Assembly (NCBI RefSeq): GCF_964355755.1
Contig: NC_092673.1
Span: forward strand, 26,967,648 to 27,031,647
DNA from: Antedon mediterranea
Lineage: Eukaryota > Animalia > Echinodermata
Length of the DNA: 64,000 nt
Direction of reading: 5' to 3'
Shown here: one piece after another, positions 1 through 64,000 of the stretch
Position numbering within the stretch: the first letter of the stretch is position 1
Layout: the number at the start of each line of letters is the position of its first letter
Made by a program: the position numbers and the translations under genes
Notes under the pieces: generated by a model
What the model saw: the letters and a program-made list of their open reading frames with translations, nothing else
Told to the model about the DNA's origin: nothing
Database searches by the model: none

Positions 1-105
1 TATCAGAAGCAAAAGCTTGGAATAAGATCCCCCTGTAAAAATTCAACAAAGTTTGTCTGTAAATAGTTTTAAAATTAATTATAAAAAGCATTTCTTAAAA
101 AAATT
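1..105 (+). mobile_element. degenerate 3' fragment of an L2/CR1-type LINE ORF2
   Basis: With one frameshift it reads AKAWNKIP-VKIQQSLSVNSFKINYKKHFL, matching the WN.LP..I...S...FK..LK..L C-terminal signature of L2/CR1-clade ORF2; truncated by the window edge. Confidence 0.55.
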
Positions 106-602
106 GTGTTTCCCACGTATTATTATTAACGTTAATTTTTATATTTTTTCTATTTAATTTGTTATCAATCAATCAATCAAAGTAACATGTATTTCTCTTC
201 TTCTCTTTCATAGAATATAAAAATTAACAGTAAATATGATTAAAATAAGAGGGGCAACATTCCAAAAATGCGAAGCTTGTATAAGGCAGCCCATAAAAAC
301 TGAAAAAAAAAAAACAGGACAACACGGGAACCATGAAAAACAGAAATTTTGTTGATCTTTTCTTTTCTGAATTATGTTATCCTGCCTAAATATGTTTTAA
401 TAAAAAAACATGCTGTATTGTTTTCCTTTTTTCCCCCAAGTTGTATGAACTAATAACTTATTTAATACATAATGCTATCAACTTATTCAACTGTGGTTCA
501 CCCTTAACGTCACGCACCATCTGAATTTGGTAAATGGTTTGACAATTTCTATATAATGATACCCTAAGGTGACGAAGGTGTAATTGCTTGTTCTCACGTT
601 CA

Positions 603-933
603 TTAAAGATGTATTGTCCCCCAAAAACATGAAATGAAGATTAATTAAATCAGACAATTATGTTACAAAATGTTATTTTGTAGTTTTAATTAAGTTTGGC
701 CTAATCACTTCCATAGAAGTTTTCTCTTAAATGGTTAATTTCAACCAAAAATTCATTGGCTGACAGCCAATTTGACCATTTTTTGCTTTAAATTACATTT
801 TTTCAGGTAAATACTTTTTTTTTCGATCAAATTTTTGGTCAAAGTAGATAACTATTATGTTAAATTAAAATGGAATATTCAACAAAAAATGTTTTATTGA
901 ATTATTTTTTCAGGGGGGACAATACATCTTTAA
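603..933. mobile_element. Kolobok-like MITE, family A copy 1
   Basis: TTAA-AGATGTATTGTCCCCC ... GGGGGACAATACATCT-TTAA terminal inverted repeats with TTAA on both sides; AG...CT termini. Confidence 0.75.
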
Positions 934-3827
934 ACGCTTTTTAAAGTTAATAACATGAATTCAAATCTCAACAGTTTTTTTCAGAACTAATATACGTGGT
1001 GTACCGCACACTTTATATCAACATGAATTACATTTTTATTGGTGGCACACCTCCGTGATTAAGCAAAGCTTTATATAGCTAAGCGTATTGATTTTTAATT
1101 CACTTATTAGGCTACCAACAATAAAAATATGATTAAATATAGGATTAACCTCATTCGGATCATGGATTATTATTTTGTATCATATTATTACCTTCCTACG
1201 GGAAATTAATAGCTCAAACCTCATAAAATGTATTAGCTGTACAGATATTCTAGCTCCTGAGCCAGAATTCGTGTTGTTTTGCAGGGCTTAAATAATGCCG
1301 GGTTAAGAGGACAGATTCAGTCCTATTTTAATGTACCGTCGTGTAGGCATATATAACGAGTTATTAAGGCCTACTTTACTTTCTCAAGTTTAATTTCAAA
1401 ATTGGCCTTACCTTTGCTTATCAAATATGATCATAGATAAGAGGGGAGAGAGCGGAAAGAAAGAACGCAAGAAAGAAAGAAAGAAAGAAAGAAGGAAGGA
1501 AAAGACACAGCGCGTTGAAGTCTACCTTAATCTTATGTATAAATCAATATAAGTTACCATAAGTCAAGGTCTGTACAATATTATTTTAGGATAAAATTGT
1601 TGACACAATGCATTTCCTTCATCAAAATTAGTTGACACGGTGATACCGACAATTTTAGAAATGTAATTATTGGATCTCCCCTTTAAACCAGATTGTGACG
1701 TCACGTGGTCAGTGACGAAAAACATGTAAAAAAAAAGAATGTCACCCACAATAGATAAACTGATCCAAAAATAGCGTGTCCAAAAATTAAGTTTGACTTA
1801 AGTGGTTTCAAAAGTCATCAACGATATTCTTTAATATGATAATCTCATAATCGGATAATCATAATAGTATTGTTAGAGAAATAATTGTGGTGAAAGTTCC
1901 GAATCAGGTAAAGTAGAATAAAGTAAGGACTAACAAACTATGTATGTAACCTTCGCAGGAATTATTATCACGTTTCAGCGGTGTGCTGGGTATGTAGAAG
2001 AATAGAGAGATGATCACTGAAATTACTCAGATGAACTATTGCTCTCAAAATACACTTCAGGCAAAAATCATAATATAATGAGTCTCTGTATTGTATTCAG
2101 TAAAAATAATTCAGATAGTTCAAACCCTGATCAAATTGCAGCATAAATACATTACCTGTCTGACACAACACACGATAGACAATGAACGGTAAGATCTCAA
2201 TATTAACCAATGAACGCAAAGCAAAGCTTCTCGTCTGGCATTCATTAGCCAATGAACGACAGTCAAACTTTAACATGTCGTGCCGGCCAAAGTTGCATTG
2301 AAGGATCAGCGCGCGCCGAAACGATCCCCAAATTGACCTCCCTCACCGCACATGAGGAATTTTTGATCACAATTTCTGGAAACTGAGAAGAACATTATAA
2401 TTTGAACTTTTGAAAGTCCGGGTGCACATTTGCTTTGCTTCCGAGAAGGTAATTGAAGTGCGCGGACACCGGTGTAACAAAATATTTCCAAAATCAACAG
2501 ACATAAAACACATGTGGAGGCCCGATTCGGAGCTGTCCATCCAAAAACTTCTTTATTTGTAATTGAAATCACGAACAGGAGGCGGAACGTTTCAGTAGTT
2601 ACATCCCACTACCTTTAGTACTTAGAGTACAATGTACATGTTTTGTGACGAGGAAGCATTTATCCAGGCATGTAATGTTCACAGTTCGCTTGCCTTTAAT
2701 ATTCATAAATGCTGTATATAATACTCTAATAATATTTTAAATAACTTTGCATTCAATATTGATATTTTTTTCCGGTTCGTACTCGAAATTATCTGATTTC
2801 TTTTCCTATTTTTATTCGTAACATCTCGGGTATTAGAAAAAAAATCTTTCAATCATTCATACTTCGATAAAACACACTCATTGGATGCCCTCTAGTACTA
2901 GTGTAATAGCTCTTTGTTAACGGTTTCCTAATTTTGTTATATACTGTATAATGTATAGGCAACACTGAGCATTCTATTCTATGAGAGTGTTTATATGACG
3001 CCCTATACAAAGAACAGAGCGACTAACAATACTAGTAATTAATTAAAAAGACAAGTTTAATTAGCTCCTCTCAACTCGACAGGTAGCGCGACAGAAAATA
3101 AACATTATGTCATCAGCTTTCCGATTAGATCGTGGAACGAAAAGTCGGGTGGGATCATTAGAGGAGCAAAGTCGACACCTGTAATTAAATTAAAGCTGGT
3201 CAAGGTTAAATTTAATTAAATCCAAAAGGTACAAAGGAACAGCAAAATATAAAATAAATACATTTATAAATAAAAACAAAAATTGTGTACAAAATTCTTT
3301 TTTTCTTATATGAATGAATGGATGGAGATATTTTTCAATAAACCATCCGAGGGCTGATCCCGTCCAAATTGTTCTCATGCAAACTAAACAAAGATACATG
3401 ATTTCTCATATAAACCTCATTTGCAATCTACTGTTAATATGTGTTTAGACTACCCCGGGTAAATGATTAAACTAACAAATAATACCGGTATATAGGCCCA
3501 GTCTTTGGCCTGTTAAATACCAAGGCTAGAATTGCGGCTTTGCTCTAGGCCTAAAAATAAACATTGTACGGTACTCACCGGTAAAGTATATATTATAATC
3601 ACAGAATCTTGAAATAGTAAATTCCTGACTGAATGTTGCCGCACATTTACTGGGTTTATCTTACTGAATTGAATAAAGACACTTGTTTCACTCCGTTTTA
3701 TATGGTTATATAAAACTTATATAATTGTAGAGGGCGCTATATGTTTTGATGGATTCCTGTTTTGCTACGTGAATGTTCGCCGCTTCAAAATAGTAGAACG
3801 TTCTTGGTGAATAGATAATGAAAGTGG

Positions 3828-4053
3828 TTAAAGATGTATTGTCCTCCAACAAATGAAAATTAATAAATCATATTTTGACCATTTTGTAGTTTTAATAAAG
3901 AATTATTCACTTCCGTAGAAAAAAGACGGAACAAACAAGGGTTTTCACTTAATTACAGTTTTTCAGGGAAATTTTTAATAATCCAATAAATCAAAATGGC
4001 ATATTTAACAAACAATTTTTAAAAAAAAATTCAGGGGGACAATATATCTTTAA
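3828..4053. mobile_element. Kolobok-like MITE, family A copy 2 (internally deleted)
   Basis: Same TIRs as 603-933 (ttaaagatgtattgtcc ... gggggacaatatatctttaa) with shared internal segments. Confidence 0.7.
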
Positions 4054-4659
4054 ATTTATTTCCAAAGCCTTATTCATGTTATAGAAAAATGCTATCGGCA
4101 ATGGGAAGTGTGAACAGTATCTATTAACTAAGAGTTCTTAGTCCCCTATTCTATCATTACTTGGAAGACTCAATTTTGAAATATTGTTAACGATGTTTTC
4201 AAGAATTTGCGTTCAGTATTGTTTTAATTTCCCATTTTCTTCAATAATCTGTACACTCGTCTATTGAAGTGACAAATACAAAAAAATGATTAAATACTGA
4301 AATCAAAACCAACTAAACAAAATTTATTTAAACGAATGTAATTAAAGTTGAGATCCTAATAGCTTTTTGGGAGAATCATGGAATCAATATTGTGTAATGT
4401 ATACTCGTTTTTAGTGGTGCATATACCGTTAATCGGTTAAATATCAAACAGAGTATCTCGGATCACATTCGTACCATCAAAATAAATACACAGTATGCAC
4501 ATTAAATACTAGAAAACCCAGAGCGCAAATTTAGGGGTTATAAAGGGGTTAAGTTCGGTTGAAAGGTTGTTTAATATTCCATCATTAGAGACTGTCCAAA
4601 CCTTCAACAACAATTTACACAGACAAGCGGTAACGGTAAGCAGAAAACTGCTTGTACCT

Positions 4660-4850
4660 AGTAGAATCTGCATCTCCTGAGTGGAAACCGCCCGTGCGCC
4701 AGAAAACCGGATAGCTTGTCCCACGTAGAATCTGTATTAATATCCTGTGAGCTGAGCGGAAACCCCCCCCCCCCCCCCCGTGCGGCGAAAAACCGTAGCT
4801 TGTCTCAAGTAGAATCTGTATCTATCCTGAGTGGACACCGCTCGTGCGCT
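4660..4850. repeat. three degenerate direct repeats (~65-85 bp)
   Basis: gtagaatctg...cctgagtggaaaccgcccgtgcg recurs at ~4662, ~4725 and ~4809. Confidence 0.55.
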
Positions 4851-5416
4851 CCGCGGTTTGTTGTGTAAATAATTATGAAGAATAACATAGATTATATTAC
4901 CTTTTAATTACCGCTTGTCTTTGGCCTTTACGGATTTAGATTAAATATTGTAAATATGTAGGCATTACTTCTGACGTGCATGCATGTGTTGTCATAAGCA
5001 TGCATTCTAATTGGAGGAAATTCTATAATATTGACATCTATTTTTATTATTTGAGATATGTGATATAATTGAAAATTATTTTCTGAAATAAAATTAATCA
5101 AATAAAAGTCTCATTATGGCAATTTAAATTGCAGTGACACTATTCAACGTTAAATAGAGCATGGGTGACACTATTCAACGTTAAATAGAGCATGAAGTAT
5201 AAATTCCTTTATGATATAGTGATTTAAATCGAGTAAAACGAATAATTGTCTTGATTCTGTCAATTTCTGTAGCTTAGGCCTATAACCGGTAATTACTCCA
5301 GTCAACCATCGTCCATCTTTTAAGCATTTCAGACACAAAATGCTACACAAATATAGGCCTACCACCACCAATTTGCATAAACTGTATAATATGTTAAAAT
5401 GCTGACTTTACTAACT

Positions 5417-5560
5417 AAAGCTCTGTCTACACTATCAAACTAGTTTGACAGAAAAATGTAATGTGCCCAAATCGGTGCTCAAATATGGTAGTGATATGCC
5501 CAAATTTGTGTCCATATATGAGCACATGACATTTTGTTGTTTCATAAAGTTTGATAGCTT
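5417..5560. mobile_element. short MITE family B (aaagctctgtctacactatcaaact...)
   Basis: Same terminus and internal atatggtagtgatatg motifs recur at ~35198-35334, ~42291-42400 and ~47813-47975. Confidence 0.6.
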
Positions 5561-6262
5561 TAGTTCTTTCAATGAGATTTTTGCTGTTCTTTTCGGAACA
5601 CAAATTTAGCAGTTGATATAGAAATTATATAATATACGGTTATTGAGAGTTATGCAGAAGAGGTCAGCCAGCCATGGTATTTTGTTGTGGTGAGATCTTT
5701 ACCCTTTCAAGCTTGAAACCTTTTAAGTTTAGAATCGTTTAAACTCAAGTTCCCATAAGCTGTGATTGATTTACTTGCTTTTTAAAAGAAGAAAAACTCA
5801 CAATGTGACATAAAATAATAACATGTTTGGGTAGTGTGCTTTTTAGCAGCGACAAGTGACAAATACAATTATAAATCAAACTAGACCTTTGACCATTGCT
5901 TGAAAACCGTTATAAATTTGTAAAAGTTGCAGCATTTTGCATTTAAGATGTCGTCGTCTTAACATAATACGATAATGTACTAGGATATATTCATTTAATT
6001 CTATGCATTGATTGACAGATCTAACTTTCGTGACGTCATAGGTCACGTGATGTCATATACATGGCACGGCATTGTCGTCATTATCGGAACCACGCGTATT
6101 GAGACGTTATTTTCAACGTTTCCGGTGTAACCACCAATCGGTAAAACTTGGTTATAACAAGTCGACGTAACGCTGAGATCTGACGTAAGCGCAGCGCAAG
6201 CGATTTGTGACCAAAGAAAGATAATCCATCGCTTGCAATTTTATTTGCGTTGCGCTTGCCCC

Positions 6263-6388
6263 TAAAGTGTGGTTCCCAAGAGACGCAACGCAATGACGAA
6301 CGAGCAACCAATGACAAGCCAATGTTCGAATATTCCATCGCTTGTGATTGGTCAGATTTACGTCGCTAGTGGAAAGAACCAAGCTTTA
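6263..6388. mobile_element. short palindromic MITE family C (aaagcttggttcccactag...ctagtgggaaccaagcttt)
   Basis: Degenerate TIRs and internal gcaacgcaa/ccaatgacaagc; related copies at ~6420-6520, ~13365-13519, 13770-13927, ~14462-14612 and a 50-bp minimal copy at ~58413-58462. Confidence 0.6.
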
Positions 6389-7062
6389 CGTCGTTTTTGT
6401 TATATGTTTGAATAACGATGCGATAGATCATCATCCATCCATCGCGTCGTGATTGGTCAAATTACTTGCGTTGCGCACTTACGCCCTTGCTTTGCATCCT
6501 AGTGAGAACCATGCAAGCTATAAGAGTTATTACAAATGAATTTACTGGGTTAGGTAGTTGAGAGAACTTGGAACACCGGCGGCGCGGCATTACAGGCTGG
6601 TGTCAAGACTTGATTGCCCTTATAGACAACCGACGGGCGAACCTACAGGTTTGACGGGGTTGATGTATCAGTACCGTATGTTGCATACGCATGTGCAATG
6701 TTGATTGATGGTGCTTCTTGTGAAGCACTTTTTAACCTAAAATATCGATGCGATAAAAGACGTAGTACTATTAAAATTCCATTGTTATTTATTTCTCATA
6801 GACTGCGCGATATACCGTATATCCTCCGGCGGGTTATTTTAGTCAACTTAAACGGAACCTAATGTCACTGAGTACATAATGTTTAGTGTGTGTTTGTGTA
6901 GGCCTACGGTTGTAAAAGTTTATGTTCCGTAGCCAATGGTCGTTGCATGCTTGTACTGAATACGTTTTACGAGATATGTCATTTTATTTTATGTACTTTT
7001 ACACGATGTACTATTTGTACGTTGTTGTTAATTGCTTGTCTATTCATCCACTGTCCTTATAG

Positions 7063-7306
7063 TTATAACAAGGCAATCTAACAACAGGACACTGATTTCG
7101 CCTTGCCAGGATAGAAACTCGTAACAGTCCTTTGATCTTATGTCTAGCTGCGACAAACACCAACAGTGCTGTACTATGTACTGCACTATGTACATTCTCC
7201 GCGGCGCGTTGTTAAAGAGCGTGGAACTGATTGTGTCGCAGCCACAGATAAACCATTTGATTTTCAGAGCTCACAGTACCCTGTTGTTAGATTGCCTTGG
7301 TTATAA
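7063..7306. mobile_element. hairpin MITE
   Basis: TIRs ttataacaaggcaatctaacaacagg / cctgttgttagattgccttggttataa; a related fragment lies at ~16766-16875. Confidence 0.6.
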
Positions 7307-8772
7307 ATATAATCATTATTTATTAGACGTATAGGTCTACGTTCATGCCTAGTTAGTATAAAGAAGTAAAAAAGATAAAAACAAGTCTACCAGTAGTGCT
7401 GAATGTTATAGGCCTACAGTATTATTGATGAGGACTTTATTTAAACGCCTTCTAAAGTTAGTGCTGCCACGCCCTACTATCTACAAAGTACTCACCGATA
7501 TTACCAATTACTCTCTGTTTGATGAAGTCGATAGCAGTGTGCACACTCTACATGAAGCCTTTATATAAACCAGAACAGTGATTTTCGAAAATATGCGTAG
7601 GTTCCTTCTTTTATATAAGGATGTTATAGAGGGCACTCATTACATTATGAATTTAATTTATGTTATAACCTACTTGTTTTCCAATCACGAGCTTGTTCCC
7701 ATGATAATAACGTCTTTTTATTTAAAAAAAATCAGGTGACGAATGTTATAGCGAAAAATGTCAAATAGACTGATTTTGATAATGCATCGAAGTAGGCCTA
7801 ATAATTACTGCGCGACTTACAACCGCGCTCAGTTCAAATATTAATTTGTACAATGCCCCAGATTTGGTTACCTTAAGATCCTAAAAACTGATTAATATGA
7901 AACGCGTCGAACTATAATATTTAATATGAAACGCGTTGAACTATAATATTTAATCCTCCTTACTACCCATGCTTTCTGTCTTAAAAATAATATTTATTTT
8001 TCAAAAGAATCAGCTTAATTTTAGCAGACGGAAACCTACAAGACGCAGCGCCGAATGACGATGAACCGAACGGACATTTTCTCCCTACCCATTCATGAAT
8101 GGTTTTTTTATATTGTTCTTTGTTTAAAAACATTACTACTATTTTTTTTCTTTTATTACTAAAAATATATTAATTTCATAATACTGTATTCATAACTTAA
8201 CATATACAGTACATCTCCTTAATGTAAAGTTCACTTAGTTCTAGTAGTACTTCATTTTCTTAAACATAGGCCTATTCATTTCTTAACACAATTCATATTT
8301 TGCCATATTCATTTCTTAACATTATCATATTTTAGCATATTCATTTCTTAACACAATCATTTTAGCATATACGTTTCTTAATACTATTTTTACACCAATA
8401 GCCGCCCATATTGTAGGCGTATAGTTGTAGCAGAAGTTATCGCAGCTATTTAAACAGCAATTTTATTTTATGCCCTCCTGTCTCGCGTGTCATTTAAAAG
8501 CCAAAGCAATTATTCCTGTTTAGATATAATTCTGCAATTAACCAGTTAATCTAGTTAGGGCGTTTCATTTCTCTACGGAATTACTATCCGCAATTTGATT
8601 AAATTTGATAGAATCAAATTAACAAAATCAAACATTTTAAAGAAAATTGTGAACAGGTTAATGTACCAATTCTAATGTAATTTTCATAAACACGCAATGT
8701 AAACATTTTCTTTTCAATCACGTTATTGCTATAGACTATACTTTATAACACATTATAACATATTTTGGAGGT

Positions 8773-9225
8773 AAATACCAACCACACCCCATACTATGAA
8801 TAGAAAATACCAACCACACCCCATACTATGAATAGAAAATACCAACCACACCCCATACTATGAATAGAAAATACCAACCACACCCCATACTATGAATAGA
8901 AAATACCAACCACACCCCATACTATGAATAGAAAATACCAACCACACCCCATACTATGAATAGAAAATACCAACCACACCCCATACTATGAATAGAAAAT
9001 ACCAACCACACCCCATACTATGAATAGAAAATACCAACCACACCCCATACTATGAATAGAAAATACCAACCACACCCCATACTATGAATAGAAAATACCA
9101 ACCACACCCCATACTATGAATAGAAAATACCAACCACACCCCATACTATGAATAGAAAATACCAACCACACCCCATACTATGAATAGAAAATACCAACCA
9201 CACCCCATACTATGAATAGAAAATA
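8773..9225. repeat. perfect 32-bp minisatellite, ~14 copies
   Basis: Unit aaaataccaaccacaccccatactatgaatag repeated head-to-tail with no visible variants and no spacers. Confidence 0.95.
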
Positions 9226-11276
9226 ACTTTAACGGTTAAAAGAGGTACAATTCTTAAAAAATACAAATATACATACATTAGAATATTTTTATAGTAGCAC
9301 ATAAAATTATTGTTAATAATAACAATACGTTTTATTATTCACGGATACTTAACTTAACTGAAATTAGTTTTTTAGTAAGGCTCAATAGAAAACACCAAGA
9401 AAACAAATGTAGCCTAAAAAGACCTTAATTACTATTAAAGCGGATAATAAAGCAATGGAATAAAATAATAAATATTTTTTATATGTTACAATATAGTATT
9501 TTTATATTTTTGTCTATGTTCGATGTTTATTCGTATTTTTCTAAGATCTTGTATTTTTGTATTCATGACTTTTTATATTTATATTTAATTGTTTGAGAGT
9601 TTGTCAATGAAACGAATTTCTTTTTGGACCAATACATTTCTGTATTCTGTATTCTGTAAAATGATACATTTACATTTTAAGGAGAGAAAAAGATTGTGAC
9701 ATGGAAAATTGTTTTTGCTTTTCCACGCAGTTATCAATAGCTTGTATATTATTTTGTTATTTATTAGGTAAATGTACTTATATTGAATTGGATTACATTG
9801 AATATGAATGAATGAATGAGTTCATGACTCCTTTTTCTTTTTTATATCCTTGCTAACCGTCGCCTTGCACGATATCCCAATTTAACAACAAAGCAATCAA
9901 AGAACCACATAATTTATATGATCATATACCGAATGTTAAAAGTTCATTGTGGATATGCTCTGTTCGGCCATCACCCTAGTGTCCTTGCTAGCCGTCATGT
10001 CTCACGATATTATTATATCTCAAATTAACAACAAAGAAATTAAAGATTTACAGCCTACATACCGGACGAGTACCGTTTGGGTTGATCAAGCAAAAAATTA
10101 ACTTAGCGGTAGTTTGGTTTGACTACATTATTGATAAACATTTATTCAACGTTTGTTAATTAATTTTTATTATATGTTGTTTTGGCATCAGAAAAAAACA
10201 TTTTATTTCTGTATTTTTTCCAAGTAACAATATAAATATCGTATCTTGTTATGTACACATGGCGTTTCATACATACATATTTGAGTTTAAATCACGTTAT
10301 TTAACATCAATGTTAGTTTCAGCAAAGAATATAAATAGACTGGCGAGAAATGACAGACAGAAAAAAAAAAATAAGTAACAAATATTTTGATTACTAGAGT
10401 ATTCACTCGAATTTTAAATAAAATGTCTTATCATCAGATCTCCCTATGTAATTTTATAATACTATTCCCTACAATATATTCATGCTTTATGGCGTATATT
10501 TAATTTGATCTTTATTAATTTGCAGTATAATTTTTATTTTTTTGATCCGAAAATAAAAAACAAACTAAAATGGCTATAGCGAACCCATGAACTCATCGTG
10601 AACCCGGAAATTACTTTGACCGCGTACAATTGAAATTGAGTTGAAAATCTACCGATGAAATAAATAATTTTGTTTTAAAAATGTGTATAATATCTTTCTA
10701 TTAAGATAGAAATATGGAACAAGAACAACTTGCATATTATAATATCATGTATCAAGATTTTAAGTCGGTATTCACTTACCCGACTTTTCGTTAATAAAAA
10801 GAAGTCATCAAATTTATAATCAACAACATAAAGCTACATAACAAAATGTGGCCAGTACCTGGTACAATGTTACCACAGTCATTCATCACGGATTTGGTCG
10901 AGAAAGCGCATGGGGGTCAGTAAACCATAGAGCCAACCGTTTAAAAAAAAGTGGGTATCTAGGCCTACTACAGGTCATAAGTAAATGCCGGACGGAGACA
11001 CTGTGTAAGCTGTTTCAACTAAATATTTCCGTTATTGCTACAGTATTAAGGTAATCGCAATGTCACGTTTCACCTTCGTATAACCGCACCACAGTTTTTG
11101 AGGGCTAAATGTAAACAAAATAATATGACGGAAAGAAAGGAAATGGAAATCAACTTTTGATTTAAATGTCATATTTTTGTGGTATTGACAGGTAGGTGTT
11201 TTTTTTTGTATGTTGAAAAGCGTTCTAGTTGGGGAATAGGAAATTGAGAATTAACAGTTTAATGTCGTCGTATTAC

Positions 11277-12290
11277 AATTGTATTTATTGATTACTATTG
11301 ATATTGTATTGATTGATTACTATAGATATTGTATTGATTGATTACGATTGATATTGTATTGATTGACTACTATAATATTGTATTGATTGATTACTATAAA
11401 TATTGTATTGATTGATTACTATTGATATTGTATTGATTGATTACTATAGATATTGTATTGATTGATTACTATAAATATTGTATTGATTGATTACTATAGA
11501 TATTGTATTGATTTATATAAATATTGTATTGATTACTATAAATATTCTATTAATTGATTACGATTGATATTGTATTGATTGATTACTATAAATATTCTAT
11601 TGATTGATTACTATAGATATTTTATTGATTGATTACTATAAATATTGTATTGATTGATTACTATAGATATTGTATTGATTGAATACTATAAATATGATTA
11701 AGATTGATATTGTATTGATTGATTACTATTAATAGTGTATTGATTGATTACTATTGATATTGTATTGATTGATTACTATTGATATTGTATTGATTGATTA
11801 CTATTAATATTGTATTGATTGATTACTATTGATATTGTTTGATTGATTACGATTGATATTGTTTGATTGAAATTATATTGATTATTTAAGCCCACTATAT
11901 AATTTAGACTATATTAATATTGTATGGATTGATTACTATTGATATTGTATTGATTGATTACTATTACTATTGATATTGAATTGATTGATTACGATTGATA
12001 TTGTTTGATTAAAATTGTAGTGATTATTTAGGCCCACTATATAATTTAGACTATATTGATATTGTATTTATACTATCGATTGTGTACTAGTATTGATATT
12101 GTATCGATTACTATCGATTGTGTACTACTATTAATATTGTATTTATTACTATTTATTGCGTACTACATAACTATTGATATTGTATTATTGTTTATGATTG
12201 TGTACTACCAATGGTATTTCATTAGTATTGATTGTGTACTATTTCATTGATCGACTACTATTTATTTTGTGTTGATTGATTATTATTGAT
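11277..12290. repeat. degenerate AT-rich ~24-bp minisatellite
   Basis: Unit ~atattgtattgattgattactata(g/a), progressively more degenerate toward the 3' end. Confidence 0.9.
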
Positions 12291-13769
12291 TATGTATGTA
12301 GACATTTTCATGTTTGTAATAAACATTACAGTATTGAAAACGTTAGTTGAATTGTTTCCGTCTCTTCAGTCGTTCTTTTTAACTTTTTATAAAAAAATTT
12401 CCTTGGAACTCATTGTATCACAAAATGTAAAAAACCACCGCTAGATACCAGAAATAAAAGGAGTAATGATGACTGTTATGTGACTCATGGGGTACAGTGT
12501 AATATAATCTTTCAAATGTATAAATATCAATAATTGGTACCAAAATGAGTCACAGTGTACGCTGGATATGGTATATACCGATTGAGATTAACATTACCCG
12601 TTCATCAGAAAAGTGATTTCCTATGATAAATGTATTTTTCCTGATCGTGGGATTGTAACATCTTTCGTTATGGTTTTATAATATTAGCTATTTCCTGATA
12701 TATCTGACTACGTGTACTATAATTATAATGAGTGAAAACTCTTGCAGTGGTTGCACACATAGGCTTGCCCCAAGTATATATAATATAGCATATAATTATA
12801 ATATATATAATATAATATAGTTATATTGTCTTTTTTATGTCCTTTAATTTAAATTATACGTGTGAAACGCCATGCGTGCAACAATGTTTATCTGGACACA
12901 ACATTAAGTCAAACAACCGTCTTGAACATACTCCACCGTTACTATATTGATAATTTCAATACATTTGTTCTATTTTATCATGTTACAGATGTACCAGTTG
13001 GCAGTCTCCGTTAGTTCCTTGTTTTCCAGCCACACCCTACTCCAGAGTTTGTAGTACTGGCACTTGTCATCTAATCCACTGGACAACTGCTGCCATGTAT
13101 TCACTGCTGAATGTACACGTTCATGATGTTTGTGGTTGTACTTGATCCCATGTTACGTGAAAAACAGGAGGTAGACTTAGATTTCGAATTAAATTCCATG
13201 TTTTTTTATATTAAACATTGAACTATGAATCCTTGATGTGACAAAAATACAGATTACATTAAGAACAAATGATGTGTAAATACATGTTTCAAAGTCAGAA
13301 ACGTTTTGGCCTACAGACAGTCCATGAAAAAAAAAAGAAAACGTCACAGGCCGTACGTCGGACTTAAAGCTTGGTTCCCATTGCGAAACGAAATCAGGGT
13401 TTTCGTTTGTGATTGGTTAACGTGCGCTGCGTTTGTACGTAAATATAAAACAAAATGTGACTCACCAGAACCTGGTGAACATTTTGAAAAACAGAGCTGC
13501 TAGTTGGAACCGAACTTAAATCCATAATAATTTTTATTAAAATAATACATTTGTATTTTATGTGCGCTGCTGCGCCAGAGAACAGCCATAATTTATTCTG
13601 ACCTTCTTTTAGTTAATTAAAGTGGATTTGAAACACAATAAGTGTCGTCTGAATACGAGGAGAAGTTCAGTTAATATAAAGGGAGAGTCACAAAAGAGAC
13701 ACTGTAACATGACTTAACATAATAGCCCTGCCAATTTCACCGTTTTTGTACCAAGCATCCAAACACCCG

Positions 13770-13927
13770 TAAAGCGTGGTTCCCACTAGCAACGCAACGC
13801 AAGTGAATTGACCAATCACAAGCGATGGCTTATTCGCCTGTGATTGCTAACTGTCTATAACTTCGCGTGTCATTGGTTAAAACGTTTGCGTTGCGTTACG
13901 TTACGTTCTAGTGGGAACCAAGCTTTA
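13770..13927. mobile_element. MITE family C, best-preserved copy
   Basis: taaagcgtggttcccactag ... ctagtgggaaccaagcttta TIRs with TAA/TTA-type flanks (PIF/Harbinger-like). Confidence 0.7.
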
Positions 13928-13935
13928 GTCTGTAG

Positions 13936-14112
13936 TTATTGCCTACTTTTGCAATAGGGTTGGTGAAATCTGTCCATAATAGGTTACTTTTCTGGCCATA
14001 ATAGGGGACTTTCTGTCCATAATAGGGACTAGAGGGCGCTGTTGTTTGTCCATAATAGGTAACTTTCATAATGGACAGATTTCACCAACCCTATTGCAAA
14101 AGTAGGCAATAA
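13936..14112. mobile_element. hairpin MITE with ~42-bp perfect TIRs
   Basis: ttattgcctacttttgcaatagggttggtgaaatctgtccat ... atggacagatttcaccaaccctattgcaaaagtaggcaataa; internal ccataatagg repeats. Confidence 0.8.
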
Positions 14113-15058
14113 GTCTACTTTTGTCCAGTCGGCATTTAGATTTATACGTATGAAACGCCATATGTGCCAAAATATTGATTTTTTAAATTAATTTCGGTCT
14201 AGAAGTTTGTGAGCAGTGAGCTGCGAAACATGTGTTAGTGCTTATTTTATAATTGGCACGATGTTAAAGAAATAGAAACATTCATGGTCATTTCTTAGCC
14301 CATAAAGTGATTACATTTGGAATATTTACATCATTTTGTTTAACTCTCTAGGCTTAATGCGTATTACATTATGACGAATGTAAAGAAAAAAACAGGTGTA
14401 TACGCTGGAGTTATACAAGTTATATTCCATTTCACAATTTTAGTTAGGCCTAATGTAATACTAAAGCGTGGTTCTAGAGACGTAACTCAAGGACGAGACA
14501 CATCGCAAACGAGTTGACCAATGACAAGCGACAATTCGAATTATCTATCGCTTCTGATTGGTCAAATCGCTTGCGTTACGCTTACATTCTAGCATTGCGT
14601 CCTAGTGCGAACGATGTCATATTTCTGCATAACTTTTTATTTTGAAACATTAATATTGTTCAATCACTTTCCAGCTTATATAATGATTAACGATGACTAA
14701 TCTTAAGAAGAACAAGTCAAAACAGGTGTGTAGGTTCAGTTATATAATTCCATTTTTTTCTTCATATTATAGATATGTTACTCATGTAATCACTAACGAT
14801 GCCAGGTATGTGTTTGAAATCTTTCCAACTTTTTGAGGGACAAAAAAAAAGATTCGATTCCAAACCTTTTAATTATTTATAAGAAGCTTTAGACCTACTT
14901 TTTTTAGTTGCACATGTAAGCCTGAGCCAATGTTTAGAAGTTGTACATTGTATTTGTTTGTGCTTCCAGGCAAAGTAGTGACTGTATAAACACATAATAT
15001 GCCATATGTCTTGGCCATCATTAGGCGACTATTATAAAAAGGCTAAAGATTCCCTTCC

Positions 15059-15280
15059 CCATCTAATACTCTGCAACATCCCCCTCATACATACTCATCC
15101 CAGCAAATCTCCCACCCTGCCTGAAAGGAGAGTGCCCCATCGGAGGTGCTAACCGGTCGTTGGCGACCAATGTCTAATACTCTGCAACATCCCCCTCATA
15201 CTCATCCCAGCAAATCTCCCACCCTGCCTGAAAGGGGAGTGCCCCACCGGAGTTGCTAACCGCTCGCTGGCGACCAAAGT
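15059..15280. repeat. tandem duplication of ~110 bp
   Basis: tctaatactctgcaacatccccctcatac...ggcgaccaa occurs twice in direct orientation. Confidence 0.85.
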
Positions 15281-15477
15281 CTTTTACGTGTTTTTTTTTG
15301 CACATAATTGTTGTTGTATGTTGTATGTATGCACATGTATAAAATGCATTTAAATAATACTCGCTTCTTTTTGGTGAACTGTTGGGTTTTGTTGTTTAAT
15401 TGTAATAATTTAAATTGTAAATATATAAATTGTGAATTGTAAATAATTTCTAGGTTTACATATTGGATTCGTTTATG

Positions 15478-15646
15478 TTATGGAAAGCCAACCCCGCCAA
15501 AAATACATACCATCCACCAATAATTCATTCATACAAAATTCAAGCCATCCAATCTTATCACATGCAGTTCTCAAGAGATAAGATTAGATTACTTGAATTA
15601 TTGGTGGATGGTATTATGTATTTTTTGGCGGGTTTGGCTTTCCATA
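15478..15646. mobile_element. hairpin MITE
   Basis: atggaaagccaaccccgccaaaaatacataccatccaccaataattc is imperfectly inverted at ~15596-15645. Confidence 0.65.
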
Positions 15647-17214
15647 GCCGCCTGTACACTACATTTATAGCGTTTCCTGAATTCGCCCCAGTGATAAATT
15701 GGTATAGATCGCGACATCAACCTCAGTACCTTGATTTTTCGAATTTGATTTAGGATACGTCAACAGCAAGGCTACAAAATACAGCTGTATTTATCGCGAA
15801 TCTAAACAAAAAATATTCGTTTGCACTTTTTACCACACTAAAATATGTTTGCTGTTAAACGCTCATATTACGCCTATTTATCACCCGACTGTCTGTACTA
15901 TCTCCACATATGGCATTAAATGTGCAGATATCACAGGAAAATTCTATAATACAGTGTCACATATGTATCACATGTGACCGCTGTAGGCCTACTTGAATTT
16001 CCTTTCGTTACTCGAGACGAGTATTTTGTGGAATAGCTTTGAATTCTCCCCATCCCGCGCGCATACTACAGAAGAAGACATATGACGTCGATATGTTTTG
16101 AATACCGCCTTGAATTCATACTCGACATAATATGACGTTATTATTTTGTTTTTATTGTTCGCCCGAGACAACTCCACCCCAGACCCCACTCAATCCCACA
16201 CAGATTACTAGGCATTAAATATTTACAACGTAATTGACAGCAAAAGTACATTGTAAATAAATTATGATCTAGTTTGAAATCTTGTCAGCAGCTTGTAACC
16301 TAGCCTAGACCTTTGTCAGTACATGTAACCTAGCCTACATGTCTAAATTGTAATTAAATACATCGTAAATAATAAGTTCGTTTGGGTTCTATTATATAAA
16401 ATCAACAACCTTATACTTGTTGTTGATTTATGATAGAATGTTTTCATTCAATGAACATTGTTTATCGTTCGAAAAGAACATGTTTGAAATATTTGTATAA
16501 TATAACAATATCATTATTTATTTAAATGTTTTTAAACGAAATTATAAAAAACTAATTGCGTTGCATTTTTATAGGTTTTCGTGGTACTAATGTTGTGCGA
16601 CGACATAACTCTTTCCAAATTACAGATGAATTACGTTTTAGTTTTTTAAGGGCATTATATTCAGCCTGGTAGTGAACCCGTCGCTTGGAAGTAGGCCTTA
16701 TAATGTATGTCAGTTAGTCTGTGATTGTTTATCGGCAAACCATCGTTTGTTGCCGTTACGTCAATCAAGACAATCTAACAATGGGATGCTGAGCTCCGAA
16801 GATCAAAGAGTTTATCTGTGGCTGCGACATCAACACTACCATGCGCCTTAACACAGACACCTCACGCTGCGGAGAACATGTCCATACTACATAAGATCAA
16901 ATGAATGTTCAAGTTCCTATCTTGGCAAGGCCAGTTCAGTGTAATGTAAGATTTTGACAGAACATTAGGCCAATCAGTCTTATCGTGTCTGACCATGGGC
17001 AGACATACCGTTTTCGGCCAAAGGGTCTTTTTCGACTGGTGTCAGAAAAAAGGGTTTCATTTCACTACGGTACTACACCATAGCATTTATTTCTTATTTT
17101 CAATAACATTTTGCTGTCAAAACAAAAAGAATAATATCTTAGTTAACAAACTGTTCAAACCAGAAACGTTTTTGGCTGACAGCCCTTTCAAGATGACAAA
17201 ACCACTGCAACTGA

Positions 17215-17372
17215 ATGGGGAAAACTGAATATGGAACACCAGATCAATGTCTTACCTGTGGGAAACTGACAACTATGGAACGCCAGTTCAATAATATTGT
17301 CTTACCTGTCAAATGTGGGAAACTGACAACTATGGAATGCCAGTTCAATAATATTGTCTTACCTGTCAAATG
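17215..17372. repeat. ~60-bp direct repeats (2 full + 1 partial)
   Basis: tgtgggaaactgacaactatggaa...cagttcaataatattgtcttacctgtcaaatg repeated. Confidence 0.75.
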
Positions 17373-18736
17373 TTTGGAGGTTACAATTTCAGATGATTTA
17401 GTCAGAAGATCAAATATTGCATTATTGTCAGATTGTTGCTTATTTATTATCTATCAATGGCCTGATGGCATGGAAAGTACAGCAACACTTTAATAATTCT
17501 GGCAACGTGATGAGTCATCGTGAATTACAACTAACAAACCTAAATTTTATTATAGGAATTACAAACGAAAAAATAGACTAGGACAGTTCTAGGATCAAAA
17601 CTTTAGTTTTCTTTGAGAAAAAAATGTATGTTTCTCGTTTATCTGTCGTCGATGATCGATATAGTATAAATGGTACTTTACTCTGATATGATTCGGATCA
17701 GTTAACACAAATCTATAGTGCGTGTGAACACGCCTTATGATATTCTTATATTTATATTCCAGTGCAACAATAATTGTTGAATTACATAACAGCGGTCGAT
17801 TTGTTTTCAAACGTTCAAATCATAAATAATATAACAGATGCGATATGAGTAATTAAAACACGCCTTATTAAAATTAATATGAAATTCATTTCATATATTT
17901 TTTAAATTAAATTATCGGTATACTTTACAACAATTCTGAACAAAGTCATTTGTTACTTTTATTCGTGTTTTTTTTAGGGTTAACGATCGTTGCAGATAGT
18001 TCAAATTTCGGTAATGTAGATTATAAGTTTAAAATTGTCATGATGAATTTTGTTCGAATCATTTTTTTTAATTAGTGTAATGTCATAATGTGTAACATAA
18101 TATCTGATTTTTATGATTAGAAAACAGATAATATTGTTATATAAATTTACAAACTTAAATTTAAATGAATGTGACATCCTTTAAAGTTCGATAAATAATG
18201 TTGGCATACTCATTTACCGTCCGCATGCGCTGTGCCTAAATCATCGCGTGAGTTTATCGTTAGGTAACAGTGTCCCACTTAAAATAGGCAATTTTAGTGC
18301 AAATATTAAAATTTGTCGAGTGATATAAATTAGAAAGGGACATTAAAATTGGTCATCAATTTCGTCGAATGTTAAAGGTTCAACTTAAGTCGTTTTAACA
18401 TAATTGAATGTGAATTGTCACATTCGAGTTTTAGATTTTAAACATTGATTTTTGTGTGTAGTACGTGGTTATTCTGCTTAAATCAATGGCACTCGGGGAG
18501 CGATCAAAATACGATTAAAAAGTAATATCAATTTTTACAAAATGTATACTTGTTTCCGTCTAATTAGTTATCTTGAGATTGGATTTAGTGAATACATTTA
18601 TAGATTATTTTTTTCCATAATTTAATCATTTGTGAGAGATGTGGCGCGCCCAGAAAGTTATTTTATGTTGACATACGACGTCCATTGGATAGGCGCGTGG
18701 GTACATCATTACAAAGAAGAAGGTTCGTCTATAGAT

Positions 18737-19005
18737 AGTATCAGAAAGTGTTCCTATCATTAATAATAAGCCTACAATTTTCAACAAGATGTGTGTTGGT
18801 TGGTGGATATGTTTTTGTCAAGCTTTAAGCGTATCCTGTGATACCGGTAGTCCTGTCACTTATAAGGTAGACTCCTAATAGATATAGAATCAGAAAGTGT
18901 TCCTATCATTAATAATAAGTCTACAATTTTCAACAAGATGTGTGTTGGTTGATGGATATTTTTTTGTCAAACTTTAAGCGTATCCTGTGATGCCGGTAGT
19001 CCTGT
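18737..19005. repeat. tandem duplication of ~150 bp
   Basis: atcagaaagtgttcctatcattaataataag...ccggtagtcctgt present twice in direct orientation. Confidence 0.85.
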
Positions 19006-19178
19006 AGACTCCTATTTCCGAATATTTAACTTATTTTTCAAAACTTCTTCCAAGTAATAAACACATCACATTCTGCACATGCGTTTCTACTTCCGAACGC
19101 CTTCTATTTTGAGACAATTTAATTAGGTTAATTTCTAAACCGAATGCTCATCCTATTGAAGCTTAGGATATGCCCTAG

Positions 19179-21367
19179 CAGTGGCGTATCCAGTAGGGGG
19201 GCCGAGGGGCGATTTTTTTTTTCGTACATAAGTTGGGGACCCCTTCATGAAACGTCACAAAATAAACATGAATAATTCATCAGTTAAATTTGTTGTTCCG
19301 TGTGCACCCAAGCGTATAGCAACAAGAAGTGATTACACAACTGCGATACGATACTTTCTACAGTAGGCCTAGGATTATAAGTTAATTCACGTGATTGCCT
19401 TCGCGCACTCTTCTTTCACACACAAAATGTGTCGAATCGAGGCTATCGACAGCTAGGCAAGTACGGCAAGACATTAAACTAAGTAGTAATTCATTGGACA
19501 TAGCCCAAAGAAAGCTTAGACCCACAAGAATAAAGAATGTGTATAATTTGTGTAGGCCTACTGTATTTTTTTAATTCTGCTATTTTATTATCAAACAATA
19601 TGCATGTACTCAAAGGAACTTTAAAAATGCGCGTATATGAACACATGAGATGGGAAGATTTGACCCACGAGAATAAAAATGTATTTTTGTGTAATGTTTA
19701 TTGTTTAATTTTGCTGACTTATTACTCGGATTGTGTCATACCAAAGATAGTGTAACTATCTTTGGTCATACCTAATACACACACACCCACACAGCTACTA
19801 CTAGAATAGACATGGGTTTAGAGACTAATAATTAGGCCTAATAGTATTAATAGAAACTATAGTTTTAACACGTAATTCTTTAGTAAAAAATTATATTAAA
19901 AACACCATAAACTAAAGGCTGATTATTTCGACAATCCACACAAAACGCCGCTATTCTTCTATGAAATCGCACGCCGCAACAACAGCGGAGATAGGCCTAG
20001 AATCGTACCGCACTTGTGTAATCACTTCTTGTTGCTATACGCTTGGGTGCACACGGAACAAGACAATTTAACTGATGAATTATTCATGTTTATTTTGTGA
20101 CGTTTCATGAGGGGGTCCCCAACTTATGTACGAAAAAAAAAATCCCCCCCCCCCTGATTTCGTTTCCGTCGGCACATCATCGCGGCCGTCGGCAAACAAA
20201 GGTGCCGGGGAAAAAAATAAACTATTTATTCTGACAATAATTGAACTGTAAACATAATTCTTTTGAGTGTTTGTTTATTTACATATCATATCATCATTGA
20301 TCCCTTCATATCAACTATTTTTTATTTTCATTACATCTAACGAAACACGTAAACAATGTGTAGCACGTACGTACGGCCGTACGCGGTAGATTGTTTACTC
20401 AAAAGTTTTTGACCTTTACCCTAAAACCTTGTTTTTGCATGCAGTTGAGCCTCTCATGACCTGGGATTTGTATGTCTTCCTACGCTAAGAGATTATATAG
20501 TTCCACATGCCATGTGCTTTTTTGTCTAAGATATATTTATTATAAGTGCCAAAAACCCGGGTTTTTTTTCGATATGAGGCCTTTATTATTCAAAATTTTT
20601 AAAGAAAAAGCACATATACCATAAAAAATATCCATGTATTTCATTTTTGAAACAGAATATTCCGTGAGGCTCAACTACAAAACCACCATTTTGTGATATG
20701 TGATATGATGTCATCATAAGCCAACCAAAGCTGAGCTTTCTCGCGATTGGCATTGCTCACGGTTGAATGATTTAGGATTCTAGCTGATTTGATTGGTGGA
20801 TGCGAATCACCCGCAGCGGAATGTTTTCTCTCGCGCGTGTACCATGAATCTCTCTGATCGTTACTACACAATGTTGAACAATGAATTTGTCCGAATTCCG
20901 TTAAGTAAACAACTTTATATATTTTATAAGCATTTAATAACATGTTTTATTGATATTTCCAATGGTGATATATAAAATAAATTACTAAAAAACGTAATTA
21001 TATGTAATTATTTTAACCAAAAATGGCGTAGTTAATAGAATTGTTGACTGAGGCCGCAAATTGTTTTACTTCTTTCGTGGCTAAAAACGATCATTTTCGG
21101 CGATGTTTTAGACCCTATATTTCGAAAACTACAAATCAAATTTTCCTACTTCTTTCTTTATTGTAATATGAATACAACATACTAACAGATAATGTTGGTT
21201 TGGTTTTAATTTTGCATCGTTATCCCATATAAGACAATATGACTATGTAATCCTAGAACATTGATCAGAGACGTCGTGTATGTACAGATAATGACACCAA
21301 TTTTGTCGGCAAATTGGCAATTCCCGCCCCCCCCCCCCTCAACTTCAAAATCCTGGATACGCCACTG
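19179..21367. mobile_element. non-autonomous hAT-like DNA transposon carrying a nested inverted-repeat element
   Basis: TIRs CAGTGGCGTATCCAG ... CTGGATACGCCACTG; 8-bp flanking duplication tgccctag (19171-19178)/cgccctag (21368-21375); no transposase ORF. Confidence 0.75.
19213..20143. mobile_element. element with ~140-bp inverted repeats nested in the hAT-like element
   Basis: ~19213-19352 (cgtacataagttggggacccc...gtgattacacaa) is the reverse complement of ~20002-20143. Confidence 0.75.
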
Positions 21368-21370
21368 CGC

Positions 21371-21776
21371 CCTAGTACACCGGTTTAGTGTCGGTACTAG
21401 GTATAGAATGTGTCACAGAGGAATATGATTAAATGGTGTAAAGTCTGAGCGAATTCCTCGTGTTTTCTTGGCGTTTAACACCTTTCTCATTATGACGCGA
21501 AAGAAAGCACATATCTTTCTTTGCAAAAGGATTCCTTAAGCCTAATACACCGTTTTGCAATGTTTAGTGTCGGTACTAGGTATAGAATGTGTCACAGAGG
21601 AATATGGTTAATAAGGGGTGGAGTCTGAGCGAAGTCATCGTGTTTTTTTTTTTTTTTTGCCGTTTTTCCATCTTAATATCTATAAACTACTGTGTTGACG
21701 GCGAAAGGAGGCACACAATATCTATCTTTGCAAAAGGATTCCTTAACCCTGGTACACCGTTTTGCAAGGTTTAGTA
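21371..21776. repeat. degenerate tandem duplication (~170-230 bp units)
   Basis: gtttagtgtcggtactaggtatagaatgtgtcacagaggaatatg and tctttgcaaaaggattccttaa each occur twice. Confidence 0.7.
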
Positions 21777-23867
21777 GGCCAGAACTTTTTCACAGGTGAA
21801 TCGAAGCAAATTTGCCGTTTTCCATATTGTAACACCAGCAGTCGTTAGTTTTTGACGCGAAAAGAACACGATCTTTCATTGAAAAAGTTATCAGTTATGT
21901 TTGAGGGCAGTAGATTGCATTTTTGTTTCGTCAGAACATAGAGAAACGTAAGTATAATATTTAGTTTTTACAGCCCATTAGTTTCCGTCCGTCTGTCTGT
22001 ATGTCTCCCTCCCTCCCCCATGTCATTGGTGGCTGTTTTTGCACTTTTCTACTAAATGTATTTTAACCACAGTGCTAAAAAAGGAGGTAAGGGAATTTCA
22101 CCGACGAATACAATCCAATTTCTTTATTAAAGAACTCAATACGGTGATGTAGACTTGTCTTCATTGTTGGTTTTTTTTAAATTTATTTGTTTTTATTTCG
22201 ATTTTTGTCTGAAATCCAAGCTCAAGTAGTATACGTATGAACGTATGAAACGCCATATGTGTCTTTTTAAAACAAAACTCCGTCTGGAGCCCAGACTAAC
22301 GGTGATGGTGCAATCAGTTACAGAATAGTTTTGGGGAATTCCACCGATGAATGCTAAACTTCCCAGGAAATATTAATTCATATTACAGTAATGAAGATAA
22401 AACTATTAAGCACATGAATGTTTATTGCTGGCAATGATTTGATCGAAGTGGCTAAGCAAATACAAAAACACACACACCTTAACACACACAACAAACCCTG
22501 TATTTGAAATACATTAAATAAACGGGGAAACTAGTATAAACAATAATAGTAATTCAATTTTAGCACTACCAACCAAACATTTTTAATGCATAGCACTTTT
22601 ATGGGCCTACATAAAATGAAAGTACAATATTTTTTCAAGAAACATTATAGGTCTTTTTCTCGGAATGGAAGACTTAACAATGCTGTGCAGGGAAGCGTAA
22701 CCAACAAAAATAACATCGTTTTCAGGGGTATTGTATTGTATGCTAACTCATAATATCACCTACTAAATTGTATGGCCTATGACTTATTTATGGTACATTG
22801 AAAATATTTCCTGTTTACATGGCAAACATCACATAGGTTTTGCATCAAACTTATTGAATACAACCAAATGTTGTAAAGCAAAGTAAAAATGTCATATAAT
22901 AGAATACAATTTAAAACAAATTACAAAACCATCATCTAAACATTATCTACGTATGTACATGTTAATATTACTTGCAACTGTTTGATAATATATGATTTTA
23001 CCAGGCACCTATACTACTGGTAATTCAAAGTTCCTCATCAAATACACCAGCTGGAAGTACATGTAGTATAATGTTATGTTTGATGGCAAAAAGTATTTTC
23101 TTTTTTATTTGGAATATTAGAGTAATATAAAGTGGTTTACAAATTAAATAAACCTTCCATTCACGATGTCAAATTGTAATACTGCTATATACATAGTAGT
23201 AATTACTGTTCAGCTTTTAAATGATTTGTTAGTTATCACATAATCAAGATTTACAGTTTTAATAAATAATATTAAATTAATTTTACATTGACTGCACACA
23301 CACAGAGAACTATTAAATACTTAATAATTAATACGTTAAGAGAATTGTAAGAAAAAAATAAATGAAAACCTGATCTACAGTATTTTTACAGATATAGAAA
23401 CGCCTTCAAACTAAATAATATAGCAAACTCAGAAGATAAAATACTGTATAAAATAATGTATAATAATGTATAAACATAGCATATATACAGAAACATATTT
23501 AATGGAATCTATATTCAAAAAATTATTCTTTACTCCATGATTCCAGTCACACTGGGATAAAACATTAATAATGATAATTGTGTTTTACACTTCAAAATAA
23601 AATAATGAACATTAATACTACATGATTAAATTGATTGATTAACACAATGTAAAAAGCAAAGAGAAATGTTGTCTTTTGGCATTTTAAGATATATAGTATA
23701 TATAAAAATTTGTAGAAAAAAAGAAATATATTACAAAATATGTGATATTAGCACCAATGACTTAAACATACATCTTTTTCTGTGTTTTTATACACATGAT
23801 CTAACTTAAAGTAACTCGCTAATTACATGATATTGTTACATCAATACTACTTATGTTACAATTTACA

Positions 23868-24266
23868 TAATAAGCTTTAGGCCTACTTGCTAAACAAATA
23901 AGCTTGACTCATTTCAACAAACAAGTTTGAACTGTTTAAGCAGAAACAATAAGCTTTAATTTTTAAACAAATAAGCTTTAATTTTTAAACAAATAAGCTC
24001 AATCAGTTTAAACAAGTTGTAAGCTTGACCCGTTTAAACAAATAAGCTTGACCCGTTTAAACAACTTGTAAGCCTGACCCGTTCAAACAAAAAGCTTGAC
24101 CCATTTAAACAAGTTGTAAGCTTGACAGGTTTCAACAAGTAAGCTTGACCTTTTCAAAAATAAGCTTGACCAGTTTAAAAAAGTTGTAAGCTTGAACCGT
24201 TTAAACAAACAAGCCTACCTGTTTAAACAAGTAAACTTAACCTGTTAAAGAAGTTGTAAGCTTTAA
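23868..24266. repeat. degenerate 20-23-bp tandem repeat rich in AAGCTT and TTTAAA
   Basis: Units like gtttaaacaaataagcttgacc / aacaagttgtaagcttgacc; probably within the 3' UTR of the minus-strand gene. Confidence 0.8.
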
Positions 24267-24721
24267 CAGGCATGGTTGCCCTTATTGGGAATGTTAGGCT
24301 AGCTGTCATTTCCGAAGAACTATTATAAAACCTATGAAAAGTTCTTGTCAAAAGTCTTGAAAAGTTAAATGTGAATTTATATTCTATTCTAGTGACTGTA
24401 CATAATACATTTATATATAAAATGTTTTGTTACATTAAAAAAAAAATTTCTCCAGCTTAAAATATTAATACTACAGGTAAAATTTATTTGTTAATCGTAA
24501 TCTATTTAAATTACTGTATGTGGGAATGTAACGGTTTGAGGCTTGCATGTTTTATATGAAGTGTAACATTTCAATCTAGGGTTTGCTAAGCTTACCCAAA
24601 CCCTTTTGAAATAAATAAGTTAATTGATGCTATGCAGAAGAAACAGATACCATTACCAGAGTCTATGATATACTAACTTAAGTTGTTTTTTCTCTTAGTC
24701 TTGTCTTGCTAGTGTTTGGAT

Positions 24722-26732
24722 TTAAAGGTATTCAAACGATTTGCCGCCAGGAACAATTCTTCCAGCATATTCAGCAGTTGCCTGCTCATGCAGGCTAATG
24801 TGTGAAAAATCAAACACTGATGGTTCTTCATTAGAAGCATTGTGGCGTCCACTTGGCTGCTCATGGTTGTTATTCATTGACAAATCGAACACTGATGGTT
24901 CTTCATTAGAAACATTGTGGCGTCCACTTGGCTGCTCATGGTTGTTATTCATTGACAAATCGAACACTGATGGTTCTTTATTAGAAACATTGTGGCGTCC
25001 ACTTGGCTGCTCATGGTTGTTATTCATTGACAAATCAAACACTGATGGTTCTTCATTAGAAGCATTGTGGCGTCCACTTGGCTGCTCATGGTTGTTATTC
25101 ATTGACAAATCGAACACTGATGGTTCTTTATTAGAAACATTGTGGCGTCCACTTGGCTGCTCATGGTTGTTATTCATTGACAAATCAAACACTGATGGTT
25201 CTTCATTAGAAGCATTGTGGCGTCCACTTGGCTGCTCATGGTTGTTATTCATTGACAAATCAAACACTGATGGTTCTTCATTAGTACCGTTGTGTCCAGT
25301 TGGCTGCTCATGGTTATTATTCTCTAATGACTCAAAATCTGCCATTGTCATCAAAGGTGATGGTTCAGGATTAGAACGACCATCACCATAATAGATGGTT
25401 TTTGCATTAAACGCACGCTCTCTAAATCTTTTTACTTCGTTTTTAGAATTAAGTGTTGCAGATTTCACAAACTTTTCAGCAGTGTGGATGAGTTTTTCGC
25501 AGTCTTTGTCAACTTGAGTTTCACTATGCTCAGTACTATCAAATAATTTCATTTGGTCCCATAATTCTTTAAGTTGGGGTTCATCTTGTTTCCAACACCT
25601 TTTAAAGTCATTGTCGTCTTCTTCTGCATAGCTTTCCAAAGATTCGTAAACAAGCTTGTCGATTTGAATGACAAAAGGAGTTTTGAATTTTGTTAACTGG
25701 TTGACATTTAATGAATTAACAAGAAAGGGTAGCATTGTACAACTGTCTTGATGTTGGTTTAACAGTAAATTGCGTCTTAAAGGGTGTACAACTTCTAGTT
25801 TGAAGTCTGCAGTAGGGATATCTAACTTGGTTACTGTCATCATCTCTTGAATAGTTACTTTTTTCCTTTCAGGAAGATCAGCAAAACGATCAACATACTT
25901 CTTCATCCTAGGAGATAATTTATCCACCATGTATTCCAGCTTGGAATCCAGTTGATCTGTTTGGGAAGCTGCCTCATTACTAAGTGTAAGAAGAGGCTTC
26001 TTTATTAGAAGCTCTGTCAATTCCTTCGCAGTGAAACCGTCGACCAAGCCATCTGCAAGAACCATAATAAGAAATGGCCAACATTCTACTAGTTCGGCAA
26101 GCTTTTTCAACTCTTCATCTGTTGCTGTTACCTCGGGAGCATCTGTACAGTTATACTTAAAAATGTCTATTTGCTGTCTGAAAAACTGGACAGAAAATGT
26201 GTCCAGCGGCTTACAACAATGTGTCAATGCAGTATGGTAGAGTGTGTATTGAAACTGACTTGTAAAAATCACAAACAGATTTTGGCATTGTTCAGTCCAA
26301 TCCTTCAAAGTTTTTAAAAACAAGTCAATGCCAAACAAATCAACATCATCAAAAACACATACAAAATATTTGTCACGTTGACTTCTTAAAAACTGATGAA
26401 ACCATTTTACTGGTTTGTCAGTAAACTGCCCACTTCCTTCCAATTGTTCAAGAACCGACCTATTCATAGTTTTTTTAATGTTTTCATTCATTTCCTCTGC
26501 ACACTCCATTTCAAACGGCAGGTCTACTCGAAAGCAGTAAGATTTCTTATAAGATTTAGCACTTAATGCTACTTTCCGGGCCAACTCCCTTCCTTGTCTG
26601 TATTTCCCACTGAATGGTCCTCCACAGATTTGAACAATACGCATTCTATTACATTTACTATGGAGATTTTTTATTTGATCTGAAGAATCAAAAAAGGCAT
26701 CATGGTCATCTTTGTTCATATGGTCTTCCATC
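24722..26732 (-). CDS. main coding exon of a degenerate NB-ARC/STAND-like P-loop NTPase with C-terminal tandem repeats (~669-671 aa)
   Basis: 669-codon ORF in AT-rich DNA. Motifs in NB-ARC order: IVQICGGPFSGKY (Walker A, Y replacing S/T), FVCVFDDVD (Walker B), FVIFTSQ (sensor-I-like), CKPLD (RNBS-C-like), LAELVECWPFLI (GxP-like). A splice acceptor (tttctttcttccag) lies 1 nt upstream of the ATG. Confidence 0.8.
24803..25325 (-). repeat. coding minisatellite: 7 units of 75 nt (first unit 72 nt)
   Basis: Encodes SMNNNHEQPSGRHN[A/V]SN[E/K]EPSVFDL repeats; reading frame preserved throughout. Confidence 0.95.
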
Positions 26733-28178
26733 CTGGAAGAAAGAAATTAAGTATTAATATTGAGTTTTAAATGTTAGGTTTATAACGCATTACATAATAA
26801 GACATTATGCTACAAAATAACCCCTCTCTATTATTATAATGAATTTAACTGTTAGGTTAGGAAATTATATTTAATTATATGTATGAAATAGTATGATGTA
26901 ATGCAGAACAAACAAGAAAGAAGGGCACTCTGAGAGTGCATACCTCCATCAGAGTATAATTCCCCTACATATGATTTCCCCCGAAATTTTTTTTATTTTT
27001 GTGTCTTAGTGCAGAGTGTGATTAGGCTAATTGCATTACAACCTTGTGAATGCGAGTTAGTGTTGTAATGGTTATATATCCAGGTTTTTATACAGTTGAG
27101 ATCTCTGGTTCAATTCCTGCTGAGAAACCTTTTTTTTCATCATCTTTATTATTTTTTTTTGGTTATTATTATTATTGTTATTTTTTATTCTTAATAATAT
27201 TTTTTTTTTACTATGAACCTAATGTTACAATAAGATGCTCAGTAACAGCTCTCCGGCTTTTGAAAATTGTCTGCTATCTTTAAACACTATAGCAGGTCTG
27301 AAAATAATAATAAAATGTGGTCCAGATTTGGGATCCTGGTCCGGGTTTAAAGAAGTGATACATCTAATCTGTCACTTATGCATATAATGTAAGTCAATAT
27401 GTACCTGAGGTAGTTTTATTTATTTATTTTTTTCATATAAAGTTTTTAACTCTGCAACTTTTTATTACGGTTAATTTGTTACATTGATATTACTCATATC
27501 TAGGCTACTCAATTCATTATGTATTTTTCCCAAAAGGTCAAATTCCATTTAAAAAATCTAAAAATAGATTTAGATTTTCCCCATCATACTAAAATCAAAC
27601 AACCAATCAAATTAGACATTGCGATTGCATCATCCAATGATTAGGTAGTTTATTTACCTAAATGCATACTTATAACAACTCCCTGCTTATAGTAACAATA
27701 ACCACAGCCATAAAATTGTTATAATAATTGTAATAAAGTTATTATTTTTATATTACTTAATAATTTGCATTGTATAATAATTATGAACAAAAGTGAAAAA
27801 ACAAAGGGTCTGATTTTAACCTAATTTTCAAAACATTGCTAATATTACACATAGTACACAAAACAAACAAAAACTGTTTAAATATTCTAAAATTATTCTA
27901 AAATTAAAAATAAAATAAATAAGTAATAAATTAAATTCTTTGTTTCCACTGGACCAGTCATTCAAAATTCAACCAATAAATAAACGAAAGGTATCACAAA
28001 AAATAGCTGGAATTAATTCAACAAAATAATATAACAATAACTTTAACAAACACAAGTTTGCATAGATAATCAACATTAATTGATAAACAAGCCCATGATA
28101 ATAACATACTTAATCATTGACAGTATTTAATAGTAATTGGTAATATAAATATATACCTAAAGTGCAAAATATTGTTAC

Positions 28179-28340
28179 CTCATTTTGATCTCTGGACCTC
28201 ACTCAGTGAGACTGATCTCAATACTAAATTTCAACTAAGATGACGTCTAAGATCATGCTCAGATTGGTAGCTACACGTAGCATAAATCGCAGCAGAAGAA
28301 CAGAAGATATTGATACTATAAATAGTAGTGTTGGAAAATC
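28179..28340 (-). CDS. putative upstream exon of the NTPase gene, mostly 5' UTR, contributing ATG-AG (Met-Arg)
   Basis: Minus strand: acceptor gttgtttctattctag; exon ends ATGAG|gtaaca. Splicing to G-ATG at 26732 gives in-frame ATG AGG ATG GAA, with an in-frame TGA upstream of this ATG. Inferred from splice signals only. Confidence 0.45.
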
Positions 28341-28665
28341 CTAGAATAGAAACAACATTATATACAGTATATGCTGAACCAAACAGGTGGTGGTTTTGGC
28401 ATGGTAGATGCCCATCTTTTTGTTCCTATATTCTAGACAATTCATTTGTTGTTTTTCTTGCAGGAGGTGGAACTCTACTACTAACCCTTACTACTACTAT
28501 ACCTGTCCTCAGCGGGAGGCCTACACCCAGCGTGCATCCCCTCAGCTAACGCACTTGCAGCTTCATTTTACCTATCTCTATGATTTTGCAGATGATACAG
28601 TAGTACTAAGTAGGCCTACTACTAGCTAGCCTAAATCATCATGAGTAGATGTTCTTGATTATTAC

Positions 28666-29205
28666 CTTAAATCAAACGAAACTCTACTAAAAACACAATC
28701 ATCTGGACAAATTGACGACCAAACAAAAACAAACAAACATATGTATAATAACAAGCCGTCTCCCGTATATAAACGTTTTGATTTCAGATCTGTGTGTTAT
28801 TGTGTGTGGTGGAAAGAGTGAAGAGGGGAGTGGAGGGGGATTTCCCTTTTTTGTTGTTTCTCTCGTGACATCACATACCACGTGTCTTTTCTTGATGTTC
28901 ATACTCTAGCGCCCTCTCTCCAAACAACTACTACTCTCTGTACTGCTGTGTCTATACAATTACAAGATTCATTTTATATTTAAAACCTCTAATTATTTCT
29001 TTTAAATAATGATAAATCCTGTTGAAATATTATATATATATACGTATTTGACTTGTAGGGGTGGGGAAGAGGGGGAGGCCCAGGGGAGAGAGATAGTAGA
29101 GAGGTGAATGTGAAAGAAAGGAATAAATTAAAAGCCGGCCACGACGAATGCAACGCTTCACTGCACTTTACCACTTGCGCACATTGGAGACGGTGTTGAA
29201 CGAAG
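28666..29205. promoter_or_regulatory. putative bidirectional promoter / first-exon region between the NTPase gene (-) and COLGALT (+)
   Basis: Divergent gene starts; minus-strand donor aag|gtaata at 28666; purine-rich tracts, CACGTG E-box (~28879) and ctagcgccctct motif (~28906). Confidence 0.5.
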
Positions 29206-29411
29206 ATGTTTCGTGTTCTTTATGTGGTCTTTATTTTTCTTATTTTTCAAAGTGATATTTTAATCAAAAGTGCTGAACTGCCTGATCCAACAGAAGTACT
29301 ATGGCCAACAATATTTATACCAATACTTGTCCGTAATAAAGCACACACTTTGCCAACGTTTTTCGGGTGTTTAGAAAACCAAGACTATCCGAAGGATCGA
29401 ATTTCGATATG
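29206..29411 (+). CDS. COLGALT1: COLGALT exon 1 (signal peptide, start of first GT domain)
   Basis: MFRVLYVVFIFLIF...PILVRNKAHTLPTFFGCLENQDYPKDRISI(W); donor TG|gtaagt. Confidence 0.92.
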
Positions 29412-32400
29412 GTAAGTTTGTACTGTGTATGTAATCAAACAGGCGGCGGAGCGATGGTCTTTGCCTAGCTACTGTAGGCCCTAGCATGCATAAAAGTACG
29501 GCCTAGGCCTAGGGACATGGCGTAGTCTTTACTTAGCTCAATATGTTTATCCAGTTTGCAGTAGATTGGTTAAGGTTCTATTACTTATTAGAATTTGGCC
29601 GACTCAGTCGAACCAAAATCTTTTATTTAGACGAGTAAAGTTTTTAAAACTTTTTACTGACTTTTTAGTTAGTAGCCAAAATATTGAGTTTGAACCAAGA
29701 AGGTTTTAATATAAAAGAGTTTGATGGTGAGATGAGGTGCATAATTTAAACAAATACTTTTTAATAGCTTAGTAAAGTAAATTGTACATGAATTCATTAA
29801 AAAAAAAAATGTAAAACTATACCGTATTAATTATGTTGGCGCGGCGCTACTGTAGATACTTTTGTATGTTGAACAAACTTTTTCACTCACAATTTGGGGA
29901 GAAATTGAGAAGACAATATATTTATTTATTCTGTCTTTATACTGAATGACACTTTCAATGCTAAAAGCATTTATTTACAAAGTACTTCAGAAACAGTAGA
30001 GAAACATTAACAATATAATAAAAATAATTAAAAGACAATTAACAAGGTAATTTATTTACATTAGAACACACACATTTACAAAAAGGTAAACTATCTACAA
30101 AACATCCAGTATATAATAACATGAAAATGTGTTGAGCCATTTTTTGGTATGAAAGAACACATGAAAAAAACCATTCAGTAAAAATAAATCATTTTAGAAG
30201 GCTTGTTGATTAGTAAATGGGTGTAAAAAAAATCAACTATACTGTATTTGGTTATTAGTTGGGTCTATCAGTGGGACTTCTTTTATTTTGTGATGTGGCA
30301 ACTTTGGATCGCATTACAATAGTATGAAGGAATGACTAACAGATTCGATAGTTAACCCTGAGGTCAAGATACAGGTTTCCAACTGAGCTTAAAGTGATTT
30401 GGATGGATTTGACACCAAATCATGGCAGAAACTTTTTAGACACCTATGTTTTCTGTGTAAAAACTAAATTAAATTGTTTTATATCCAATAGATGGCCACA
30501 TCTATAGTAAATTCGGCTGTTGGAAAGTCGGTATCGAATTGGTGAGCTACAGTACTGTAAATGGTGTCTATGGTTTAAAATGACACAGAGTTAACAATTT
30601 GTGGTTAGTAGAATATAATATAGATGTCTGGACTTTTAAACTAAGCATGTACAATAAAAGGACACCTTCTTCCTAGTGTGATGACACAGCTCTGCTATCA
30701 TATCACATGTAAATAAATTAAATACTTGTGGAGAGCTAAGTTAAGCAATTAGTTAAATTAAATGCGTGTCTTTTGTCTAAAAAAGTAAATAACAATTTAC
30801 ATTTTGGTTTACAAGACTTTAAGAGAACTTGGTTAACACACGGAATGACCCAATTATGTGGTTCTGATTTTAGCCAGGTCTCTGCTTAGATTTGAAGGAA
30901 GTGATTGAGTTCCTTGTAATACTCCCACCTTGATGCTTGTTCTATTTCCCATGATCCCAGCAGAAATTGACCTTGTAGAGCAAGAGGCAATTGAATAAGA
31001 GATTTGGAAAGTGCAGTTTGAGTTTTAATGTACTCTAATCAGTAAAAACATTTGTGACTGCATTGATGTGAAAAATAAACAAGTCTCTCTCATAGCGTAG
31101 GTATTTACCAGGTACTCCGCTATTCACCAGAGTTAGTTGATAATTTTCTTCGCCCATGAAACCATGGAGGAAAAAAATTTAAACAATAATGGAATAATCA
31201 AGAAATAACAGCCAAATAACAATACATCTGGGGGAAAATGAAGAAGGCAGGATCCCAGAAAGATACAGGATCTTGAGTCTGCCTGGGAAACAAAACAACA
31301 GGACAAAGACAAGTCATGAATAGGGCCATGGGCTAAATGGATTAAACAATTTCTAAATAACAAATAACAAAAAAATAATAATACATTAACATACAATGAT
31401 AAAATTATATTATAATAAAGATTATTCTGCCCACGCACTTATGTGAATATAGTCTGCATCTTCAAAACATTTAATCACTCAAATAGTTTTAAAAAGTCAG
31501 GATTTCTTGCCATTTTAAAATTTCCAATTTAATTGGAAAACTTAATAACATTTCTGATAATTACTGATTTACAAAACAGACCCTTTTATGTCACAAATAC
31601 TGTTCATTATGAGAGTACAGTAACATGTTTTTTGGCATAGGTGACTTTTTCACACAGTACTATTAACTGAAGTGAAAGTTGCCAATAAATAAAGTCGCAC
31701 ATACTCCTGAGATTTTTGTTTTTCTTCTGACAACATAATTGTTTCGCACATTTTGGAATGAATTTCTCCTTGTCACAAATTAATTATTGTTGTTGTTGCT
31801 ATATAAAGATATGTTCCCCTTTTTTTTACATTTTTGTAGTTAAATATGCCTTATCCACTTTGACCAAAAACTGGATTGAAAATAACAAATATTTTCCTGA
31901 AAAAAATTTAATTCAAAGCAAAAAATACCTAAAAATTGTCTGTCAGACAGTGGTTTTTGGTTAAAATTAACCGTTTCTTTTGTCTGTTTACAAGTTAAAT
32001 AATTGTTTTTGTGGATTTTTTTATGCAGACTGAATTGAATTGAATAACTGCACAATTGCCTCTTTAAAGTCAGATTTTTTTTAATCTTCATTTTTCATGT
32101 TTTTTGGGGAAAATACAATTTAACAGGTGAATGAATGTTTTTTTGGTTACAACATTTGTTAAATTGTTTGACCTTGGAGGACAGGTAAAAGATTTTGACC
32201 TTTTCCTGACCATAAAACAGTTGTTCAGGATACAAAATTGAAGCAGAGAAAATAGATAACAAACAACTCAACAAGTAACAATTGTTGCATTATAATCAGG
32301 GCCGTAGCCAGCAAGAGGCAGACGAGGCACAGACGTTGCCTCGTCTAAAATTTTCATTTTTCACCACCCACCCCAATTCCCCAGCTGAGATTGTCATATT

Positions 32401-35400
32401 TTATATTAATAATAATTATATTTAAAGCATCTTTGTCTGTTTTTAATCTCTCGGCCTTGATAATATATAGCTTACAGTATTCAGAAGAAATTGTCATATT
32501 GATACTGCTTATAAAAATACTACAAATAATTTGTCATTGGCCCTGTTTCTGCTGCCAACTAAATACCGTATATTATACGGTATTTTTTGAATACCGTATT
32601 TATACGGTATATTTTTGGCAGCAGAAACTGCGCTCATAAAAAATTTACCGTATTTTGTATATCGTATTTTCCCCACAAAATTTGTGGATAAAATACGGTA
32701 TTTACAAATTTATACCGTATTTTTTGTACCCGTTTCTGCTGCCAATAAAAAATACCGTATTTTTTTTTTACATGGCAAAAGGTCAACATTCGTGTTTTTA
32801 TTTTCTGTCGCTGTCAGCTCTTTTACACACGTGTATATATATATTCGGCGAAAATGTGGAGCGAAGACGTCACAGTTTTACTAAATAAATTTGTGTGGGG
32901 AAGCTAAAATGTCTGGCCAACTAAAAGGTAATAAAAAGGGACAACCACGTTTATAAAGACATTTCTAAAAAAATAAAGCAGGAGTATGGAATAGACTTGT
33001 CTCCAAAGCAAGTAAACTCAAAGCTGAAGAGCCTGCGAAAGCAGTACAATATTGCAAAATACAATAACTCGGGGAGGGAACGAATTAATTGTCCCCATTA
33101 CGATGTTTTCTGTGCTCTCACAACATCTCTATCACTAGGGCTAGGCTGTTGAAAGTGAGACGTAAAACTTCTTTTATTGCAACTTTTAATTATCGATCAA
33201 ATAAATGAATGACAATTTGGGTAAAGAAGATAAAATTTAACACGACCACCCAAGAAGTATTGTTAGCAGAAACGGGGTACTAAAAAATACGGTATAAAAA
33301 ATACCGTATTTTATACCGTATTTTTATACCGTATTTTGAGCAGTTGCAGCAGAAACAGGCCCATTGAATTCCAGAATGTATGCTAGATGACAGCTGATAA
33401 ATCTACTACTAATAAAAAACTCTATTTGATCTTTGACCTCCTACCAGTTAAACAAATATCTAATCTCTCATTGGTCAATTGTAAAAACTCTTGGCTTTAC
33501 TTAATTAAATGTACAGTATGTAATTTCTAATAGTTTAATTGAATGTCTTTTTACATTATTTTGAGAGGCATACGTCTACATTATGAAATTGTCCATGTCA
33601 TTTTAACATGTGGTATATTGTATAATATCCATGGCTCAGTACTTATAGGATTTAATGGTAAAGAAACTATTGAACAATTTTATATATAAAATTTGAGTTG
33701 AAACAAATTTCTATATGAGGTATGCCCAAATAAGGACAGAACCCACAGGATATATATTGTACATCTGGACTTACTGTAGTGCTGTAATTGACTGTTAACA
33801 AATAGTCTAATAAAACTGTGAGAATAATATTGTGAGAAGAATAAAACTCAAACAAAATCATAACAATATTAAAATAATTTTGTAGCAGCTGGTTTGATAT
33901 GGGAATGAAAGGAAAATCCAAAAGCCTTCTTGACCTTTCCTGCTGGAGGTCACTCATGTTTTATATATCCCAAAGGATACTGTTCTTTGTATGTAAAGTA
34001 CAAATTACAAACAAAATGTAATCTTTATGAGTTATTGTTAGTTGGGTAATATTTCGTATTGTATGAATGGTGCTGGATGTATTTAATGACATGTCAAATG
34101 TCAGGAGTCACATGTCAGAATGTCAGGTGAAGAAAAAATGAAAAAAGCTTGTCAGCAGAAATAGGTGGGTTAATGGGATACCCCCCCCCCCCCCCTCCTC
34201 CCCTTCCTCCTCTTCCTCACTTAATTTTACAAGGTACCTTTTTGTTGAAACTTGAAGGTTAAGAAATAGTAAAGTGACCATTTTTTTGTTTGTCAGATTT
34301 GGAGTTGCAACCAGACAGGTGTACATGTATAGTTACTAAAGACTTTAAAGTTACTTACATTTAAGTAATTTTTAAGCAATTAAAAAAGTCTATAAACTAA
34401 ATACTTGATGTGAATGTTATTAGTCAACGTTTATGTTGTCTATACAATAAGAAGTTATAAACTTTCACTTGATATAAGTTTATTTGTCAACTTTTATGTT
34501 GTCTCACAATTAGAAGAATTTATAAAGTTTGACTTGATTTAAAGTTTTATTTGTCAACTTTTATGTTGTCTCCCAATTTAATTAATAGAAGTTATAAACT
34601 TTTACTTGATTTAAGTTTTGTCAACTTTTATGTTGTCATATGTTGTAAACTTACAAAACAAAGTGACATTTACACAGAACTTTCAATTTCATGATTTTTA
34701 ACACCTTTCATCATTCACAAATTGTAATTTAATTTTTGTTATTAAACTTTATTTAAAACTCCTACAGGAACATATTATATCACCGTTACAGTTCATTAAA
34801 TATCATAAATTGTTTTTGTATTTCAAAATAGGACCCTTGAGATTTACACACTTACCTATCAGACAAGCAATCAGACACTGGATATATGAACTTGGAATAT
34901 CACCAACAATTTTTTTTGTTTTTAAAAATATTAATAAAGCATATTTTCTTGTGGAAAGTTATTTAAAAGGAAAATTTCTGAAGTGATCTCCACAAGGAAT
35001 GGTTAATGGCTTCAGTTTTTTAATTTTCTTTCTTAGCATTTTCATTTTTCAACAATTTTTCAATTATAAGAATATCAAATATAAAATTAATGTTTTGCCT
35101 CCAATCTCTTGAGAATATGAAAAAACTAAGTTCGATCTTTCTTATCATAAAAAATAATTAAATTCTGCTTATCAATATTTAAAACATTTAAAATTTAAAG
35201 CTCTGTTTACACTATCAAACTTTTATGTGAGAACATGTGATGTGAAATGACATGATTATGTCATATCACTACCATATTTGGCCACAAAACACTATATTTT
35301 TGTCAAACTAGTATAGTTAGATAGTGTAGCTTTAAAATAAATGTCTGTTTCGCACATAGCTTACCTGGATAAACCGAAAGAAACATTAAACACCCCTATC

Positions 35401-38400
35401 AGACAATGAAACAAAAAATGTTAAATTCCAACTTCTTGAAGTTAAAATTGTGTTTTGTTAACCTTTCTACTCAATCACGTTTTGTTGTGAAACGCATGTT
35501 GTTATGAAACCAGTACACGGTTAGTGTCACTTTGCAGCATCACCAACAAATTAACAAATAGTACAGTCACACTCACAAGGACATAAACAAAAACAAACAA
35601 TAGATCATCATTTAAATTCACATGCAATGAATATATTTACCGGTGTCATAGACATTCAGAAAAAAAAAACCTTTCTATTTCTTCCATTCAAAATATGTTA
35701 CACTTCCGTTGGCGATGTTAAAAAGGAACCAGACTCTATTTTTATTTATCACGTTAAACAGGACAACGATTTTGCATTTGATAGTGGCTAAGATATTTGG
35801 CACGTAATGTTGTTTTAAAGGAACAATACAAACAAATATTTCACATTTGATTGTACTATCTTTGTTCGATTGATTCAATATTAGAAAGTGAAAATAATTC
35901 ATATCCTTCCTACAACCGGCACTCATCATTATTTGAATGGGATCATTAGAAATGTGTCTAGAATTACGGAACTAAAAATGAAAGGAGTACATTTTTGCGG
36001 TTTAAAAAAAGGTCATTCATAATAATAATGTTTCCAAATAAGGACATCGAAAGTTTTTACTTTGGTCTTTTGTCAAATTAATTTGGATTATGTAATGTAT
36101 TATTTTTTATTTAATACATTTATTCCTTTTGTCATGTCATGCATGTATTTCTATAATAAAGATGTTATCAATATTTTGACATAGTGTACATCTTAATATT
36201 AAAGTCAGATTTGTGTTCATCAATAACGTAGACCTGAGGAACTTTAAGAGGCCCTCCAACGCTGGAGGCCTTGGGCACTTTTAGCCTTTTTTGACATATT
36301 TTAATGCCTTTTTTCCTCTGGCCACTGCTCAGAGTGGCACTCATAAGCTCCGGGGTCCCTGGGTTTAACCAGTAAGCGCTCATAGCTGTTACGCCACTAG
36401 TGTTCATTGGCTTTTTTCCTCTGACCACTGCTCAGTGGCACTCATAAGCTCCGGGGTCCCTGGGTTTAGCAAGTGAGCGCTCATAGCTCTTACGCCACTA
36501 GTGTTCATTGGCTTTTTTCCTCTGGGCACTGCTCAAGGGCCCTCATAAGCTCCGGGGTCCCTGGGTTTAGCCAGTGAGCGCTCATAGCTGTTACGCCGCT
36601 AGTGTTCATTGGCTTTTTTCCTCTGGCCACTGCTCAAGGGCCCTCATAAGCTCCGTGGTCCCTGGGTTTAGCCAGTGAGCGCTCATAGCTGTTACGCCAC
36701 TAGTGTTCATTGGCTTTTTTCCTCCAGACACTGCTCAAGGGACTCATAAGCTCCAGGGCCCTTGGGTTTAGCCAGTAAGCGCTCATAGCTGTTACGCCAC
36801 TAGTGTTCATTTGTTCGTTGTTGTTTCTTCTTAGGATAAGAAGTGATCACAATGAAGATAATTCAACTGAGATGTTAAAAGAATGGGTCTCAAGAGCTCA
36901 GCATCTATACCATGTAGTAGATTATAAATACGATGACAGTGTTAGTAAGTATCAAGATGAGGCGGGACCATTTGATTGGCCGGAGGAAAGGTTCACACAT
37001 ATTATAAACCTCAGGCAGGCCGCACTTGAGGAGGCTAGGAGACAGTGGGCCCAATATATGTTTGTAAGTATGGATAATGAATGTTTATAAGTTAAATAGG
37101 CAAGTCAGGCTTTCAACAAATGAAATGATTCTCCCAATTCAACTTATATGCATTATTAAAGGACGTTGATCCTTTCATTAAAAACTCATCTATTTAAGTT
37201 ATCTTTCGACTAATTTCTCTCTGTATATTTTTGTTTTGATGTAAAGCGCATTGGGGCTTTTAGCATAATGCGCTCTATCAAGCCTGATTTATTATTATTA
37301 TTATTTGGTTTCATTTTTTCAAACTTTATTTGTAGCAGAAGAACTGAATCTTCCTATACCCATTCCCACTATAGTATTTATACACCTTACTTAATAGCTT
37401 ACTTAATTACTCAATCAGTCATGTGACATAAGTAAGTACTGATAATGACATGAAAACGTGAGAAATAAACTATGTCAATTGCCAATAGAAGGTTATTACA
37501 CTTTTGTTGTCAATATATAATAAAATATAAAATATTTTTAAAGGTTGCGTTTGGTTTGATAAAAACCTCAATTGTATTATTATAGGATCCGTGAACTTTC
37601 TATACCCAATCCTACTAATTTTACTCAATCAGTCACATTATGGTACTGTACTGGTAATATATCGTGACTAATAACTATATACTATACATTGCCAATGAAA
37701 GGTTCATTACACTTTTCTTGTCATTCTAGAATTCACCACAAACACCACTGATTACCTCATCCAATTCCACTCTCCTTTCCTATTGTACACTCAGTACCAA
37801 AATTCACATGGTTATACTGGTTAGCATAATACACTATTATAACACTTAAATAAATTCCTGTCAGTTGACTAGACAATTATGGGTTACATGGCATGCAATA
37901 GTATGCACTATTGAACAGTCGTTTAATAGTACTTTTTTTCGGGTTCGAAAAAACAAATCTTATGGCGTTTTCTTATATTTTTTTTATACTATTGCTTTAG
38001 AAATACAACAGCGCCACCTATTAAGTACTTCCGCCGCGGATATTCAGTGTGATGACTGATATCGACGGAAGAACATTTTTGGAGAGATATGTGTACTAAT
38101 TTAAACCAAAAAAAGCATGTATATTAGCTTTAAATCGTTTTTTGTGATTTTGATTATTTAATGGGAACATCTCTACAAGATGTGGAATTGTTGGGAAAAA
38201 CAGAATTAGCCTAGATGAGTTCCAGTTGCCTGTTGAAGTTTCATAATGGTATCGCTGCCTTTCTTGCCCTACACAGCCAATATTCCTCCACTTTCAGTGG
38301 CAGATCCAGGATTTTGAAAGTAGGGCCTTGAAATTAAAAAATGAACTTTTCTTATAAATGAGTCTTAATCTTTTGCATTCAACTCAAATGATGTTTAATC

Positions 38401-41400
38401 TCAATTTTAGGACTTGCACACACCTCCGCCTAATACTGCACATACTTTAATAAAAGGAGTGCTGTATTCAATGCCTACTCAAAATTTCCGTAACTTGCAC
38501 ACCCTCTACCACTGCCCTTTCCTACATATTGCAATTAACTGTATTCAACCTAATCAAATGTCTATCAGGACTCTCGTACACCAATTGCCGCTTTCCATAT
38601 CATGTGTAGCATTGGTAACGGTAATGAAGTAGTGTATTTCAACTTTAATGTTTCAATTCCAGTAGTCGCACACATCCAAACTCTTATTTCAAACATGTTA
38701 TATTATCAGTTACCAAATCCAACCACACACAGATAATCAAATTTCCTGTGCATTTATTGAAGGTGATTTCTGTAGGTTGATATTTTGTGACCTAACTTTA
38801 GATATATATAACCTTGAAACTATACTTCCTTTACTAAATAATATAGAAATTATGGAAGATTAGTACAGTGTATAATGTATAGTATCAGCAGTTGGTAAAG
38901 TATGTTTATTGCCAATACAGCAGACCGCCAAAGACTCCCGATAATTGCTGGAGATTTTGATATTTTATGATACGATACCTGATAAAGGTGCAATCTTTCA
39001 CAATTTGTTTTGGATACTACATAAAAGCATCCCTATATTACATAGATTTACCATTTGCATACCTAGTGCATTGACACACTTTGGTAACAAATGGCAAACA
39101 ATCAAATGCATTTTCAACTTTTTAACAAACTCACATTTTTCGTATTCAATTGAGACTTTTAGTTACCGTTGAGTACACTTTTTCCGTTGAATACTTATTT
39201 AACAGAGTATTTTGAGCGTTGAGATTGTTCTTACCGTTGTCAATGTTTTCTAATCAAATGAATACGACAGTTATATGCATGGCACATAGCATGCAATGCT
39301 TGGGAAGTGCCTGCCATGTTTAATATAGATGTTTTTGAGATTTTTTGTAATAGCATAATCTATGTTTTGGATGTATTTAAAAACAATTATAGCACCCTCT
39401 ATGGTTTGGCCACACTTTATTAAGTAAAATTTTCGGGAACTCTGATATATTCTTTATTTTACTAAAGAAAGATTGAGTATGTCGGAAGGGAGTCATCACT
39501 ATTGTCAGCAAACTTTTTTTTTCATTACACGTAACTAGACAATGCCTCATATGTTTTTAGTGTAGACAGAATACATTGCTTGAAAGGTAGCAATTATAAA
39601 TCCGTAGACCACACAAAATAGTTATTTTTTTATGATGAGAATTTAAGTTGAGTTTTGCAAAGAACTTTTTTTCAAGGAAATACTGTAGTGATGAATTTCA
39701 GATGTATATAATCCTATCTCTGAAATAGAATGTTAATTCTCTTTACATAATCCTATATCTATAAGCTCTGCTACTTAACTGTATTTAGTTATATTAGTAA
39801 TAATTCCCTGGAAAATTGACCCAAAAAAAAGTCATTGTTTGCTTCATACATTAGGATCTAATTTTAATCCCTTTAATAGTGGTTGTTCTACTTCAATAGA
39901 AAACCACATAATATGTGGTTTTCTATTGCAGTTCAGAACCCAATATAGTGTCTGTTAAACTCCCCTTCCCTACATTTTTTAGATCTAATTTAAGATCACA
40001 AACTATATTTAATGTAAAAAAATAATACTATATGACCCTATTGCGATAACTTTCTTCGTCATTAAACGGTTAAAAATGTGAAAAATAAGTCGATTCTAAT
40101 AATTATAGAGACCCGCTATAAATCTCAAAATGCATTGCAAGCGGATTGATATTTTTGTTTTTCTTCTGTAATTCACTCACTTTTCGATCGATTGTGAGGC
40201 CAAAACAAATGGAAGACTCCTAACTTTTCAGCGAAAATATCGGGTTTTCCCCAATTTGTATCAGCGGAGTTTGGCAAAAATATAAAGACAATTAATGCAG
40301 CAACTATACAACATCAGGCTAGGTACAGTATATAGCCAGCGTACGATGTTCGTACGTTACTGATGTTTACCAGCTAGGCCTACAAAACTAAGCCTAGCTA
40401 GGCTAGGCCTAAAGACCGTCCACGATAGGTCATTCGCCGCAAGCTACTTAGGTAGTGCATTGTTTCTCACTTTTTATCATAATTTACCATAAAACGTACA
40501 TTTATAACAAGGAATGACCTGGTTAACTGTTTTAAAAGTAATATATATGTATTATTTTTACAAAACGTCACAAATTGTAGGGAAGGGGTCTTTAAATAGA
40601 GGTTGGCTGTAATGTTAAAATATATAGTTTCCCTGTCAATTTCACAGTGTCCCAGGATTCTGCCTATACAGTATAAAGTTTGATCTTAATAAGATTGTTA
40701 ATAAATTGTGGAATGATATTAACTACAGTAGAACTTTTGGGCACCTCTATTCAGGGGACACCTATATTACAAAGACACTCGGTTGAGTCCCAAAGGTGTC
40801 CCCTTAATAGAGGCGTTCTACTGTACAATTAACAATGCTTTATTCAAGAATTCTACAAATATCTAGGTTTCCCTTATCCCACATGCATGCTTTTCTGCTG
40901 TTGAAGTTCTCTGTGGTATTTTCCCTATTTTCAAGTTGTTTCTTCCTCTAGTTATAATAGCCTTCTTCCCATCCCTAATTGGGTAATTGTTCTCTGAATA
41001 TTCAAATAGTCCCTAAAATACTGCTTAAAGGGAAAACTATCATTCTGACTACTCTTCTTAGAGAAACGAAAATGAAACTAGAATCGTGTATCATACAAGA
41101 GGCTTAATACTGACAGATAAACTAAAAAATCTATCTGCCTATCAAACAGCGAAAATCAGAAAAGTTGGTTTTTCAATTTTGTATGTTCTTATTTTTTAAT
41201 TTCAGGCAATAGATGCAGACAATTTCTTAGAAAATAAAGAAACGTTGAAGATTCTCGTTAGCGCTAAAAAGCCTATGATTGCGCCAATGCTGGAATCAAC
41301 GACTATGTACTCAAACTTCTGGGCAGGAACTACAGAACATGTAAGTATTGTTTCTGCAATGACATATGCTACAACATCCTGGTATTTAAAGAAAATCGGT

Positions 41401-44400
41401 TGAATATGCCGTACCCTAATCTTAGCCAATCTTGGAGGTATACAGTATACATAACTTAGTAACGTACAAAATGCAGATTAGAAACTTTTGCATATGCAGC
41501 ACAAGCCTCATCAAGGAGCACCTTCGGTACGGAAAGTGCCCCTGAATAGGGGTTGACTGTAGTGTTAAAATATATTATTATTGCCCTTTCGTTCGTATCA
41601 CAGGAAAGTGTCCCTTTGATAGAGGTGTCAACTGAATAGGGGTGTCCCAAAAGAGGGTGTTCTCAAAATGAGTAAGACAACTTCTCTTGATGGTCATGTT
41701 CGGGCTCCACGTGGCTTAGTGGAAAAAGCAAGGCAATTAAACCAAGGTTTAGCTACAGTAGGCTTGTGGTTACAATACATGCTTGGTTTATTTGGATTGC
41801 CTCATTAGAACAAAACTATTGTATGTAAACTTACATTTTTTGCAAAAATCTGGTGGTAGTATTTCGATTTTGATGCTAAAACTTCTGGTCATAAAATCAA
41901 GAACTTTGCGAAGTGTGTAAAAATACACTAAAAAAGGTACGAATTGGCCGTTGAAACAACTGTACAATCACATGAGTATCATGAGTATAAGATTGATGAA
42001 AATGAATGAATAATAATAATAATGTTTACGAGACGAGATCACAATTGTTGCGTTTTATTTGTTGGACAATTTGAACTCTATGGCATTTAGTTACTGTACT
42101 ATTATTTCTATGCCAAGAGGAAATAAAGTTTTGCAACATCAAGAGTTTTGTATTATGTGTCTTTATTCTATTCATCCCTGATCTATTATGATGTCATTTT
42201 GACAAAGGATGCTAAATCATTATTTTGTATTTAATCTGTTTACAGACGCTTTCTTAAATTAAATTTATTTCACTTTTCTACCTTTTCCCCAGCTCTGTCT
42301 ACATTATCAATATAGTTTGATAAAAAATATGATGTGCCCATATATGGTAGTGATATGACATCATCATGTCCACATTTTTTGTCACACAAAGTTTGGTACA
42401 TAGTGAGCAGAAGAATCATGTCAAAGTTATTTTATTTTACTGCAGTACCTGTACTTTGTTTCTTTAACATGTTACGGCAAATTTAGCAAGATTGTTTAAA
42501 TCATTGTTCAGAGACTGATTGAAATGAAACAAACCAAAGTCACACATTATTGCAGTTTAAAACAAAATTAGTTACTGCAGTAACTGCAGTAGAGTAATTT
42601 ATAAATGTTCACATGATCCCTAACCATCATGAATGATTTGAGGAATTAAGCTGGAATACATGGAAGAACCAGAGTGGAAAAATATTTATTTACTTTCCAT
42701 TTGTTCACACTATTATAAAGCTAGGTAAACTTCCTGCCTGTCACCAACTATACACACTTGTCTGTCTGTACATTTAATTTGTCTTAATTTCTAGACAGAT
42801 TGTTTGACCTGAAAGGTCAATTCATACACTTACCGTACAATGCTTGGTTTCCTTCCGATAATTAGCACCACTTTAGGCTGTGTTCACATAAACAATTCAA
42901 TTGTCTTACTTAAGTATTTTATTACAGAAAATAGCATTCCTATATAGACATCCCATGTAAACTGAATTGATATGTGTCTCTAAATGTGTAAAAATAAACA
43001 GGTTGAAAAAATAAACTTCTAAAAAATGTAATAATTAATTTTAGTGGAGATCTAAGGTGGCTGATTTCCACCAAAGAAAAAAATCATTTTATAATAATAT
43101 GGCGCCCTAAATATACAATCTGTTCACACGTACATGCGCATGCGTAGTACATTAACAAACCTCTCAGCGCATTCACAGATTTTAGAAAGTCACGTGGTAC
43201 ATTACTGGCCATCTTTGTGTCCAACTATGCCTATGTAGAGTATGGAGTCGAGTTTTTTGCTTAAAAAATGTATAACATTCACAAGGTTTTAAATATCAAA
43301 ACAATCAATTTGTTTAAAGGTTTTTGTTAAAGACCCCTTCCCTGCAATTTTGGACGTTTTTTGGAAAATAATATATATATATCACTTTAAAAACATTAAA
43401 CCATGTCATTCCTTGTCTTAAATGTACGTTTTATGGTAAATTATGATAAAAAGTGAGAAACAATGCACTACCTAAGTAGCTCGCGGCGATCGACCTCTCG
43501 TGGACGGTCTTAGGCATAGCCTAGCTAGGCTTAGTTTTGTAGGCCTAGCTGGTAAACATCGGTAACGTACAAACATCGTACGCTAGCTATATACCTAGCC
43601 TGACGTTGTATAGTTGCTGCATTAATTGTCTTTCTATTTTTGCCAGACTCCGTTGATACAAATTGGGGAAAACCCGGTATTTTCGCTGAAAAGTTAGGAG
43701 TCTTCCATTTGTTTTGGCCTCACGATCGATCGAAAAGTGGGCGAATTACAGGTGAAAAACAAAAATATCAATCCTCGCGCAGTGCATTTTGGGATTTATA
43801 GCGGGCCGCTATAATTATTAGAATCGACTTATTTTTCACATTTTAACCGTTTAAAGACAAAAAAGTTATCGCAATATGACCATATAGTATTATTTTTACA
43901 TTAAATATAGTTTGTGATCTTAAATTAGATCTAAAAAACGTAGGGAAGGGGGCTTTAAGATAACCCAATCATAAAGTTACTGCGAAGATGATTTTAAACA
44001 ACAAAATGTAAAAACAATGCATTACTGTACAGAATCGCTGTACAAAATAAACGCGTAGAGCGTGTATGGAGCGCACAGCCAGAGCCGTTAAATTAAATGG
44101 ATTAAAGCTATTTTTTGTTTAAAATCATCAAAATAATGTTATTATTGATTTAACAAATTGATTGAACCCATTATTCAAAGTCGCAACTCTTATGGCTCTG
44201 GGTTTGTTGATGTACGCATGCGCATGTACGTGTGAACGGATTGTATAATTAGGGCGTTATAACGCCGTAATTAGGGCGTTATAACGCCGTATTATTATAA
44301 AAGAATTTTTTTCTTTGGCGGAAATCAGCCACCGTAGAGATCTGTACATAGATTATTGACAAAAAAAAACATGATCTGGAAAAAAAGTTGTGTTTTAAAA

Positions 44401-47400
44401 AAGATATTTTGATTTTTTAAAAGATGACCTAAATTTACTTCTTCTATTTACTTCATTTTTTTCAATTTTAACTCATTTCATTTTTAACTCATTTCATTTT
44501 TAACTCATTTCATTTACGCATCGCAGTTAGCAGAGCACTTGTTTACGGAAGACAAGAAAAAAAAAATGACATAATTATCCTTGTACAGAAATTATTGTGT
44601 TCCTTCCTGTGAAACTAGTTTACTGCCCTCTAGTGGCCAATTTTTCCAAAAGATTCCTGTTTTATTAAAGTCAGAGGGATTGAATTAAACACCTGCCTGT
44701 GATACAATAGAAGTATACGGACTGAAAGCAGAGTCCTCAGTGGCATAACAAGGGGGGGGGGGGGGGTTTAGGACTCCTAAGGGACCCACCAACGCTGGGT
44801 AGTTGCATTGGGCTTGGCCCCAGGGTTAGCAAACAAGCACTCATAACATAATCCTCAACTTGCTATACAATAATTTATTTCAGTAGTCATTGATAAAAAA
44901 TGTCCCTAGTCCCTAGTCAGTCATTCTGCTGCGCATTTGCAAATGTTTCTGAGCGTGTGCATAATGATTTGCTAACTTTTGTAAAGATTTAAGATCACTA
45001 CTATATACAACTATCCTTCACTAACTTTTTCATAATCTTGTGCCCTCCCCACTACCTATCTATGCACACCTGGTATTGCTTTGGGCTTGGCATATATCCT
45101 ATAAAAAGAATATAAAATTCGAACCAACAGAATGCTGTAAATCTTTATAAACTTAGGCCGGCTTTTTCTCCCTCCCAGTGTGTAATCATGCAGGGACACT
45201 ATTGTTCACAAAGGCTTTGATCCTACTGTATAAGCCTGGGGCAGTCCTTCCTTGTTGTAGCCAGATTAAAAGGATATGAAAATACCTTTCTATTGTGAAT
45301 GTGTAATTGATTTCCATGTGCAGTGGAGCACAGTTATCCAGCTAGGTCAGTTGTATTCAATTTACTTGAGAATCTTGCAGATATTTATTCAATCAAACTT
45401 ATATAGTAATTTTTTAAACAATATATCAATATTAAATACAAATAACATTTAAAACTTTGTACCGTAAAGGCGTTATGGAAGATTCATACAGTTTTTTTAA
45501 CACAGAATTTAGAATTATTCCACCAAGGTTGAACCTTAATTGACAACCAAACAGCCTTGGTATACCATGGTTTTATGCCACCCACCACTCCAGCATGCTT
45601 TTACCATATTTACAGTAAGGCACATCCATATGCCGATAACATTTATCAACTTGTTTTTAGGATCATAAGTTAATGTTTATGTTTGCACATATTTTTTTTT
45701 CATAACCAAATATTTTAACAAGCTGTGTATCTTTAATCAAGCCTAAATGCATACAGTTTAAACAAAAATAAACTTGTGTTTATCTTCAACATGCTTGATA
45801 ATTCCATGATAATTCCTCACACTCAAAATAACAATTGTAATTGGTTAATACTGGTTGAATTACTTGCTATGAATAAATGCTGCAGTACTAGACAGCCACG
45901 ACAAAATATTGTTCAAGGAAGAATGTACTAGGCTATACCATGTATGACAAAGTATACAGTAATCCCAGGGGGCAGTGACAGGACAGCTATGAGCACCCAG
46001 GTGCCCTGTAACTTATGAGGGCCCTGAGCAGTGCCAAGAGGAAAAAACAGGCATTAAAATATGTCGAAAAAGGCTAAAAAATACCCAAGGCCTCCAGCAT
46101 TGGAGGGCCTCAGGCCTCTACGTTATGCCACTGCCAGGGGGCCTGTCTGAAATTAAGATAAACATTATATTTTGCTTGTTTTTTTAAAATAAAGTTATTA
46201 ACCTGTTCTCATCTCTTTTCACTCATTTCTTCTAAAACTTTTTTAAAAGACACCTAGTTCTTCCAAACTTTTTTAAAAACACACTCGGTTCTTCCAAACA
46301 TTGTTTTAAAACACACTCAGTTCTTCCGAAACTCTTTTTAAGACACCTAGTTCTTCCAAAACTTTTTTTTAAGATACTCAGTTCTTCCAAAGATTTTTTT
46401 AAAAGAACACTCAGTTCTTCCAAAACTTTTTAAAGACACTCAGTTCTTCCAAACCTTTTTAAAGACAGTCAGTTCCTCCAAAAATTTTTAAAGACACCCA
46501 GTTCTTCCAAAACTTTTTTTAACTCATCCAGTTCTTCCAAAACATTGTTTAACACGCCCAGTTCTTCCAAAACTCTTTTTAACACACTCAGTTCTTCCAA
46601 AACTCTTTTTAACACACTCAGTTCTTCCAAAACTCTTTTTAACACACTCAGTTCTTCCAAAACTCTTTTTAACACACTCAGTTCTTCCAAAACTTTTTTT
46701 AAAACACACTCAGTTCTTCCAAAACATTTTTTAAACACACACAGTTCTTCCAAAACTTTTTTAAAACACACTCAGTTCTTCCAAAACTTTTTTAAAACAC
46801 ACTCAGTTCTTCCAAAACATTTTTTAAACACACCCAGTTCTTCCAAAACATTGTTTAACACACCCAGTTCTTCCAAAACATTTTTTAACACTCTCAGTTC
46901 TTTCAAGACTTTTTATTAACATACTCAATTCTTCCAAAGATTTTTTGATAAGAAAGAAAGTGAAAATATTTGTTTCATACCGCACACTTCCTGCTGTGTA
47001 TGTTGCTCTAAATGATTCCATGTATTCTGTATAAACTGCCGACTAAAGCATTATTTTGAAAATTACGAACATCCGGTAGTTTTGGATTGGATCCTGAAGT
47101 AGATATCATATTGATAATTGTTTAGCAAGCAAACACAAAAACTTGGCTCAAATCCCATCATTTTTTCCATTCATGCCGAGTTAAAAATGCAGCTGATCCC
47201 TATGAATTTAATACAGGAATAGTTTACTGGTTTCTACAGGGGCGGATTGCTATAAGCGGTCTATAACCGGTCTTAGCACTTAGCCGGCTATAATTCGTGA
47301 CGTAGCAAGTAGTCTTACATTATAGACCATTGCTATACCGCGGTCTAACCTGTAAACGGTCTTTAAAATTAAAGCCTACTCGAAGGAGTCTTAAAACAGT

Positions 47401-50400
47401 CTTAAACCTCTCTTTTTGTGACTTTTACGTATTATTTATCGTCAAAGACAACCAATAGAACGAGTTTTAAGTGTTAAATCAAATAATAACGGTGATTTTA
47501 TTCTTTATATAGCCCTAGAATAGATTTTCTTGCGTAGAAATGTACGTACTGTTATGATTGTGAATTGAACAAGCGTGACAAACATTACCTTATTTGGTAT
47601 TCTACACGCAAAGTACGCCCTCAATTTGTTACTTTACGCGGTCTTATCTAAGACTGTTTTTATAGCAATGGTCTAACAGGGGTGGCTTTAGTAAGACCGT
47701 CTATCAGATAAAGCCGGCTTTAATCGGGGAGTTAAGACCATTAGTTAAGACTGTTTTATAGCAATCCGCCCCAGTTTTTCTTTTCAAAGTACCGTAAATG
47801 TATTTGTAGCATTAAGCTCTGTCTACACTATCAAACTCTATGTGTAAATAAATGTGATGTGCCCATATATGGACATGATGATGCCATATCACTACCATAT
47901 TTGGGTATATCACTACCATATTTGGGCATATCATTACCATATTCATTGAAAGTATGGATGAAGTCTGTCTGTAGTGCCTGTAGAATGGACGTGACTCACA
48001 TCAACTTTTATTTATTTGAATATTTTGTAATACTTTTCTGAATCTCTTACACATAGGCATATTTTTTTAGAACAGGGCATTAGATTACCTAATAATTATT
48101 AGATTATAAATAATTATTTGTGAGACTAGTGCGATCCTTTGTTGGTCAAACTCAAAGAAAAATATATAAATATATATATTATTTTTTTCAGTAATTTGCC
48201 TTTGAATTTATATATATTATTTATATAAATGATTAAACTTATCAACTTTTTCATCTACTGTACTGATTCAACCTTCTGTATCTAAATATTTATCGTGGAA
48301 TATTTAGGATATAACATCTGTTTGAAATATAATTGATAAATAATTTACTAATAACTGAAATCAAAAATTATTATAATCAATATTGTAGTTTTTAACATAG
48401 TAAAATCTGTAGTCCGTCTTACTATTCAGTTACCTTCGCATTTGTTTAGTTGAACCCTGGAAAATTTATACTATTCATAAATTCAGTTACACTAATCACG
48501 ACAATTGAGACAACTTGAATAGAGATGGTGCGATGTTTTGAATAACGGCTCAATGAATGCAATTGAACAATAGGCACTTTGTCGCATACCTGCAGATTTA
48601 AATAACTTTGTGAATTCACGAAATGAGATTAATTTGGCACAATACAAATTAAATATACAGAATTGCTGACTTTGTCAAAAGTATTCAGTTATGTAAAAGT
48701 CAGAGAGAGTGGTTGTTATTCAACCTGTATTATTTAATGGAAAATTATTAAAGTATGAGGAAGTGGTAACAAAAAGAAGGGTGGGTGAATTGAAGCATAT
48801 GGGAATTATATTTTGATAAATAATTCAACAACTTTCATCATTTGAACCCTTGGATGTATTTTGTCCCCCCAAATTAATGAAAAATGAAGATTTATAAAAA
48901 TGTACTTTGAATAGGTCATTTTGTAGATTTAATCAAGTTATTCACTTCCAAAAATGAACAAAAATAATGGTTTCACTGTATAAAAAAAATCCCCAAAATA
49001 AACTATTAAATTTAGCCAAAAACCCACAGTCTAATAGACAAATTGACTATTTTTTGCTTAAAATACAAAATACAATTTTTCAGATAATTTTTTTTTTTAA
49101 TCCAATTTTTGGTTAAATTAATAACTATTATGTGACATTAAAATGGCAAATATTAAAAAAAAAATATTTTTACAAATTGTTTTTTCAGGGGGACAATATA
49201 TCTTTAACAAAATGGTTTTCATAGAGTTTTGGTATACAATGACATCATCCCAACATTATTTTGCAATATGAAAGATGTTTTGGCTGTAGAGGTAGAGAAA
49301 AATGAATTTTTCCACCAATGTATTATGGAAAATTGAAAAAAAAAAATGAACTTAAAACTTGTTTGATGTTGTGTAAATGCTTTAAGAATAGATTCACACT
49401 TGACCACTGTTTAGCATTGGTCAAGCGTGGATAGTCTGACTTACATCACTTAAAACTGACCCTTAGGCACTCTTGAACTAGGCTAGCTAAACTAGGTACC
49501 AATACCTCTCATAATAAAATAGAATTAGTCCTAGTGCTTGATTTGAATTCAATGGATACCTTTGTTCTGTATTGTTTGCAACCAGAACTCCTTGTCACTT
49601 GTCCCAATTTTTAGGACAATCATTTATAAGTTCCATTGTGATTGTAAGAATTTTATAATCTCTACTGTACTTTGAATGAACTGTCAACCCTGATGTTGCA
49701 AGTTATAGTAATTTTAACAAGTTTTTAACACATTTGTGTTGGGAATATGCACTAGCTACTCTTCATTTACAATAGAACCCCTCCTTTTGGACACCATTAT
49801 GCCACTATTCAGGAGACACACCCATAATAATGGCGATACTGTACTGTAAGTTAGGTGTTAAAAAGTACAACAAAAATAGTTTACTCGTGGACCTCCGCTT
49901 AGAATTTTAAAAATACCTTTGAATTTGATTCCTTTATTCCAGGTCAATTGTGTGAAACGTTCTCATCTCTCGTATTGGTGTAGAAATTCCTTTTTATATC
50001 CAAGTTTGATTATCTGAACCAGGGGTACTGATACGTTGTTAACCTCATGGTGAACTCGTTATTGTTGATTCTGTAGTTTTTAATTGTCTTTTTTCCATTC
50101 ATTTTATAGATAGTTTCTCTTTTAGTAAATCATAAAGATTATTCTGTACTATATAGTTATTGTTTAAAGGCTTCCATGTCGAATATACATTAAAAAAGTT
50201 AGTAAAGTTAGGTTTGCGGTACACCATGTGCTTTCAAAAGAAAATAAAGTATTTTTGAAAAAGTTTCTTCAGAAAAGGTTATAGCATACCAACCAAAACG
50301 TAAAGGTTTTCTGCAAAAAAAACAAAACAATTTTTTTTTGTATGTACGTACTCTAACAATTTGTTAAACTAGAGGGTGAGCTCGCTTCGCTCGCTCCCCC

Positions 50401-53400
50401 TCTAGGAAGTGTAGACGATGGTTCTCGGAATGATAATGTTCTCCTTATACATTTTCTGTCGGTTACCATTATTGAAAATGCTTGACATTCGTAAAACTAA
50501 ACTACTTTGTTTCACAGTGTTTTAGATGATTAAAAACATTTTAAAGTATAGTTTTTATTGTTTGGTAGGGCCCTTTGGGGAGGCGGAGGTCATTTGAGGG
50601 AGGTGCTTATTCGAGGGATATATGTTAAATTTTTTAGTTCTAATAATATGGTAACATTTATAATCAAATGAAATCCTCTCATAGATATGAAAAGTGGTAA
50701 AAAAGAATAACAAATGCTTGGTAAATTGCAGATAACAGTGCGGTGAATTCTACTACAAATAGTATAATTGTGTTATTATAAATATGTGGATGGACGTTTA
50801 TTAGATAGTTGGGTTGTGGGGTGGGGGGGGGGGGTTTATTATTCAAAGTGATGTTTTATTGGAGAGGCGTTTATTCAAATGAATACCATCCTAATAATTA
50901 TTAATACATTATTTAATTTAATCATCTTTTGAAACTAACTGCCGTGACAGAGTGGGCCCAAGAAAGAAGACATTACGGCTTGCAACATGGGCAGACATCT
51001 CGGTCCTAACGGGACACAGGAAGATAGCCTACAGTTATTCCTGCAAGCTTACTCAATAAAACTCAGCTATCGGGATTTCACTCGAAAAATGTCTTATCAA
51101 ATCTCCCTATGTAATTTTATAATACTATTCCCCACAATATATTCTGATTCTTTATGGCGTATATTTAATTTGATCTTTATTAATTTGCAGTATAATTCCT
51201 ATTATTTAACTACTGTACCTTCACACACGTGTGGTATGTTTTAAAATAAACAAAAAACTGAAATGGCTATGATAAATGGCCAATTTTTTTTTCGTCTTCC
51301 AAAGGGACACTGTATTGATTGATGGAAAGTGCCTGTTTCCAGTCACCTTTAGGGTCAAATCTATTATTTTAACTGCTCCCTTGTGTATAAAAGAGAGGAA
51401 ATATTTGAAACAAAGTTGAACTTATCTTAAACCCGGAAATTACTTTGACCGGGAAGAATTGAAATTGAGAGGAAAATCCAATGTTGAAATCATAAATGTT
51501 GTTAAAAAACTCTTTATAATATCTTCCTAAGATATAAATATGGAACAATAGCGTCGGCGTGCACACTAATGTTATCAAATCTACGTTTCGCGGTACATAT
51601 CGGATAGATAAGGTAGGTATCCAAGGCGGAGATTTGTAGAGAAGTTTTTGCATTGTGCTCGCCTATGTCAGAATTAACCATAATTTATATATAGATACAT
51701 TGTGCATTGACTTTAAAATACTGTACAAAATGGCAATCCCATTTCTGATGGCAATCCTGTTTTTGATGGCAATACCATATCTGATGGCAATCCTATTTCT
51801 GATGGCAATCCTATTTCTGATGGCAATCCTATTTCTGATGGCAATCCTATATCTCATGGCAATCCTATATCTCATGGCAATCCTATTTCTGATGGCAATC
51901 CTATTTCTGATAGCAATCCTATTTCTGATTGCAATCCTATTTCTGATTGCAATCCTATTTCTGATAGCAATCCTATTTCTGATTGCAATCCTATTCTTTT
52001 CAGGGATATTATAGAAGAACACCAGAATACTCTGAGATGTTAGAACGCAATATATCTGGCATAATCCAAGTTCCTATGATACACTCAACATATATGATTG
52101 ACTTACAACTACAGGTGTCGTTACAATTACAGTATTCACCGCCACCAGAGTACGAAGGCGATATTGACGACATGCTTATTTTTGCGTATTCTGCACGTAA
52201 AGCAAGTGAGTAGATTCTTATTTTATTTAATCACTTGTATAGTGCCGATAGTATTTGGTCTGAAAAATACACTTTTGGCAAAAAATAACCACCCTAGTCG
52301 AATGAATAAAGAGGTGTTAAATTGATAATAATTAGATTATGCAATAAAAAAATATTTGTGAAAAATTTATGTTTAATTTAATCTTTAATAATAATTTCAT
52401 TACAGAAAAAAATGCATTACATCGTTTGTTTTTTACAGAAATACCTATGTATATAATGAATGCTGCGTTCTTTGGTAGTCTTTCTACCCCAGCTGGTGTC
52501 CAGAACACGTTAGAAGAAGATGAACAACAAATGATATTCCAACGAATCGAGGTCATGGGTTAGTATCGTTTTGATTCAACAATAATAGGGAGGTTTCGCA
52601 ACCTTACGAATACGATAACGAAAACGGATACGTCATACATTTGTGAAACTTTTGAGCTGATCCCCATTTCATATTTGTAAAGCGTATTCGTGTTGACGAA
52701 TATCACCAGTCATGTTCGTAACTACAAAACGAGTATAGTTTTTGATCAATTTTGCACATTTTGCATTTGAATCAGGAATGATTCATGATTATAATATAAT
52801 TATAGATTTATTGAAAGTAATTTACTAAAGTAATTTACTAAAATGCCAAGTCAATTTTGATAAATAGCAGTTTTTAAAGTCCTCACTCGCTTTGATGTTA
52901 CGCTAGGCCTAGGCAGCCAAGCACCAAGCAACACGTCGTACCTGCGCTTCGCTCAAATTTACCGCAGTCATATTTTGGACGCGCCTCAATGTTTCGTTGC
53001 CATGCGAAACAGATTTGTTTATGGCTTAGGAAAACGAATACGTGTGCGTGACGTATCTGTTTTCGTTATCGTATTTGTAAGATTGCGAAACCTCTCTAAT
53101 AAACTGTTTGATCTACCGTAGATAAAGAAATGTAATATAATATTGTTCTGGTGGTAGAACAAGTCTTGGCAGATAGTGCCTTAACTGGCGGTCAAGTGTG
53201 CAAATCTGGCTCATTTGCACAATTGCAATAATAAGAGTTTATTCCAGTGTACTGTACAAAATCTTTAACATATTTTTGTTTTTTATTTTTTTAGTCGAAA
53301 ATGAGCCTATGCCATTGTCTGCGCATATCACTCTGCCTCCCAAACAGCTGTCTAAGTTTGGTGCAGATAAGATTTATATGATCAATTTAAAACGAAGACC

Positions 53401-56400
53401 AAAAAGAAGACAGCGAATGGTTCGATCGTTACATGAATTATCTTTAAATTATACCATTTTCAATGCTGTGGATGGAAAGTAAGTGTAAATAAAAGAAAGA
53501 TACAAAATGACATGCACTTTATTTTTATGTAAATTTATATTTTATTGAAGATTATAATTAAATTGTATCAGTTTTTAGCTTTTTGTTGATTGTCCTTTTC
53601 ATGTCATTGTCATTTTTTTTTTATAAATTAATATGGTGAATAAAAACAAAGGTGATACAAAAATTACATTAAGATTTGTGCCGCAAAATCATATCTTCCC
53701 ATCATTCATTATCTGAGCATCCTCACAAGGCTTTCCACCATCTAAAACTCATTTACTTTCCGAATTATTCATATTATGTAGGTTAGTAAGAAGTGTTCAT
53801 TTCTGGATGCCAGTAATTGCTTTCTAATGTCAATATTTTTTTATTGTAGACTGTTAACGGATGAAAAATTAAAAGAAATGGGAATTGATATGATGGAAGG
53901 CTATAAAGATCCCTTCCACGAGCGGATCCTAACTAAAGGAGAGATTGGATGCTTCCTGAGTCACTACAACATTTGGGTTGATGTAAGTGTATAGTCATTT
54001 TCAATAACGGATCCATTGGGTGTGCAGAATGGTTACTATCAACGCCGCAGTAAAAAAAAACTTATTGAATTTAGTGCCACCACACAGCCATTTGTTTTAT
54101 CCTATATTTTGTGGAAAGGTACATTTGCCCAAAGAATTTTGAAAATAATGAAATTGCTCCTTGAAAAAATTATTTACAGAGTTAATTTTACCAACTACCA
54201 ATGTGTGAACAACCTGGACCTCAATGCAATGAAATATTTGGTAATATTCTTAGTAATTCTAAGTTACTGTACACCTCAAGATAGTTTGTTTGTTTTGTTC
54301 AATGGGTTCCTATGACATTTGTTTTTTATTAATTTGCCATGTATTGTTATCTAAAATATTATTGATAATGTTTTGGGGTGTTTTTTTCAGATGATTGAAA
54401 AAGGTTATGAGACAGTTATTGTATTAGAAGATGATGTTAGATTTGAAGCTTTTTTTACGATGAAGCTTAAAAAACTTTTAAATGAACCACAAAAGTTAGA
54501 CATAGCATGGGAGTTAATGTAAGTGGCGAATAAATGTTATATTCATTGCACAAATCATGATTTTGTATGTCGTAAGGGATATTGGACTAGCATGTGAGAG
54601 GCATGCAGTGGGACAGCCAGTCGACAAATCGTGTCAAATTTCGACTCGGAGAGGGCGCCCTACTTTTCTAATTTAGTTCAAAATTGCTAAATTTTAGGGT
54701 GTTGGAAAAACACAATATTTGTAAATTTAGCTGATTATCGGAAAAATATTGTTAGTGAAATAAATTCATAAATGGTTTTAATATATTGTCATGTAAAATT
54801 AAATGTATTTGAACAAAACGATAATCTGTAATTTAACGGCAAAATCAACCAATGTCTTTTTTCCGAAATTGTACCCTAGAAAATCATTAAAATAAAATAT
54901 TTAGAAAAATTGAACAGTCCTGAATTTAAAATCCCTGTTAGAAAAATTAATAATCTACAGAATACGATATTAAGATACAAAATTCGGTGGTTGGGATGCA
55001 GCTCCGACTATTCAAACTAAAGGTACCACTATTTGTTCCATCGAAAACTAGCGAAACCGCCATATTGTAAACACATCGTCATCGTGTTTATGAATTTATT
55101 TATATCGAACGATATACGCGATGTTTATAATTGTCCGCGTAAAAGAATTCATATAAATAAATACATTCCAATACAACGTATATTATTACTTGTTTATTTA
55201 TCACAGTATACATTTTAGTTGAGGAATATTTATCATAACTATTATAATAGCTTTTATACGAGTCCGAGGCCTAGCCCTATTAGCGACCGATTGTTCCAGG
55301 GGCGGAAAGTCACTTAGTGACGTTGTGATCGGGCGCGTCGGGCCTAGCTAATATTAATAATATGACCTGAAATAAGCGGCTAACAAGAACTGTTATATAC
55401 TTGTGATGAACAAACAAGCAATTAGATTGAATAACAAATTATTTATTCATTTTTTTTGGGTAAAAACATGTACAAACTAGTACTGTATAATATAAATTAT
55501 AATAATAGTAATATTAAACTAATACAGTATTAATAAAATATAAAATAGGCCTAACAATAACATACAATAAATATTCAATTTTTAAGGTCTACCACATGAC
55601 AATAACATAATTTACAGAGTATAGTGTAGTAGGTTTGCATTCAACATAAATATTTGTATTGTAATTCATCTAAATCCTCTGCAACATACATATATATTTG
55701 TAATTCAACATTTTGTTTTAAATAATTAAATTATAGTTTGGGTATGACAATGTCGGTAGGTACCGGTGTCATCTTTGTATCCACTTCACTCTCAGTTTGA
55801 AGTCACAAAGACAAAGAACTCTGCATCATCAACGATTCCTGAAAGTGTCAGAAAAAATAATAAATATTATTTAAAAAAATGTTAATGTCTGGTTGTATAT
55901 ATAATTATAATATTATATGATGACATAAAAGTAAGGCAAATGGAAGCTGTATTTTATTAATTAAATTACACTTACAGTATTTACTATTATTTATTTATAT
56001 AATCTAGGCCTACTAGCACTAGTAGTCTAGCTAGGCATCTATTGAGCCTAATAAATCAAATAATAAATGAAAAATAAAATAATAATATTAATACTGATTG
56101 AAAAAAAGTATTTTGTTGGGGGGGGGGATCAGCGATCAGATCACCAGGCTAGGCCGGCCAGGACCAATGATACTCGTAATCAGTACAACTTATAAACGAC
56201 TATCGGATCAGCATCAACACAGTACAACACACGTCTCGCTATCGCCTATACTGACACACGTGTCTCGCGTTGCCGAAACCACGCTCACAGCTAGAAAATG
56301 TACCTACCTTTCGAGGCCTGAGAATACACCAACAAATTTTGAACAGGATAGAAATATATCATACTCGATTAAACTAATATTATTCTTGATAAAACAATTG

Positions 56401-59400
56401 ATTATAATGTTTTTAATTTGTTGGGATGCACCTCCGACTATTCAGAAAATGGACAACAAAACAGTAGTCAAATCGTACCACATTTATAAATTTCACGAGT
56501 CCCGACTTCAGTCGCCGAATGTATTGTATTAGCTTCGGTTTCTTTGAAGGAAACCGATTGGTTATTCAATAATACTTATTAGAAAATGCTTTTACCATAA
56601 TAGGTAATGTTGGGCGGTTCTTAAATATTCATGAGAGCTTAAAATAAAACAGCACTTATTTGCTAGGCGACGAAAAATCGTGGTTTCAGTTTTCAACGAT
56701 AGGTGGCGCTTCAAAATCGTCAATGCGGAAGTAAGTCGATTTTACACGATTTAACGGTCAAAACGCGAAGTGGCTTTCCCACTGGCATGGGTTCGAGACT
56801 TATCTGTGCTATATTGCTTGTATCCTTTGGCCAGTAATACTTTACTCTCATTGCATCGTCCTTCAGATGGAATGTAAAGCAGTTGATCTGAAAATGGACC
56901 CTCTCAAAGAACAATCTTGCACAGCACAAACTGCCATGCATGCAATCCACCACAGAATATATGTAACTCTCCTCTCCCTCTTTTTGGTGTAGCTAATTAT
57001 ACATATACAGTTCAATACTTTTCACAGATCAGTGCTCACACCACTTACCGATTTCATCTATAAATACGACTATGCTTTTGTAACCCTTCAAATAAAAGAC
57101 CTCTACAAATGTATCCCCTTAGGCTCTACTTGGCCCTGACACAAAACACAATATAAGTAAAGTGCTTAATTATAATATTTTAAGAAACCAGTTTTAAATG
57201 AGCATCTAATGGTCACTTGTCTGAAACGTTTGTGAGAGTTAAAAACATTGTTTGATCATTTACGGTAACTAAATAAATCAACAAATATTTATTTCTTCCA
57301 GATACCTTGGACGTAAGATATTAAACCACCGGCTTGAATCATGGGTCAGTGGATCGGACATGCTGCTATGGCCTAGCTATTCATATTGGACGTTAGGATA
57401 TATTATTAACCAATCAGGTGCCAGGAAACTTGTGGAGCAGAATCCTTTAGGTAAAATGGTCCCTGTTGATGAATACTTACCCATTATGTTTGACCAACAT
57501 CCGGAGTAAGTAATTAATTAATTTTAATTTTGTTTAATTTTAAGTTTTCTGATAATATTTAAAGTTAAGGTCTCTGATACGGATTTTTTATTATTATTAA
57601 AAAATTGAAAATAGAGGTTGGCACATCATTAATTTTACTTGATGTAATAGGGTACCTTAAGGGACCATGTCAAATTATTCTAATGCAGTTACTGCAGTAA
57701 TTATTTTGTTTTCTCTTTAACCTGTTTATGCAATTATTTAGCAAGCTTTTTTTTAGGTAATCATACAACACACTGTTTTATTGCAGAGACTGTCTCATAA
57801 ACTCACATTGAAATTAAATAAATTATACATTGCTGCAGTAAAAAAATGTAACTACTGCAGCAGTAGGGTCTTTCACACATGTACCGGAACGGCGCATCCA
57901 ACGTCAATGTTTCGTTTTCATGATGCTCCACGCGACTATGCACCAATCTATATTTGCCCGCGTCGGACCGGAACCCAGCCGGAACAAGTTTGAAAGACCC
58001 TCTATAATCTAATCATTCAACTATCATTTTTCATTGTCCTAATCATCATCATTTAATAGTTGTAATCATTTGTATTCTTCATTCATCATTCATATTTATT
58101 ATATTTTTTAATATTTTTATATTTTTTTTTACTTCACACACAGGGGCGGATCCAAGACACACCCCCCCCCCCCCTAAAATGTGCAAATTGTAATGCAAAA
58201 GATAGGAGATCAAATGAAGCTCAGCCCATCATTTCACCATTTTTAGGCCTTGCCCAAAATCCTGGATCCGCCACTGACGCATTTCAAGCATTCCTTAGTG
58301 CATGTAGTTTGTACTTTGCATATCTTGAATGTTGTTTTTTCACACTTTAACTTCAGCCATAATGTTTCATTCATTTCATTGACTCTTACGTATGCAAACC
58401 GCATGTGTACAATAAAGCTTGGGTCCCACTTGCGTTGCTCCTACAGTGGGAACCAAGCTTAAGATCAAGAAACGTATGTTTTACATGCATAAATCAGTTT
58501 CTGACGAAATAACAAATATATTTAACTTTACATAATGTTAGTTATGATGAAATCAAATAGATTATGAAAAGTGGAGTGTATTTTAGATCAATGGTATTAA
58601 CATTGATGGGTTAGATAACTTTTAATTTGTCGCTTTTTTTATAGGTTAATTCATATCGTACACATTTTATATACGTTTTTTACAGAGACTTATGGAAAGA
58701 ACAATTTACTAATCGTAATCTTATAGCATACTCCGTCTCGCCTCTCATAATGTTTCCCACTCATTATGTCGGTGATAAAAATTACTTAAGCGACACGGAG
58801 GCCTCAAATATCTGGGATCACGTTTGCAACGAGGACGATAAAACACGCTGTCTAGCCAAGAAAGATCGACAAAACATTAGCAACCATGAATTGAGGCAAA
58901 GTGCTAATTTGAATTTACCCAGTGGACACTCCGAGTTATGACACACTTGGTGAGAAAAACCGATCATGTTATATGACAGTTCCATCTCATCTTAGCCTAG
59001 AAAATGCATCCACACAACCATATAGTAGTAGAGTTCTGAAGACCCTATATCTATCCAGTTTCTATTGAAACAAATGGAATATCTTTAACCATCATCCTTG
59101 ATTTCGATCCAAGTCGGCCCTAAACCGTCTCGGCCAAAGTCAAGTTTGCCCCAAGTCAAGTCGGCCCCAAGTCAACTCGGCCTCAAGTCAACTCGGCCTC
59201 AAGTCAACTCGGCCTCACGTCAACTCGGCCTCGGTCAACTCGGCCCCGTTAAAGTATGGAACGCAAAAAGTGCAAATGAAGGGGATTGATAAAATAATAT
59301 TTCTTCACAATTTTTTAACTATAAATAATTCTGACTTTTAATGAATATTAATATTTAGACAATAATATATTTAGGGAAAAAAAATAGGAATGATTTCACC

Positions 59401-61587
59401 AACTTTCCTTTATTTACGTTTAATAAAATTTCAAATTGCCTTCCTGCGCCTTTGGCAGCTTTTTCGATATCTACAACTGCTACGTGTTTTCACTGACCGG
59501 GGGATTCCCCTTTTTTAAAAACGCAAATCATGGACAAAAACGATATGTACGATCATTTTTTCTATGGCTAAATGGTGGAACGTAGGCCTCCGTCTTCGAT
59601 TTACTAAAATGCGGTACCTGCACGTGACGGTTTAGGGCCGACTTGACCTGCACCCGTTTAGAATATCACTCTCTATAAAATAAAAAAAAATAAAAAACAG
59701 ACTTTGAACCATTTAAACAGAAATAACTTTTTAATGAAATCTCAAAATCATAAATTGTTTATATAATGGGATTATTATCATTATTTTATTTATTTTAAAA
59801 TTTGCATACATGTGAATGATTGCATATTGAGTGCATGCTTCTGTTTGTACTACTCTGTGTAGTTTATGCTTCCAATTATCACCTGTAATCTTATAATTAA
59901 CTTTGAACTTTGACTTTTATGTAAATTTAGGTTGTAGTTCAGACCAGTCAAAGGTCAACAAGTCAAAGTTATATTAGATTATGGGCGATTTTTGTGAATT
60001 ACTGTACAATACATTGTTTGCATTAACAAAACATTGCATGATTTATAATAAGTTACTTCATTCATTTTTAATAATGCATGTCATTATTAAATTATCATTC
60101 TTTGCTGGTTTATTGAATCATTTACAAATTTTTACTGAACGTTCAAAGGGCTTATTAAACCGCATGCTTGCGCGCAGTAACACAATTTTGAAAATTGTTC
60201 ATGTTTGCGGGTCCAACATCTTTGTGGAGAAGATAAAGACAGTTTAGTTGAATAATAAAATATTGCATTAATATTACATGACAATGGTGATGTATGCTAT
60301 TATCATCTACAATTGATGAGATACTGTAGTCCTTTGAGAAACCCCTATAAGGGGACACTTTCTTATGAAACAAATAAGGGACAATACATATGTTTCATTG
60401 CCAACGCTATAAAGAATACTTTTTGGTCCTAAAGATGTCCTATTAATAGTATTCCTCATCTTGTGTTTGCCAACTTTACTTTGATGAAATAATTTTTTTT
60501 GTCATTTAATAATAATATACAGTATTACCATATAATTATATTATATCCTAAAATATGTTTTGTTTTGCCATATAATATAATATAGTACAGTATTAACATA
60601 TAATAATATTTGATATATTTTAAGTATTGTTTTTATTTATACTGTACACTGATCCTGATCTCTAACTTGTGTATATGTACCTTACTATTAGTTTTTTAAA
60701 CAAATTTCCAATCCTAAACTTATTTTCCTTCTTACTAATTCAAAACTTGTGTGTCTGTCTGTTTGTCTGTCTGTGTGTCTGTATGTGTGTCTGTCTGTAT
60801 CTCTGTCTCTGTATGTGTGTCTATCTGAATTTCTGTGTGTCTGTCTGTGTATATGTTGGTCTGTCTATCTGTCTGTATTTCTGTCTGTCTGTCTGTCTGT
60901 CTGTCTGTGTGTCTACCTTACTTTTAAAGAAACTCTTTCAGCTTCTTCCTTTTATCTTCTGCTTCACCTATCAGTCTGTCCTCAACTTGTGTATGTCTGG
61001 CTATTAACTATCTTGCTTTTAAATGAATTATCATAGCTTTTTCCATTTTTCCTCTGTCATAAGATAATGTCAACAAATACATATTGCATAAAAATAGATT
61101 TTTTAAATTTTAATTACATTTATAACAATATTAATGAGTGCAATTAATATAGATACAGTAATAGTAATGTATTAGTGATTTTAATAGTATTTTTGCATAA
61201 AAATTATGAAAATAATATTTATTATAGTATTAGTAGCATTATGATGATAAAACTATACTACTACAAATAAATTAACAATTCTGTTTTTACAATGTTTTTG
61301 TAATAACCAATTTAATGAAGTTGTTCCTTTTAATTTGCAGAGAAAGTTGGAAAGAGCACTTTTCACCTCGTGACCTCATAACCTACTCCGTCCAGCCACT
61401 ACTAGTGTACCCAACTCACTACTACGGGGAACCTAACTATTTCAGCGACACGGAGGCGTCAAAGTTATGGGAGAGCGTCTGCGAAAATCACGATTCACTT
61501 GAATGCCTTGAATTGAAGAATAAACAAATGGGTGAGAAAAGTTTGGAGAAAGAAGGAACGGATCAACATATACATCCCGAGTTATGA
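29206..61587 (+). CDS. COLGALT1: procollagen galactosyltransferase (COLGALT/GLT25D; GT25 family), 10 coding exons, two alternative last exons; ~598 aa (exon 10a) or ~595 aa (exon 10b)
   Basis: join(29206-29411,36835-37063,41206-41340,52004-52205,52439-52558,53295-53478,53850-53982,54391-54518,57302-57505, then 58686-58941 or 61341-61587). All junctions GT-AG and in phase. Signal peptide and family motifs [69 protein letters not shown], C-terminal xxEL. Likely co-orthologous to vertebrate COLGALT1/2/CERCAM. Confidence 0.93.
32539..33362. mobile_element. PIF/Harbinger-like non-autonomous element in COLGALT intron 1
   Basis: TIRs ggccctgtttctgctgc / gcagcagaaacaggccc flanked by ATT on both sides; many subterminal ataccgtat/atacggtat motifs. 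Confidence 0.7.
34422..34645. repeat. degenerate ~60-bp tandem repeat (~4 copies)
   Basis: gtcaacttttatgttgtc...agaagttataaactt recurs. Confidence 0.7.
36222..36811. repeat. MITE whose 3' half is amplified into five ~101-bp tandem units
   Basis: acgccacta(g) recurs at 36391, 36492, 36593, 36694 and 36794; a single-copy relative in inverted orientation lies at ~45973-46133. Confidence 0.85.
36835..37063 (+). CDS. COLGALT1: COLGALT exon 2
   Basis: ttag|G ATA AGA AGT GAT CAC (WIRSDHNED...LRQAALEEARRQWAQYMF); donor TTT|gtaagt. Confidence 0.93.
37219..37285 (+). mobile_element. 3' tail of an L2-type LINE or related SINE
   Basis: tgtaaagcgcattg...aatgcgctctat stem-loop followed by (att)n, resembling L2-clade 3' ends. 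Confidence 0.4.
39955..40595. mobile_element. ~640-bp Kolobok-like MITE, family D copy 1 (intron 2)
   Basis: TTAA-actccccttccctac ... gtagggaaggggtct-TTAA; near-identical reverse-complement copy at 43327-43958. Confidence 0.85.
40724..40825. mobile_element. Tc1/mariner(pogo)-like mini-MITE
   Basis: TA-CAGTAGAAC ... GTTCTACTG-TA with internal ggggacacc/ggtgtcccc; related fragments at ~41530-41660, ~49770-49845, ~60330-60450 and ~61765-61875. Confidence 0.65.
41206..41340 (+). CDS. COLGALT1: COLGALT exon 3 (DxD motif; absent from the ORF track)
   Basis: ttcag|AIDADNFLENKETLKILVSAKKPMIAPMLESTTMYSNFWAGTTEH|gtaagt; 135 nt, phase 0-0. Confidence 0.93.
43047..44344. mobile_element. element with ~110-bp inverted termini hosting the family D MITE
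   Basis: ggtggctgatttccaccaaagaaaaaa...cacacgtacatgcgcatgcgta...aacaaacc (~43057-43160) is inverted at ~44201-44333. Confidence 0.7.
43327..43958. mobile_element. ~630-bp Kolobok-like MITE, family D copy 2 (intron 3, inverted relative to copy 1)
   Basis: TTAA-agaccccttccctgc ... gtagggaagggggct-TTAA; colinear reverse complement of 39955-40595. Confidence 0.85.
44621..44640 (-). promoter_or_regulatory. CTCF-like binding motif
   Basis: Reverse complement TTGGCCACTAGAGGGCAGTA closely matches the bilaterian CTCF core consensus; occupancy unknown. Confidence 0.5.
46231..46945. repeat. ~30-bp minisatellite, ~23 copies
   Basis: Unit ~aacacactcagttcttccaaaactcttttt; source of the repetitive spurious ORFs in the track. 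Confidence 0.93.
47240..47771. mobile_element. PIF/Harbinger-like MITE
   Basis: TIRs GGGCGGATTGCTATAA ... TTATAGCAATCCGCCC with CAG duplicated on both sides (CWG-type TSD). Confidence 0.8.
48853..49207. mobile_element. Kolobok-like MITE, family A copy 3
   Basis: gatgtatt(t)tgtcccccc ... cagggggacaatatatctttaa with the same interior as 603-933. Confidence 0.7.
51088..51550. repeat. dispersed repeat shared with ~10421-10725
   Basis: atctccctatgtaattttataatactattccc...tttaatttgatctttattaatttgcagtataatt and aacccggaaattactttgacc occur at both loci in the same orientation. Confidence 0.7.
51730..51997. repeat. 18-bp minisatellite, ~15 copies, abutting the exon 4 acceptor
   Basis: Unit at(g/t/a)gcaatcctatttctg; last unit runs into ctattcttttcag. 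Confidence 0.93.
52004..52205 (+). CDS. COLGALT1: COLGALT exon 4
   Basis: cag|GYYRRTPEY...VPMIHSTYMIDL...DDMLIFAYSARKA; donor A|gtgagt. Confidence 0.93.
52439..52558 (+). CDS. COLGALT1: COLGALT exon 5
   Basis: ttttacag|(K)IPMYIMNAAFFGSLSTP...QRIEVM; donor G|gttagt; phase 1-1. Confidence 0.88.
52586..53098. mobile_element. MITE with ~50-bp TIRs occupying most of COLGALT intron 5
   Basis: tagggaggtttcgcaaccttacgaatacgataacgaaaacggatacgtca ... tgacgtatctgttttcgttatcgtatttgtaagattgcgaaacctctcta. Confidence 0.8.
53295..53478 (+). CDS. COLGALT1: COLGALT exon 6 (start of second GT domain)
   Basis: ttag|(V)ENEPMP...DKIYMINLKRRPKRRQRM...AVDG(K); donor AA|gtaagt. Confidence 0.93.
53850..53982 (+). 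CDS. COLGALT1: COLGALT exon 7 (absent from the ORF track)
   Basis: tag|[44 protein letters not shown]|gtaagt. Confidence 0.94.
54391..54518 (+). CDS. COLGALT1: COLGALT exon 8 (EDD motif; absent from the ORF track)
   Basis: cag|MIEKGYETVIVLEDDVRFEAFF...AWEL(I); donor AT|gtaagt. Confidence 0.93.
54602..56789. mobile_element. old degenerate TIR element filling most of intron 8
   Basis: catgcagtgggacagcca...aaatcgtgtcaaatttcgact is imperfectly inverted at ~56735-56789; internal direct repeat ttgggatgcasctccgactattca at ~54991 and ~56421. Confidence 0.45.
57302..57505 (+). CDS. COLGALT1: COLGALT exon 9 (absent from the ORF track)
   Basis: ccag|YLGRKILN...[44 protein letters not shown](E); donor GA|gtaagt. 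Confidence 0.94.
58141..58276. mobile_element. short hAT-like MITE
   Basis: caggggcggatcca ... tggatccgccactg termini; similar mini element at ~62335-62481; no clear TSD. Confidence 0.55.
58686..58941 (+). CDS. COLGALT1: COLGALT alternative last exon 10a (ends HSEL)
   Basis: ttttttacag|A GAC TTA TGG...: DLWKEQFTNRNLIAYSVSPLIMFPTHYVGDKNYLSDTEASNIW...GHSEL*; in phase with exon 9. Confidence 0.88.
59105..59656. mobile_element. non-autonomous DNA transposon with 18-bp subterminal repeats
   Basis: Left end carries ~8 caagtcaactcggccy units (59110-59247); right end gggccgacttga is the reverse complement of the left-end caagtcggccc. Confidence 0.6.
60749..60915. repeat. (TCTG)n/(TG)n compound microsatellite
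   Basis: Directly visible. Confidence 0.9.
61341..61587 (+). CDS. COLGALT1: COLGALT alternative last exon 10b (ends HPEL)
   Basis: tttgcag|A GAA AGT TGG...: ESWKEHFSPRDLITYSVQPLLVYPTHYYGEPNYFSDTEASKLW...HIHPEL*; in phase with exon 9. Confidence 0.88.
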
Positions 61588-62710
61588 CGTCGTTGACATT
61601 ATCAATGTAGACTTGTTAATGACTTTAAAATTCCTCCAAGCTAGGAAGCATCGGCGCGTAATTTTAGTAGGTTCGTAACAAATTTCAAATTGATCTATTA
61701 TATTAGACTGAAGCATTTTAGGAAAATAGTTACAAAAAGTATGTCTTGTTAATAGAACTCATTTGTAGCGCCTCTTTCAAAGGACAAATGAGGGTCAATG
61801 TATGATCAAACCTCTATTTAGGGGACACCCCTATTATTGGTACACCCTGTTTTGTCCCTTTTATAGGGGTTCTACTTTCTAGTCATGTTAGCGTTTCTAG
61901 GTATCCTATTCGATTTATCCATACTGACTGTGTTATTATTGGTGCTATAATGTTCTGTATTGTCAACAATATAAATATTTATTATATTATATATTTTTGT
62001 AATCCTTGCCATAATTGTATCTTTTTTACTACTGTACTTTTTATAACATCTCAGAATGTGTACATGATTATTCTGCCAGTGAAAATCAGTTTTTAATTCT
62101 TTGTTATTTTTGCTTCAATTCATGATTCAATTTTATATTCTTCTACAGTGGGCGTTTTGATTTTTGCCCGTAATATGACACGCTATGTGTGCCAAAATGT
62201 TTGTTTTTTTAGGGATATTAATCTGCCATCTAGGACCATAGAAATATTATACTTCACTATATAATATCTATTCTAGAACTTCAAACCAATAAATGGGTAC
62301 TGGAAAAGACAAGAATAAAACAGCAGTTTAATTCGAGGGCGGATCTAGCCGGTAGCGCTAAGACGCACTTCCCCCTTTTGACAGCTAAAATCAACTATGT
62401 TTTGATATATGTTTTAGACGGACACCTAACTATTAATGTTAAGAATGAATTAATCATGTAGCGCTCCTAGATTCGCCCCTGTGCGTTACTAACGTTCAGC
62501 CTAAAAAAGGAACCACTGGTGTAAATGGGTAGGCCTACTAGAAGGCCTCTTAAGATAATAAAATTCCTATTTGTTATGTTATTGTAGTGAATGATGTTTT
62601 CATTTATTGATTTTTTATGTTTTTAATAGTGAAACAAACTAAATAAATGATGTTAAAAAATTTAATAAAATTTGAATCGTATTTTTTCATTGTACAATAT
62701 CAACATAACA

Positions 62711-63216
62711 TTAAAGATGTATGAAACACACAAAATGAAGGTCAAAATATTCTAAATTTAAGTTATTCACTTAAGTCGAAAATTCGTGCCAAAAACAATT
62801 TCAGAATTAACAGGTAAATTAGTTTGATTACATTTCGTCTGGAAAATCGTCACGAGCGAAAGTAAACAAAGATTTCAAATCACGAGTATGCAGTATGCAT
62901 GATGCTAATTAGGATTGTTTACAACTCATCACGGTTGAGAAGGTGTTTTTCACACAGATTGCGAGGAAGTTTTATGATTATGCATACAGAGTAGCATTGC
63001 ATTATGAGATATGTTTTGATCGAAAACTTTGACTGGAAGTCAAAGTAATTTTTTGAACTAAAAAACGTCTGTATTTCAGTTAAATAATTTTTTTTTTCGA
63101 CCAATTTTTTTTTTTAAGTTAATAACTATTCTGATACTTCAAAATAACCCACTTTTTTTCGAAATCTTCTAATTTAAATTTTTTGGGAATTTGACAAAGG
63201 GACAATACATCTTTAA
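62711..63216. mobile_element. Kolobok-like MITE related to family A
   Basis: ttaaagatgtat ... gggacaatacatctttaa termini. Confidence 0.6.
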
Positions 63217-63785
63217 TATAATATCGCCCTCAACCAGTACAGTAATTATTATATCAAGCAATAATATATGCGTGTAAACATTCTCGATGTGAATTGAGTC
63301 ATATCAATATCATATGTATCTCCGTGTTCTTAAATATTAGGGACCACGTCAAATCTATTCTACTGCAGTTAATGCAGTAACTTGAGTTTGTTTAATGCCC
63401 TTGTGGATTGCCTCATAACCTCATCTACGTTGATACAAACTTATCATATGCCTACATTATTGCAGTAAACGTGGACTATTGTTGGCATGATTCCTTAATT
63501 CTTTATATATTAGATCTAAATCATTAATATGAATTCATGCCATGTAAAAATATTGTTGTTTATTATTATTATCCCTCATTAATGAGTGTCCTCCGTTTCC
63601 GTGTTGTTACCAAGGAAACTCAAACTATACAATGTCTGTTGCCACAGTCTGGGTAATAGGCAATGAATGTGAAGCCTAAATTCGATCAATATCAAATTTA
63701 TTACAAATATGGATTTTTCTACCGCACTTGAAAGATAGACGGTAAATGTGTATGACAAAGAATTTAAACATGTGGTACTGTATAC

Positions 63786-63839
63786 ACATTGTCATCAAGT
63801 AGCCCAGTTTACAAAAACTGGGCTACTTGATGACAATGT
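63786..63839. repeat. perfect 25-bp inverted repeat with 4-nt loop
   Basis: acattgtcatcaagtagcccagttt-acaa-aaactgggctacttgatgacaatgt. Confidence 0.9.
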
Positions 63840-64000
63840 ACCACTATACCTTCAATATTTTATTTATTTGTTTAATCTGGTGGCCATGACTGTAAGTTTT
63901 GCTCCAATCTTATTTTGGCCTCCTTCTGCACACTTTTATTTTACTAGTGTAATTTGTGTAAATGTTGTGTGTGTGCGCAGAGAAACAATAAAAACAAACA

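Follow-up and report, generated by a model that had tools for sequence, protein, structure and literature searches.

In KRAS, alternative C-terminal exons swap the tail of the protein, and the swapped tail sets its localisation. The 4A exon of this gene carries its stop codon at its 3' end and is spliced to exon 4B, which is then untranslated, and both exons can occur in the same mRNA, without mutual exclusivity (PMC5945503). Among human substitutions derived from tandem exon duplication, 77 of 236 are C-terminal, as in GNAO1, and have been ascribed to alternative polyadenylation (PMC8373072); convergent tandem-exon events in orthologues are described as common (PMC9741552). COLGALT has been described as an ER-resident enzyme that is held there by its last four residues. 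Human COLGALT1 is retained when RDEL forms its C-terminus and secreted when RDEL is hidden behind a tag (PMC2877668), and it dimerises through its N-terminal domain (PMC12987934).

The window analysed here is a stretch of 64,000 nucleotides from the crinoid Antedon mediterranea, in which the gene under study is COLGALT and both copies of its last coding exon, termed 10a and 10b, are intact. In RefSeq, XP_071948001.1 (procollagen galactosyltransferase 2-like isoform X2, Antedon mediterranea) is 100% identical to exon 10b in its C-terminal part, and XP_071948000.1 (isoform X1) has the same first 514 residues as isoform X2, followed by 10a. An equivalent isoform pair exists in Anneissia japonica (XP_033127178.1 and XP_033127179.1), with divergence past residue 512, and for two of the two crinoids found, automatic annotation has already entered both isoforms in RefSeq. 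The protein contains an N-terminal GT2-type and a C-terminal GT25 domain (Pfam PF13704 and PF01755), and the EDD, YW, DE, and SDTE motifs and the equivalents of R351/R354, G377, C412, and K470 occur once each in all four crinoid isoforms. Similarity to human COLGALT1 is extensive both by sequence (E 2.5e-167) and by fold (TM 0.85/0.94 to 9evj_A). AlphaFold predicts similar folds for the two isoforms (mean pLDDT 88.3 and 88.0), with low confidence for the lid (542-550 and 542-547) and the tails. A sensitive tblastn search found no further duplicated exon of COLGALT in the window, and Rfam gave no match in it. Head to head with COLGALT, the minus strand at 24722-26746 holds a stop-to-stop frame of 674 residues with a P-loop-like GGPFSGK and a repeated C-terminal unit, for which Pfam gave no match at E 0.01. 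The features of the locus are given below in window coordinates, where X1 is a sequencing run whose kind was guessed and which is probably RNA.

29206, plus strand: start codon of COLGALT.
29206..57505, plus strand: shared coding exons 1-9 (signal peptide, GT1 domain, and most of the catalytic GT2 domain), placed by tblastn of the RefSeq proteins and by Pfam PF01755 and PF13704; internal exon ends are approximate.
57302..57505, plus strand: exon 9, the last shared exon, with the YW and catalytic DE motifs and the donor GTAAGT (joints of run X1 and sequence).
58686..58949, plus strand: exon 10a, a stop-bearing cassette with the lid loop and the HSEL tail (joints 57505>58686 and 58949>61341 in run X1; RefSeq isoform X1).
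58762..58824, plus strand: lid-loop codons of 10a, equivalent to human H560-E580, with Val at the T562 position at 58768-58770 (sequence comparison; PMC12987934).
58825..58851, plus strand: C-x7-C pair of 10a (sequence).
58927..58941, plus strand: C-terminal HSEL and stop codon of 10a (sequence).
58950..58955, plus strand: splice donor GTGAGA, 8 nt past the 10a stop, joined to the 10b acceptor (X1 joint and sequence).
61341..61587, plus strand: coding part of exon 10b, giving the lid loop and the HPEL tail if 10a is skipped and untranslated if 10a is included (joint 57505>61341; RefSeq isoform X2).
61417..61479, plus strand: lid-loop codons of 10b, with Tyr at the T562 position at 61423-61425 (sequence comparison).
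61480..61506, plus strand: C-x7-C pair of 10b (sequence).
61573..61587, plus strand: C-terminal HPEL, with Pro at -3, and stop codon of 10b (sequence).
61588..62458, plus strand: probable common 3' UTR that extends to 62458 or beyond, with AATAAA at 62288, 62314, 62557, 62642, and 62664 (X1 contigs 61341-62202 and 62173-62458; hexamers).

The initial annotation of this DNA had described two homologous exons after exon 9, and this description holds in detail. Each acceptor, at 58686 and 61341, consists of a pyrimidine tract and CAG in the same phase, and the reading frames from 58687 (10a) and 61342 (10b) are open for 84 and 81 codons, with stop codons at 58939-58941 and 61585-61587. The identity of 31 of the first 56 residues that had been counted by hand was reproduced exactly, and BLASTP aligns the copies with 33 of 60 identities (E 4e-27). 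The many silent changes reported between them are found in 15 of the 32 identical residues of the first 60 codons, and the flanking introns are indeed without similarity, with in-register matches of 29/100 upstream and 30/100 downstream. Nei-Gojobori estimates for 10a versus 10b (dN 0.29 and dS 1.03 over 43 codons; dN 0.39 and dS 1.12 over 60 codons) agree with the proposed purifying selection on both copies, at a dN/dS of 0.28-0.35 (about 0.3). The C-x7-C pair and the HSEL and HPEL ends were also correctly recognised, and the pair is present in all four crinoid copies. The NIS sequon, which had been noted in 10a and not in 10b, is a feature of 10a in Antedon only, and it was rejected as a conserved difference between the exons because 10a of Anneissia is without it. 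That the second exon is no assembly artefact is borne out by contigs of the DNA runs X2 and X4, which cross each exon into its own flanks, these runs being one sample and possibly the source of the assembly. Within the coding sequence of 10a and 10b, run X1 is listed with a single difference, at window position 61431 in 10b, where a third codon position changes silently.

Comparison of the two crinoids helps to place the duplication in time. Over 60 residues, Antedon and Anneissia are identical at 39 positions in 10a and at 50 in 10b, compared with 32-34 for the cross pairs, and the shared exons are identical at 402 of 484 positions. In a tree of 24 rows and 60 columns, of which columns 44-60 are filled for crinoids only, support is 99/94 for the 10b pair and 92/88 for the 10a pair. 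A separate duplication in each species was rejected (p-AU 0.020 and 0.007), and a single clade of all four crinoid copies is neither shown nor rejected (p-AU 0.43). The copies thus pair with each other across the two species, in agreement with the old exon duplication that had been claimed, and the likeliest origin is in the crinoid line before the Antedon/Anneissia split. The two genera belong to different families; the literature gave no date for their split among the matches listed. The term "ancient" used in the initial annotation is therefore apt in that the duplication predates this split, but too broad in that it is seen in crinoids only.

Both copies are conserved in two of the two crinoids found, the Anneissia pair being known from annotated proteins alone. 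A second copy of the lid was found in none of 277 other proteins with the lid motif (of 284), among which one C-x7-C-like pair lies at another offset, and alternative last-exon isoforms were seen in none of 20 non-crinoid clusters among the members listed, with a divergent Schistocerca member set aside. This range test covers annotated proteins, with sea urchins as the only echinoderm outgroups. A profile search of representatives at 50% identity added 146 new proteins, which included no recognisable further crinoid and none with two stretches. A 10a-only query against longer proteins returned 0 of 14 candidates, which is a sensitivity miss because the 10a isoform sits in a known isoform cluster. 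A metagenome scan reduced 205 candidates to one locus, an intronless distant homologue. This COLGALT homologue (L001:1445-3100) lies on a metagenome contig, is 33% identical, and has Tyr at the T562 position. Judged from these comparisons, the duplication looks crinoid-specific.

Exon duplication has also affected another part of COLGALT in other animals. RefSeq isoform pairs of Lingula (P0031/P0134), Ruditapes (P0044/P0142), Mya (P0088/P0144/P0145), and Dreissena (P0085/P0292) carry different but homologous versions of a catalytic-domain segment of about 24 residues that directly follows AVDGK. The segment corresponds to window positions 53850-53930, and Mya X1 carries both copies in tandem, which points to a separate duplicated COLGALT exon. 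In scallops (P0043/P0138, P0054/P0139, and P0069/P0293) and in five Mytilus species (P0294-P0304), an optional segment of 15 residues occurs near residues 300-325.

With regard to splicing, the initial annotation had presented 10a and 10b as mutually exclusive last exons that are swapped by alternative splicing/polyadenylation. The two upstream junctions that it predicted are both seen in run X1, in which three GT..AG joints occur: 57505>58686 (depth 28), 57505>61341 (depth 64.1), and 58949>61341 (depth 89.4), with one contig per joint and short sides of 27, 27, and 31 letters, respectively, where the rule of the tool is 31. The third joint, which has depth 0 in the DNA runs X2 and X4, puts 10a and 10b in one mRNA and contradicts mutual exclusivity; it uses a donor that had been missed, TTG/GTGAGA (58949/58950). 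The X1 contig on 10a continues unbranched into 10b through this canonical donor, and the X1 depth of 41 in the bin 58870-59041 equals that of the 10a contig alone (41.06), so that no contig reads past the donor. Neither AATAAA nor ATTAAA occurs from the 10a stop to 59422, and the first AATAAA past 10a comes about 480 nt further on, amid sequence rich in repeats. The X1 depth past the donor, which the 10a contig explains in full, and the hexamer-free stretch make 10a a cassette and 10b the common last exon, and we are highly confident of this architecture, in which a cassette with its own stop codon is joined to 10b. A pair of terminal exons that exclude each other and are polyadenylated separately would conform to how C-terminal tandem-exon substitutions are usually produced (PMC8373072), and a hole between contigs proves nothing, so that in some tissues the transcript might stop after 10a; with the unbranched contig, the canonical donor, and the hexamer-free stretch against it, this model is very improbable.

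Other features of run X1 bear on the abundance of the two forms. A contig of 1003 nt (depth 73.3) has exon 9 at its end, and exon 6, 4 kb upstream, is covered by another contig of equal depth; we infer that they are one spliced contig. Based on the two upstream joints, 10a inclusion is about 30%, a rough value from contig depths. Run X1 also has intron contigs at depth 14-35 and hence contains precursor RNA or DNA. Contigs at depth 23-25 cover window positions 57723-58715, from the 3' part of intron 9 into exon 10a, and may represent precursor RNA, partial intron retention, or DNA. The inverted repeats between 10a and 10b are short or resemble transposon ends, and no pairing element for exon choice was seen among them. 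Just past 10a, at 59110-59650, lies a high-copy element that is bounded by inverted ends of 23 nt and contains a tandem repeat of 16 nt; it looks like a non-autonomous transposon.

Nonsense-mediated decay follows a rule of 50-55 nt between the stop codon and the last junction. The 10a stop codon lies 8 nt from the last junction, and the inclusion mRNA should therefore escape decay. This position of the stop, where decay should not act, also bears on the possibility that 10a is a decaying exon, a poison exon, or an assembly artefact without a working protein. Although its minor share in X1 (in the rough estimate above) and its faster evolution could be taken in that sense, the intact frame in two species (with tails of 84 and 83 residues), the dN/dS of about 0.3, and the DNA contigs that cross both exons leave this explanation scarcely credible.

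The duplicated exon aligns to the human segment that contains H560 and the lid loop Y561-E580, in line with the earlier statement that the swapped segment combines part of the catalytic domain with the C-terminal ER signal. In human COLGALT1, the lid becomes ordered over UDP, S569A and T571A nearly abolish activity, and one wall of the acceptor cleft is formed by Y561 and T562, of which T562A stays active (PMC12987934); D570A is inactive (PMC12003778), and T571A has also been reported to abolish activity (PMC11897130). The equivalents of H560, Y561, S569, D570, T571, and E572 are kept in all four crinoid sequences. Since both copies retain the essential lid residues and share the catalytic motifs, both isoforms are probably active enzymes. 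The position of T562 is occupied by Val/Ile in 10a and by Tyr in 10b in both species. Among 116 matched outgroup hits (of 118), 108 have Thr and none Tyr, and the 137 matched proteins of a wider set (of 146) comprise T 94, V 21, A 10, I 4, L 3, F 3, S 1, and Y 1. The difference is, on this comparison, conserved but within the natural range, and the swap between Val/Ile and Tyr may add kinetic tuning.

A different use of the same cassette would be that neither isoform leaves the ER and the exchange of the lid loop mainly tunes catalysis or collagen-site preference. The exon does encode the lid that closes over UDP, with Y561/T562 walling the acceptor cleft, the residue at the T562 position differs between the copies in both species while being mostly Thr in outgroups, and a GT2 segment is swapped by a duplicated exon in other lineages too. 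However, human T562A is still active, and the position varies in the wider set and is also Tyr in L001, which leaves this a possible but rather unlikely account of the main difference between the isoforms.

The C-termini suggest a difference of another kind. Exon 10a ends in HSEL in both species, and 10b ends in HPEL in Antedon and HPDL in Anneissia. In a KDEL screen of 77 variants in HeLa cells, position -3 tolerated all residues but proline, and at -2 Glu was preferred to Asp (PMC2140024). HSEL fits these rules and HPEL/HPDL breaks the rule for -3, as established with an AKxEL reporter and human receptors, which differ from HxEL and the crinoid receptor. Of 269 distinct non-crinoid COLGALT tails, 222 end in [ED][LF], and Pro at -3 occurs in 0 of the 222. 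Since proline at this position failed in the screen and is absent from these tails, splicing is predicted to set ER retrieval, such that inclusion of 10a would yield a firmly retrieved enzyme and skipping a weakly retrieved one. Whether subcellular location is the main isoform difference is, in our estimation, evenly balanced. HDEL binds tighter than KDEL, and His at -4 is stronger than Lys (PMC8248988); His at -4 could offset the proline at -3 in the 10b tail. Between the species, the last eight residues of 10b are identical at seven positions and the preceding linker at 1 of 12, which argues for selection on the motif and would be expected equally of a signal that still works and of one that has been tuned. 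Moreover, the N-terminal dimerisation domain is common to both isoforms, and heterodimers of 10a and 10b forms could thus be retained anyway.

A stronger version of this prediction is that splicing turns the ER retrieval of COLGALT on and off, with the 10a-skipped enzyme, whose mRNA is the more abundant in run X1, active in the Golgi or the matrix and possibly taking its lysyl-hydroxylase partner out of the ER. This is tentative and, in our view, doubtful. If it were true, feather stars could glycosylate collagen late or extracellularly, for example in connective tissue that is being remodelled or regenerated.

At the other extreme, the isoforms may be nearly equivalent and the copies kept for a tissue- or stage-specific share of enzyme or for a change in 3' UTR or mRNA behaviour. 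All essential residues and the H..[ED]L ends are common to both, purifying selection by itself does not show divergent function, and 10a has evolved faster between the species than 10b and the shared exons, as under relaxed constraint. Nevertheless, the proline at -3, the Tyr versus Val/Ile difference, and the distinct tail motifs are specific to each copy and kept in both species, and near-equivalence appears unlikely. The reading that we prefer, with middling confidence, is that the last coding exon exists twice, that 10a is a cassette spliced onto 10b, and that two likely active enzymes result, the predicted difference between which lies mainly in how firmly the ER holds them. Skipping of 10a gives the mRNA 9-10b and the tail HPEL, and inclusion gives the mRNA 9-10a-10b, in which translation ends within 10a at HSEL and 10b remains untranslated; this mRNA would probably escape nonsense-mediated decay. 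HSEL would be retrieved by the KDEL receptor and HPEL/HPDL, with its proline at -3, is predicted to bind poorly, so that the inclusion ratio would set the share of enzyme in the ER versus the Golgi or outside.

Literature on COLGALT/GLT25D splicing, isoforms, invertebrates, or crinoids contains no description of this exon arrangement among the matches listed, a scope that leaves aside most subscription papers, and COLGALT is absent from the main text and one supplement of PMC8373072 and from the main text of PMC9741552. Human COLGALT1/GLT25D1, with its paralogues COLGALT2 and CERCAM, shares the two GT-A domains, the catalytic motifs, and the lid loop with the crinoid enzyme, but it has a single last exon that ends in RDEL, with Thr at 562 and without the C-x7-C pair, and its diversity comes from paralogous genes. 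In Lingula and the heterodont bivalves, as in the crinoids, a single gene encodes two homologous copies of a stretch of the protein, and this stretch lines the GT2 substrate site (PMC12987934); the duplicated exon there is internal, however, the C-terminus is unchanged, and the event is separate. Crinoids, a brachiopod, and heterodont bivalves thus each diversify the catalytic domain of COLGALT by exon duplication.

The layout of 10a and 10b is that of KRAS 4A/4B, in which a stop-bearing upstream exon is joined to the downstream exon, and in Antedon it is documented by a stop codon 8 nt from the donor and by three joints in one run. The two systems differ in that KRAS 4A may derive from NRAS rather than from tandem duplication (PMC9882654), whereas 10a and 10b are tandem duplicates, and in that KRAS swaps a membrane anchor, whereas what is exchanged in COLGALT comprises a luminal retrieval signal and, in addition, some of the active site. 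Neighbouring homologous exons in the same phase that encode alternative C-termini are what defines C-terminal substitutions derived from tandem exon duplication; as in the human class (PMC8373072), the last coding exons of COLGALT are homologous and conserved and yield two C-termini by alternative use, but COLGALT uses cassette splicing, unlike the alternative polyadenylation to which that class is ascribed. With the lid and the retrieval signal as their only differences, the two natural isoforms offer a ready test of whether galactosylation extends beyond the ER and of the role of the lid in substrate choice; if the isoforms are equivalent, the locus is one more ordinary tandem-exon event. 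COLGALT joins the known class of tandem-exon C-terminal substitutions, to which an ER retrieval set by splicing would be the specific added prediction.
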